A stretch of 60,961 bases of DNA, from assembly GCA_032718475.1 (NCBI GenBank), contig JAUCBJ010002088.1, positions 1 to 60,961 of the forward strand. The letters run 5' to 3'. A program made the position numbers and the translations under genes. Shown here in pieces: positions 1-60,961 of this stretch. Each line of letters starts with the position of its first letter. Within the stretch, counting starts at the first letter, position 1. Source of the DNA: Nemertoderma westbladi (taxonomy: Eukaryota; Animalia; Xenacoelomorpha). The notes under the pieces were generated by a model. The model was not told the DNA's origin, did not search any database, and saw nothing but the letters and a program-made list of their open reading frames with translations.

Positions 1-799
1 TAGTTGGTGGCCACGTTGTCAGCATATACAGTATACAGTGGTTGGTTGGTTGGTTGCGTGAATAGGAAATAACTATGGAAATGTTCGTATTCGTGTAGCC
101 GGAAACGTGGCGGATTGGTAGGTTGCTCGGTTGAATGGATTGGTGACAGCCGTGGTAGAGTTGGCGATCGAATCGATATAATAGGGTAGTGTGGGGCTAG
201 CCACACGATGAGAGGTTTGGGTACGTGAAGATGAATATGCTATGGTTGGTTGATGCAACGACACGAACCAATACGCGCGGGTGGTAACAGCTGTAGGAGT
301 AAGGAGGGCATCGTGAGGTTAGGCTACGCGTAGGTGATAGGCAGCGATTGGTTGAATGCAACGACGCGAATCAATATTGATGGTGACAGATGGTCATTAA
401 ACACCTCGATTTAGCACCGGAATTTGGCATTTTTTAATTGCCTCCGAGATGTGGCCCGTAGCCCAGGCTAGGGAGGAGTGAGTGGAGGGCTATGCTTCTC
501 CTACTACTTATATATATATATAATATATATTAAGTCCATTCAAAACAAGGTTTTTCTATGGTTCCAATTCCTTTTCTTTTGTTTTCACTTTCGATGCCTT
601 TTCTTCTTCTCTCCACCTTCATTACAACTGTGAAATAAATTATATATTATGTTATATACTGTTATATACTTACTATATTAACATGTTAAATATATTAACA
701 AAATTAACGAACAAATATGGCAAATGCAAATCAAACATTAAATGTCAATCATTATCTAATACATAAACCTTTCACATCATAAACTCTCATTTTTTACAG

Positions 800-1070
800 G
801 ATGGTAACAGTGCTCATATGATTGTTAGAGTTGGTAACGGTGACTATAAGGTTGTTAGAGTTCGTAATGGTGCTGATAATGTTGTTCGAATTGGTAATAG
901 TGCTGGTAAGGTTGTTAGAGTTTGTAACAGTGCTGGTAATCTTGTTAGATCTGGCAACAATGTCGGTATGGTTGTTAGAGTTTGTAATGGTACTGGTAAT
1001 ATTGTTTTTGTTGTTAATGGTGCTGATAATGTTGTTCGAGTTGGTAACGGTGCTGGTAAGGTTGTTAGAC
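800..1070. repeat. 30-bp minisatellite, about 9 degenerate copies
   Basis: Unit approximately GGTAACAGTGCTGGTAAGGTTGTTAGAGTT; explains the overlapping repetitive ORFs on both strands. Confidence 0.85.
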
Positions 1071-1121
1071 ACCAATGTTGGAATATTGTTGTTCTAAACC
1101 GTCCCAAAACATAAAATTAAT

Positions 1122-1203
1122 GGGACCGAATTGTCCGGGACCGAATTGTCCGGGACCGAATTGTCCGGACCGAATTGTCCGGGACCGAATTGTCCTGCTT
1201 CCC
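1122..1203. repeat. 15-bp tandem array (GGGACCGAATTGTCC x5), possibly one end of a DNA transposon
   Basis: Five copies (one lacks a G) ending in TGCTTCCC. Such arrays occur in termini of some MuDR-type elements; no partner end seen in the window. Confidence 0.7.
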
Positions 1204-2306
1204 GATAAGGCTATGTCCTTGTACCAAAAGACTACCCAGGAATGTACCCAGGCTGCCATAAGAGACAAAGTTATTCTGTTGTTCTAAGTTTCTTCTGCTT
1301 TAGCAAAGAACTGGTTACTTGATAGGCAGAAGAAGCACAGCCTGGCGTCTAATTATGGAACTGAGAATAAAGATTCCACTGACGTAGATCAAGGACTTGG
1401 GGGAACTCCTTGTCCGGGGGACATCAAGAGCTGCTACAACAGCCTTTCATCGTGAACCACCTGTCCCTGAGGTAAATATCGCCCCAGCTGTACTCACAGA
1501 GGGCATTGAAGAATTACCAACGACACCACCACATCTTCACCAGGCTCAGAAAGACAGAGTATTTTAGTGGCAAGATTGATTCATGAAATTGATAGAATTT
1601 GGTTTGGGGCCAGATGTATCTTTAAAGGGAAGCGGCGGTGCCTAGTTTACCACTGATATTTTACCGCCGAACATGGAGCACCAGATGGGCAACTACATCG
1701 GAACATCGCTGTGGGGAACGAAGCTAGCAGTATTTGGTGTCCCTACGCAGATGACCTATCGATTCTCTCTCTTTATGAACATCAAAAGAGAGAGCGCATG
1801 TCACAGTGTAAGAAACGCTATAGCGCAAAAAATTAAAGGAATAGATACTAACGCTACAATGTACATAACTATATACAGTGTTTGATCCCATAACTTTACA
1901 GTGTTGTGGCTTAATTTACACGCACTACCAATGTTCGTTCGGCCAAAGCCGGAGGCAACCCGAAGGCTCCTCTTTCGATAATCGGCATGCTGCATTGCAG
2001 CTGCATTTTAAGAATGCTGTGCCGGCTTGTCAACAAAATTGCACCGCCACAACTCCCTATCACCCTTGACATTTGCTAGATCATCCGCATCTTTAAGGCC
2101 AGTGTAACAACAGCCAATGACGAGGCAGAGAGATCAGCCACTTAGAATTGTCACGTTTTGATCTTGATTTATGTTATAAAAAAATGTAACTCAATGGGGT
2201 GCTACCACTATTATTATCCACTTTACTCTGATGATACTTCCTTCAATTAATTAAAGATACCTCATGCCAAACATTTAATAAACTAAAGAAGTCTTCCAAG
2301 ATTTCC

Positions 2307-2636
2307 TTGATATCCCAATCTAATATTTCTTGCAAGGATCTTCACAAACTCACCATTTTGATGGTGAGAGATTCCCATGTAAGGAGGTTATTGTCTTTTA
2401 TGAAGGTAGAGAGGATTGATTTTGGTTTAGATGATGGAACATACCAGGTAAAAGTAATATTTGAACCAACTTGCTACACAACTGGAGATTTCAACAAATT
2501 CATTCAATATTTGGAACACAATCCATATGTAACTATTGTTTCTCTTGGGGGTAATTTACGCCATAAGCCAACTAAAGACTGCTTAGAAATGGTGAAGACA
2601 TCAATTACCCTATTGAGGAGATCATTCTATTTTTAA
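2307..2636 (+). pseudogene. Possible SGNH/GDSL hydrolase remnant
   Basis: ILMVRDSHVRRL resembles block I (GDS) and VSLGGNL resembles block III; no block V seen. The copy at 6597 is cut by the BEL insertion. Confidence 0.35.
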
Positions 2637-3223
2637 AAAATACGAATTTTAGTAATATAGGAATACTTTTGAAATAGTAGAATTTCCTATATTTATTTCA
2701 TTAGACTAGTAGGCCTAATATGGCCTTTACCTGAACTTGACTGATTTTAAATTATTTTGCATTCATTATCAATAGGTCTGGGCCTGTTCTACAGGAACCT
2801 ATTGTTCACCTAGCCAATCCCAGCCGTTCTGTTGCCACTGATGGGCACACCAGCTACCGTGGCATTGGCAAGACCTGCACCTGCATCACGACATTGTAAA
2901 CCACTCAAACAAGAAAGGCCCTAGGTGGTAGACAATGGTCTACATGATAACGAAGCTGGAGGTTTAAATGATTTAAAATGTGTGCAACCCCATGTTGACA
3001 TACAGTATAACTCAACATGGGATTCAGTGGATGCTTAATCCTTCACGCATGCCATACCAAAAACTATGGTCCTGTTTGAAATGTTAAGGTGGACCTTTCT
3101 AAATAAATAAAAACCATGTAAAGTTAGATCATTATCTCTAAAAAACATTAAGTGAAGTTTTTCAAAGTTTTTCAAAGTTTTTTTTTTTAAAGTAAATCTT
3201 ACTAAATTTGTCTTTTTGGTACT

Positions 3224-3484
3224 ATGGAGTACTTTATTTGCCCCTATGATGCCACGCATAGGATTCATTCGGAGAAATACGTCAAACATCTAAGAAAATG
3301 CCGCAAGAACTTTCCTGGCCAAAAAATGGTACAGTGTCCCTTTGAAGTTGCACATAGCTTCAGAGAAGCCGAAAGGGAACATCATCTAACATTTTGTGAA
3401 TATAGAAATAGGAGCTCCATTTTTGAGAAATCAAAAGAAGAGAAAAAAGTGGAGAAGAAAGGAGAAGATGAAGGATTGGTGTGA
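3224..3484 (+). CDS. GTSF1/Asterix-like protein with two U11-48K-type CHHC zinc fingers, 86 aa, intronless
   Basis: CPYDATH-x9-HLRKC and CPFEVAH-x9-HLTFC match the C-P-Y/F-x3-H-x9-H-x3-C tandem at the GTSF1 N-terminus. Confidence 0.85.
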   Translation: MEYFICPYDATHRIHSEKYVKHLRKCRKNFPGQKMVQCPFEVAHSFREAEREHHLTFCEYRNRSSIFEKSKEEKKVEKKGEDEGLV

Positions 3485-5402
3485 TGATGCGATTCTCCGC
3501 ACCCGACCTGTTACCATTGCGATTTAATTATGAGAGTAGTATAAATTGTTATGTAATTATTATTGGTGTATAAATTGTATGTACTTGGCGATTAATAATT
3601 GGTGCAGACATGTATATTGTATTATTGTTCCTATTGTATTGTATATTTCATCTGCTGTAGTACAATCTATTCATCTCACGTCCCTATCTGATTGATTTAT
3701 GTCAAATTAAATTGCCTTTGGCAACATTATTTGATACAAATCGATTGATTAAACAATTAATTAATTGTTTAATCGACCAATTAATTAATTGTTTAATTAA
3801 TTAATGACCTACTTAACACCCAAGGTGCGAAGTGGGACCAACTGTCGCTGAAGTAGGGTAAACTATTACTACTGTTGGCATTGGTGGCGCCATCAGTGAT
3901 GGCGCCGGCGGTGGGGGGGGGGGGGGGGGGGGGATTGTGACAGTGGTGCCAGCGCCACCGGTAGGAGTGGCGGGTACCGCGGAATCTTTTCCTGCGCGGA
4001 CTGCAGGGGGGCATATGGTTGGATTTTTGGGATTATGGGTTTTTGAATTTTTGTATGTGTGTTTAGTAGACAAAATTTTTAGAACGTGTAGATAATTTTG
4101 ATGTAGCATAATAAAAAATCAGGGCTGACCAGTGACCATGCCAAAACACAAGTTACGTGACAACAGTAATCGTATGATAAAACTTTCATAATGTTTTTAA
4201 TATTGTACGTTTCATAGAATGGCTGCTCATAGGCAGATCGTCGATCTGCGCACTCTAACTCAGCGGAGGACGTTGATGGAGGGAAGGTTCCTCGAAACAA
4301 GGATCATGCACATAGTAACACCGGCGAAGAGATTTAACACTAAAACCACCAATGAGGGAGGATATTCCAAAAAGCCAAATTTGGGATATAATACGATGAT
4401 ATATTTAATGTAAGTATTTCATTCCATATAATAATTGTTATTGATTTAAATGTAAGTAAACTAACAGGACGTCCTACAGACAATTTTAGGAAATTATGCT
4501 TGAGTCGGATTTCAAAATGCTCTTATCGGTAAATGTTTTTAATTAAAAGTAGGACTGTGCTTTTTTTCCGGGTGTATATACTAAATTACGTTCATTTGTG
4601 TGAGTTCAGTATGTTTTGGTGACAAAATATTTTATATGTTTTCATTTATGAACAAAATTGTATTTTATACTATATAGCGCATTGAATGATTCAATCAACA
4701 CAACGCAGTTAGAGGTAAGTTCAATGGATACAACGCGGTCAGAGGTAGGTTAGAGATTGAGAATTAGAAAAAAATTAGAGATTGAGATTATTTATTGAGG
4801 ACATTTTGACAATGGAATTATAATAATCGAACACACTTTGAAGCCACTACTTCATACATCATACCAAAAGTGCCCCTTGAAGCCCAGCGGTCTTTACTAC
4901 ACTGCCTTCCCTTAGTGCGATACGCGCGATGTTCTCAAGATGGCGCATAATACGGTATAGCTATACCGTTTACATATATAATATATTATTTCATTAATTT
5001 TATTGGGATACTAGTGCGATAGTTGACAGGTAGAGTGTGTTGGTCAACCAGTTTCATGGAATTTTCTACCGTTCGTTTAATTATGTTCTTGCTACCGTAG
5101 CTGAAATTAGTTTGCTATATTTTTTATTTACAGTAATTTAATTTTTATTAACTTTTATCTTTAGAAAAATTGTAGGATATTTCTTTTATATTTTTATCTA
5201 TTCTGCAGTGGTTACATACAGACATATCATGTGTCAGCTAGAATATATTAATTTGCATTTATTAATTGCTTTGTCTAGTACCTCCGTTAACTTAAATTTA
5301 ATAGTACAGTGATAATAAATATAGTTGTGGTTGTATTGGGAATGTCTAGCATTCGGTTCAGTTAATAATTTGTTTTAGAAGTGTGCTTGTCTCTGTCAAC
5401 AC

Positions 5403-5556
5403 CTGAGTTACATGTAGTAACTATAGACTACTGTATGGCCCTTCGCGTAGTACACACTTATATGTAATAACTGTAGACACTGTTTGGTCCTTCTCGCAGC
5501 ACGTGAGTTACATGTAGAACTGTAGACTACTCTATGGCCCTTCGCGCAGGACGTGA
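5403..5556. repeat. Degenerate ~50-bp tandem repeat, 3 copies
   Basis: Recurrent ATGTA..AACT.TAGAC..CTGT.TGG.CCTTC.CGCAG.AC. Confidence 0.55.
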
Positions 5557-5834
5557 TTCAGGCTGTTGATTTTTCTGTACTTATATAGGCCGAGATTTAT
5601 CAATTATTAACTGTATTACTTATTAACTGTATCACTTCGTATACTTCGTATTTAATTGTATTTGCTGAGTTAATGATGGAAAATTCGATAGGCCTATGCA
5701 ATCCCTACTATCCCTACCCATACCAGTATCTGTACCCGTTCCCGTTCCCGTACCCATACCTGTACCCGTCTCCTTCATACCCACCTTCATACCCACCTCA
5801 ATCGTTCCTGTCTCCTTCGTACCCGCATCCCCCC

Positions 5835-6904
5835 CTCAGAAAGACAGAGTATTTTAGTGGCAAGATTGATTCATGAAATTGATAGAATTTGGTTTGGGGC
5901 CAGATGTATCTTTAAAGGGAAGCGGCGGTGCCTAGTTTACCACTGATATTTTACCGCCGAACATGGAGCACGAGATGGGCAAGTACATCGGAACATCGCT
6001 GTGGGGAACGAAGCTAGCAGTATTTGGTGTCCCTACGCAGATGACCTATCGATTCTCTCTCTTTATGAACATCAAAAGAGAGAGCGCATGTCACAGCGTA
6101 AGAAACGCTATAGCGCAAAAAATTAAAGGAATAGATACTAACGCTACAATGTACATAACTATATACAGTGTTTGATCCCATAACTTTACAGTGTTGTGGC
6201 TTAATTTACACGCACTACCAATGTTCGTTCGGCCAAAGCCGGAGGCGACCCGAAGGCTCCTCTTTCGATAATCGGCATGCTGCATTGCAGCTGCATTTTA
6301 AGAATGCTGTGCCGGCTTGTCAACAAAATTGCACCGCCACAACTCCCTATCACCCTTGACATTTGCTAGATCATCTGCATCTTTAAGGCCAGTGTAACAA
6401 CAGCCAATGACGAGGCAGAGAGATCAGCCACTTAGAATTGTCACGTTTTGATCTTGATTTATGTTATAAAAAAATGTAACTCAATGGGGTGCTACCACTA
6501 TTATTATCCACTTTACTCTGATGATACTTCCTTCAATTAATTAAAGATACCTCATGCCAAACATTTAATAAACTAAAGAAGTCTTCCAAGATTTCCTTGA
6601 TATCCCAATCTAATATTTCTTGCAAGGATCTTCACAAACTCACCATTTTGATGGTGAGAGATTCCCATGTAAGGAGGTTATTGTCTTTTATGAAGGTAGA
6701 GAGGATTGATTTTGGTTTAGATGATGGAACATACCAGGTAAAAGTAATATTTGAACCAACTTGCTACACAACTGGAGATTTCAACAAATTCATTCAATAT
6801 TTGGAACACAATCCATATGTAACTATTGTTTCTCTTGGGGGTAATTTACGCCATAAGCCAACTAAAGACTGCTTAGAAATGGTGAAGACATCAATTACCC
6901 TATT
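5835..6904 (+). repeat. Local duplication, copy B, left part
   Basis: Matches 1545-2614; ends at the CTATT target-site duplication. Confidence 0.95.
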
Positions 6905-7445
6905 TGTTAGCTTATTCAATCCCGCCAACACCCCATAAAGTTATAAGCCGATAAGCAATATTGGGAGCCACGAGATTGGGCAATTAACCAACTCGTGCCA
7001 TCCCAATAAGAGTGGGAAGGAAGCACACAATAGAGGGTCAGGGGCCAAACCCCTAACCCAGAGAGAACAGGTGGAGTGAACGGGAATACTCCACGGGGCG
7101 CCAACAAGGGTACTAACCAATCAGAGGGGGGAAAGGCATCGATTGAGTAGCAGTAAGGCCACCGTGCAATATAACCAATAACCTATTAATCAGTGATTCA
7201 GTTATCTCAGTGTAGCAGTGCTAGCGTAGGTTAGTAGTCAATTAGTTTAGTTAGGGGATCACGGGACTTTAGTTACCGTATCCCGCCTTGTACACATTAT
7301 ATCTATATCTATATCCTATGCCCTATTATTATTATACACCGAACTTCAGAACTCAGTTACTTTATTTCACCCTTATACACGGCGGGGACGCGTGGACTAA
7401 ATTACCACATCGGATAAATCGGGATCCCTCCTGGATCCCGTCACA
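6905..7445 (+). repeat. 5' LTR (541 bp)
   Basis: TGTTAG...GTCACA. By eye only one substitution versus the 3' LTR (CTAGCGTAGG vs CTAGTGTAGG). CCAAT ~7117, TATAA ~7170, initiator-like TCAGTT ~7198. Confidence 0.97.
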
Positions 7446-7525
7446 GTAACTAAATCCGAGCTGCCGCCCCAGTTAAACTCTAAGAACTACACTGCTAGCT
7501 AGCCGAACTCCACCGACCAGACGAG

Positions 7526-10500
7526 ATGAGTGAATCGGGCGAGACACCGACGCGGACCCCGGACGAAGATCAAACGATCCGCGAGGCCGCGACCAACGGC
7601 GCGCCGATGTCGCCGGCCAGCTACCGGCCGAGGGCGACGAGCGGCCCACCGAAACGGCGACGGTGGGGCCGACGGTGCGACGCCGGACGCGAAGAGACGG
7701 AGGAGAGATCGGTACCGATGTCGCCGGCCAGCTACAGGCCGAGGGCGACGGACGGCCCACCGGAACGGCGACGGAGGAGCCGCCGGTACGACGTCGAACC
7801 CGGAGGGACGGAGGAAAAGTCGGCGAGGAGGACGTCGGGGTCTCTGAGCGACTTCGACGAGCCTACATCGCGGCCCGGAGGATGCTAAAGGATGCCAAAA
7901 AGGAAGGGGCGAAGGTAGACGAGGTGAGACTGAGAAAGCGACTAGGTGAGTCGGATAGACACTTTAATTATCTAATACGTTTTGGGCAGAGAGAACTAGC
8001 CGAAACGAGAGCACATGAGATTGCCGGGGAACTGTTTGAACTATGGGAATGTGGGAGTATGGAACCTAGCGTAGCGTCAGTGTACATAGGGCCATACTTG
8101 GTCGATGCCCGGGGAGTAAAACCGGCGGGTTGGAGGGGACTCGAAGGAGGCGAATCCGAGGTTAACCCCGAGGATTCGGCCTCGTCGGTCGGAGAAAGCT
8201 CCGGGAAGCGGGGGAAAGTTGGTAGGTCGGGAAGGCGGGGGAAGTCCGTCGTAACCGATAAGTCTGTTACATCCTCCGCGAAAGAAAGAGCGGTGAGGGA
8301 AATAGGTGCCGCATACCGTCTCAGCATGGCAGAGCAAGGTCATAGAGAAATGAAGGAACGGCTAGAGGAGGGGAGAGTGCGGTTAGAGAGGGAAACGGCA
8401 TTGCTTAAAGAAACCGGAGAGAGGGCCGAAAGGGCTTTGAAAAGCCTAAGGGAGTATGATGAGATAGAGGAAAGGGAGTGTAGGGAGCGTGAGGCGAGAG
8501 AGGAAAGGGAACGCAAGGAGCGTGAGGCGGAACGCAAGGAGCGTGAGGCAAGGGAGGAAAAGGAACGCAAGGAGCGCGAAGTGAGACGAAGGGAGAGCAT
8601 TAAGAGTGCTGCAGAGTCGGCCATCAGGGACACCCAGGAGCGTGAGAGGAGAATGGCAGAGACTGAAAAAGAGCGCAAGGAATTAGAGAGACGGCAGAGT
8701 GAGTTTGCGGGAGATAAGATTAGACGGGCGCACGAGCTGCAACTGGTGCGAGCGTCGCCGTCTGAAAGCGGGGCCGGCTCGAGTATTTTTAGGGAGCCGG
8801 GGGCCGTAGATACATTTATTAATACCCCACTGACAGGGACCGCACGACAGACTCAAGACTGGTGCGACCGTACGGGCGGGGGGGGGGTAATAATAATAAT
8901 GGTACAGTAGACGTTGTTAATATTGATAATACCGTATGGGACAACACTAATCAAACCTTTATTACAGGGAATGCTTTACATAGTGGTAGTAATTTAAATT
9001 TAAATCAGAACGCCCCTAGTATTAATGTAGGAAATAATTCTGATATTAATGTAGCTACGCAAAATAATTCAAATAATCAAAATAATAACCCAGATTCGAA
9101 TCTACAAAATAATTTAAATAACGCAATTACGCAAAATAATTCGAATAATTTAAATAATGACCTATGCCCGAATTTACAAAATAATTCAGATAACGTAGTC
9201 GTGCAGAATAATACAAATAATTTTGTTCCAAACGAGCAAAATAATTCCGTTTCCAATATGGGTGCTATTAATGTAAACACGTCGGGCCTACATAACCAGG
9301 GAGCAGAGGGCCTGGTAGGCCACGTAGTTAGTAGACAGGGAGCAGAGGACCTGGTAGGCCACGTAGTTAGTAGACAGGGAGCAGAGGGCCTGGTAGGCCA
9401 CGTAGTTGGTAGGCAGGGAGTAGAGGGCCTGGTAGGCCACGCAATAGCAGAGGGAGAGGCGGGGGTGAATGGACCCGACCGCAGTAGGGTTGATGTGTCG
9501 ACTAGAGAGGTATATAATAGCGGGGAGAGAGGTAGCGAAGTTAGATGTAGCGAGTGGGGGGGGGCTACGAGGACCCCACAACAGAGAGTTAGCGGCGAGA
9601 GGGGGGGGGGGGCAGGGAGTGTCCCACAGCCGTCAGCGGATAATGCAAGGGCCGAAATAGGTAAACCGCAACGACCGGCGACGGAAAGTAATAGAGGGAT
9701 CGCGAGTATCCCCAGCGGCGTGCGACCGAGCAGAGAGAGACAGGTTGACGTCGCGAGAGGGCGGACGAAGCGTCGGGCCCGATCAGAGGAGGGAAGAAGA
9801 ACAGTGGGGTTTAACCGGGAGGTCGACGAGAGATCTCGCGAGCGGGAATATTCCACTGATAGGAGAAGAAATGAAGACAGTAGTAGAAGTATCGCCGCGA
9901 ACGATAGAAGAACGAGGACGGATAGCGAGCCGTCGATAGTCGAGATGAGAACGGAGAGTCAGTGGGGTCGGACTCCGGGAGATTGCCGTCGCCCCGGAGG
10001 GACGCGACCCGGCGAGGCGCACTACGCGCCGAGAGAGGGGTACGCGATGTACCGGTACGAAGATGAGAGCAGTAGAGAGGGGGGTCGAAGGGAAACTTTC
10101 CGACGGGATATACCTACCGGTCGAGAATACGGTAGCCGCGGGGAGGATTATTCGAGAAGAATAAACTTCGATCCCGAGCAATACATGCAGACTGTAGGGC
10201 ATACTGTAGGTCTTACTGCACATACCGTAGGCCATACTGAGAGAGGCAATGTAGGCGATAGGATAGCGTGGACAACGGGATTAAACCCGGAAGTCGCGGA
10301 ATACATACCGGCGAGTAGGTCAGAAGCTGATAGGCCTATACCGGTACCAGCACAGCAGTATGACTACAGCATGCAGGGACATAACATATACCCAGGGGAG
10401 GGGGGAATTATTGCGGATAGGTGCATGGGCCCCAACATATTAACATCAACCCCATTACCAAACATACCGGTGGGGGGGGGGACAGGGTGACATTCCCCCA

Positions 10501-11826
10501 TCACAATGTCAACAATATACCCCGATGGTAGCAAGAATGGCGAGACCCCTGGACGAAAACAGATCGTGTGACACAGATATATGGAGGGGGCCGCTACCCC
10601 CAATGACATACCCAAGCCAGAGAAAGTCAAGAAGTAGGACAGACGGAACGCACCAGACAAGGGAAACTATACAGCACCCGTCGAATCCATTGGAAGCGCA
10701 GGCGATAGGGATGGCCACGTTGATCGATGCTTTGAAAACGAGGATCGAGTTACCACCCGTGGAACCATTCAAGTTCGACGGGAGTAGGCCGGAAGAATAT
10801 TTACAGTTTCGGCGAATGTATAGTAACGAAATACTAACAAAAAACTTGACGCAGGCGGAGTGCCTAAAGTATCTACAAGTATACACGGGAGGCCCAGCAT
10901 ACGACATCGTGAGGCAATATCAAGGAATAGAGGGCGGCTTCACGACAGCATGGCGGGCACTGGATAGGGAATACGGGCACCCGGCCAAGATCATCAGGCA
11001 GACGCTGAGAGGCATAACATCGGGTGGCCTACAGGACAACCCCGTTAGCATTAAGACGTTTGCTAACAAAGTCGAAAAGGCGCTAATCGTGCTGAAGACG
11101 CTAGACGCGCCGTACGAGCTCAACGCGTCCAATAACATCACCACGATAGCGCAGGCACTACCAAACTGGCTGCGCAACAAGTGGAGGAAGATCGCTTTCT
11201 CCACTCGAGACAAGAAGGGTGCGGAACCAGGTTTAGAAGAAATGTCAAACTTCTTAAATTACGAGGCTGAACTAATAACGGACCCAGTCTATAGTGAAGA
11301 TAGCCTGGGAAAGGGACCAAAGACGGATCACTACAGGCCGAAACCAGAGCACAATACATCAAACGCATTGCCGAGGCTCAGGCAATCATTGCCATACGCA
11401 GCGATGCAGGGGACTGCAAGTCCACAGGCAAACGAAGATAAGACAACATCATGGAACGGACAGGGGAACAATAACAACATGAATAAACATAACCCCAGTA
11501 CGTCCAGTAGGCCAAATCCAGTCAATAAGAATAGTAGGGACTTTGGTACGAATATAACTGCGATACGCAATGCATTGTATAAAGAGGGCTACGACCCAAA
11601 GAGCAAATGCCAGTTACACGCAAATGCGCTTCATAAAACCATGAACTGCAGGTACTGGCAGGCGCTACCGAGGCAAGACCAGATAGATTACGCGTCGAGC
11701 AATAAAATCTGCTCGCGATGTGTGAAGAGTGGACACAAGGCCAGGGAATGCCAAGAGAAGCCGGTCAAGTTTGGCCAAAGGAGAGGCCAAACGATGGCAA
11801 CGAGCACGGTAGGGGCGAAGAAGTGA
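7526..11826 (+). pseudogene. gag: BEL gag, very long, split by a 145-bp deletion and frame changes at G runs
   Basis: Pieces 7526, 7663-8910, 8862-10490, 10525-11826. Coiled coil, Asn-rich tract, 39-bp repeats, Pao gag core FDGSRPEEYLQF, Cys-His motifs CQLHANALHKTMNC and CSRCVKSGHKAREC. Frame changes at G runs near 8900 and 10475. Confidence 0.85.
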
Positions 11827-14800
11827 GGCACGGTGTTACTTGGAGTAGTACCGGTGCGAGTGATCGGGGAAGGCAATCGATCAGTAACAACACTAATGCT
11901 GGTTGATAGTGGAGCTGCCTTCACATTAGTCGAGGAATGGGTAGCCGAAGAAATAGGATTGAGAACAAGGCCAAGCAGGATGGCGGTAACAACCATCTCT
12001 AGCAAAGATGAGATCCTAGAGATGAGGACAGGACGGTGCGCAATTGCAGCAGTGGCACCAGGATGCGATTATGGGGCAACCATCGACCCCATCCAAGTAA
12101 TAGAGTCAATTAACATCAATGCCAGGCGGCCAACCAACATCGAGGTCGAGCAATACAAATTCCTGGACAACATTGACTTCTCGATCCCAGACGTGGACGT
12201 TAGGAAGGTATCCATCATAGTAGGAATGGACTGCCCGACGGCCCACGAAAGAATGCAAACGGTCTTCGGCGAAGACAAGCAGAGTGACCCGGTGGCTATA
12301 TTAACACCATTCGGGTGGACGCTGAGTGGTCCAATTAAGAGCAAGATACCATTCAGGATGTCGGAGACATCAGGATGCATGTTCGCGGGAACAATGCAGG
12401 AAATGGGTGATGAGGGAGCAGAGGAGCAGCTTAAAAGACTGCTCAGACAAGACTTCGAGGGACTGAAAGAGACCGGGGTCGGGACCTCGGTAGAAGACAA
12501 ACAGGGTCTACAAAGCGTGGAGGAATCGATGACGTGTGATGAGGGGCGGTATACAATAGGAATGGTATGGAAACTACCGAAGATACCGCTACCCGATAAT
12601 AGAGGGATGGTACTCACGAGACTTCGTAAGCTGAAACAAACACTAAAACGGAGCCCCGAGAAGAACGAGTACATTCACAAAACAATTAAGAAGTACGTTG
12701 AGAAGGGATGGGCCGTGGAGTTACCGGTCGACGAGCCGAACACGGACAGGACATACTACCTGCCACTCCACGTAGCATTAGACCCAAAGAAAGGTAAACT
12801 TAGGATGGTAGTCGATGCATCGGCAAAGACCGACGGAAAGTGCTTAAACGACTACCTACTAGAAGGCCCAAACATATACAATTCGGGCATAGAAGTACTA
12901 CTTAGATTTAGGAATGGGAAACACGCCTTCACGTGCGACATAGAAGGCATGTTCAACCAAGTCCGTGTAACAGAGGAAGACAGCGACAGTCAACGCTTCT
13001 TATGGTATAACGGCGAGGAAGAACCGCCTATAATACCGGCATATAAGATGGTAGTACAAAACATGGGGGCCAAGTCGTCCTCATTTACGACGACTATGGC
13101 AGTAAGAGACACGGTAAAGGGGAAGGAAGATAGATATAGCAGTAGGGCCGTCGATATGATCCGACGCGGCTTCTACGTAGACGACGGTATGGAGTCTGGA
13201 AATACGGTTGAGGAGATACTGGAAACAGGGCGCGAGGTTCGCGACATCCTGAAAGGATCCGGCTTCAACCTGACCAAATTCCAATCCAGTTCAGAAGAAT
13301 TTATCAAGGCAATAGAGGACAAGAAACCGGAATCGACCATGGACAACCCTACAACAGCCAAAGGACAGGACATGGCGAATAAGAGAACACAATCTCAGCA
13401 AAAGGCGTTGGGAATCGTGTGGGATAGAGGAACAGACGAACTGAAGTATCAGCTGAGCCAGGAGGGCGCAGACACCCATACGAAGAGGGGTTATGTATCG
13501 TATATAGCAAGGATATACGATCCCCTAGGCCTAGCATCCCCATTACTAGTCACGGGGAAACAGATACTCAAGAGAGTATATAAATTGAAGGATGAGTGGG
13601 ACGTAGAGGTACCAGAGGACATCAAGAAACAGTGGAGCAAATGGACAGGAGACTTGGAGAGGATGGGAACATACAACATGCCGCGAGTGTATTTTCCGGA
13701 CGGGAACATGACGAATCTGGACCTACATATGTTCTCCGACGCGTCGTTAGAGGCATACGGAGCGGCACTCTATTTGGTACAACGAGAGGGGGCTCACAAG
13801 CCCAGACTAGCCTTTAGCAAAGCTAAGTCAACGCCGCCAGACTCAGCATCTGTTCCCAAGTTAGAATTGACAGCTGCGAGACTAGGAGTTAGAGCCACAG
13901 CCTACCTAGTGGATACTATTCCCAACATAGTGGAGACACACTATTGGACGGACTCCATGGTAGTGCTTGGTTGGCTACACAACGAAAGGACGAGATACCC
14001 GATATTCGTCGCGAATAGAGTGGACGAAATAAGGGCGAGCACAGCATTGGAAAGGTGGCACTACTGCCCAACGGACGAGAACCCAGCGGACTTGCTGTCG
14101 AGGGGCGTGGAACGCCACACTTTCCTGAAGAAGGAAGCATTGTGGCAACATGGGCCACAATTTCTGAGCGTTAAAGAAGCCTGGCCGCCAATGAGAAAGG
14201 TGGAGCCGGGCTCAGAAGTGGTGTCAGAGGGAGAAGAGGGAGACTCAGAGGGAGAAGAGATATACTCCCAGATGGTGAGGGAGATTAGGGACGTGCAACC
14301 AAAGCAAGAACTACGCGATAACCCGACGGACAAACTCCTCAGCTACAGTTCTAGTTGGTACAAGACCAAGAAATTAGTGGTGTACTGGAGAGCTTTCGGG
14401 AATTTCCTCGCGGGAGTTAATAAGGAGAAGAAAACCAGGGAAACCATAGATCTGGAAGGAGCGGCCAAGGCAATAATCCGCTATGAACAACGAAAGAACT
14501 ACGGCGACGAGGTGGAACGCGTCGGTAACCAACAGCACCTCCGACGGGACAGCGAGTTGATTACGCTGTCGCCACAACTCAACGACGATGGGATTCTAGT
14601 AATGAATTCTAGGGTGGGATATAACAACAGCATAGTCGTGCCACCGAAACCCATCATCATTCCCACAGGATCGCCTATAGTCCACCAGATCATATGGGAC
14701 TCCCACAAATCGATATTGCATGGGGGCACCAACCTAACCCTCACAGAGATAAGAAGGACCTATTGGGTCAAACAATTAAGGAAGAAGGTTAAAGCGGTAG

Positions 14801-15813
14801 TGGGGCAGTGCCAGACCTGCCGACGGGCGAAGAAGGAACGAGCCATACAGGAGATGGCGCCACTACCGGCGAGTAGGGTAAGACAGCACGACCCGCCATT
14901 TACGCATTGCGGTGTGGACATGTTCGGGCCGATAAAGATCAAGGTGATGCGACACACGGAGAAACGCTACGGTATTATCTTCGTATGCAACAATACGCGG
15001 GCGGTAGGGATAGAACTCGCCCAAGATGCAACCGCATCAGCATTCATTAACGCCTTAGAAAGGTTTAGGGACCGCAAAGGTGGGACGATCGCAGTGATAT
15101 ACAGCGACAACGGCACCAACTTTGTGGGCGCAGAGAGGGAGATGGCAGAGGCCTTGGACATCTTGGAGGGAGAAGAAGTCAGGGCAGCCATGAGGAGACG
15201 ACAAGTAAAGTGGGAGAGAAGGACGCCGTATGCACCACATACACTAGGATGCGTCGAGAGACTGGTGGGCAGTTCAAAGCGTCTAATGACGAAGTTAATG
15301 AACACCCACATGGTCACTGAGGACGTTTTACGGACAGTACTTGCGAAGTGCGAGGGGATCATTAATAGCAGACCGCTATATCCGGAGAATGATGACCCTG
15401 AGTCGTTAGACGTGTTGACGCCTAGCCATTTTCTGATGGAAAGGCCAGCGACCATCGATATGCGGGGTGTAGACCCAGATGACATACACTCCCGCCAAAG
15501 TTGGAAAGTCGCTAAAGCGATAAGCGCAGAGTATTGGAGGAGGTGGGTAGAAGAATACCTACCCACGCTCCATAAGCGAAGCAAGTGGAAGAAACCGAAT
15601 CGGGAGTTAAAAGTAGGAGATCTCGTAATCGTTACGGATGATACTATCATCAACAACCAGTGGCGGTTGGCGAGAGTTGTAGGCACCTACTCCGACGAGG
15701 ACGGAAGAGTCCGATCGGTAGAAGTGCGGATAGGTGGAAAGATAGGTGCGAAAGACAGAAAAACCTACAGGAGAGCAGTAGGTAAATGCTGTCTTCTAGA
15801 AGGGGCACCTTAA
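11827..15813 (+). CDS. pol: BEL/Pao pol polyprotein (protease, RT, RNase H, integrase), uninterrupted
   Basis: LVDSGA; YVDD; FSDAS...ELTAA...TDS; HKSILHGG...CQTC; DMFG, SDNG, ERLV. Same frame as gag, separated by one TGA. Confidence 0.97.
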   Translation, partial: GTVLLGVVPVRVIGEGNRSVTTLMLVDSGAAFTLVEEWVAEEIGLRTRPSRMAVTTISSKDEILEMRTGRCAIAAVAPGCDYGATIDPIQVIESININARRPTNIEVEQYKFLDNIDFSIPDVDVRKVSIIVGMDCPTAHERMQTVFGEDKQSDPVAILTPFGWTLSGPIKSKIPFRMSETSGCMFAGTMQEMGDEGAEEQLKRLLRQDFEGLKETGVGTSVEDKQGLQSVEESMTCDEGRYTIGMVWKLPKIPLPDNRGMVLTRLRKLKQTLKRSPEKNEYIHKTIKKYVEKGWAVELPVDEPNTDRTYYLPLHVALDPKKGKLRMVVDASAKTDGKCLNDYLLEGPNIYNSGIEVLLRFRNGKHAFTCDIEGMFNQVRVTEEDSDSQRFLWYNGEEEPPIIPAYKMVVQNMGAKSSSFTTTMAVRDTVKGKEDRYSSRAVDMIRRGFYVDDGMESGNTVEEILETGREVRDILKGSGFNLTKFQSSSEEFIKAIEDKKPESTMDNPTTAKGQDMANKRTQSQQKALGIVWDRGTDELKYQLSQEGADTHTKRGYVSYIARIYDPLGLASPLLVTGKQILKRVYKLKDEWDVEVPEDIKKQWSKWTGDLERMGTYNMPRVYFPDGNMTNLDLHMFSDASLEAYGAALYLVQREGAHKPRLAFSKAKSTPPDSASVPKLELTAARLGVRATAYLVDTIPNIVETHYWTDSMVVLGWLHNERTRYPIFVANRVDEIRASTALERWHYCPTDENPADLLSRGVERHTFLKKEALWQHGPQFLSVKEAWPPMRKVEPGSEVVSEGEEGDSEGEEIYSQMVREIRDVQPKQELRDNPTDKLLSYSSSWYKTKKLVVYWRAFGNFLAGVNKEKKTRETIDLEGAAKAIIRYEQRKNYGDEVERVGNQQHLRRDSELITLSPQLNDDGILVMNSRVGYNNSIVVPPKPIIIPTGSPIVHQIIWDSHKSILHGGTNLTLTEIRRTYWVKQLRKKVKAVVGQCQTCRRAKKERAIQEMAPLPASRVRQHDPPFTHCGVDMFGPIKIKVMRHTEKRYGIIFVCNNTRAVGIELAQDATASAFINALERFRDRKGGTIAVIYSDNGTNFVGAEREMAEALDILEGEEVRAAMRRRQVKWERRTPYAPHTLGCVERLVGSSKRLMTKLMNTHMVTEDVLRTVLAKCEGIINSRPLYPENDDPESLDVLTPSHFLMERPATIDMRGVDPDDIHSRQSWKVAKAISAEYWRRWVEEYLPTLHKRSKWKKPNRELKVGDLVIVTDDTIINNQWRLARVVGTYSDEDGRVRSVEVRIGGKIGAKDRKTYRRAVGKCCLLEGAP

Positions 15814-15924
15814 ATTGGAGTTAGAGTGGAGTTTAGTCGTCCAAGTTTTGGACTGAGGGGGGTGGGATTGAGGGCGAGACGCCCTTCCCACACAAATAAA
15901 AATAAAAATAAAATAAAAATAATA

Positions 15925-16640
15925 GTTAGTTAGTTAGTAAGTATGTAGTACCTAGAGTTAGTTAGTTAGTTAGTAGGTACGTAGTGCCTAGAGTTAGAGA
16001 GTTAGTAGGTACGTAGTACCTAGAGTTAGTTAGTTAGTAGGTACGTAGTGCCTAGAGTTAGAGAGTTAATAGGTACGTAGTACCTAGTTAGAGTTAGAGA
16101 GTTAGTAGGTACGTAGTACCTAGTTAGAGTTAGAGTTAGAGGGTACGTAGTACCGATAGTTAGAGAGTTAATAGGTACGTAGTACCTAGTTAGAGTTAGA
16201 GTTAGAGGGTACGTAGTACCAATAGTTAGTTAGAGTTAGTAGGTACGTAGTACCTAGTTAGAGTTAGAGTTAGTAGGTACGTAGTACCTAGTTAGAGTTA
16301 GAGTTAGAGGGTACGTAGTACCAATAGTTAGTTAGAGTTAGTAGGTACGTAGTACCTAGTTAGAGTTAGAGTTAGTAGGTACGTAGTACCTAGTTAGAGT
16401 TAGAGTTAGAGGGTACGTAGTACCGATAGTTAGAGAGTTAGAGGGTACGTAGTACCGTTAGTTAGAGTTAGAGTTAGAGGGTACGTAGTACCAATAGTTA
16501 GTTAGAGTTAGTAGGTACGTAGTACCTAGTTAGAGTTAGAGTTAGTAGGTACGTAGTACCTAGTTAGAGTTAGAGTTAGTAGGTACGTAGTACCTAGTTA
16601 GAGTTAGAGTTAGGGGGTACGTAGTACCATTAGTTAGAGA
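15925..16640 (+). repeat. Array of ~21 GGTAC-GTA-GTACC hairpin units separated by TTAG/TTAGAG repeats
   Basis: The core TAGGTACGTAGTACCTA is a 7-bp inverted repeat with a 3-nt loop, recurring every ~30-37 bp. Confidence 0.95.
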
Positions 16641-17135
16641 GAGAGAATGAGAGGTAAAAGGGGTAAATAGGATATAGATATTAGTCAGCAGTAAGTAGAG
16701 TTAGTAGCGAGAAGGGGGCATATGAGTACAGCTGGATAAATCGTGTGGCCACACGATGCATACTGCTGTACTGCATAGGCCCACAAAGTAGGCCAGAATA
16801 TGGATTAGAGAATAGAATAAACCCATAGGCAGTAGTAGGTAGTAGGACAGTAGAATCAAAGCAAACAAACAAATAAATAGAATAGGGCTAAAATCGTAAA
16901 ATAGTGGCAACACAAGGAAAGTCGTTCTAGAACATAATAAAAGTAACGGACAGAAATTGTAAATTAGGCTGATTTACTAGCTCCGAAATTAATTAGGTTA
17001 AATTTAGCTTGAAAGGCGCAATTAAGTAGAAAGTAGGCCATTATCGAACTGTACGAAACATCTTAAATACTTCACTCATCTGTATTGCGCCTTGGTAAGG
17101 CACCACCCTGCAGGTGAGCGAGTGTAGTGTTCGGA

Positions 17136-19670
17136 ATGGCGAGTAAGCTGATCAGGAAGAGAAAGGCGGAGTCAGGAGGAAAAGAAATATTGGTGGATTT
17201 CACCGAAAGACACCCGGAAGAGAAGACGAGAGGATACTACGAGAGGTTGGAAAGGGGTCACGCGGCACGAGCGCTGCAGGATCACTTCCGGGAGGCGCAC
17301 GAACAGCAGTTGGTCGGGACCTACGGGACCCCGTCGCTGGACAACGCGATCTTCCAACACTTCCACTACGTGGTGAAAGGGGACGAGGCGAAGTTCGGGA
17401 TTCCGAAGTATCCGAGGGAATCACCGAGGAAGGACTGGAAAAGATTCATAGAGTCCGTCAACAGGGGAGGATATATGATCCTAGATGACGAGGGAACCGT
17501 GGAAGACGAAGCGGGTTCGAGACGAGGAACGGCAGGGTCGGCCAGGACCATACTCCTACATTTGGCCGCGCCAAATGGGGACATCTTCTTATTCGATCTA
17601 GGGACGTATGGGAAGAAGGACGGGCCGAAATTAGACCGGTTACCGAAAGCGGTACAAGTCTTGGTAAGAGAGAAGTCGACGACGAAAGTGGGATCGGCGA
17701 TTCGCGAGGATGCGGAAAGGATCATCGGTCCGGACGCCACCAACCTCCTGGATATGCAGAAGGTCTTTATGGCTATGACGGCACCGGATGGGTTGGGGCT
17801 AGTCGAAAACACAGGTCTATGCGGGGCAGTGGCGATGGGCCAACTATTGGGGCTCGTATGTCACAAACCGATGGACTGGGGGAAGTTTAGGGAAGAATAC
17901 GGAGCAGAACTAGCGAACTCGCTGAAGTGGGGAGCGAGACCGGGAAAGCAGGAGGTATATCAGTTTCGCAGAGGAGCGATAAAGGTATATCAGAAGCGAT
18001 ATATCCTGCAGGAGGACTGGATGATGATAAGTTTGCTTAACTTATTCATGACCGTAGTTATCGAAAGGGAACCAGGGGCATTTCTGTTATCGGGATCACC
18101 CCTAAGCTACAGGAGAGCCTTTAAGACGGCCTTTGATGGTCTGGTAGACCACCCGGGGCTGAAGGGCGAGTCGGTGTACTACAACAGCCGACATCTGGTA
18201 GACGGGGAGACAGATACACCGTATCAGAGATGGGAGCAGCTAGAGGCGGACAGACGAGAAGCAAAGCGACTGGAAGAAGTCGCTAGACGGGAGAGGATAG
18301 AAGCAGAGGAGAGGGAAGAGGAGGCCAGGGCACAGAGTTACGGCTTGGAGGAACAGGTGGGCCTAGACGAACTTCATTGGACTTCGTCAGGGAGTTCGGG
18401 GGAGTCTCTAGGGCAAGAATTGGGATGGACGGTGGGATCGCCGAAACAGTCGACGTCGGGGTTGCAAACGATGCCCATACCAGCGGGCGCCGAGGGCGAC
18501 CAACCGCCAAGGAAGTTAAGGGAGCTAGAGGGATGGAGAGCTACGGGCGAGAGTCAAGGCGGGAAGGGACATAGTGGATCCATCGGGATACCGGGATTGG
18601 AGACACTACCAGAAGAGGAGGACGGCGACGACGAGTTCGGAGAGATGCCGCCCATCGAGAGGATAGGCCACTCGGACACGGACTGGGTTGGCGGAAGGGT
18701 GGTGACAGCCAGTGGGGCGAGGGCCTTCTGGAACAGATCCGGCAAGCGGACCTGGGTGCACGAGGAGCCAGCGATGGATTTCGCGGGGAGCACCATCAGG
18801 TTGGGCGAGCAACCGGGAACGGCACCACGGATAGTATTCGGGGAGACGATGCCCGAGAGGGGCGGAGAGATCGACGTAAACAGGGAGAGCAACGTAGAGA
18901 AGTTCGCCTACCAGCGACTCCATAGACCGCGGAGATCGCTTGGGACGAAAGACGAGGTGGGACGGGAGACATTGGTACTCGGCTGCGACTACTGTGGGAG
19001 ACAGACCCATCAGGAAAGCAGCTGCCTATACCGGTTCCAACGGGGAACCTTTTGTCTCTACTGTAGAGAACCAAGCCACAGGATGGGGGCGTGTCCACGG
19101 TTGCATAACCGATGTCCAAAGTGCCACTTTCGGGGACACTACGGGCGCGAGTGCGACTGGATGAGCGACGAGGAGAAGTTCACAAGATTCGAGGAGTGGG
19201 CCGACGTCGGGGCCATGACGCGCCAGCGCATGAAGGCCCAAGAGTTCAAGTGGGGTTTCTTCCTCATAAACCAGGAGACCCACATGGAAATCATAAAGCG
19301 AAGGTTACCGTTTACCTATCAAGAGGTAGCAACGGCGGCATCGTTCGCCGGAGTTATGAACACGCAACGGTACCTGGACAGGTGGACACCAGAGAACCGG
19401 AGGGAGTTTAGGGATTTCTTGGCGGAACACGTACCAAAGGCAATGAAAATGATCCTATGGGACGCCACACGAGGGAGACAACCAGGCCATTCTGAGGGGC
19501 CACCGGCGAAGCGGTATCGGGCATTAATAACACCAGCGCCCAAGGAGCCAACGACCGGGATCAGCAAGGAAGTGGCGGCGAAGGTCCGGAAGCAGAAAGC
19601 GGATGATGCCAGAGGAACGGTGATAACCAAGAAACGGGCCAGGGAAGAGGACGTGAGGAGGAACAGATAA
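17136..19670 (+). CDS. Accessory ORF3, 844 aa: WRN/RNase D-like (DEDDy) 3'-5' exonuclease domain, acidic linker, three CCHC zinc knuckles
   Basis: ILDDEG (ExoI), LLHLAAPNGDIFLFDL, LPKAVQVLVREKSTTKVGSAIREDAERI (ExoII), LLDMQ, YQKRYILQED (ExoIII-like); knuckles CDYCGRQTHQESSC, CLYCREPSHRMGAC, CPKCHFRGHYGREC. Confidence 0.75.
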   Translation: MASKLIRKRKAESGGKEILVDFTERHPEEKTRGYYERLERGHAARALQDHFREAHEQQLVGTYGTPSLDNAIFQHFHYVVKGDEAKFGIPKYPRESPRKDWKRFIESVNRGGYMILDDEGTVEDEAGSRRGTAGSARTILLHLAAPNGDIFLFDLGTYGKKDGPKLDRLPKAVQVLVREKSTTKVGSAIREDAERIIGPDATNLLDMQKVFMAMTAPDGLGLVENTGLCGAVAMGQLLGLVCHKPMDWGKFREEYGAELANSLKWGARPGKQEVYQFRRGAIKVYQKRYILQEDWMMISLLNLFMTVVIEREPGAFLLSGSPLSYRRAFKTAFDGLVDHPGLKGESVYYNSRHLVDGETDTPYQRWEQLEADRREAKRLEEVARRERIEAEEREEEARAQSYGLEEQVGLDELHWTSSGSSGESLGQELGWTVGSPKQSTSGLQTMPIPAGAEGDQPPRKLRELEGWRATGESQGGKGHSGSIGIPGLETLPEEEDGDDEFGEMPPIERIGHSDTDWVGGRVVTASGARAFWNRSGKRTWVHEEPAMDFAGSTIRLGEQPGTAPRIVFGETMPERGGEIDVNRESNVEKFAYQRLHRPRRSLGTKDEVGRETLVLGCDYCGRQTHQESSCLYRFQRGTFCLYCREPSHRMGACPRLHNRCPKCHFRGHYGRECDWMSDEEKFTRFEEWADVGAMTRQRMKAQEFKWGFFLINQETHMEIIKRRLPFTYQEVATAASFAGVMNTQRYLDRWTPENRREFRDFLAEHVPKAMKMILWDATRGRQPGHSEGPPAKRYRALITPAPKEPTTGISKEVAAKVRKQKADDARGTVITKKRAREEDVRRNR

Positions 19671-20343
19671 GTTCCCAGATACGAGGGAGTGAGACTGAGA
19701 CTGGGACGTGGTGCGCCTGGAAGGCGCCGCATGCAACGTACGAACCATTAAGTACAAATTTAATTAATGCAAATAATCATATAAGTGCAATTCGTATGTA
19801 CGTATGTAGTAATTAGCAGTAAAATACACGATCGGAGTAAGTACTATAGTCATACAACCTTTCTCAACTAGCTAGTGGGACTGGGGGATAACTGACTATG
19901 GCACTATGGACGAGACAACTGACAATTTCACACCTCTTGAGTGCGACGGCACGAGAGGGGGGGGGAGATTCGTCAGAAGGGAAGAGACAGACGAAGTGAG
20001 GTTGAGGGACGGAATAATAGTGCGGAGTGCGGAGAGAGTGCCGATGCAGTTCCAGTGTGGGGGGGGGGGGGGGGGAGAATAAGAGGCTGAGTAAGGGACG
20101 AGGAGGTCCAAATGTGAGAGAGTTAGGGTGAGAGTGAAGGTGAGATAGGGCGAAAATGTTGGGGAAACAAAAGTTGCGTGGGAGGTGAGCGCGATCGGCC
20201 CGACATGAGACGCCAGGCACACAGGGTAGCGTTATCATACCCATAGGGGGCGGCCTGGAAAGCCGGCTCCTAGAGAAAAGAATTCCACCCCACACCCGAT
20301 ACTAGATCGGGATCCAGCGGGATTGTAACGCACTTTTAGGTTG

Positions 20344-20381
20344 ATGCTATCTTCTTACCGGGAAGATAGCATGGGGGGGAG
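20344..20381 (+). other. Polypurine tract preceded by an 11-bp perfect hairpin
   Basis: ATGCTATCTTC-TTACCGG-GAAGATAGCAT, then GGGGGGGAG abutting the 3' LTR. Confidence 0.85.
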
Positions 20382-20922
20382 TGTTAGCTTATTCAATCCC
20401 GCCAACACCCCATAAAGTTATAAGCCGATAAGCAATATTGGGAGCCACGAGATTGGGCAATTAACCAACTCGTGCCATCCCAATAAGAGTGGGAAGGAAG
20501 CACACAATAGAGGGTCAGGGGCCAAACCCCTAACCCAGAGAGAACAGGTGGAGTGAACGGGAATACTCCACGGGGCGCCAACAAGGGTACTAACCAATCA
20601 GAGGGGGGAAAGGCATCGATTGAGTAGCAGTAAGGCCACCGTGCAATATAACCAATAACCTATTAATCAGTGATTCAGTTATCTCAGTGTAGCAGTGCTA
20701 GTGTAGGTTAGTAGTCAATTAGTTTAGTTAGGGGATCACGGGACTTTAGTTACCGTATCCCGCCTTGTACACATTATATCTATATCTATATCCTATGCCC
20801 TATTATTATTATACACCGAACTTCAGAACTCAGTTACTTTATTTCACCCTTATACACGGCGGGGACGCGTGGACTAAATTACCACATCGGATAAATCGGG
20901 ATCCCTCCTGGATCCCGTCACA
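20382..20922 (+). repeat. 3' LTR (541 bp)
   Basis: Near-identical to 6905-7445; followed by CTATT. Confidence 0.97.
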
Positions 20923-22095
20923 CTATTGAGGAGATCATTCTATTTTTAAAAAATACGAATTTTAGTAATATAGGAATACTTTTGAAATAGTAGAATTTCC
21001 TATATTTATTTCATTAGACTAGTAGGCCTAATATGGCCTTTACCTGAACTTGACTGATTTTAAATTATTTTGCATTCATTATCAATAGGTCTGGGCCTGT
21101 TCTACAGGAACCTATTGTTCACCTAGCCAATCCCAGCCGTTCTGTTGCCACTGATGGGCACACCAGCTACCGTGGCATTGGCAAGACCTGCACCTGCATC
21201 ACGACATTGTAAACCACTCAAACAAGAAAGGCCCTAGGTGGTAGACAATGGTCTACATGATAACGAAGCTGGAGGTTTAAATAATTTAAAATGTGTGCAA
21301 CCCCATGTTGACATACAGTATAACTCAACATGGGATTCAGTGGATGCTTAATCCTTCACGCATGCCATACCAAAAACTATGGTCCTGTTTGAAATGTTAA
21401 GGTGGACCTTTCTATATAAATAAAAACCATGTAAAGTTAGATCATTATCTCTAAAAAACGTTAAGTGAAGTTTTTCAAAGTTTTTCAAAGTTTTTTTTTT
21501 AAAGTAAATCTTACTAAATTTGTCTTTTTGGTACTATGGAGTACTTTATTTGCCCCTATGATGCCACGCATAGGATTCATTCGGAGAAATACGTCAAAGA
21601 TCTAAGAAAATGCCGCAAGAACTTTCCTGGCCAAAAAATGGTACAGTGTCCCTTTGAAGTTGCACATAGCTTCAGAGAAGCCGAAAGGGAACATCATCTA
21701 ACATTTTGTGAATATAGAAATAGGAGCTCCATTTTTGAGAAATCAAAAGAAGAGAAAAAAGTGGAGAAGAAAGGAGAAGATGAAGGATTGATGTGATGAT
21801 GCGATTCTCCGCACCCTACCCGTTACCATTGCGATTTAATTATGAGAGTAGTATAAATTGTAATTATGTAATAATGTAATTATTATTGGTGTATAAATTG
21901 TATGTACTTGGCGATTAATAATTGGTGCAGACATGTATATTGTATTATTGTTCCTATTGTATTGTATATTTCATCTGCTGTAGTACAATCTATTCATCTC
22001 GCGTTCTTATCTGATTGATTTATGTCAAATTAAATTGCCTTTGGCAACATTATTTGATACAAATCGATTGATTAAACAATAATTAATTAATTGTT
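20923..22095 (+). repeat. Local duplication, copy B, right part
   Basis: Matches 2610-3770. Confidence 0.95.
21536..21796 (+). CDS. GTSF1-like CHHC protein, second copy with His-to-Asp change in finger 1
   Basis: Identical to 3224-3484 except VKHLRKC to VKDLRKC and the last residue. Confidence 0.75.
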   Translation: MEYFICPYDATHRIHSEKYVKDLRKCRKNFPGQKMVQCPFEVAHSFREAEREHHLTFCEYRNRSSIFEKSKEEKKVEKKGEDEGLM

Positions 22096-25000
22096 AAACT
22101 TGACGTTGGACTTGACTTGAGTTTTAATATTAATAATTCATTGTAGTCTAAATTAAAAATGGACAAGAGTAAAGATAGACATAAACCTCGACTGAGGGTG
22201 GTAATGTGTGAGCCTGGTAATGTGAAATTTAGGCATTGGGAAGACATTGAGAAGTTGATACAGAAACATCCTAAGATAACAATGTTCTTCTCACATTCAA
22301 TTCCTGAAGGGTCAATGATTTATTCACGACTTGTACGCGAATGGGAATTAATTACCTTGGATAACTCCTTATGACATGTCATGAGATAATGCTTCTCTGT
22401 CGAGTTGCTATTGGGCTATCCATTCGTGCTTTGAATGCTCAAGGTTTTTGTTCCCAGACTTGGTCCTGGATTCTGTTTAACTGGGAGTTAGCTGAGATTG
22501 CACTTCGGAAATTAGACTCTATTATGCAGTTGTGTGGACCAATCATGGCCCTGCAACAAAGAAAGTAATTGAGACTTATAATAAGGGTGAAGGAAATTGT
22601 TCATTAATGCTTAGCCTGGAAACAAAAATGTGCAAAGGGGAGATTCTGAAGATAGGGGGGCCTAACTCGACTAGGCCCGAGGGCTGGTTGCATATGTTTG
22701 AGTTAATCTTGTGTCCGTCATCTGGTGTCATGATGACACGCAAGCGCTAACTTACAATTTGTCACCAGTATAGGACCTATCTTATATATATACACCCTAG
22801 GGCTACTTGGTTATCTTTAAGGGGAATGTATCATTCCAGGTTCAAAAAATTGAATTTATTTTTTAATTGATTCTAAATCAAAATTCTTCCCTGATTTTGA
22901 TATTGAAGACCGTTTTGGAATAGCTTCTCTGGTTCTCGAGATATTAGAAGACAAATGAACCATAGATTTAGGGCTTTTCACAAATTTGTTCATAGGACTC
23001 TAAATTTTGAAATTTAAAAAAAGTTAAAAGCTACTCAAAACATATTAAGTAATGAAATCAAATTTTTTTAAATAATATTTTTAATTTTAATAATAATTAT
23101 ATTAATAATTAATAAAAAACATCATAGCATATAACAATATGCCAATTTTGGAGAAAAAATGGGTCTGGCATTCTCAATTTTGAAATTTAAAATGTTAATT
23201 AAAAGATCATAAGTGATGATATTAAAAAAAGTTAAAAGCTACTTAAAACATAATAAGAAGTAATGAAATCAAGTTTTTTAATTCAATGTCAGTCACTCAG
23301 GGTGTACCACAACCATCCACAGACAGTACACCACTACCCACTGCATTGACTAAGATGCCGCTATGTTCAACCTCTCAGAGGAGCGCATCAATGGCATTAC
23401 AAACAAATGCTGCTCTGTAAGAAACGTTTGTTGTTTTCCGTTTGTTAATTTGATCGCTTTAATATAAAACCACTCCTCCGACGTTGAGGAGGCAGACAAT
23501 TTATGTGTTGGGTTCTGATCTCGCCCATTTCTTTGAGGTTGGATGACTGCTACAAGCTTCATGAAAGAATCCTGAATAAGGGAACAGAAGAAAACGAAAC
23601 AGATAGGTTTTATTTCAAGGATATCTGTCTCGATGAAATGCCAATCATGCACCCTGCTAAGTTTATTGCCCGAAGGTCATGGACTATCATCACTGAGACA
23701 GGTATGTCTGACGGCATCAGGCTACAAATGCTGTCAGTATGAGATGAAGAGATTATGAGCCCTGATTTTTGGGCCTACTAGCAACTACTACCGTAGGCCT
23801 ACTGATCTATTACTATTAGGCTACTAGCAACTACTAGCCCTATTGTAGGCCTACTTATCTAATGCTGTTATGGATAAAATGAATATAAATGGAAGAAACA
23901 TACGTATTTCCATGTTCAATACCGGTCGAGGTCGTGGCGTATTGACAATAAATATACCATTTCTTTACACCAAGTATTTGATTCCTTGACCTTCAGGGTC
24001 CCTTTAACTTTGAAAAGCCGACAATTTCATGGTCATCCTTCCTGAAAAACAGCCCGTAATGTAATAATTTTGGGTTTTATAACTTCTAATAATTTGCCCA
24101 CTTTGCCCGGGTATATTTGGAATTTTCATTTGGGATTAATTTATAAATTTGGTGGATACCGTGTGTCGAAAAGAAATAACGCGAATATTTGTGTTCTCTA
24201 ATATATCCTTAAAGCCAAAATACTTAAAACGATCTTGTAAATATACTAAATAATAAGGGCGAGCCTTCTTAGCGCACAATTATAATCAGTAATAGTCGGT
24301 AAAAAATGTAATGTCGGTCTGTAATGAAAAATTCATTCGTAAATAAGTTGATTCAGATAGGTCAGAAGATTAGTCAGTATGTGTGATGAATACAATACTC
24401 CAGGCTACTGATGATAAGAGAGATGCCCAAAAGGCTCTTCTTATATCTAAAGAATGGGGTTATTGCCACTCATTGTTCGGTGAAGCAAAGATGTATGTAT
24501 GCCTCACACGTACTTCAAAAATTGGAGGATGATATTGAGTTGAGTTTACATTGTGATACTACTGACCAGCATTTCTTCCATAAGGATTCTTAACTAAAAC
24601 CACATATGGTAGACAATCCTGAATCTGAAATTAAAAGGGCGAATCTTTATATCTATGTAAGGAAGGGATGCTATAACATAATTGAGATCCAGCGTAATAA
24701 ATTTCTTGCAAATTTTGCTGATCAAAGTAAAGTGAAGTATGCCAAGCATGTTGTAGTATTCCTCTGTAGAGAAAATGATAGTGGAGGATAATGGAGAATG
24801 CTTAATTCTAATTAAAAAAAATATTTTTTTTCGAACATATCCAAGAGTTACAATGCTATTAAAAAAAACTAGTAAAAAAACTATTGTTTTTTTTCAGTTT
24901 ATATATATCGAGCAAAATACCACAACCAGTGTCCAACTAAAAGTAGTAATAAATTAAAACTATTAAAACTTAAAACAACATGAATCATTCTACCAGTCGT

Positions 25001-25584
25001 ACCATTGTACAACCAGTCCTTTCATTATCAGATATTGCAGCTGAGTTTTAGTGAGGAATCGGTTAGTATCTGAAGTGACTGTTAAAATCTAATCTAGACA
25101 TTTCAGTTTCATCTCTAATTTATCTTCCTTCGGGTTTCCATTCATTTGGGTGAGTACATCCGCCTCATTCTCGTCGAATCACCTAAGTTTACCTTAGTCC
25201 ACCATCTAAATTCCTTATCAAACTCCTTATTGTTATACTGGTGAGCAAGATCATATTTTTTAGTTTACCTGAATTATGGTGAGTTGTTATAATTTGTAAT
25301 CTTTAGCTCATAATGATACCACACCAAAGTAAAAGTTGCTATAGATTCTCGTCGAGTCACCTAAGTTTACCTTTAATTAACTATCCTCCCCGTGTGTGAG
25401 CTCATAGATATTACTCATGCCTAGAAAGTAAGATCCTTTGGGATCTCAGAATCCGTGTAATTAATTACCACTGCACCAAGATGACACGGTTGTCAATGAG
25501 TCTATAAAATATAACAACTCAGTATCTTGGTGGTGGTGAATAGAGAACAATCTGAAACAGTGATATTTTGCTGTTTGGATTGTC

Positions 25585-26495
25585 TCATGTTATTGCGACA
25601 CTCTGCTTCGGTTTTGTTCCATTGGCGATAGTCAAGGTCTGGCTAGTGCATAAGGTGTGCTTAGTAGGAGCAATGGGCAATAGTTCCATGGTCATTGAAC
25701 AATACATTTTGCTGCGTATGTTCAATTTATAATATCCATCTTTTCCGTGGATGACTCAAGCTTGGCTTTCATTTTGATCTCGCCATTCAATAGACTATGT
25801 ATTCTTCCTGGTGACAAAGACTTAAAATGCACTGGAAAGCCATTATCAGTGGCCGAACCAAAAGTCAGAGCACTATGCGGATTATTCACTTCGGCAGAAG
25901 TGCCGGTAGTATGCATCCAGGGTGTGTTGATGACATCCTCAAATCGATGTGCACTTTCCACCACCTGGCAATCGTTTCCATTACAGAATACCCATAAATA
26001 AGGCATCATCCCCAAGTGATTGTCACAATGCATCCTAAAAGTTCCTATAGTTGGTAAAGTGCAGTGAGCTTCAGCACTAGTGCCATCATTCTCCATTCTG
26101 CACACCTTCTTGGTACCTCTAATATTGGCAGTGACATCAATGTGCGCCCTGGCTTTCTCCAAGTTCATCACTTCATACTCCCACACGTATTTGCTCGCGG
26201 CTGCTGAGCCGCTGAGCTTGATACAAGTGCACAAAGGTCGTTCACCAAAGAGTCCACAGCCATTCCCCCACCCTCGGGATACCACTCCATTGTGACAAAC
26301 ATCGTGTTCCCTTGGCTTACAATCGGGTGGTGTGCCTCTGGGACACCCCCAATCACTTGTGATCTTGTGGCCTAGTTGGATAGGGTAAACCCTCGAAAAA
26401 GCCCATCCACCATTCATTTCTGCGTCATGGCCGGCTATGTAGAAATTTCTCTTAGGATCAGTCACACGCAGAAACTTGCATTCATCCCCACGCAA
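25585..26495 (-). pseudogene. Endogenous flavivirus-like envelope (E) glycoprotein fragment
   Basis: SRGWGNGCGLFG fusion loop with flanking E cysteines (GCP, VCH, LCTC). After a frameshift near 25740 it continues as SKMYCSMTMELLPIAPTKHTLCT, resembling the domain I/III junction. Confidence 0.9.
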
Positions 26496-27206
26496 ATATA
26501 TTCATAAATTCTTAGCCATAATTCAATAATTAAAATTTGAATAAATCATTACTGCGAGATCAACAAAATTTTTACAAACAAAGTCTATCTATAAGAAGTC
26601 TCAAATAAATGTAATATATTTCAGGCTGAGTGGCATTTCTTCATCAGACATTTACAGTAACAATAACATCCTTTAGCCAAATCAAACAAATAATATAGTA
26701 AACCCTTACATATTTATTTCCTCAAGTAAATTTTGCAAAAAGATGTCAAGCCACACAATTATGTGGATTAAATCTTTTTTGCAAAATTATTTGTGGTTTA
26801 ACACTCTTTGACTATTCACAAATCCAAACTGTGGCTTAACTTTCTTGTATTTTTAAGGCATAACACACTTTGCATAACACTGTCCATATAAAATTTCAAT
26901 AGACTCAACTGTTGGAAATTTGGTAATAAAATAAGGATGACATTGTGTAGCCATAACCTCTAATGCATAGTTGCATTCTTGTATGAGCTGCTAATGAGCT
27001 GCAGCTACTGTTTGGCAGCCTCATGGAGTGAATAAGCATGGTGGACAGCCCATGACTTTCTTGAGACGCATCTTAAAGGACACTGGCCTTGAAGATGCGG
27101 ATGATCTAGGAAATGTCATGGGTGATAGGGAGTTGTGGCGGTGCAATTTTGTCGATAAGCCGGCACAGCATTCTTAAAAATCCAGCTGCAATGCAGCATG
27201 CCGATC

Positions 27207-27661
27207 CTAGTAGTAGTAGCTACTGTAATCGGCTTGAGCTTTTCTAGAGGTGATATCATTGAATGATAATAAAACCTATCCAATAAATCGAGTAGATCAT
27301 CTTTATCAAACTCGCTTAATTCACCAGTCAGAGCCCTCTGGACAACTTCACAAGCTGAGATGGATAAATATGTGTAGAAGGAATGTAGCAGAATGGAATC
27401 ATTAAGCGCCTCTTCACCATGCACTAAGCATATAAAAAATGGTGGGGCTAACTGTAGCGGAAAGAATTTACAATCTAAGAATCCTTTGACCAATATGAGC
27501 CCTATACTCTGCCATTCCTCCAAGCCATACTCGGAGTTTAAAGCTGGAACCTGGTAAACCTCCCCGTCCTCTGAACCATTAAAAAATGCTTCCCAGAAAG
27601 CTGAGTATGCTTCCCTCGAAATACCATCCATATCAGCACCCATTTCTTCAATGAACTCCAT
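27207..27661 (-). pseudogene. HECT-like (G2E3-type) domain fragment
   Basis: EFIEEMGADMDGISREAYSAFW matches the HECT N-lobe F-x2-E-x-G-x-D-x2-G-x2-RE motif; IGLILVKG...FPLQLAPPF; C-lobe absent. Confidence 0.65.
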
Positions 27662-28379
27662 TTTTATTGATATATCATATCAGCCAATACGTTACTAAGG
27701 GTCTCCTCTTTTAGAAGAAACGGTTCTTCATTATCGACAATATACTCAGGGGACTCGACCAATCCAAGGCTGTTATCAAAACGAAATCTTGATGGAGGTT
27801 TAACACCATCACGCGGACAGAGTAAATATCCCTCATGCTCGTCTGTGGGCACTGGTTGGTTACAGACATCTACAAGAATCACAACAGGAGTTTCCCTAAT
27901 TTCATCCTCATATATTTCGATGAAATTCTGAGTTGGAATCAAAGAATCTCCAACTTACTTATTTAACATTATTACAACTTACTTAACATACTTCATTGGA
28001 AATTCATTAGTTAGTTAGTAATTAGGAAATTAATAGTTTAGATTGAGACTTTCTGCCTGTACGATGAGACTTTTTATGCAGGTATAGTTTTTCAAGCGCC
28101 TATTATAATACTGGCAGACCGGTACACTTGTCTACCGGTAGTAAGCTGGTTATCTAAGATTTGTAAATCCAGTAGCGGTCCTGCAGTATACCTAGTGCCA
28201 CGCAGTGGGTTTAATGACTTAATTTGAAGGACCAGCTGACTGGTACAAACTACCACAATACAGCAAATAAGAATAAACTAATATAACATAACAACAACTG
28301 AACAATAAAAAATGGCAATACTGTAATATGATATGAGCAGTAGAGCAATACAACACTGACATTGCTATGAAGGCCATGG

Positions 28380-29909
28380 TATGTACAGATTGTTGATGAC
28401 ATTATTGCGAAGGAAGTAAACTCTGGATACCTAGAAGGACCTTTTCTGACCCTACCAAACATTACAACCAACACTTTTCTAAATGTCATTAATCCTCTGA
28501 CCCTCAGTCAAATTCCAGGCAAAAGACCCGCCTATGTGTAGACTTCTCCAATGATAGAAAAGGAACTGTCAACAGCTTTATTTCGGATGAGGATTCCACT
28601 GTGTCATATACAACAATCGATACGATTGTTCGAAACATAATTAGTTCAGGTGATGGCACACTGATTGCCAAGTTGGACGTTAAGGATGCCTTTAAGATTA
28701 TCCCAGTCTCCAAATTAGACTGGCATCTCTTAGGTATACAGTGGCGAGATTTTTATTTTGTTTATACTAGATTAGTTTTTGGGTTAAGATCTGCCAGTCG
28801 GATATTCCAGAACTATAGCACCCTGGTGAGAAACGTCATTTATGAGCGTCTTTCTGAGACGAACTGCCCTGCTGAACATATGAAATTACTTGCAACTGAA
28901 CAAAGAGAGTTGTCACTTGCATCAGTAGCAGACGTCGATCATCTTTTAGATGATTTTATTATAGTTACAGTAGATGTGCCTGCCCTTGCAGACCACATTT
29001 TAGACATGGTCATAGACTTGTTCAGTAGGTATAACATACCTTTAAATGAACATAAATTATTCCGTCTGGCTAAACATCAAATTGTATTTGGTATAGGCAT
29101 CGACACGTCAACCATGAAGTTTTTTATACTTGATGATAAGAAAGAAAGGGCAAACTCTGAAATCCAGCGTTTTTCAACAACAAGCGAGACTTAGCGAGAT
29201 TAACAAGCGAGAATTGCAGAGCCTTATAGGTCGGCTCTCTTTTTTATCTAAAGCAGTATGTGCAAGTAGGACATTCCTGTGGAGGTTGATAGATGCAACA
29301 TGTGTTCCACATCAACAAAAGATGATTAGCATTCCAGACAACTTGCATGAAGACCTTGACTATTGGAAGTTGGCTCTGGACTGTGTAGAGCAACATAGGG
29401 CACCTTTACAGAACCCTGTCATGATTAAACCTAGCCAACATAATATGGCTACCGATGCTTCAGGCTATGGGCTAGGAGCGGTTCATAGCAAACAATGGTT
29501 TGCATTACAGCTTTCGAATGACATAGTGAGTGGATATCCAATAGCCATTAAGGAAATGGCTGCCATTGTGTTAGCTACTGCAGTATTTGGATGTGCCTTT
29601 ACAGGGTCACGGCTGCTATTACACAGTGATAGTGAAACAGTCCTGAATGCCATGGTCAAGGGTGCATCAAGCAATAACTACCTCATGGATTTGATTAGAT
29701 ATTTATTGCAAGTCTGTACTAGATACGGCATTATGATTTTCTGCCAACACATCAGATCCCATGACAATTTAGGACCCGACCTGCTAAGCAAATTAAAGAT
29801 CGATTCGTTTAAACGACTGTTTCCACAAATGGAGGACGAACCAACTGTAGTTTTACAGGAATGGAAACACATTAAAAAATTGCTAATCCCTAAGGATTGC
29901 ACCAAGTAA
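28380..29909 (+). pseudogene. DIRS-type reverse transcriptase and RNase H, frameshifted
   Basis: KEVNSGYLEGPF, AKLDVKDAFKIIPV, LVFGLRSA, HLLDDF; RNase H TDASGYG, IAIKEM, HSDS, DNLGPDLLSK. Confidence 0.9.
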
Positions 29910-30103
29910 TTACACACTCTTTAATTTGTGATTTGATTAGATCACCTTGTGTTTAACTAGTTTCACCTCTGTCTAACAATAGTTTTATTACACATATATT
30001 CATATTACATTATTATGGTATTTGGTATACACAGCGATATGTGAGAAGCTACATATACAGCTATATTATATATAACATAATAATTGATATATATTCATGA
30101 ACT

Positions 30104-31155
30104 ATGAATCCTGATGTTTCATATCCGGTGGGATCTCTCTGCCAAACTCTACATTCCGGTGAGTGGCAGAAGTTGGCTATAAATCAGACATCTAATCAGA
30201 AAGTATGGGAGAAAATCTCACTGACCACCGACGTTTTATCGAAGTTAACAACAGATCAACCATTAACAATCACGGGAGTGCGTTATGAAATGGCTCAGTC
30301 AAAGGATGGACTGAAAATGTTCCTGCCAATTCAAGCGGCATCAATGAGTGGAGATATCGATTCTATTCACTCAGCAGCTAGTCTGCAACAGCTAAACGAA
30401 ACCTCCGATCTAAATAAACTGGTGGAACTAATGGTTAAAGTCGCAAATGGAGGCCATGCAGCTGGCAACATTCAGACACATGAAAATTCAGGTCATATTG
30501 AGATTAAGTCAAAGGTGGTTTTACCTGCAATTCTGTCATGCACACGACCTTTAGATGAAGCAATTATAGACAAATTACGTGTGCAACATAAATTTGTGAA
30601 TTTAGCTGAACTGGCAGAGCGCCATGAGACCAATGGGAAACCTGGCAATAATGCCGAACTTGAATCGACAGGGTCACTCCTCAATTGTCTAGCGCTCTTC
30701 TGTAGCTATAAAAGCGAGTTGTTTCCTGAGGATTCAGCTTCAATATGGACGTACTACCGTCACATTCTAGAGATTGCTCTGATTTATACCTTTGGGTATA
30801 TTCAAAGAATGGATAGAGACCATTGACTCTATGTTCAGGCAGCAAAGGGAGAATGGGGGCGCCCTCTTACTACTATGACTACATGTCTCACTGTATGAAT
30901 TGCGACAAACAGCACCTAGGTAGCTGCGTACGCTGGGAAGCTGTGAAGCGTTTCAACAAGCCACGTCCAAGCATGTCAGACAGCTTCCGGAAGGGTGTAA
31001 TATGTCATCATTGCGGTCGTGAAGGCCACTATCGTTTCGATTGTCGCAGCCGTTGTCGTCATTTTGACGATTCGGACATTCAAGAGACAAGTAGCTCACG
31101 TAACGACGGATATAACGCACCTGATAGTCAATGCCTATCAGTCAGGATCCTCTAA
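30104..31155 (+). pseudogene. DIRS/Ngaro gag-like ORF with zinc knuckle
   Basis: FVNLAEL...FPEDSASIWTYYRHILEIA...MDRDH pattern, then CHHCGREGHYRFDC in the next frame. Confidence 0.6.
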
Positions 31156-31602
31156 CCACGATAGGGCATATATACCCACAATCAAGACTCAGCCAAAGAA
31201 AGCTCTTGGGAATCAATACATACAGCAGGGGTAAGCACCCAGCTTTCCCTACTAACTGGAGTAGATAATCACAAGAGAAAGTACCTAATATATATACTAC
31301 AAGTGATGTTCTATCATTGAGTACACACTCAATTATAAATAAACCTCTGAGTAGGTATTAATAATCTGTTGATGAATTGTTATTATGCATGGTCTAACTG
31401 TATTCGGTGTGTTTCATATCTAGTTAAGTTTAGTTTTAATGTCTATATTATTCAGACTATAGGACTTTAAATTTGTGTTATGTACTATATCACAGCTGTT
31501 ATGCGTTGAATATAAACATTATATGCATGTAAATAAACACATCTTTAAAATTTCTAACTCATACTGGTAATTCATTATCCATGTTGAAAGGTAGTCCTGT
31601 AG

Positions 31603-32435
31603 ATGTCCAAAGGAAATAGTAATATCATGTCTGACATTGGTCAAATCATACCATTAGATGTGGCTGTGCCATCCAACAAAGGCCTCAGACAATCAACAAA
31701 TGAGAAATATGACAGAGCGTGGAAAAAGTACAAACTATACTGCGCGTTGGCTCACATACATGCAGTTCCAGTCAATGATAAAACAATAGAAACTTTCATT
31801 ATCCTGGCGCATTTCAATGGATATCGTGCGTCATCAATATGGTCGTTTCTATCTGGGATTAGAAGTGTCGCTATGGTAACGGGTGTCTTGGGAGAAATAA
31901 ACAATGTAAACACTTACAGAATGTTACGAGGTGCTGAGTCAGTTGAAGCGCCTTCAATTGTTGCCAAACCAATATCTCTACAACATTTGCAAAATCTTCT
32001 AGACGGTATCTCGAGATTGGATATAAAAAGGCTAGACAAACAAATGCACTACGCAGTTTTTTGTTTAGCTTTCTTTAGTGGGATGCGTGTGTCTGAGTAT
32101 GTCAATCTGGATAGATCCGATGTTGTTGTAACAGGTCATCTGATTACCATTAAGTTAAAGCGATCGAAAACTTCCATGAGTGGTCACGTCTTTCCAGTGG
32201 CAAAGGTAGGGGGTGCAATTTGTCCACATAAACGTGTCAAAACTTACCTTAGATACCGGGACTCTGTGATGTTACCAAACATGAAATTGTTCAAGTTTTG
32301 CGAAGGTATACCATTGCGCGCACAGAAAGTGAACTGCATCGTTAGAGATATTTTAGGGCCAGGATACTCGAGTCACAGTTTCTGATCAGGACTTGCCACA
32401 GAAGCGTCCAGAGCGGGACTACCAACTACCATCAA
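31603..32435 (+). pseudogene. DIRS-type tyrosine recombinase with nonsense codon, truncated
   Basis: FFSGMRVSEY, KRSKT, ICP, SHSF*SGLAT (stop at the catalytic Arg of HxxR); the catalytic Tyr region is missing. Confidence 0.88.
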
Positions 32436-32620
32436 TAATAAATAATTTTTACTCTAAGTGCCAAGTGTTATTTGGATACTTGTACTTAAATTTCCATTTA
32501 AACGCATAATTAATTTTTTATACATTCTGAATACTTATACTTATATTATTTCATCAGTATATTACGTATTATTTGATTTGATTTATAAAGTATATTATTT
32601 CTTGATTATTTGACTATTAT

Positions 32621-33466
32621 TTGATTATTATATTATTTATTGATCTTGCTCAATATGTTAACTCGGAAGTGACTACCGCCATATCTGCTAACATTATGAA
32701 ACTACCAGTTATTGGACATTACGATGATCTATCGGACATGCAAACCCACATAAATGGTCTTATCTTCCATAATACTGGGATGCGAGAGTGTGTTCTGAAG
32801 AACATGCGACTAGGGGAATTTAGGAATTCAACTGTTAATCAAGCTGAAGGAGAAGCCGTTATTAGAGTACACCGACACAAGACGGCCGACACATACGGCC
32901 CAGCCGATTTAACATTAAAGCTGGACTTATTTAAACTTTTGTGTAAGTGGGTTAAGTTCGGGCGGTATTTATATTGTGGGAAGAAATTAGAAAACGATTC
33001 ATTGTTTGTATTTATTCAACGAAATGGAGAGCGTTTATCCAGTTCCAGCGCACAGCTGAACCGTCTGTGGCAAAAGGTAATCCCTGGATCAAGTAAGAAG
33101 GCGGGTGCAACTAGCATACGACATTCATACAGCTCGTTTAATCAACAGTATCCTGGACAAGAATGTCACGTTGAGGGGGCTGCAATGCAGATGGGGCATT
33201 CAGGTGTTACTCAGCATCGAATGTATGACGCCGTTAAGACAGCATCACATGCTATCTCAGGAACGAGAAGATTCAGAAATGCCCGTGAATATGCTTCGCG
33301 AGAAATGGTTCCAACTCGTAACAGTATTCCACCCTCTCAAGAAACGATTGGATCAGTTCTAGGTCACCAAGAAACGGGTGAAACAGTTCCAGGTCGCCAA
33401 GAAACGGATGAAACAGTTCCAGGTCGCCAAGAAACGGATGAAACAGTTCAGGGAGGGCATCCCTGA
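32621..33466 (+). pseudogene. Crypton-like tyrosine recombinase, C-terminal catalytic part
   Basis: NTGMR, HKTADTYGPA, TSIRH, MGHSGVTQHRMY supply the R, K, R, H and Y residues; no clear start; ends in three 30-bp repeats. Confidence 0.75.
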
Positions 33467-33965
33467 ATAGGTGATGTAGCCTGTTCTTACGTACCAAACA
33501 ATGTGGACCTGTAAAGGGGTGTACATGTACAATCCACAGTGGGCATTGTTCGACAGTGGTAACAGGGTCGCATGGGGGGGGGGGGGGGGGGTATTGACTT
33601 TTCATAGAAAAACACGTGTAATAGATTGAAAGAGTTGGGTTGGGGAGGGGTCTATATGCTTCCATGACATATAACTTCGTTGCTTTTTGTCAGTGATGGC
33701 GATTTAAGTGGGGAACGTGGTGATTTCTGGATTGATACAGAATCCATTCCTTCGTTGGAAATCATACTAGATGTGGCACTATCGGATATGGCAGCAGAGG
33801 TAGATGCAGCTGTAGTGTTAGCAAGGGATGTAGCACTCCCCAGCCCAGCTCTGCTATTATGATTAAGGACCTTGTGAAGGGCAGAGTGGCCCTCGAACAT
33901 ATCCTGAGCATCCTGCATTTGTTGCTCCCCTGTCTTGGCCATTGACTTAAGTAAGTCCATGGGCA

Positions 33966-35212
33966 TTAAATTTTTTTCACAGTGGAAAATATGTAGTTCC
34001 TATCGCGGGTTATTGTACTATGGCAGAGGTAACTCGCTAGACTATTCGTTGTGGAATCACAAGGAATTACTGAGGCTGCCGTTTCCATCACCTTTCTCAC
34101 ATTGGTTACCGATGGACAATATGATAATTGAAAATGATTATGGAGCCTTGCTATTTCCTGTGTTACTGAAGACCCATATATATTGCCACAGGAATTCACG
34201 AATACATATTCACAATTTGGTGACCCCGGCAGTTGCTTGACAGTTTTAATATATGATTCAATCATACTAAACGTATCTGCCTCAATTACAACACCTGCAT
34301 GCGATGATGTGTTTGTTTTGTGATTTGCCACAAGTAATAGATGCTGGTTTGATGGGGAATCAAAGGCTTTATTTATGTGTTGATCGTTGAAACTCAGAGT
34401 TTCATGCAGCCAGCCACACTTGGCCTCTGCTGCTCACCAATACATATATGACACATCATGTATCTTACAACGAGGACATTCTTACATTCCTGCATATAAC
34501 CGGTGCATCTCGAATGTCTTTGTTATTTATCACTTCTAAGTCATCCGCAGGTTTTATATCATGACATTTCTGAAGGGAGTCTTTATCACTTCTAAGTCAT
34601 CCGCAGGTTTTATATCATGACATTTCTGAAGGGAGTCTATCTCCCTCGCTTGGGATTCTTTAGCTTCCCATACACGGACTACCTTGGAGCGGTATCTCCT
34701 GATGGCCTTCAGGGTGTGATTAAAACTATCAGACTGCAGTAAAGATGTCCGATTGGATTCTGTCTCCATAAGCCGAAACTCGAAGTATGAAATGAATGCC
34801 AGCGAAGTTTGTAGAATTTGAATAGAATCACTGAAAACCCATTTCAACGTTGTTTTGGGCCTTTTTGTATTTGATAGGCCATTCTTGAGACCTTATACAA
34901 CTGATCTACTATACATTTTTTTGATGTCTTCTGCTGCTGCTCTAAAGATTATTTCCATCGTAACAGTTCAGTGGAACTATCCACACTGAACCTTTGATAG
35001 TACCTCTCCCTCTGTAGATTCCCCGTTGTTGTACCTTCTTTAAAGTAATAAGATGGTTCTACAATATTATCCACAATTATTGCATCTTCTTTTGGCTCAC
35101 TGTCCGATTCCAATATGGCACAATTTCGTAGCCATTTTGGATTCGGAGAATTTGCAAAAAGAGTCCTTTTTGCTGAATTTAGAGAAGCAGTAGAATCACA
35201 TCGATCTTCCAT
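33966..35212 (-). pseudogene. Second Crypton-like tyrosine recombinase remnant, convergent
   Basis: NHKT, YVFVN, TNVRK, LCHSTITRDRNY in 33966-34331; co-oriented upstream fragments 34554-34847 and 34949-35212; a ~56-bp tandem duplication near 34526-34638. Confidence 0.65.
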
Positions 35213-36190
35213 GACTATCGAGCATGGGCTAATAAAATAAGCCCACGGTCGACTGAATCCATGACACCTGTTCTATTTGTATTACTGCACCCACTTGCTA
35301 TTGAATTATTGTCATCAGTTAATTCAGTAGAATATTGCCTCATCTTTCCATCTGAATTCTTCTCAACCCAATGTACTCAACATCAACTCTGCTGTAAATT
35401 GTTCTCTCAAGTTTTAATCTGCAAATGGCAAACACTTTTATAGCACACCTAACACAAATAGCATACCGACAGTTGTTAAATCGAATACTGACATTCAACA
35501 TCTAAAAAGAGGTTCTTGTATATTTACTACGAACCGTTTTTTATTAGTGGGATCGTTTTCAATTATTCCTGATGGTTTAAAATTACGTCTAAATTTACAT
35601 GGACATATACTTGATTTTGTGAGTCATTTGTTCCAGTCCCCATTTCCATGTCCTATCAGTAGTTATGGTGAAGGTTTTTTCAAAATAGGAAAGTAATTCT
35701 CTAATTTAGTGATAGGAGATTGGACAGTATGCATCTGCTATCCAAGTACATATAATGGGCAACATGTTTTCTATGTTTCAATGTTGTGTAATTAATTATA
35801 GTCATAATATATATATATTTAATTTTTTCAGCATTTTTTTTTCAGAATTTTTTCATTTAATTTTTTTATTTAATTTCAGCCTCACTGCTTAATGAGGTCG
35901 ATGATTATGATGAGAGTGAACCGAAGATTAATGGTGGTGAATGTGTTGTCACATATGAAGGGGAGAAATGTATCTCTAATCTGTAGAGTTTTAACTCATG
36001 TATTTCTGGAAGAGGAAGAATATCTAGTCATCTTGGATAAGGCCCAAGAAATTTATATGGGATATAATTACACAACTGTTTTCAGTTTTCAGCTAATCTA
36101 GCAGCGTCAGTTTTACAATACGACCAAACGCCCATCTTCCCTACCACATGGCGCATTGGATTGCATCAAACATCCTGGCTACCTGGGCAA

Positions 36191-39100
36191 TAGGCTGGGT
36201 TGAAAAAACCAAAATTTCGAATTTAACTTTTTCTGTATTAAATAAACTGGCACAAAGGTCCTAATAAAACTCACAAAAAATATCTTTAAGTAATATTGAT
36301 GTTTGACCCCACCACCGGCCAGTTAAAGTTTCGGTTTTTTTTCTTCAAATTTAGAAATCGTTCATATTAAAACAGTTAACACTAATGTTGTTTGTTAATG
36401 TTATTAGTTTTCTTATGGTTAATATACTTCATAGTACATCATATTTTCAGATGTAAATGAGTATTTTACCAAAAAATATAATCCGACCCCCCCACAATGA
36501 TGCTAAAAAATACAATATTCTAGAAAAAAACTAATATTTCATGTAAACAAATTGCAAATCAATACACAATATAACAGTGAAAAATATCTTTGTAGGAACA
36601 ATACAACTATTTAAGGGCATGTTTAAAAGTACTATTACAAGCTGTAAATAATACTGATTAAATTTTACTTATATTAATATTATTTATTATTCAAATATTA
36701 CAGCTTTTTTAGCTATTTTTTATTAAATTTTACCAATAATAGACATTACTAATTAATAATTAACTATTTGAGAAATTACTGTAGAAATTCGAGCTACTGT
36801 AGAAATTCGAGCTACAGTAGAAAATTGAATTACTGAGTCACTTTGAGTTTATCCCGAATTTTGAGAAAATGTTCAATTAGTAATTCAGCTTGATTTTCAG
36901 AGAAAAGTCTTTCTTACTCTCGAAAACTGGCATCATCTTTTGGCTTCGAAGTCTGTGTTTAACAACACCATGCCGACGTTCAGTTCCTACTACCTTTGTA
37001 GACGCTTTTGAAACCTCTTGCACCATTCTTTCAACATGTTGGGAATGGCACTTGTAGTTTGAGGTGATAGGCTCATCTTTTAGTTCTTCTATCAAATGAT
37101 ATAAGGGTCTCGACTTTATCAGTGGTGGAACATACAACCTTGTATTAGAATCAAGAAGAGCCTCCAAGCATTGCTCTTTGCCAGTTATCTTAGGTATTTG
37201 GTATGTTCTGAGAGAAAGAGGTTCAACTAGTTCTTTAATACGGATTTGGTGAAGGATTTCTCCAGCTCTCTTACGAACACTAACGTCATCATCTGCTAAC
37301 ATGGCTAATATTACACTCTCAGAATGGGCGTAATATCCGCTGTGTTGCAGAACTGGAAGAACAATCAATTTCTCCGAATCGGTTAAATGTTGATTGCACA
37401 ATTTAATAAGCGATAGGTAGTGAACTGATCCATATTCAAGCTGCCAATTATTTCTAACATTAAACCAAATTGGAGCGTAGATATTAATAATATAGCTAAC
37501 GAGACGTTGTAGAGAATATGAAGGATTCAATGTTGCTACATATAAACGGAGAATTCTGGATCCTGTAGTTAACCAACGAGAATGGTTCACTGGCCCTGGT
37601 TTCTTGGAAAGTACATCACTTTGAACACCTGACATGACAACATGACACAAATCGAATAAATATTTCTGGTCTTTGGAGAAATCAGAAGATATTTCATCTG
37701 GAATAGTTGGAAAATTTATGTTGTGGACAGGAACAAATACTACAACATCTAGGGTGTGGCATGATGACAGATTCTTTCCAATCGGTCCAGAAAAACTGTT
37801 GGATGCAGTTGTGGGGCCATCGAGATGATTAATTAAATGTTTCATTGGAAGTTCATTTATATGTATAAAGCATATAGCTCTCTGTAAAGGTCTGTTCAGA
37901 TGTCTTTCTAGTCGGACAATCACACCAGTTTTCCACCCTGTATTGATGTTGGTACTGTCACATCCAACTGAAACAAAATAACACAAACAAACACTGAAAC
38001 ATAAATTATCGTAAATCTAATACGTATCAATATTGAACCATACTAAATCAAAACTATACTAAATCAATACGTATTATAGGTACTAGTAAGTAGATTCCAT
38101 CACACAATTAAAAAAAATTCCGGTAAGTTACATTAAGGTACTTTATAATATCCATTGTGTTCTAGAACAACTTTTATAATTTATTAACTTATTTATGTAA
38201 TGTAATATATTGATTTCTTTTATTTAATTTATATTGATTTATTTATTTATTTATTTAATTTATATTTATTTAATTTAATTTATATTTATTTATATAATTT
38301 ATTAATTAATTTATTTATGTACCCATAATGAAACCATATACTGATGCCAAATAAAGTCACAACTAACCAACAACAAGGTTATCAAATGGTTTCTGTTTCA
38401 CTTCGAAGAAACTTGTGATAGCTCTTGTTATAGCTTCAGAACCACCATCATCAGGTACAACATGCCCAATATATTCTGTTCCTGGCTCTTGGACTAATAC
38501 ATAATGTTCTTCTTTAGAAACCGTGCAAGATTTGAATAGAGTATCATCTTTTCGTCCATCGAAATATAATCCAAAAATTTCATTATTTTCTTCAAAATCA
38601 ACAACTTGTTTTCGAGCTTTCTCCCGCTCTCTTCTCATTTTGCACTTATCGATTACCATATCACTACCGATATCAGCCAAAACAGCGGAACACAATCCTG
38701 CAGATCCCCGATCACTCACACCAAAACGATCAGCAATCATTGAAACATTTGGAAGAGACAATGTCTTTCGTTTGGTACCTGTAGTAACTTTATATTTCAC
38801 AGTTTTATCATTGCCATTTTCTTCATCCAAATCAGCAACATCAACCTCGGTCTCAGACAATGATAAGCTGTTATCAACTTCAACGGTAGTGTCATTCAAA
38901 ACTTCAATTAAATTTTCACCTTTTTTCGTATCACTTCGATTTAAACTTCGAATTCGAGATTCAGTTGCTTTCATATCAATACTGGAAGAAATTACCATCA
39001 ATCTCGTAGACCGCTGATCTGTAATAAAATCGCACTCGTTTGGATGGATTTTATTCCAAGCTTTACAACTGCAGTTCCTCGGAGAACTGCAGTGACAGGT

Positions 39101-40272
39101 ACAAATATCAAACAGATTCGTTATCTTGTTTCGATAATCACCAAATCGTTTAGAAACCTCCTCTTTCTCTCGTCGACCAACTGGAATTTGCAGTAAAACT
39201 CGACTTTCATTGTAGAGTTTGTAAATCCGTTCTGCAAGGTTGGTAACAGAAGAAACAGTTGGCAAGCTGGCGTATTTCCATATATCAAGGAGGTCAGCAG
39301 CACAAGATCGACTTGCAATTTTCAAGTTCATTGCACCATTAACATCCTTATTTCTCAGATACAACAAATGTTGCATGCATTCCAAGCCAGTTGGTAATTT
39401 GTTGCCAACAAATTGGTTTGGATAACCAAAAAATTCATCACGGTGACGAAGTAAGGTTGACATAACTAACACAGTTAAAGTCGGTAGTGTAATACAGTCT
39501 TAACTTTTAGACTTACAGAATTCAAAATATTCAAGAAAAATATAGTACCGGTACGCGATTTGCCTAACTACACTACGGCTGTATTTAATATTATTGCTGT
39601 ACAGCAGTAGCGCAATTTACTGATCTCTACTGGCACCTATTATTTCTTGCATACGTCTACTGTATTTCCAGATACAGTATGGTAACTTGTAGGCTTAGCT
39701 TAACTACGGTACCCTACTGGGCTACTACTCTATGCTGAACTCAGTTCAAATTAGTTTCCACACCAGTGGTGTTTACCGGTGACTAGTAGTTCTAGCATAC
39801 ATTTATGTGTGCAGATACAGTAACTTGTAGTCTTAGCTTAACTACTCTACTCTCTGCTGAACTGCCATATAGCTCTAATTTTTTATTTGGGAACTTTGAT
39901 GTGAAGTGGTATACATATACCAGTCTTATTATTTACATTGAATTTTTTTCAAGAATATTTCCTTTTTCAGCATCATTGTGGGGAGGTCAGATCATGTTTT
40001 TAGGTAAAATACTCGTTTACATCTGAAAACATAATGTTCTGCGAAGCATATTAACCATAAGAAAACAATTAAATATTAACACCAGTGAGTTTTGTTTCGA
40101 GATCAAAAATTTCAAAATTTTGAAAAACCAAAAACTTTAACTGGCCGGTGGGGGGGTCAAACATCAATATTACTTAAAGATATTTTTTGTGTGTTTTATT
40201 GGGACCTATGTGCCAGTTTTTTTCATACAGAAAAAGTCAAATTCGAAATTTTGGTTTTTTCAACCCAGCCTA
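36191..40272 (-). mobile_element. hAT-superfamily (hATm-like) DNA transposon, 4082 bp
   Basis: TAGGCTGGGTTG...CAACCCAGCCTA termini with ~340-bp imperfect TIRs; 8-bp TSD CTGGGCAA at 36183-36190 and 40273-40280; empty site at 49277-49284. Confidence 0.95.
36877..39463 (-). CDS. hATm-like transposase, 728 aa, two exons (39463-38368, 37967-36877)
   Basis: FDGRKD, GCDSTNINTG, CFIHINEL, SRWLTT, CHSQHVER; a 400-bp GT-AG phase-1 intron joins NLVV-V-GCDS in frame. Confidence 0.9.
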
Positions 40273-40859
40273 CTGGGCAAGGACCAAGAAAGACAACGTC
40301 GAGAAAGAATCTCGACGTTAACCTTATATGTATACCCATATTGTAATACGTAATCTTATTTTTAAATTGGTAGTTTTTTTTGTTGCCTGGGGAAAAAGTT
40401 CTATTTTTTTTATTTTAATCGATTATTTTTTGTAATCGATTTATTTGCACTTATTGCATAATCCATTAAAGTTCGTGTTACCAGTAGCAGTACGTAGATA
40501 ACTGTAAAAGCTTTTGCGGATATAACCAGTCATTTTCTCCGCAATATACAGTATAGGTGTTTTAGCGGACATAACAAGCCATTTTCTCCGCAATGTACCG
40601 TGTGGGTATTTTAGCGGACATAACAAACCATTTACGCCGCAATGTGCTAATACTCTAAATAGATTGTAGTTCTGATGACGAAATCTGTTAGCTGATTTAC
40701 TGTCGATGTGGAACCTCTCTTTGTTCAGCTCGCTCAGCTCAGCCAAACAGAGCGATTTTCATTTTATCTTGTACAGAAAATCGCTCTGATTGGCTGAGCT
40801 GATCTGAGCTGAGCTTATAAACGTTTACAGTGTAACTTATGTAAACTACGTAAAACTCC

Positions 40860-43800
40860 CGAGTTATTATCATGTTATGACAATATTCTTAAAGATCAAT
40901 TACGTCGTGATTTTATAGAATTAGTTGAAGTAAATAGTCCTAGTGAGCCTAGTGATATACATTCCGGATCAGTGGTACATTATTTACCACACCGAGGCGT
41001 TCTTAAACCTGAATCATCTACCACGCCATTACGGATTGTATATGATTGCTCATCACGCTCAGCCCCTAATTATCCTAGTTTAAATGATAATCTTTATTCG
41101 GGTCCAGACCTAAATAATTTATTGTGCAATTTGTTATTACGTTTCTGTTTACATCCTTATTGTGCTATAGCTGACATAGAAAAAGCCTTTCTACAAATAG
41201 GCTTAGATCAATCTGATAGCGATTGTACAAGATTTTTATGGATCCAGGATCCATTTGACCCTTTTAGTCAATTAGTGCATATCGTTTTAAAGTTATTTTA
41301 TTCGGAGCTACGTGTAGCCAATTCTTATTGAATGCTACAATAAAATATCACCTCAATAAATATTCTTCAAATATTGCTGAGAAAATAAGCGAAGGTATTT
41401 ATGTTGACAATCTACAGTGTATGGAGCCAACAGAGACAGAATTAATAGATATTTACCGTCAAAGTAAACAAATTTTAACTAAAGGTGGATTTCCATTGCG
41501 ACAATGGGTAACGAATTCCCCAAAATTACAGGAAATCATTGTAACCAATAACGACTGACCTAAAACGTATAAAAGTACTGTTTAAGTTACTTGGTATGTT
41601 GTGGCACATTACTGAAGATAAACTCGGGTTTGTCTCCAATGAAATTATTTCTCCTGATATTATAACAAAGAGAGTGATTGTTAGTTTGTCTGCGAAGGTT
41701 TTTGACCCATATGGTTTTCTACTGCCAATAACAATTCGCTCTCATATTCTTATACAGCAACTTTGGCATTTACAATTAGACTGGGATGCAACCATTCGCA
41801 GCGATTTAGTTTCAGTTTGGAACTTATTACTTACAGACCTAAATGGAGCAGCCATGTTGACAATTCCTAGACAGCTCCCATTGGCTCCAATAATCGACTT
41901 ACACTGCTTTAGTGACGCTTCTAAAAAAGCATTCGGTGCTGTAATTTACATTGTAAATGAAAATGGTTCATTTTTTATTACAGCAAAATCGAGAGTGACT
42001 CCAATTAAACAATCGAAACCTTCTTTACCTAACCTCGAGTTGATAGCTTTTAATATTGGAGCTCGGTTGGTAAATTATATTTCTGATGTGTATTCATCGA
42101 TATTTACTCCACGTTCGTTAAATCTGTGGACTGACAGTCAGTTAGTGCTACATTGGGTGAATAGCACTAAAGTTTTGAAACCTTTCAGAAAAACTCGCGT
42201 AGACGAAATTCACAGGTTGGTACCTATGGCAACCATTCGTTATGTACCTACCAAAGACAATCCTGCAGACTTGTTAACTCGTGTGATTAGTTATTCGCAA
42301 TTTTTAACTTTGAATATTTGGGTAAACGGCCCCGATTGGCTGATTACACCATGTGATTTGGCCCCAACAACCATCATATGGATTTGAACACGAAACTGCG
42401 GGCCTAGTTTCTTCCTCCATACCGGTAGTTGTAGACAGTTTAAGTGAAACTGAAAGTAAAGTTTATCACGTCAATAAACCTATCATCGATATATCAATGT
42501 TTAATAGTTATAACAAACTTATCAACGTTACAGCTTGGGTTATAAAGTTCATTAGTTGTTACAAAATTAAAACGAAAACGACAAATACCTGGAAATCTGG
42601 CAATAAATTGCCATCCTTATCTGTTAGTGATATTAATTCAGCCCAAACTTATTGGTTTCGTCAAGTTCAGTACGAAACATTTTATTCTGAAATACAGCAC
42701 TTAAAGAAACAAGTCGATTCTACCAGGACTACTAAACCCCCTCATTTAATTCGGCAACTAAATTTATTCCTACACAATGGAGTTATTCGGTCCAAAGGTC
42801 GGATCGACCATGCTGACCTTGATTGGACAACGAAATGTCCGATCTTTATTCCGAGTAAACATAAGTTTACTGAGTTACTTATTCTTGAAACTCATAATCG
42901 ATTTTTACACTGTGGTGTTACAGAAACAGTTGTAAACTTGCGACAAGTCTTTTGGATCTCACGTATACGACAACGTGTCAATTCAATACTCCGGCTATGT
43001 GTTTCCTGTCGCCGAGTTCAAGGTCGACCTTACACAACTCCACCAGAACCTCAACTTCCGCCATTCGAGTAAGGATTGCTAATCCATTTCAAGTTTCTGG
43101 TGTCGATTATACGGGATATTTGCTTGTTAAGGAGAACGAATTAATTACTAAGGCTCATATAGCTTTATTCACTTGTATGGCCTCATGAGCCATTCACTTA
43201 GAGGTCGTTAGCGATAACTCTACAACTGAATTCATAATGGAATTGAGACAGTTTATTGGACGTCGAGGCTGCCCTACTCAGTTTATTAGTGATAACACGC
43301 ATCCACTTTCGTTTCTGCTGATATTAATCTACAAGACCTACATTCTGATCCGTCCGTTTGAAGCTACTTGCTTTTACAACGAATTGTGTGGCGTTTCATA
43401 TCTCCATCTAGTCTGTGGATGGGAGGTACATGGGAACGACTCATAAAGATGACCAAGTTAACATTAAAGAAAACTTTAAAGAAATCTTTAGTTTCTATTG
43501 ACCAACTGCGTACAATAGTTGTAGAGATAGAATCTCTTATAAACGATCGGCCATTGACCTACATGAGTTCCGAACCGGATGAAATACTTCCACTAACTCC
43601 CTCTCATTTACTTTATGGAAGAAAACTAAACGGTTTAAATATTATTTCCGATGTTTTAGAACTTATATCTGATCCCTCATACGGAAGCGATGACGAAACA
43701 TATGTTAGGAAACAATATTTACATATTACAACATTGATTAGTAACTTTTGGCGACATTGGAACCAGGAGTACCTGGTAGCACTACGTGAAAGACATCAAT

Positions 43801-44670
43801 ATACAACATCTCTGACTGAAGTCGTTCCAAAATTCGGAGACATTGTTCTAATCGGCAGCGATAACCTTCCTCGGATGCAATGGCCGTTAGGGAGGATTAT
43901 AATGCTCCATCCAGGACAGGATGACTATGTACGTTCCGTTTCATTGAAAACTCGTCATGGTGTTTTGAAACGCCCAGTGAAACGCTCTTATCCATTAGAA
44001 ATTAACCATTCCGAAATGCTAGTTGACAAAAATGGCGATCTTCAAATTCAAAGCACATCGGAATCCACCGACAAGATTTACAGAGAACGAGGAAACGTGC
44101 AACGATCACGCATAAAAATATAGAATCGTGTATTAAAAAATTGTCAAGTGACGATTCAGATAGCGAGGCATAAAATTTAACTAAAAAGTAACAAAATATC
44201 AGTTTACAATAAATTATACATATTTTTATTTAACCCGTTGACAAATATACAGTAGTTAGATATAAATTATTTTTCTATATGTAATTTTTTTTTTTTCGTT
44301 AATAATACAAATTGTTGATTTGTACAGATTTGTAGTGTATGAAAGTTATTAAATTGAAGCATACATACGCATAAAGTTGTCATTGTGTGATATACGGTAT
44401 ATATATTTTTTTGTCATAAATATTTTGTTTTCGGAAATTTTTTTTTCGGTGGTGGAGGATGTAACAAATACAGTATATATTACCACCCTATATAAGGCTC
44501 ATATTATTATAACAAGTACATCTACTACGGTACTGAGAGTTTCAGTGTTTACCATTCAATATTATGTATTACCTTGCCTAAGCTTAATATACTGCTGTAC
44601 TGATCGAGGTCATGTTTTATATATACAGTATATAATATTTCTGTTCTGCCATTCCCGAACATTCAGAACA
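40860..44670 (+). mobile_element. Decayed AT-rich BEL/Pao element (second family), 5'-truncated pol and probable 3' LTR
   Basis: YLPHRGV, DIEKAF, YVDN, FDPYG, FSDAS, NPAD, GVDY, WERL across frameshifted ORFs; purine tract GGTGGTGGAGGA then TG at 44460 to CA at ~44670. Confidence 0.9.
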
Positions 44671-45114
44671 TATAGGAACTGATCTAGGGATATAACTTTT
44701 ATTGACGCAATGGTGGGACTATTTCCGCCATCACAATATATACTCAAATATACTACCCCCCCCCCCCCCATCCCGTCTCAATAGGGCTCCTATCTGTGCC
44801 CCCAGCTCATATCTCCATTACAACCTTTATAAAGTATTAGTTAACATAACCAGGTATTGTATTAGTCAACCAATAAGTAAAGTGATATTAACCTTTATTG
44901 GTGTTACAGTGGATTGTGTGGGCTGTACATCATACAGTAGGGGCCTACCATAATTGATGGTTAGGCCCAATCACGCAATCACCTGCTTTAATTTAGTTGT
45001 TTGTGATTGGTTACAGCCAACAGCTGCTCTGTTACTTAAATTTAAGTAGTATAAGAAGAGCGATGAAAATGTTTCTCCTATCCATTTGTGCCAGCCACTT
45101 CATGTATTTTCAAT

Positions 45115-45759
45115 ATGGCAGCTACCCACAAATCGCGTTTTAATCTATCAAACCCTGATTTTACCAAGGTTTGTCCTGTGGGGCACCTCCACGAGGTTGC
45201 CATTGTCGGTTCATCCCACCCGGATCATATCTTTGATTTCATCCAGCGTGAGCCAAACGCTGACAACAACTTTGGGCTCTCCCCGACAGTTGCCAATGTT
45301 CATTTTCAGTGCGGATCGGGTCGTGTATTCGAAACACATAACGCCCAGAACATCATGCACTCATGGGAGTGTAATCCCTGTATCATTGTTTTGATGTTTG
45401 GAGGGAATGAGCTCTGCGATCCTAACAAGACCGTGGAATTTGTTGCTTCTAAACTAAAAACTCTGATATGGGATTACGAGAGCCTGGGTGTTGTTGTTCT
45501 GTGGTTGCATGTGTTTCCACGTTTCATGGCTCGAAATGGGCTTGCGTTGCAGGTGGATTTTGAAGAGAGAAGGGTGGCGTTGAATGCAGAGATGGACTCG
45601 TGGTTGTGTCGGACATCCACTGCCTCCGCTATCGTCCTGCAAGGATGTTTGAACGTGCCGACCAGGGGTGCCCTGGATCATCTGAGTGATATGGGGCAGT
45701 GGAAGCTGTACCATGCCGTCAGGCATGCGCTTCTTACTGCAGTGTGGCGCCTGCAGTAA
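45115..45759 (+). CDS. SGNH/GDSL-type hydrolase-like protein, 214 aa, intronless
   Basis: VAIVGSSH (block I), VLMFGGNEL (block III), LHVFPR, LDHLSDMG (block V); CCAAT boxes ~44967 and ~45006, TATAAG ~45050, AATAAA 45971. Confidence 0.7.
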   Translation: MAATHKSRFNLSNPDFTKVCPVGHLHEVAIVGSSHPDHIFDFIQREPNADNNFGLSPTVANVHFQCGSGRVFETHNAQNIMHSWECNPCIIVLMFGGNELCDPNKTVEFVASKLKTLIWDYESLGVVVLWLHVFPRFMARNGLALQVDFEERRVALNAEMDSWLCRTSTASAIVLQGCLNVPTRGALDHLSDMGQWKLYHAVRHALLTAVWRLQ

Positions 45760-46776
45760 GATAGCAAACAGGGCCCTCGGGCATTGCATTGCCCCATTAT
45801 TGGGGCATTACTCCTGCCTGCCTGACTCCCTTTGTTACTTTGAAATGGCCTGAATGTGAGGCCTTTCGAAGGATTAATGCAGTATGGTAATTGTACTGTA
45901 AAGGGTTATGATTTTGTTTACTTGTTAAGTATTTCTTAATATTGCTTAAACAAGTAAATATGTGTAAACAAATAAATCAAACATAATATTAGGCATATAC
46001 AATTCTTATTGTAGCCAACATACCACATTTTTATTGGGGTATTTACACTAAGAATACATGCTTGCAATTACCTGCTACACCGGACTGCTTCTAGCTCTAC
46101 AGTATGCATATGATCGTTGAATCTGATGATGTTGATCTCAGTTAAATAGGATTTACCTCAATATTAGTTTATTGTTTTGTTGTATCTCAACAAGACTCTT
46201 TAACCCGATTTTTTTTACTAATCCATTAATATACAGGCGTACAGGTACACGTAGGTGGCGGTGTGAAATTAACACACATTTAACTCAGACCCCCCCCCCC
46301 CCCCCCCCCCCCGCCCGTTTTCTTGACTTCTGGACGTACCGGTACTGTAATAGAGATTTTTCCGTACCGGATATGTGTAATTGATTAATGAAACAATAAT
46401 TGATTAATTTCCCTAAGTTTGAACTATTCTGTTATTTCCTTTTTAGATTGTTGCAATAGCTACCCAATAGCTTATCTTCCAACAATTATACTGACTTGTT
46501 TCCATGGCTAACTATAATCATTTTCAGATTCATCAACATACATTTGATATTTTTAAATTCAATGCTGGTAGGTAAGTGATACCGGTTAGCTAACAGTAAC
46601 TAATCAGAATAAATTAATGTCAGTTTAAATCTCTCTGTCTGTTTTAGTAACTGTTAAATTGTTTTTTGTTGATCTTAACCTGTTTTTATTCCCGATTTAG
46701 GTTTGATATTACATATATCTTACTGTTGTTCGTTTCGGTAACTGTTCGTTTACTACAGAGGTATCAGTCAGTATAG

Positions 46777-47986
46777 CTTGCGACAAGTCTTTTGGATCTC
46801 ACGTATACGACAACGTGTCAATTCAATACTCCGGCTATGTGTTTCCTGTCGCCGCGTTCAAGGTCGACCTTACACAACTCCACCAGAACCTCAACTTCCG
46901 CCATTTCGAGTAAGGATTGCTAATCCATTTCAAGTTTCTGGTGTCGATTATACGGGATATTTGCTTGTTAAGGAGAACGAATTAATTACTAAGGCTCATA
47001 TAGCTTTATTCACTTGTATGGCCTCATGAGCCATTCAATTAGAGGTCGTTAGCGATAACTCTACAACTGAATTCATAATGGAATTGAGACGGTTTATTGG
47101 ACGTCGAGGCTGCCCTACTCAGCTTATTAGTGATAACGCATCCACTTTCGTTTCTGCTGATATTAATCTACAAGACCTACATTCTGATCCGTCCGTTCGA
47201 AGCTACTTGCTTTTACAACGAATTGTGTGGCGTTTCATATCTCCATCTAGTCTGTGGATGGGAGGTACATGGGAACGACTCGTAAAGATGACCAAGTTAA
47301 CATTAAAGAAAACTTTAAAGAAATCTTTAGTTTCTATTGACCAACTGCGTACAATAGTTGTAGAGATAGAATCTCTTATAAACGATCGGCCATTGACCTA
47401 CATGAGTTCCGAACCAGATGAAATACTTCCACTAACTCCCTCTCATTTACTTTATGGAAGAAAACTAAACGGTTTAAATATTATTTCCGATGTTTTAGAA
47501 CTTATATCTGATCCCTCATACGGAAGCGATGACGAAACATATGTTAGGAAACAATATTTACATATTACAACATTGATTAGTAACTTCTGGCGACATTGGA
47601 ACCAGGAGTACCTGGTAGCACTACGTGAAAGACATCAATATACAACATCTCTGACTGAAGTCGTTCCAAAAGTCGGAGACATTGTTCTAATCGGCAGCGA
47701 TAACCTTCCTCGGATGCAATGGCCGTTAGGGAGGATTATAATGCTCCATCCAGGACAGGATGACTATGTACGTTCCGTTTCATTGAAAACTCGTCATGGT
47801 GTTTTGAAACGCCCAGTGAAACGCTCTTATCCATTAGAAATTAACCATTCCGAAATGCTAGTTGACGAAAATGGCGATCTTCAAAGCACATCGGAATCCA
47901 CCGACAAGATTTACAGAGAACGAGAGAAACGTGCAACGATCACGCATAAAAATATAGAATCGTGTATTAAAAAATTGTCAAGTGAC
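46777..47986 (+). mobile_element. BEL family 2 integrase fragment at the duplication junction
   Basis: Homologous to ~42937-44152 but with fewer lesions; 306-aa open frame containing SDNA and WERL. Confidence 0.9.
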
Positions 47987-49863
47987 TTATACAACTGATC
48001 TACTATACATTTTTTTGATGTCTTCTGCTGCTGCTCTAAAGATGATTTCCATCGTAACAGTTCAGTGGAACTATCCACACTGAACCTTTGATAGTACCTC
48101 TCCCTCTGTAGATTCCCCGTTGTTGTACCTTCTTTAAAGCAATAAGATGGTTCTACAATATTATCCACAATTATTGCATCTTCTTTTGGCTCACTGTCCG
48201 ATTCCAATATGGCACAATTTCGTAGCCATTTTGGATTCGGAGAATTTGCAAAAAGAGTCCTTTTTGCTGAATTTAGAGAAGCAGTAGAATCACATCGATC
48301 TTCCATGACTATCGAGCATGGGCTAATAAAATAAGCCCACGGTCGACTGAATCCATGACACCTGTTCTATTTGTATTACTGCACCCACTTGCTATTGAAT
48401 TATTGTCATCAGTTAATTCAGTAGAATATTGCCTCATCTTTCCATCTGAATTCTTCTCAACCCAATGTACTCAACATCAACTCTGCTGTAAATTGTTCTC
48501 TCAAGTTTTAATCTGCAAATGGCAAACACTTTTATAGCACACCTAACACAAATAGCATACCGACAGTTGTTAAATCGAATACTGACATTCAACATCTAAA
48601 AAGAGGTTCTTGTATATTTACTACGAACCGTTTTTTATTAGTGGGATCGTTTTCAATTATTCCTGATGGTTTAAAATTACGTCTAAATTTACATGGACAT
48701 ATACTTGATTTTGTGAGTCATTTGTTCCAGTCCCCATTTCCATGTCCTATCAGTAGTTATGGTGAAGGTTTTTTCAAAATAGGAAAGTAATTCTCTAATT
48801 TAGTGATAGGAGATTGGACAGTATGCATCTGCTATCCAAGTACATATAATGGGCAACATGTTTTCTATGTTTCAATGTTGTGTAATTAATTATAGTCATA
48901 ATATATATATATTTAATTTTTTCAGCATTTTTTTTTCAGAATTTTTTCATTTAATTTTTTTATTTAATTTCAGCCTCACTGCTTAATGAGGTCGATGATT
49001 ATGATGAGAGTGAACCGAAGATTAATGGCGGTGAATGTGTTGTCACATATGAAGGGGAGAAATGTATCTCTAATCTGTAGAGTTTTAACTCATGTATTTC
49101 TGGAAGAGGAAGAATATCTAGTCATCTTGGATAAGGCCCAAGAAATTTATATGGGATATAATTACACAACTGTTTTCAGTTTTCAGCTAATCTAGCAGCG
49201 TCAGTTTTACAATACGACCAAACGCCCATCTTCCCTACCACATGGCGCATTGGATTGCATCAAACATCCTGGCTACCTGGGCAAGGACCAAGAAAGACAA
49301 CGTCGAGAAAGAATCTCGACGTTAACCTTATATGTATACCCATATTGTAATACGTAATCTTATTTTTAAATTGGTAGTTTTTTTTGTTGCCTGGGGAAAA
49401 AGTTCTATTTTTTTTATTTTAATCGATTATTTTTTGTAATCGATTTATTTGCACTTATTGCATAATCCATTAAAGTTCGTGTTACCAGTAGCAGTACGTA
49501 GATAACTGTAAAAGCTTTTGCGGATATAACCAGTCATTTTCTCCGCAATATACAGTATAGGTGTTTTAGGGGACATAACAAGCCATTTTCTCCGCAATGT
49601 ACCGTGTGGGTATTTTAGCGGACATAACAAACCATTTACGCCGCAATGTGCTAATACTCTAAATAGATTGTAGTTCTGATGACGAAATCTGTTAGCTGAT
49701 TTACTGTCGATGTGGAACCTCTCTTTGTTCAGCTCGCTCAGCTCAGCCAAACAGAGCGATTTTCATTTTATCTTGTACAGAAAATCGCTCTGATTGGCTG
49801 AGCTGGTCTGAGCTGAGCTTATAAACGTTTACAGTGTAACTTATGTAAACTACGTAAAACTCC

Positions 49864-52800
49864 CGAGTTATTATCATGTTATGACAATATTCTTAAAGAT
49901 CAATTACGTCGTGATTTTATAGAATTAGTTGAAGTAAATAGTCCTAGTGAGCCTAGTGATATACATTCCGGATCAGTGGTACATTATTTACCACACCGAG
50001 GCGTTCTTAAACCTGAATCATCTACCACGCCATTACGGATTGTATATGATTGCTCATCACGCTCAGCCCCTAATTATCCTAGTTTAAATGATAATCTTTA
50101 TTCGGGTCCAGACCTAAATAATTTATTGTGCAATTTGTTATTACGTTTCTGTTTACATCCTTATTGTGCTATAGCTGACATAGAAAAAGCCTTTCTACAA
50201 ATAGGCTTAGATCAATCTGATAGCGATTGTACAAGATTTTTATGGATCCAGGATCCATTCGACCCTTTTAGTCAATTAGTGCATATCGTTTTAAAGTTAT
50301 TTTATTCGGAGCTACGTGTAGCCAATTCTTATTGAATGCTACAATAAAATATCACCTCAATAAATATTCTTCAAATATTGCTGAGAAAATAAGCGAAGGT
50401 ATTTATGTTGACAATCTACAGTGTATGGAGCCAACAGAGACAGAATTAATAGATATTTACCGTCAAAGTAAACAAATTTTAACTAAAGGTGGATTTCCAT
50501 TGCGACAATGGGTAACGAATTCCCCAAAATTACAGGAAATCATTGTAACCAATAACGACTGACCTAAAACGTATAAAAGTACTGTTTAAGTTACTTGGTA
50601 TGTTGTGGCACATTACTGAAGATAAACTCGGGTTTGTCTCCAATGAAATTATTTCTCCTGATATTATAACAAAGAGAGTGATTGTTAGTTTGTCTGCGAA
50701 GGTTTTTGACCCATATGGTTTTCTACTGCCAATAACAATTCGCTCTCATATTCTTATACAGCAACTTTGGCGTTTACAATTAGACTGGGATGCAACCATT
50801 CGCAGCGATTTAGTTTCAGTTTGGAACTTATTACTTACAGACCTAAATGGAGCAGCCATGTTGACAATTCCTAGACAGCTCCCATTGGCTCCAATAATCG
50901 ACTTACACTGCTTTAGTGACGCTTCTAAAAAAGCATTCGGTGCTGTAATTTACATTGTAAATGAAAATGGTTCATTTTTTATTACAGCAAAATCGAGAGT
51001 GACTCCAATTAAACAATCGAAACCTTCTTTACCTAACCTCGAGTTGATAGCTTTTAATATTGGAGCTCGGTTGGTAAATTATATTTCTGATGTGTATTCA
51101 TCGATATTTACTCCACGTTCGTTAAATCTGTGGACTGACAGTCAGTTAGTGCTACATTGGGTGAATAGCACTAAAGTTTTGAAACCTTTCAGAAAAACTC
51201 GCGTAGACGAAATTCACAGGTTGGTACCTATGGCAACCATTCGTTATGTACCTACCAAAGACAATCCTGCAGACTTGTTAACTCGTGTGATTAGTTATTC
51301 GCAATTTTTAACTTTGAATATTTGGGTAAACGGCCCCGATTGGCTGATTACACCATGTGATTTGGCCCCAACAACCATCATATGGATTTGAACACGAAAC
51401 TGCGGGCCTAGTTTCTTCCTCCATACCGGTAGTTGTAGACAGTTTAAGTGAAACTGAAAGTAAAGTTTATCACGTCAATAAACCTATCATCGATATATCA
51501 ATGTTTAATAGTTATAACAAACTTATCAACGTTACAGCTTGGGTTATAAAGTTCATTAGTTGTTACAAAATTAAAACGAAAACGACAAATACCTGGAAAT
51601 CTGGCAATAAATTGCCATCCTTATCTGTTAGTGATATTAATTCAGCCCAAACTTATTGGTTTCGTCAAGTTCAGTACGAAACATTTTATTCTGAAATACA
51701 GCACTTAAAGAAACAAGTCGATTCTACCAGGACTACTAAACCCCCTCATTTAATTCGGCAACTAAATTTATTCCTACACAATGGAGTTATTCGGTCCAAA
51801 GGTCGGATCGACCATGCTGACCTTGATTGGACAACGAAATGTCCGATCTTTATTCCGAGTAAACATAAGTTTACTGAGTTACTTATTCTTGAAACTCATA
51901 ATCGATTTTTACACTGTGGTGTTACAGAAACAGTTGTAAACTTGCGACAAGTCTTTTGGATCTCACGTATACGACAACGTGTCAATTCAATACTCCGGCT
52001 ATGTGTTTCCTGTCGCCGAGTTCAAGGTCGACCTTACACAACTCCACCAGAACCTCAACTTCCGCCATTCGAGTAAGGATTGCTAATCCATTTCAAGTTT
52101 CTGGTGTCGATTATACGGGATATTTGCTTGTTAAGGAGAACGAATTAATTACTAAGGCTCATATAGCTTTATTCACTTGTATGGCCTCATGAGCCATTCA
52201 CTTAGAGGTCGTTAGCGATAACTCTACAACTGAATTCATAATGGAATTGAGACAGTTTATTGGACGTCGAGGCTGCCCTACTCAGTTTATTAGTGATAAC
52301 ACGCATCCACTTTCGTTTCTGCTGATATTAATCTACAAGACCTACATTCTGATCCGTCCGTTTGAAGCTACTTGCTTTTACAACGAATTGTGTGGCGTTT
52401 CATATCTCCATCTAGTCTGTGGATGGGAGGTACATGGGAACGACTCATAAAGATGACCAAGTTAACATTAAAGAAAACTTTAAAGAAATCTTTAGTTTCT
52501 ATTGACCAACTGCGTACAATAGTTGTAGAGATAGAATCTCTTATAAACGATCGGCCATTGACCTACATGAGTTCCGAACCGGATGAAATACTTCCACTAA
52601 CTCCCTCTCATTTACTTTATGGAAGAAAACTAAACGGTTTAAATATTATTTCCGATGTTTTAGAACTTATATCTGATCCCTCATACGGAAGCGATGACGA
52701 AACATATGTTAGGAAACAATATTTACATATTACAACATTGATTAGTAACTTTTGGCGACATTGGAACCAGGAGTACCTGGTAGCACTACGTGAAAGACAT

Positions 52801-53674
52801 CAATATACAACATCTCTGACTGAAGTCGTTCCAAAATTCGGAGACATTGTTCTAATCGGCAGCGATAACCTTCCTCGGATGCAATGGCCGTTAGGGAGGA
52901 TTATAATGCTCCATCCAGGACAGGATGACTATGTACGTTCCGTTTCATTGAAAACTCGTCATGGTGTTTTGAAACGCCCAGTGAAACGCTCTTATCCATT
53001 AGAAATTAACCATTCCGAAATGCTAGTTGACAAAAATGGCGATCTTCAAATTCAAAGCACATCGGAATCCACCGACAAGATTTACAGAGAACGAGGAAAC
53101 GTGCAACGATCACGCATAAAAATATAGAATCGTGTATTAAAAAATTGTCAAGTGACGATTCAGATAGCGAGGCATAAAATTTAACTAAAAAGTAACAAAA
53201 TATCAGTTTACAATAAATTATACATATTTTTATTTAACCCGTTGACAAATATACAGTAGTTAGATATAAATTATTTTTCTATATGTAATTTTTTTTTTTT
53301 CGTTAATAATACAAATTGTTGATTTGTACAGATTTGTAGTGTATGAAAGTTATTAAATTGAAGCATACATACGCATAAAGTTGTCATTGTGTGATATACG
53401 GTATATATATTTTTTTGTCATAAATATTTTGTTTTCGGAAATTTTTTTTTCGGTGGTGGAGGATGTAACAAATACAGTATATATTACCACCCTATATAAG
53501 GCTCCTATTATTATAACAAGTACATCTACTACGGTACTGAGAGTTTCAGTGTTTACCATTCAATATTATGTATTACCTTGCCTAAGCTTAATATACTGCT
53601 GTACTGATCGAGGTCATGTTTTATATATACAGTATATAATATTTCTGTTCTGCCATTCCCGAACATTCAGAACA
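49864..53674 (+). mobile_element. Duplicate of the decayed BEL family 2 element
   Basis: Same frameshifts and stops as 40860-44670. Confidence 0.9.
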
Positions 53675-54118
53675 TATAGGAACTGATCTAGGGATATAAC
53701 TTTTATTGACGCAATGGTGGGACTATTTCCGCCATCACAATATATACTCAAATATACTACCCCCCCCCCCCCCATCCCGTCTCAATAGGGCTCCTATCTG
53801 TGCCCCCAGCTCATATCTCCATTACAACCTTTATAAAGTATTAGTTAACATAACCAGGTATTGTATTAGTCAACCAATAAGTAAAGTGATATTAACCTTT
53901 ATTGGTGTTACAGTGGATTGTGTGGGCTGTACATCATACAGTAGGGGCCTACCATAATTGATGGTTAGGCCCAATCACGCAATCACCTGCTTTAATTTAG
54001 TTGTTTGTGATTGGTTACAGCCAACAGCTGCTCTGTTAATTAAATTTAAGTAGTATAAGAAGAGCAATGAAAATGTTTCTCCTATCCATTTGTGCCAGCC
54101 ACTTCATGTATTTTCAAT

Positions 54119-54763
54119 ATGGCAGCTACCCACAAATCGCGTTTTAATCTATCAAACCCTGATTTTACCAAGGTTTGTCCTGTGGGGCACCTCCACGAGG
54201 TTGCCATTGTCGGTTCATCCCACCCGGATCATATCTTTGATTTCATCCAGCGTGAGCCAAACGCTGACAACAACTTTGGGCTCTCCCCGACAGTTGCCAA
54301 TGTTCATTTTCAGTGCGGATCGGGTCGTGTATTCGAAACACATAACGCCCAGAACATCATGCACTCATGGGAGTGTAATCCCTGTATCATTGTTTTGATG
54401 TTTGGAGGGAATGAGCTCTGCGATCCTAACAAGACCGTGGAATTTGTTGCTTCTAAACTAAAAACTCTGATATGGGATTACGCGAGCCTGGGTGCTGTTG
54501 TTCTGTGGTTGCATGTGTTTCCACGTTTCATGGCTCGAAATGGGCTTGCGTTGCAGGTGGATTTTGAAGAGAGAAGGGTGGTGTTGAATGCAGAGATGGA
54601 CTCGTGGTTGTGTCGGACATCCACTGCCTCCGCTATCGTCCTGCAAGGATGTTTGAACGTGCCGACCAGGGGTGCCCTGGATCATCTGAGTGATATGGGG
54701 CAGTGGAAGCTGTACCATGCCGTCAGGCATGCGCTTCTTACTGCAGTGTGGCGCCTGCAGTAA
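54119..54763 (+). CDS. SGNH/GDSL-type hydrolase-like protein, second copy
   Basis: Open; three amino-acid differences from the first copy. Confidence 0.7.
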   Translation: MAATHKSRFNLSNPDFTKVCPVGHLHEVAIVGSSHPDHIFDFIQREPNADNNFGLSPTVANVHFQCGSGRVFETHNAQNIMHSWECNPCIIVLMFGGNELCDPNKTVEFVASKLKTLIWDYASLGAVVLWLHVFPRFMARNGLALQVDFEERRVVLNAEMDSWLCRTSTASAIVLQGCLNVPTRGALDHLSDMGQWKLYHAVRHALLTAVWRLQ

Positions 54764-56334
54764 GATAGCAAACAGGGCCCTCGGGCATTGCATTGCCCCA
54801 TTATTGGGGCATTACTCCTGCCTGCCTGACTCCCTTTGTTACTTTGAAATGGCCTGAATGTGAGGCCTTTCGAAGGATTAATGCAGTATGGTAATTGTAC
54901 TGTAAAGGGTTATGATTTTGTTTACTTGTTAAGTATTTCTTAATATTGCTTAAACAAGTAAACATGTGTAAACAAATAAATCAAACATAATATTAGGCAT
55001 ATACAATTCTTATTGTAGCCAACATTCCACATTTTTATTGGGGTATTTACACTAAGAATACATGCTTGCAATTACCTGGCTACACCGGACTGCTTCTAGC
55101 TCTACAGTATGCATATGATCGTTGAATCTGAGGATGTTGATCTCAGTTAAATAGGATTTACCTCAATATTAGTTTATTGTTTTGTTGTATCTCAACAAGA
55201 CTCTTTAACCCGATTTTTTTTACTAATCCATTAATATACAGGCGTACAGGTACACGTAGGTGGTGGTGTGAAATTAACACACATTTAACTCAGACTACCC
55301 CCCCCCCCCCCCCCCCGCCCGTTTTCTTGACTTCTGGACGTACCGGTACTGTAATAGAGATTTTTCGGTACCGGATATGTGTAATTGATTAATGAAACAA
55401 TAATTGATTAATTTCCCTAAGTTTGAACTATTCTGTTATTTCCTTTTTAGATTGTTGCAATAGCTACCCAATAGCTTATCTTCCAACAATTACACTGACT
55501 TGTTTCCATGGCTAACTATAATCATTTTCAGATTCATCAACATACATTTGATATTTTTAAATTCAATGCTGGTAAGTGATACCGGTTAGCTAACAGTAAC
55601 TAATCAGAATAAATTAATGTCAGTTTAAATCTCTCTGTCTGTTTTAGTAACTGTTAAATTGTTTTTTGTTGATCTTAACCTGTTTTTATTCCCGATTTAG
55701 GTTTGATATTACATATATCTTACTGTTGTTCGTTTCGGTAACTGTTCGTTTACTACAGTGGTATCAGTCAGTATAGAGCAGGAATAATATAGGAAAGGCC
55801 TAACTGTTGGACTGCGATAAGGTTTATTGATACTGTAATAAATGCTATTATAGTACTCATATAATTTGAGATTTTTAGCACTGTCGCCTACATTTTAAAT
55901 GGTTTTCTCAGTAACGTGGTATGTTTCCTCAATTGGTAGCGGGATTGTATTGTATATTGGTTTGGTTAGAAAAACGGGCATCTGTAACCTGCTTCCTTCC
56001 CTCAATTGTTTTGGTTGGAAAATACCTCCTTTGTAACCTGCACCTTTCCCTCAATTGTTAACAAGATTGTTTTTATTGTTTTGGTTAGAGTAGCTCGTCT
56101 CTGTAACCTGTCCCCCCCCCCCCCCCCCCGTACATTTCCCATTGTAATATAAAGTAACGGTAAATACATTACATACAACAGCATTAGTGGGTGAATTTGG
56201 AAGAGTGATTTGCCACGACAGTGTTAAGGAATACTGGAAATCTCTATTTCCAACAGGTAATGAAGCTGTTTTTATATTATGGAACAGTAAACGTGGTATA
56301 TCAACTTCTATCCCTATTCAACTTATATCAACTT

Positions 56335-57636
56335 CCAGCCGGACAGAGAGAGATGTTAGTGCCGAGAGCGGGCGAGCGAGAAGACATCAGACGGAAGCGA
56401 GAAGAAGAATAGTGGAGTTTAACCAGGAGGTCGACGAGAGATCTCATGAGTGGGGATGCTACATTGGAGAGAGAAGAAGAGAAGAGAATAGAAGAGGCGT
56501 CGCTACGAGTGACTGGAGAGCGAGGACAGATAGCGAGCCGGCAGTAGTAGAGATAGAGTTGGGGAGTCAGTGGGGTCAAACTCCGGGAGATTGCCATCGC
56601 CCCGGAGAGACGCACCACACACTAAGAGAAGGGTACAGGACGTACCGATACTAGGAAGAGAACAGGAGAGGGGATTGAAGAGAAACTTCCCGACGGGATA
56701 TAGCTGCCGATCGAGAGTACGGTAGTCATGGGGAGAGGCCTTCTTGGAATATTCGAGAAGGTTAAACTTCGGTCCGGAAGGGCACATGCAGACTGCAGGA
56801 CATACTGTAGGCCTTACTGCACATACTATAGGCCATGCTGGGAGAGATAGTGTAGGCGATAGAGTAGCGCGAACGACGGGATTAGATCCGGAAGTCGCGG
56901 AGTATATACCGGTAGGTAGGCAAGAAGTGGATAAGCCTATATCGGTACCAACACAGCAGCATGACTATAATATGCAGGGACATAACATATATCCAGGGGA
57001 GGGGAGAGTTATTACAGATAGGTGTATGGGCCCCAATATGTTAACATCAACCCCAGTACCAAACATAATACCGGTGGGGGGGGGGGGGGGGGGGGGCAGG
57101 GTGACATTCCCCCATTACAATATCAACAATACACTCAACCAGGAATAAGAACATTGAACCCCCTGGACGAGAACAGGTCGTGCGACACGGAAATATGGAG
57201 AGGGCCGTTACCCCCAATGATATATCCGACGCAAGTAAAGGCAACAGGCAACAGGGCAGCTAACAGGAGAATCTGTACAGCATTCTTTGAACCCATTGGA
57301 AGCACAGGCAATGGGAATGGCGACACTGATCGATGCACTGAAGGCCAGGATCGAATTACCACCAGTCGAACCATTTAAATTCGACGGAAGCAGACCGGAA
57401 TAATTCCTGCAATTCCGACGGATGTACAGCAACGAGATATTAAGTAAGAACCTGACGCAAGTGGAGTGCCTAAAATATCTACAGGTATATATATACAGGA
57501 GGCCCAGCGTACGACATCGTGAGGCAATATCAGGGCATCGAGGGCGGCTTCACAACTGCATGGCGGGCCTTAGACAGAGAATACGGACATCCAGCCAAGA
57601 TCATCAGGCAAACCCTATGGGGTATAACATCGGGTG
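56335..57636 (+). pseudogene. gag: Older diverged gag fragment of BEL family 1
   Basis: Homologous to ~9740-11026 with stops and frameshifts; cut by the next LTR. Confidence 0.88.
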
Positions 57637-58173
57637 TGTTAGCTTATTCAATCCCGCCAACACCCCATAAAGTTATTAGCCGATAAGCAATATTGGGAGC
57701 CACGAGATTGGGCAATTAACCAACTCGTGCCATCCCAATAAGAGTGGGAAGGAAGCACACAATAGAGGGTCAGGGGCCAAACCCCTAACCCAGAGAGAAC
57801 AGGTGGAGTGAACGGGAATACTCCACGGGGCGCCAACAAGGGTATTAACCAATCAGAGGGGGGAATGGCATCGATTGAGTAGCAGTAAGGCCACCGTGCA
57901 ATATAACCAATAACCTATTAATCAGTGATTCAGTTATCTCAGTGCAGCAGTGCTAGCGTAGGGTACAGCCAATTAGTTTAGTTAGGGGATCACGGGACTT
58001 TAGTTACCGTATCCCGCCTTGTACACATTCACAATATATCTATATCTTATAACCTCTTATTATACACCGAACTTCAGAACTCAATTATCTTTACTTCACC
58101 CTTACACACGGCGGGGACGCGTGGACTAAATACCACACCGGATAAATCGGGATCCCTCCTGGATCCCGTCACA
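57637..58173 (+). repeat. 5' LTR (537 bp) of the second BEL family 1 copy
   Basis: TGTTAG...GTCACA; first 300 bp nearly identical to 6905, central part diverged. Confidence 0.95.
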
Positions 58174-60961
58174 GTAACTAAATCCGAGCTGCCGCCCTAG
58201 TTAAACTCTAAGAACTACCGGTACAACCTAGCTAGCCGAATCATCAGCCACAAACGAGATGAGTGAATCGGGCGAGACACCGACGCGGACCCCGGACGAA
58301 GACCTAACGATCCGCGAGGCCGCGACCAAGCGATACAGGCCCACGACGCCGGAGCCATCGATAACGGGCGAACCGGAAGTCCAGGACGAGGAGGGCCTGG
58401 AACCCGAAGTCGAACCAAGAGAGAAAGAGAGCGAGATGGAGGGAGATGGAGACGAGTCGACACGAGAGGGAGAACGGCGCGCCGATGTCGCCGGCCAGCT
58501 ACCGGCCGAGGGCGACGGGCGGCCCACCGAAACGGCGACGGTGGGGCCGACGGTGCGACGCCGGACGCGAAGAGACGGAGGAGAGATCGGTACCGATGTC
58601 GCCGGCCAGCTACAGGCCGAGGGCGACGGACGGCCCACCGGAACGGCGACGGTGGAGCCGCCGGTACGACGTCGAACCCGGAGGGACGGAGGAGAGGTCG
58701 GCGACGAGGACGTCGGGGTTTCTGAGCGACTTCGACGGGCCTACAACGCGACCCGGAAGCTGATAAACGACGCCAAGAAGGAAGGGGCGAAGGTAGACGA
58801 GGTGAGACTGAGAAAGCGACTAGGTGAGTCGGATAAACACTTAAATTACCTAATACGTTTTGGGCAGAGAGAACTGGCCGGGGAGAGAGCAGAAAGGATA
58901 GCCGGCGAACTGTTTGAACTATGGGAGTGTGGGAGTATGGAACCTAGCGTAGCGCCAGTGTACATAGGGCCATACTTGGTCGATGCCCGGGGAGTGAAAC
59001 CAGTGGGTTGGAAGGGACCTGAAGAGGGCGAATCCGAGGTTAACACCGAGGATTCGGCCTCGTCGGTCGGAGAAAGCTCCGGAAAGGGGGAGAAAGTTAG
59101 TAGGTCGGGAAGGCGGGGGAAGTCCGTCGTAACCGATAAGTCTGCTACATCCTCCGCGAAAGAAAGAGCGGTGAGAAAAATAGGAGCCACATACCGTCTC
59201 AGCATGGCAGAGCAAGGTCAGAGAGAAATGAAGGAACGGCTAGAGGAGGGAAGAGTGCGGTTAGAGAGGGAAACGGTATTGCTTAGAGAAACCGGAGAAA
59301 GGGCCGAAAGGGCTTTGAAAAGCCTAAGGGAGTATGATGAGATAGAGGAAAGGGAGTGTAGGGAGCGTGAAGCGAGAGAGGAAAAGGAACGCGAGGAGCG
59401 TGAGAGCGAGAGATGGAAAAGGAACGCAAGGAGCGTGAGGCGAGAATGGAAAAGGAACGCAAGGAGCGTGAGGCGGAACGCAAGGAGCGTGAGGCGGGAA
59501 TGGAAAAGGAACGCAAGGAGCGTGAGGCGGGAAAGGAAAAGGAACGCAAGGAGCGTGAGGCGAGAAAGGAAGAGGAACGTAAAGAGCGTGGGGCGAGACG
59601 AAGGGAGAGCATTAAGAGTGCCGCAGACTCGGCCATCAAGGACACCCAGGAGCGTGAGGGGATAGTGGCAAAGAGTGAAAAGGAGCGCAAGGAATTAGAG
59701 AAACGGCAGAGTGAGTATGCGAAAAATATAATTAGAGGGACGCACGAGTTGGAATACGTGCGAGTGGGACCGCCGTCTGAAACTGGGGCCGGCTCGAGTA
59801 TTTTTGAGGAGCCGAGGGCCGTAGATGTATTTGTTAATACTCCACTGACAGGGACCGCACGACAGACTCAAGACTGGTGCGACCGTACGAGCGGGGGGGG
59901 TAATATAATAATAATGGTACAGTAGACGTTGTTGATATTAATAGTACCGTATGGGATAACGCTAATCAAACCTTTATTACAGGAAATACTTTGCCTGGTG
60001 GTAGTAATTTAAATTTAAATCAGAACAATCCCAGTGTTAATGTAGAAAATAATCCTAATATTGATGTAGTTACGCAAAATAATTCAAATAATCAAAATAA
60101 TAACTCGAATTCGGACCTACAAAATAACTTAAATAACGCAATTACACAGAATAATTCGAATAATTCAAATAATGATCTTAGCCCGAATTTACAAAATAAT
60201 TCAGATAACGTAGTCGCGCAGAATAATACAAATGATTTTGTTTCAAATGAGCAAATTAATTCCGTTTCCAATATGGGTGCTATTAGTGTAGACACGTCGG
60301 GCCTACGTAACCAGGGAGCAGAGGGCCTGGTAGGCCACGTAGTTAGTAGACAGGGAGCAGAGGGCCTGGTAGGCCACGTAGTTAGTAGACAGAGAGCAGA
60401 GGGCCTGGTAGGCCACGTAGTTGGTAGGCAGGGAGCGGAGGGCCTGGAAGGCCACGCAATAGCAGAGGGAGAGGCGGGGGTGAATAGACCCGACTGTGGT
60501 AGGGTTGATGTGTCGACTAGAGAGATATATAGTAGCGGGGCGAGAGGTAGCGAACTTAGATGTAGCGAGTGGGGGGGGGGCTACGAGCACCCCACAACAG
60601 AAAGTTAGCGGCGAGAGGGGGGGGGGCAGAGAGTGTCCCACAGCCGTCAGCGGACAATGCGAGGGCCGAACAAGGTAAACCGCAACAACCGGCGACGGAG
60701 AGTAATAGGGGGATTGCGAGTATCCCCGGCGACGTGCGATCGACCAGAGAAAGACAGGTCGACGTCGCGGGAGGGCAGACGGAGCGTCGAGCCCGATCAG
60801 AGGAGGAAAGAAGAACAGTGGGGTTTAACCGGGAGGTCGACGAGAGATCTCGTGAGCGGGAATATTCCACTGATAGGAGAAGAGAGGAAGAGAGTAGTAG
60901 AAGTATCGCCGCAAACGATAGAAGAGCGAGGACGGATAGCGAGCCGTCGGTAGTCGAGGTG
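57637..60961 (+). mobile_element. Second BEL family 1 element (5' LTR and gag start), continuing beyond the window
   Basis: LTR 57637-58173, same post-LTR sequence GTAACTAAATCCG, gag from ATG 58259 with frameshifts; expected TSD GGGTG (57632-57636). Confidence 0.93.

Follow-up and report, generated by a model that had tools for sequence, protein, structure and literature searches.

Two GTSF1-like open reading frames in Nemertoderma westbladi DNA are probably decaying copies of an expanded intronless gene family

A short open reading frame (ORF) encoding zinc fingers of the GTSF1/Asterix type lies among transposon remnants in a stretch of 60,961 nucleotides of Nemertoderma westbladi DNA (contig JAUCBJ010002088.1, positions 1 to 60,961; hereafter the window). 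This raises the question of whether the ORF derives from a host gene, a retrocopy, the cargo of a mobile element or a virus-borne mimic of a piRNA-pathway factor. In mouse, finger 1 of GTSF1 binds RNA via four basic residues and three central tryptophans bind PIWI; in the triple tryptophan mutant binding is more than 60-fold weaker with the maximal rate unchanged (PMC9385479). Duplicates of Gtsf genes are common (PMC13650160, PMC6505081), with two to four GTSF paralogues described in moth, mouse and fly (PMC13650160, PMC9539491, PMC9808576).

The ORF, designated copy 1, occupies positions 3224 to 3484 of the forward strand and encodes 86 amino acids. A preliminary description of this DNA had claimed two complete CHHC fingers followed by a short charged tail, and these were present: finger 1 at 3239 to 3301 (+; C6, H12, H22 and C26, with the basic residues K18, K25 and K28) and finger 2 at 3335 to 3397 (+; C38, H44, H54 and C58), both with the spacing C-x5-H-x9-H-x3-C and all eight zinc ligands in place. 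The tail is rich in lysine and glutamate and contains no tryptophan. The coding part has no intron, as had been described, and its setting in transposon debris was likewise borne out. Pfam matched zf-U11-48K (PF05253), a finger shared with U11-48K and TRM13, to two stretches of the ORF (E 6.6e-10). Comparison with PDB sequences yielded mouse GTSF1 (6x46, E 2.8e-12) and GTSF1 (9nhb, E 1.9e-10); U11-48K scored nine orders of magnitude lower (E 3.7e-3), its match covering one finger only, and TRM13 was absent from the seven PDB sequence matches at E ≤ 1. At E ≤ 0.001, an AlphaFold model built from 70 aligned sequences (mean pLDDT 79.9) matched two PDB folds, each of GTSF1, the top one being 9nhc chain E. 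The GTSF1/Asterix-like label, against which closer kinship to TRM13 or U11-48K proteins had been weighed, is therefore upheld by the PDB sequence matches and by both fold matches of the model.

A HMMER protein search with the 86-aa ORF returned 628 matches at E ≤ 0.001. Identity to copy 1 never exceeded 52% in the best 150 of these, and nine of the ten top matches examined carried animal names (tick, tunicates, octopus, sea hare and flies), the top named matches including gametocyte-specific factor 1-like proteins. A word-index protein search with the same ORF produced no candidate, none of 592 pattern matches from a metagenome scan was confirmed, and Rfam gave no matches. The predominance of animal names also bears on the proposal that the gene is the endogenous remnant of a GTSF1 mimic once carried by a virus. 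A flavivirus envelope-like fragment (PF00869, E 2.4e-10) does lie some 4 kb beyond the second copy of the gene described below, but no viral gene was recognised inside the duplicated segment that holds the two copies, none of 234 pattern matches in IMG/VR contigs was confirmed by a single-protein scan that reaches close relatives only, no BFVD fold match was found at E ≤ 0.001 and phage records gave no match. A viral origin is already largely refuted and is regarded as extremely improbable.

Mouse GTSF1 (6x46), GTSF1L and GTSF2 likewise possess tandem CHHC fingers, with approximately 41% identity over the fingers. The positions matching the basic RNA-binding residues R26, R29, K36 and K39 of mouse GTSF1 are H15, K18, K25 and K28 in finger 1 of copy 1, so that three of the four remain basic; the first of these positions is lysine or arginine in just 46 of 140 homologs. 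A basic RNA-binding surface is predicted on finger 1 of copy 1. The window copies differ from the mouse protein in a linker of 11 residues as opposed to 13 and in having no in-frame tryptophan. Bombyx Gtsf1 and Gtsf1L (9nhb-9nhc) are, like the window ORFs, short two-finger proteins with a short tail (PMC10711660, PMC9808576). In the tail of BmGtsf1L, W99 is reported to be needed for Vreteno binding and for full Ago3 binding (PMC10711660, PMC9808576), and the segment that would match it is lost in the window ORFs. In-frame tryptophan was absent from both window ORFs and present in contigs of divergent family members, which have two or three tryptophans in an acidic central segment as in mouse GTSF1. 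Having GTSF1-type fingers and GTSF1 as best match but no in-frame tryptophan, the window ORFs are derivatives of the GTSF1 family and, judged by the tryptophans, not functional members.

An acidic tryptophan motif, DWCDD, had previously been noted in the +1 frame of copy 1; its position at 3474 to 3488 (+) and the stop of that frame at 3527 were both confirmed. The accompanying proposal of a frameshift held as far as the shift itself is concerned; its cause is not a one-base insertion or deletion. Contigs from other DNA samples, here called X1, X2 and X3 after their runs, contain divergent members of the family whose loose ends depart from the window sequence: in X1, two do so at 3441 and two at 3468, and in X3 one does so at 3468. 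Beyond these points the frame is kept and the translation runs on as I-K/E-x-P-A-A-W-G, where x, judged by eye, is W, C or R. In one X3 contig, 36 bases replace window positions 3469 to 3472 and the sequence rejoins at 3473, bringing DWCDD into frame, which supports the earlier suggestion that the motif is a displaced piece of the PIWI-binding region. The junction can be placed at 3461 to 3473 (+), where the divergent members carry the extra PAAWGE segment (a net gain of 32 bases, 36 for 4, in the one contig) and where a short direct repeat, GGAGAAGA, accompanies the loss of approximately 32 bases in the window copies. Since the segment present in divergent types is missing from both window copies, which have the tail junction in common, the frameshift of copy 1 is best read as a shared deletion of approximately 32 bases relative to a paralogous contig and not as a one-base change or error. 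A purine-rich 25-nt GT...AG 'intron' at 3449 to 3473 was rejected as too short, the shift being explained by the paralogues.

A second deletion is likely at 3481 to 3488 (+), judging from one X1 contig of which 30 of 65 letters were read. One frame out of three in its loose end, upstream of 3481, gives DVQTY... and then a tryptophan and two stops, and this reading resembles the motif that follows the acidic tryptophan in several homologs. Given such a deletion, the residues after DWCDD would be 3' UTR read-through, which the same loose end makes likely. Two observations speak against this account: a further X1 loose end, at 3458, would be out of frame at face value, and the intact tail was pieced together from 30-letter loose ends, with no full-length intact copy in one piece. 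The acidic tryptophan motif occurs in 102 of 117 long-tailed homologs at a median distance of 41 residues from the last cysteine (27 or fewer in 1 of 102); the corresponding spacing is approximately 27 in the shifted reading of the window and 38 in the +32 reading, a comparison that was set aside as a weak test because the linker is shorter by 27 bases in the contigs that leave at 3441. Summed depth over 3464 to 3477 was 128 in X1 and 227 in X3, which suggests that the deleted form is present in other samples, perhaps in several copies; among the best 16 of 87 pieces none bridged the deletion junction under a 31-base rule.

These contigs also decide against a single host GTSF1 whose tail lies on a downstream exon or is masked by sequencing error. 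The window sequence does come from an assembly, but its two diverged copies have the same junction, and paralogous contigs of several sequence types run intron-free into the tryptophan segment. With a second copy and several intron-free types in evidence, the single-gene reading is refuted, unless the contigs come from another organism in the runs, and is scarcely credible.

The second copy of the ORF lies at 21536 to 21796 (+) and shares the tail junction of copy 1. The coding parts of the two differ at two positions, both non-silent: H22D, which deprives finger 1 of copy 2 of a zinc ligand, and V86M, a change that at once makes the out-of-frame tryptophan codon of DWCDD a stop. Self-comparison placed copy 1 within a duplicated 2.2-kb segment (1545 to 3772, +). 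The other copy of this segment is split into a left half at 5835 to 6904 (+; 5 differences in 1070 bp) and a right half at 20920 to 22098 (+; 97.6% identical), the latter ending within the downstream repeat. The copy number and flanks of the 2.2-kb unit had been singled out for checking; flank depth in contigs is low, and the segment is a recent local duplicate, low-copy and not a mobile unit. An LTR or TIR element was considered and rejected for this unit, with no TG...CA ends, no terminal inverted repeats (TIRs) and low flank depth. The low-copy part of the segment includes a fragment resembling GDSL/SGNH hydrolases (2235 to 2636, +; Atlas rank 3, a lead only, with no Pfam match), which weakly matches an ORF at 45115 to 45759; in copy 2 of the segment it is this fragment that received the BEL/Pao insertion.

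That insertion, which separates the two halves of copy 2, is a 14-kb BEL/Pao LTR retrotransposon (6905 to 20919, +) with DUF1759 gag, Peptidase_A17, integrase and DUF5641 domains and a 5-bp target duplication, CTATT. Its 538-bp LTRs show 1 difference, and the element is young. Between the LTRs, after pol, is an ORF of 844 aa (17136 to 19670, +) with a weak CCHC-like region, probably the 'ORF3' that the preliminary description paired with the GTSF1-like gene as two small-RNA-pathway-like genes in one nest. That pairing does not stand: lying between the LTRs, the 844-aa ORF came with the retrotransposon, and the two do not form one module. Its likeness to 3'-5' exonucleases comes from language-model features only (Atlas rank 4; PF01612 on 50% of members), and the small-RNA-pathway label, for which this Atlas lead is the sole source, is not established. 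Pfam gave no match for the ORF, no homolog was found for residues 60 to 340, a single-sequence fold (pLDDT 32) gave no usable model, and a literature search on BEL elements with an exonuclease yielded no clear match. A tandem repeat array occupies 15921 to 16645, between pol and the 844-aa ORF, and a related, more diverged BEL/Pao-like element is found at approximately 56400 to 60961.

Three DNA runs from two studies contain a GTSF1-like stretch, and their contigs were placed on 1200 to 4400 and 3170 to 3560; the comparison over 3170 to 3560 drew on two of the three runs, X1 and X3, and on the best 16 of 87 pieces. Run X5 was left out, its contigs covering just 11 of 30 bins and none of the coding part. 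Among these 16 pieces, seven of the eight X1 contigs overlap at 3362 to 3385 and seven of the eight X3 contigs at 3322 to 3351, and the overlapping contigs listed are gap-free and 82 to 100% identical. At least seven overlapping sequence types of the GTSF1-like gene are therefore present in the two studies, as against three genes in mouse. This number implies at least four loci for one diploid animal; some types may be alleles, and samples may be pooled. Among the coding differences between types, 24 of 37 were silent against 18% silent sites (binomial P 5e-10), as counted from the best 40 of 66 difference rows with 3 non-coding rows omitted and each site classed singly from the best-supported rows. 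None of the 37 listed differences altered a zinc ligand. The GTSF1-like family thus appears, from the pattern of its differences, to have been under purifying selection.

Summed contig depth, which is not equal to copy number, was 47 to 61 in X1 over the flanks at 2163 to 2590 and 2698 to 2911, 355 to 421 over the coding part, approximately 1,200 over 2912 to 3125 and 16,000 to 18,000 over 3661 to 3874. By this contrast the 2.2-kb unit is low-copy, whereas the gene and its adjoining repeats are not. The upstream repeat (2927 to 3125, no strand assigned) has a summed depth above that of the gene, and 2926 is where contigs from two studies depart from the window sequence; the downstream repeats (3520 to 3874, no strand assigned) have a higher to very high summed depth and include an AT-rich palindrome at 3744 to 3801. 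Divergent types could be traced only approximately 50 nt upstream of the ATG. Among the best 12 of 19 loose ends, none within the coding part began like a splice donor, and no intron-bearing parent was found among the contigs at ≥80% identity.

Taken together, these data make it somewhat more likely than not that the window ORFs are decaying copies, made at the DNA level, from a host GTSF1-like family that is intronless and has expanded, and not a decoy of a transposon or virus. The gene is likely to have been multiplied as DNA, with its promoter, in a repeat-rich region. In the proposed sequence of events, an intronless GTSF1-like gene would have multiplied to at least four loci, after which a deletion of approximately 32 bases, bounded by short direct repeats, would have arisen in one lineage, probably along with a second deletion, removing one or two tryptophans and shifting DWCDD out of frame. 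Local duplication of the 2.2-kb segment holding this deleted copy would have followed, and the BEL/Pao element would then have inserted into the flank of copy 2. Decay fits the finding that, besides the deletion common to both, either copy shows a single additional defect: an altered TATA box in copy 1, whose ligands are kept, and the loss of a zinc ligand in copy 2, whose TATA box is kept. The apparent occurrence of the deleted form in other samples fits persistence as well as decay. Counting against the host-family reading, higher-depth repeats adjoin the gene on either side and contigs leave at 2926, as if it were carried by an element. By analogy with mouse GTSF1, intact members may use finger 1 to bind RNA and the tryptophan segment to dock on PIWI, so that target slicing would be faster; any products of the window copies would at most be weakly activating.

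Upstream of copy 2, 92 nt before the ATG, is a TATA box with an initiator-like TCATT (21413 to 21446, +), the only such site on either strand of the window; the pair appeared in 0.9% of 20,000 shuffled versions of the 336 nt that precede this copy. At the corresponding promoter-like site of copy 1 (3100 to 3133, +) the initiator-like TCATT is kept and the TATA box is changed at 3102. The TATA and initiator pair argues against the suggested frameshifted retrocopy, which would have been processed from a host GTSF1 with introns and frameshifted later. The intronless coding part among retroelements would agree with such an origin, an intronless asterix duplicate is known from D. pseudoobscura (PMC6505081), and the whole family could stem from an old retrocopy. 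Neither a downstream poly-A tail (the longest A run in 3481 to 3900 is 3) nor a target-site duplication was found, although an old retrocopy could have lost both; the best 12 of 19 loose ends include no splice-donor-like one in the coding part, and the coding contigs listed are gap-free. A retrocopy is considered very unlikely. The D. pseudoobscura duplicate, an intronless extra GTSF1 copy like those of the window, is described as single, expressed, testis-biased and thought to be a retrocopy (PMC6505081), whereas here there are several types, a promoter-like site and damaged window copies.

A serious alternative to decay within a host family, although an unlikely one, is that the gene and its promoter are carried by a non-autonomous DNA element (Helitron-like or Pack-type, approximately 2927 to 3870) that spread intact and deleted passenger copies. 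Contigs X1 record 3 and X3 record 21 match 2672 to 2926 and then leave the window, a possible empty site, and in 107-bp bins the summed depth is at or above that of the coding part across 2912 to 3874. Hairpins occur at 2928 to 2943, 3744 to 3801 and 3886 to 3906. Helitrons begin with 5' TC and end with a 3' hairpin followed by CTRR. An X2 contig joins 2962 to 3655 with 31 other letters, but the short side of this joint comprises only 21 letters. No TIRs and no exact target duplication of 7 to 8 bp were found around the gene, and contigs read straight across the one 8-of-9 repeat match, at 2919/3819. The 3' repeat contains the end of copy 2, the divergent types can be followed just approximately 50 nt upstream of the ATG, and the silent-biased divergence fits host genes under selection.

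The tryptophan-less 86-aa protein might alternatively be a selected decoy that keeps its RNA-binding fingers without a PIWI dock and so dampens piRNA silencing for nearby elements. Copy 1 does retain all eight zinc ligands and three of the four basic positions, the deleted form seems to be present in two other studies (depth across 3464 to 3491), and the existence of piRNA-factor mimics has been put forward as a hypothesis (PMC6367137). Set against this are the lost zinc ligand of copy 2 and the changed TATA box of copy 1, the finding that the mouse protein without its tryptophans is a weak activator and is not reported to inhibit (PMC9385479), and the missing link to any transposase or viral gene. 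The decoy is judged a poor prospect, as is the combined scenario, at least as improbable, in which a mobile element captured a whole piRNA-pathway gene together with its promoter and distributed it through the genome, a tryptophan-less subfamily being kept to dampen silencing. If true, the latter would be the first genuine case of a transposon carrying a piRNA-factor mimic. A search of article listings covering few subscription papers showed no GTSF1 described as highly multiplied or as borne by a transposon.

Under the host-family reading, the pair of damaged GTSF1-like copies would represent ordinary gene birth and death, within a family whose seven or more intronless types, with mostly silent differences, contrast with the two to four GTSF paralogues of moth, mouse and fly. 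Such a family would offer a natural series for testing tail sequence against PIWI partner pairing. Should a mobile element prove to carry the gene, or the tryptophan-less form to inhibit slicing, the transposon-mimic hypothesis would become directly testable.

Several other features were observed in the window. The flavivirus envelope-like fragment is a 259-codon open frame at 25725 to 26501 (-; PF00869, E 2.4e-10), likely an endogenous viral fragment, for which a comparison with longer proteins gave no match. A short repeat at 1981 to 2105, 6271 to 6395 and 27080 to 27205 has extreme summed depth in four runs (approximately 1e6 in X1) and represents a SINE- or MITE-like element of very high abundance. 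Imperfect tandem repeats with open frames occur at 802 to 1093 (rich in Val, Arg, Gly and Asn) and 5700 to 5830 (rich in Pro and Tyr), neither with a Pfam match below E 0.1. Pieces resembling a tyrosine-recombinase retroelement lie at 28880 to 33466, with RNase H-like and phage-integrase-like ORFs that both fall below the Pfam cut-off. Two 6.5-kb blocks (40273 to 46776 and 49277 to 55776), 99.6% identical and 9 kb apart, contain BEL-like pieces and a GDSL-like ORF and reflect either a recent tandem duplication or an assembly duplication; the sequence at 34892 to 36190 is likewise repeated at 47986 to 49284. Finally, two long ORFs of 322 and 366 aa at 36877 to 39463 (-), without significant Pfam match, are flanked by inverted copies (36188 to 36530 and 39943 to 40275, 84% identical), and this region is likely to be a DNA transposon.

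What the first reader, a model, noticed from the sequence alone, without database searches (positions are those of the whole stretch)
17136..19670. Young BEL/Pao retrotransposon carries an exonuclease-zinc-knuckle gene in the env position
Seen: an intact 844-aa ORF inside both LTRs, with no evident signal peptide or membrane anchor. It has ExoI/II/III-like motifs (ILDDEG, KVGSAIRED, YILQED; ~17470-18020) and three tandem CCHC knuckles (~18984-19155). Known: this spacing fits the WRN/RNase D DEDDy family, which includes the small-RNA factors Nibbler/MUT-7 and EXD1. From memory, DEDDy extra ORFs have been reported in some rotifer and nematode LTR elements, so capture itself has precedent; I do not recognise the fusion to triple knuckles. 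Inference: an element-encoded RNA-binding nuclease that counters piRNA/siRNA silencing, or that processes the element's own RNA or primer. ExoIII is atypical, so it may be a catalytically altered decoy.
Basis: partly seen in the sequence, partly recalled or inferred. Interest (0 to 1): 0.9.

Follow-up and report, generated by a model that had tools for sequence, protein, structure and literature searches.

The report
Retrotransposon carries an RNA-trimming nuclease gene
A recently inserted BEL/Pao jumping gene carries, where a viral coat gene would normally sit, an intact third gene that selection keeps unchanged across the family's copies and that is predicted to encode an RNA end-trimming enzyme joined to three zinc knuckles, likely used to shield the element's RNA from the host's silencing and decay systems.

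Summary
Observation confirmed. ORF3 (17136-19670, 844 aa) is intact and lies between 541-bp LTRs that differ at one base, in a BEL/Pao element with a 5-bp target duplication. It has three exact CCHC knuckles and no membrane segment. The family keeps it under selection: 34 of the 40 best-supported differences in public DNA contigs are synonymous (33% expected), and all 9 listed indels keep the frame. The N-terminal domain is very likely a DEDDy (RNase D/WRN-type) fold. A language-model search and an RNase D-guided model agree on this, but no ordinary sequence search finds a relative. The model puts D117, E119, D192 and E293 at the four metal sites, so the fourth is Glu, not Asp, and activity is open. 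Both halves of the idea have precedent: DEDDy ORF3s in rotifer LTR elements, and exonuclease plus CCHC fingers in trypanosome RNase D. This scan also noted Rrp6-like exonuclease-knuckle ORF3s in retrotransposons on other DNA. New here are the BEL/Pao host, the selection signal and the Glu variant. The best reading is a knuckle-fed 3' trimming nuclease that guards the element's RNA; the target is untested.

The parts
6905..7445 (+). 5' LTR, 541 bp, TG...CA; TATAA at 7170 and an initiator-like TCAGTT at 7198
7446..7465 (+). Primer-binding-site position; does not begin with TGG; primer unknown; same trait in 6 of 6 BEL relatives with a clear LTR end
7527..11826 (+). gag region, broken in this copy (frame changes near 7590, 8880, 10470; in-frame stop 11824-11826); DUF1759 capsid part and one CCHC knuckle in the last piece
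11827..15813 (+). pol, open for 1328 codons: protease, RT (YVDD), RNase H/Peptidase_A17, integrase, DUF5641
15932..16639 (+). Tandem array, 34-bp unit, about 21 copies, G/U-rich as RNA, with a 13-base near-palindrome found 20 times here and nowhere else in the window; possible cis site (inferred)
17136..19670 (+). ORF3, 844 aa, intact, in the env position
17418..18053 (+). Predicted DEDDy-type 3'-5' exonuclease domain (aa 95-306): D117, E119, D192, Y289, and E293 at the fourth metal site with D294 beside it
18171..18845 (+). Charged stretch (aa 346-400) and low-complexity linker (aa 401-570)
18984..19154 (+). Three tandem CX2CX4HX4C zinc knuckles (aa 617-673)
20343..20381 (+). Stable RNA hairpin (z -3.85) directly before the polypurine tract
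20382..20922 (+). 3' LTR, one mismatch to the 5' LTR; followed by the 5-bp target duplication
57637..60961 (+). Second copy of the family (LTR, same primer-site start, 5' part of gag), inserted in a related gag; the window ends before its ORF3

Best explanation
ORF3 is an intact, selected accessory gene of this BEL/Pao family, predicted to encode a DEDDy-type 3'-5' exonuclease joined by a long linker to three CCHC zinc knuckles, and it likely works as a knuckle-fed RNA end-trimmer that guards the element's own RNA against host decay and silencing. Shown: the gene is inside the LTRs, is open, carries the knuckles, shares codon usage with pol and varies mostly at silent sites. Predicted: the fold, and metal ligands D117/E119/D192/E293. 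Inferred by analogy to trypanosome RNase D: the knuckles hold single-stranded G/U-rich RNA and feed its 3' end to the nuclease. Inferred and untested: the substrates are host-added oligo(U) tails on element RNA or small-RNA guides aimed at it, with family specificity perhaps coming from the 34-bp array just upstream of the gene.
For: Selection: 34 of the 40 best-supported differences (of 588 listed) are synonymous, against 33% expected for transitions, p 2e-11; 9 of 9 in the exonuclease part are synonymous; all 9 listed indels are frame-neutral. Residence: synonymous codon use correlates with pol at r 0.76, and at -0.52 and -0.23 with two other elements in the window. Fold without a guide: ESM Atlas hits score 0.94-0.95 and 25 of 30 belong to a PF01612 set. 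Plain MAFFT places D117, E119, L140, D154, D192, D206, Q208, W265, R268 and P269 on 10 of the 18 invariant RNase D columns (3 of 500 shuffles match as many). Fold with a guide: pLDDT 68.7, pTM 0.65; all 39 Foldseek rows shown are DEDD-type, TbRND first, although the guide profile itself ranks E. coli RNase D first and TbRND 25th; VIA Z 10.5-8, rmsd 3.1-4.5. End registers against TbRND (58..243) and E. coli RNase D (6..168) both put D117 on the first and E293 on the fourth catalytic Asp. Analogy: TbRND is Exo plus four CCHC fingers, the fingers raise RNA binding and cleavage, and it trims U-tails (PMC7797062). Uridylation accompanies reduced L1 mobility (PMC11014359 abstract).
Against: No sequence relative was found: phmmer over 1.84 billion proteins gave 1 hit, a repeat artefact; both word-index searches gave none; Pfam, NCBIfam and PDB sequences gave none for the domain. 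My own profiles were weak or negative: hmmsearch no better than shuffles, hhalign E 0.017 and 0.14, glocal z 2-3, with 16 of 400 unrelated windows scoring as well. The unguided fold failed (pLDDT 32), and the guided one is partly circular. The fourth ligand is Glu; TbRND D230A leaves only trace activity, and TbRND's RNA-binding Asp141 lines up with Ala188 by spacing. The knuckle match to TbRND is not significant (E 0.34), and the linker is about 310 aa against 28. The link of uridylation to mobility comes from a non-LTR element. No evidence here bears on the substrate.
Confidence: 0.4

Rival explanations
1. ORF3 is a weak or dead nuclease used as an RNA-binding adaptor or decoy, like Egalitarian or EXD1. 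It binds element RNA and carries, packages or hides it, for example for delivery to the germline in place of an env function.
For: The fourth ligand is Glu. Egalitarian, including its complex with the I-factor retrotransposon localisation signal, and EXD1 are among the fold matches. PMC5408684 calls EXD1 and Maelstrom inactive RNA-binding DEDD derivatives. There is a long linker, a charged stretch and a basic tail.
Against: D117, E119, D192 and Y289 are all kept, with an acid at the fourth site and a spare Asp next to it. The fold matches tie with active enzymes.
Confidence: 0.25
2. ORF3 is a replication aid. It trims the reverse-transcription primer or the 3' ends of cDNA intermediates inside the particle, or proofreads for RT, with the knuckles acting as a second nucleocapsid.
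For: The primer-binding site lacks TGG. Only one CCHC knuckle was found in the gag C-terminal piece. PMC5408684 suggests an auxiliary replication role. DNA-polymerase proofreading domains tie at the top of the VIA list.
Against: 6 of 6 BEL relatives with a clear LTR end also lack TGG, and 0 of 26 relatives with at least 900 bp downstream of pol show an exonuclease ORF, so the odd primer site works without it. Self-priming was no better than chance (38 of 100 shuffles).
Confidence: 0.22
3. The N-terminal domain is not a DEDDy nuclease; the motifs are chance and the model was forced by the guide alignment.
For: All sequence searches were blank, and the unguided fold failed.
Against: The ESM result used no alignment (shuffled proteins reach 0.95 about once in 100). 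The motifs come in the right order and spacing. The model placed E293 at ExoIII although the guide alignment had put F277-A281 there, and it ranks eukaryotic enzymes above the guide family.
Confidence: 0.08
4. ORF3 is a passenger: a host gene captured by this copy and not yet decayed.
For: No contig spans pol and ORF3 together, and no relative outside this family carries it.
Against: More than 3,400 contigs per run lie on ORF3 in two samples, about 800 of them under 90% alike; differences are mostly silent and indels keep the frame. It has no intron, and its codon use matches pol.
Confidence: 0.05

Closest known systems
DEDDy ORF3 of bdelloid rotifer LTR retrotransposons Juno and Vesta, and Athena/Terminon elements (PMC5408684)
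   Same: A DEDDy-like exonuclease ORF downstream of pol in the env position, with no membrane segment, an altered acidic motif and untested activity.
   Different: The host here is BEL/Pao, which that paper does not cover. The motif change is at the fourth site (there DEDD becomes DEED). ORF3 here adds three CCHC knuckles; the five 'knuckle' mentions I saw there concern gag and pol. [quoted passage not shown]
Trypanosoma brucei RNase D, TbRND (PDB 7C42-7C4C; PMC7797062)
   Same: An N-terminal DEDD exonuclease plus tandem C-terminal CCHC fingers; top Foldseek match of the model and a weak sequence match of the knuckles.
   Different: TbRND is a cellular mitochondrial enzyme of about 350 aa with four fingers, a 28-aa linker and Asp at all three Asp sites. 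ORF3 has three knuckles, a linker of about 310 aa and Glu at the fourth site. No significant sequence similarity, so this is a working model, not shown orthology.
Nibbler/MUT-7, EXD2, WRN, EXD1, Egalitarian exonuclease domains
   Same: Same fold class (VIA Z 8.4-9.6). A KxG-type ExoII together with WxxRP before ExoIII resembles MUT-7/Nibbler (recalled, from no call).
   Different: No HEAT-like NTD, MUT7-C, helicase or LOTUS part was detected; 11-20% identity in structural alignments; the rows tie, so the donor subfamily is unresolved.
Rrp6-like exonuclease(-HRDC)-CCHC ORF3s noted by this scan in other genomes (e1-9570289, e1-7470661; unchecked AI notes)
   Same: An exonuclease plus zinc knuckle as third ORF of LTR elements.
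   Different: One note names a gypsy-type host, and both call the enzyme Rrp6-like. Here no HRDC was detected, Rrp6 ranks low in the fold searches, and the look-up by sequence found no look-alike.
VANC anti-silencing proteins of Arabidopsis VANDAL transposons (PMC6719617)
   Same: An accessory protein that may act on its own family through a tandem motif inside the element (analogy only).
   Different: Plant DNA transposons, acting on DNA methylation; unrelated protein.

Membership tests
BEL/Pao LTR retrotransposon | TG...CA LTR pair, 5-bp target duplication, polypurine tract | tested here: met
BEL/Pao LTR retrotransposon | DUF1759 gag, then PR-RT-RNase H (Peptidase_A17)-IN-DUF5641 | tested here: met
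   (E 1.8e-11, 3.2e-40, 3.5e-24); 120 listed homologs all carry PF05380
BEL/Pao LTR retrotransposon | Continuous gag-pol frame | tested here: not met
   This copy has three frame changes and one stop in gag; mutation, assembly error in G runs or recoding cannot be told apart
BEL/Pao LTR retrotransposon | tRNA primer-binding site | tested here: inconclusive
   No TGG start; shared by 6 of 6 relatives; host tRNA set not available
DEDDy (RNase D/WRN) 3'-5' exonuclease | ExoI DxE on the first strand and ExoII Asp | tested here: met
   D117, E119, D192 align with invariant RNase D columns; the model has a strand at aa 113-122
DEDDy (RNase D/WRN) 3'-5' exonuclease | ExoIII YxxxD | tested here: not met
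   Y289-x3-E293 with D294 next; end registers put E293 on TbRND D230 and EcRND D155, assuming no gap in the last 13 residues
DEDDy (RNase D/WRN) 3'-5' exonuclease | DnaQ-like fold | tested here: met
   ESM features, unguided; guided model and fold searches, partly circular; unguided AlphaFold failed
DEDDy (RNase D/WRN) 3'-5' exonuclease | PF01612 match above cut-off | tested here: not met
   No match at E up to 10
DEDDy (RNase D/WRN) 3'-5' exonuclease | Metal-dependent 3'-5' activity | not testable with these tools
   needs an assay
Rotifer Juno/Vesta DEDDy ORF3 | Exonuclease ORF downstream of pol inside the LTRs, no TM segment | tested here: met
Rotifer Juno/Vesta DEDDy ORF3 | DEED motif | tested here: not met
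   Third ligand is D192
Rotifer Juno/Vesta DEDDy ORF3 | Groups with the rotifer retroelement DEDDy clade | not testable with these tools
   no tool returned those sequences
Trypanosome RND (TbRND) | Exo domain plus tandem C-terminal CCHC fingers | tested here: met
Trypanosome RND (TbRND) | Four fingers, short linker, Asp141 four residues before the ExoII Asp | tested here: not met
   Three knuckles, linker about 310 aa, Ala188 at that spacing
Trypanosome RND (TbRND) | Significant sequence similarity | tested here: inconclusive
   E 0.34 for the knuckles, no hit for the Exo part
Retroviral-type env | Signal peptide and transmembrane anchor | tested here: not met
   Best hydropathy window 1.3; basic N-terminus

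The most novel reading that the evidence does not exclude
ORF3 is an animal transposon-encoded anti-silencing enzyme: a TbRND-like eraser that binds the element's own 34-base G/U-rich array through its knuckles and strips oligo(U) tails from element RNA, or destroys piRNA/siRNA guides bound near it. That would give family-specific escape from the small-RNA system, using a Glu-for-Asp active site. A 2019 review (PMC6719617) knew of no transposon-encoded factor against the piRNA pathway.
Probability: 0.15. Interest if true: 0.9.

Novelty: new variant of a known kind. Interest (0 to 1): 0.57.

Why it matters
Enzyme-coding third genes in LTR retrotransposons are in print only for rotifer elements in my six searches, and their use is unknown. 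This case extends them to BEL/Pao and shows that the family pays to keep one, which the rotifer study could not show. It supplies one intact, expressible protein with a solved look-alike (TbRND) and a clear assay. If it acts on U-tails or small RNAs, it answers the open question of whether animal transposons encode their own counter to RNA silencing.

Tried and rejected
No whole genome is held, so copies could not be counted or aligned. Homolog searches were blank: whole ORF3 and aa 70-345 in the 5.8-billion set, lengths 464-1477 only; 1.84 billion representatives, 1 repeat artefact; metagenome, viral and prokaryote contigs; plasmids and phages; Pfam, NCBIfam and PDB sequences for the exonuclease part. 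Single-sequence AlphaFold failed. I tried to collect EXD2/WRN-like bacterial proteins as a closer guide; the 40 short proteins fetched were short RNase D-like, and no profile scored ORF3 above shuffles in hmmsearch. Self-priming from the LTR was at chance level. No tRNA or Rfam family was found in the element. The ORF3 knuckles as a copy of the element's own gag knuckle: only a 26-residue match, E 0.032 pairwise. Expression: no RNA holder was listed. Run X5 (RNA by guess, another organism label, low depth, unrelated loose ends) was not used. One contig of run X6 ends at 18721 in 23 letters that I recall as a cDNA template-switch adaptor; a single contig from a run listed as DNA by guess is no evidence. 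A search for the effect of Asp-to-Glu at this site found no paper with the term. The Terminon paper is not held. No supplements were read; the rotifer paper's alignments and the TbRND supplement could bear on motif and linker comparisons. Depth figures were not used as copy numbers.
Full report
Observation. The ORF at 17136-19670 is open for 844 codons. In 100,000 shuffles, 2 gave one knuckle and none gave two or more. There is no hydrophobic segment (best window 1.3).

The element. LTRs lie at 6905-7445 and 20382-20922 and differ at 1 of 541 bases. They are flanked by a 5-bp duplication, and an empty copy of the target lies near 2610. Pfam gives DUF1759, Peptidase_A17, integrase and DUF5641, the BEL/Pao signature. 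pol is open for 1328 codons with YVDD. Its nearest database relatives are only 32-38% identical; the named ones come from fish, sea urchins, anemones, a barnacle and flukes, so the lineage is isolated. The host is probably an aquatic invertebrate (inference). gag is broken in this copy, with three frame changes and one stop. A second copy starts at 57637, but the window ends before its ORF3. Between pol and ORF3 lies a 34-bp array of about 21 copies; its 13-base core occurs 20 times there and nowhere else in the window.

Is ORF3 a maintained part of the family? No genome is held, so I laid public contigs on it. In runs X2 and X3, 3,436 and 3,404 contigs lie on ORF3, 768 and 807 of them under 90% alike, and they cover 30 of 30 bins (four runs, three samples). 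Of the 40 best-supported differences shown, out of 588, 34 are synonymous; transitions at random would give 33% (p 2e-11). Nine of the 40 lie in the exonuclease part, and all nine are silent. The same count for pol, on the 15 rows shown, is 9 of 15. All 9 listed indels in ORF3 are a 3-base loss or +1/-1 pairs a few bases apart. Two loose ends from diverged copies read, by eye, as the same start with a similar N-terminus. Codon use of ORF3 follows pol (r 0.76) and not the other elements of the window. Limits: the tool chose the rows, no catalytic codon is among them, and no contig spans pol and ORF3. Among 80 BEL/Pao loci from metagenomes, 26 had at least 900 bp after pol. I scanned 17 of their plus-strand ORFs: six were the gag of a following element and none matched an exonuclease; tblastn found no ORF3 relative in any locus.

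What is the N-terminal domain? Sequence searches are blank, and single-sequence AlphaFold failed. The ESM Atlas, which needs no alignment, gave scores of 0.94-0.95, with 25 of 30 hits in a 3'-5' exonuclease set (PF01612 on 50% of the members of the cluster shown). I fetched bacterial RNase D domains. MAFFT put ORF3 residues on 10 of 18 invariant columns in order. A glocal profile test gave z 2.0-3.0, depending on gap costs; at the middle setting 3 of 500 shuffles matched as many invariant columns, and 16 of 400 unrelated protein windows scored as high. hmmsearch did not beat shuffles, and hhalign gave E 0.017 and 0.14. Folding aa 95-306 with 21 RNase D rows as a guide gave pLDDT 68.7 and pTM 0.65. 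Foldseek ranked TbRND, Egalitarian and EXD2 first, with E. coli RNase D 36th; VIA gave Z 10.5-8 for 19 chains, all DEDD-type, tied at the top. This is partly circular. Two things argue against a forced result. The guide profile alone ranks E. coli RNase D first and TbRND 25th. And the model placed ExoIII at Y289-E293, although the alignment had offered F277-A281. The aligned ranges 58..243 (TbRND; D80, D230 from PMC7797062) and 6..168 (E. coli RNase D; D28, D155) both map D117 to the first and E293 to the fourth Asp, if the ends are ungapped. I put the fold at about 90%. The site is D-E-D-E with a spare Asp at 294, and activity is open.

The C-terminal part. It matches multi-knuckle RNA-binding proteins only as leads (ESM 0.78-0.87; PDB E 0.025-4.6, including retroviral nucleocapsids, TbRND and LIN-28). 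About 310 residues, charged and then low in complexity, separate it from the nuclease.

Mechanism. The solved protein with this layout is TbRND. Its CCHC fingers bind U-rich RNA and greatly raise cleavage by the Exo domain, and it trims guide-RNA U-tails (PMC7797062: passages and Discussion). By analogy, ORF3 would hold an RNA with its knuckles and trim the 3' end. A selfish element keeps such a gene only if it helps the element. A review (PMC6719617, passages) argues that transposon anti-silencing must be narrow, and notes that plant VANC proteins gain specificity from tandem motifs in their own element. That makes the array before ORF3 a candidate cis site; this is speculation. I rank protection of element RNA from tailing or small-RNA silencing first (0.40), a weak or dead RNA adaptor second (0.25), and a replication aid third (0.22). 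The odd primer site does not favour the third: of 24 loci with a long direct repeat, 6 had a clear LTR end, and 6 of 6 lack TGG; self-priming was at chance level.

Known versus new. DEDDy ORF3s are described in rotifer Juno and Vesta elements and in Terminons (PMC5408684: passages and section 3.4; PMC6431247 and PMC5718144: passages). A DEDDy domain also occurs inside some Dada transposases (PMC3706591: passages). PMC7998251, PMC12859917 and bioRxiv 2023.12.20.572533 were seen as passages and PMC11014359 as abstract and outline; no supplement was read. Six literature searches listed no BEL/Pao element with an exonuclease ORF and no retrotransposon exonuclease-knuckle fusion; the library lacks most subscription papers and Repbase. 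This scan has two unchecked notes on Rrp6-like exonuclease and knuckle ORF3s in other genomes, and none similar in sequence. The subfamily motif comparisons with MUT-7, WRN and EXD2 are recalled and come from no call.

Verdict. The feature is real and maintained by selection. It is a new variant of a known kind: a rotifer-style enzymatic ORF3, here in BEL/Pao, with a TbRND-style architecture and a changed fourth ligand. Interest 0.57; 0.9 if it proves to be an anti-silencing nuclease (probability 0.15).

Noticed in passing
window 45067-45756 (+) and its duplicate 54071-54760: A second BEL/Pao family has a 214-aa ORF about 1 kb after its pol end with a weak GDSL/SGNH lipase match (E 0.007-0.008, below cut-off). 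If real, both enzyme types of rotifer ORF3 (DEDDy and GDSL) occur on BEL/Pao elements in one window. No LTR pair was defined for it.
   Followed up: partly
window 25725-26501 (-): A lone ORF piece matching the flavivirus envelope glycoprotein family (PF00869, E 2e-10): a likely endogenous viral fragment.
   Followed up: partly
window 28493-33463 (+): RT, RNase H, a zinc knuckle and tyrosine-recombinase pieces in several frames: a DIRS/Ngaro-like retroelement.
   Followed up: partly
window 36175-40288: Inverted repeats (166 and 130 nt) around two ORFs of 322 and 366 aa on the minus strand with no clear Pfam family: a probable DNA transposon.
   Followed up: no
window 7527-11826, 58259-60961, 56401-57636: gag frame changes fall in G runs at matching places in different copies; near 8880 two copies about 90% alike share the same frame offset despite different run lengths. 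Recoding, unstable runs or assembly error are all open.
   Followed up: partly
window 40273-46776 and 49277-55776: A 6.5-kb segment duplicated at 99.6% identity, holding the broken second BEL/Pao family.
   Followed up: no
L017, L029, L038, L046, L055, L063: BEL/Pao relatives from metagenomes all lack a TGG-type primer-binding site after the 5' LTR; how this clade primes reverse transcription is unexplained.
   Followed up: partly
window 9297-9441: 39-bp tandem repeat (3.7 copies) inside gag, shared with the second copy at 60268-60495.
   Followed up: no
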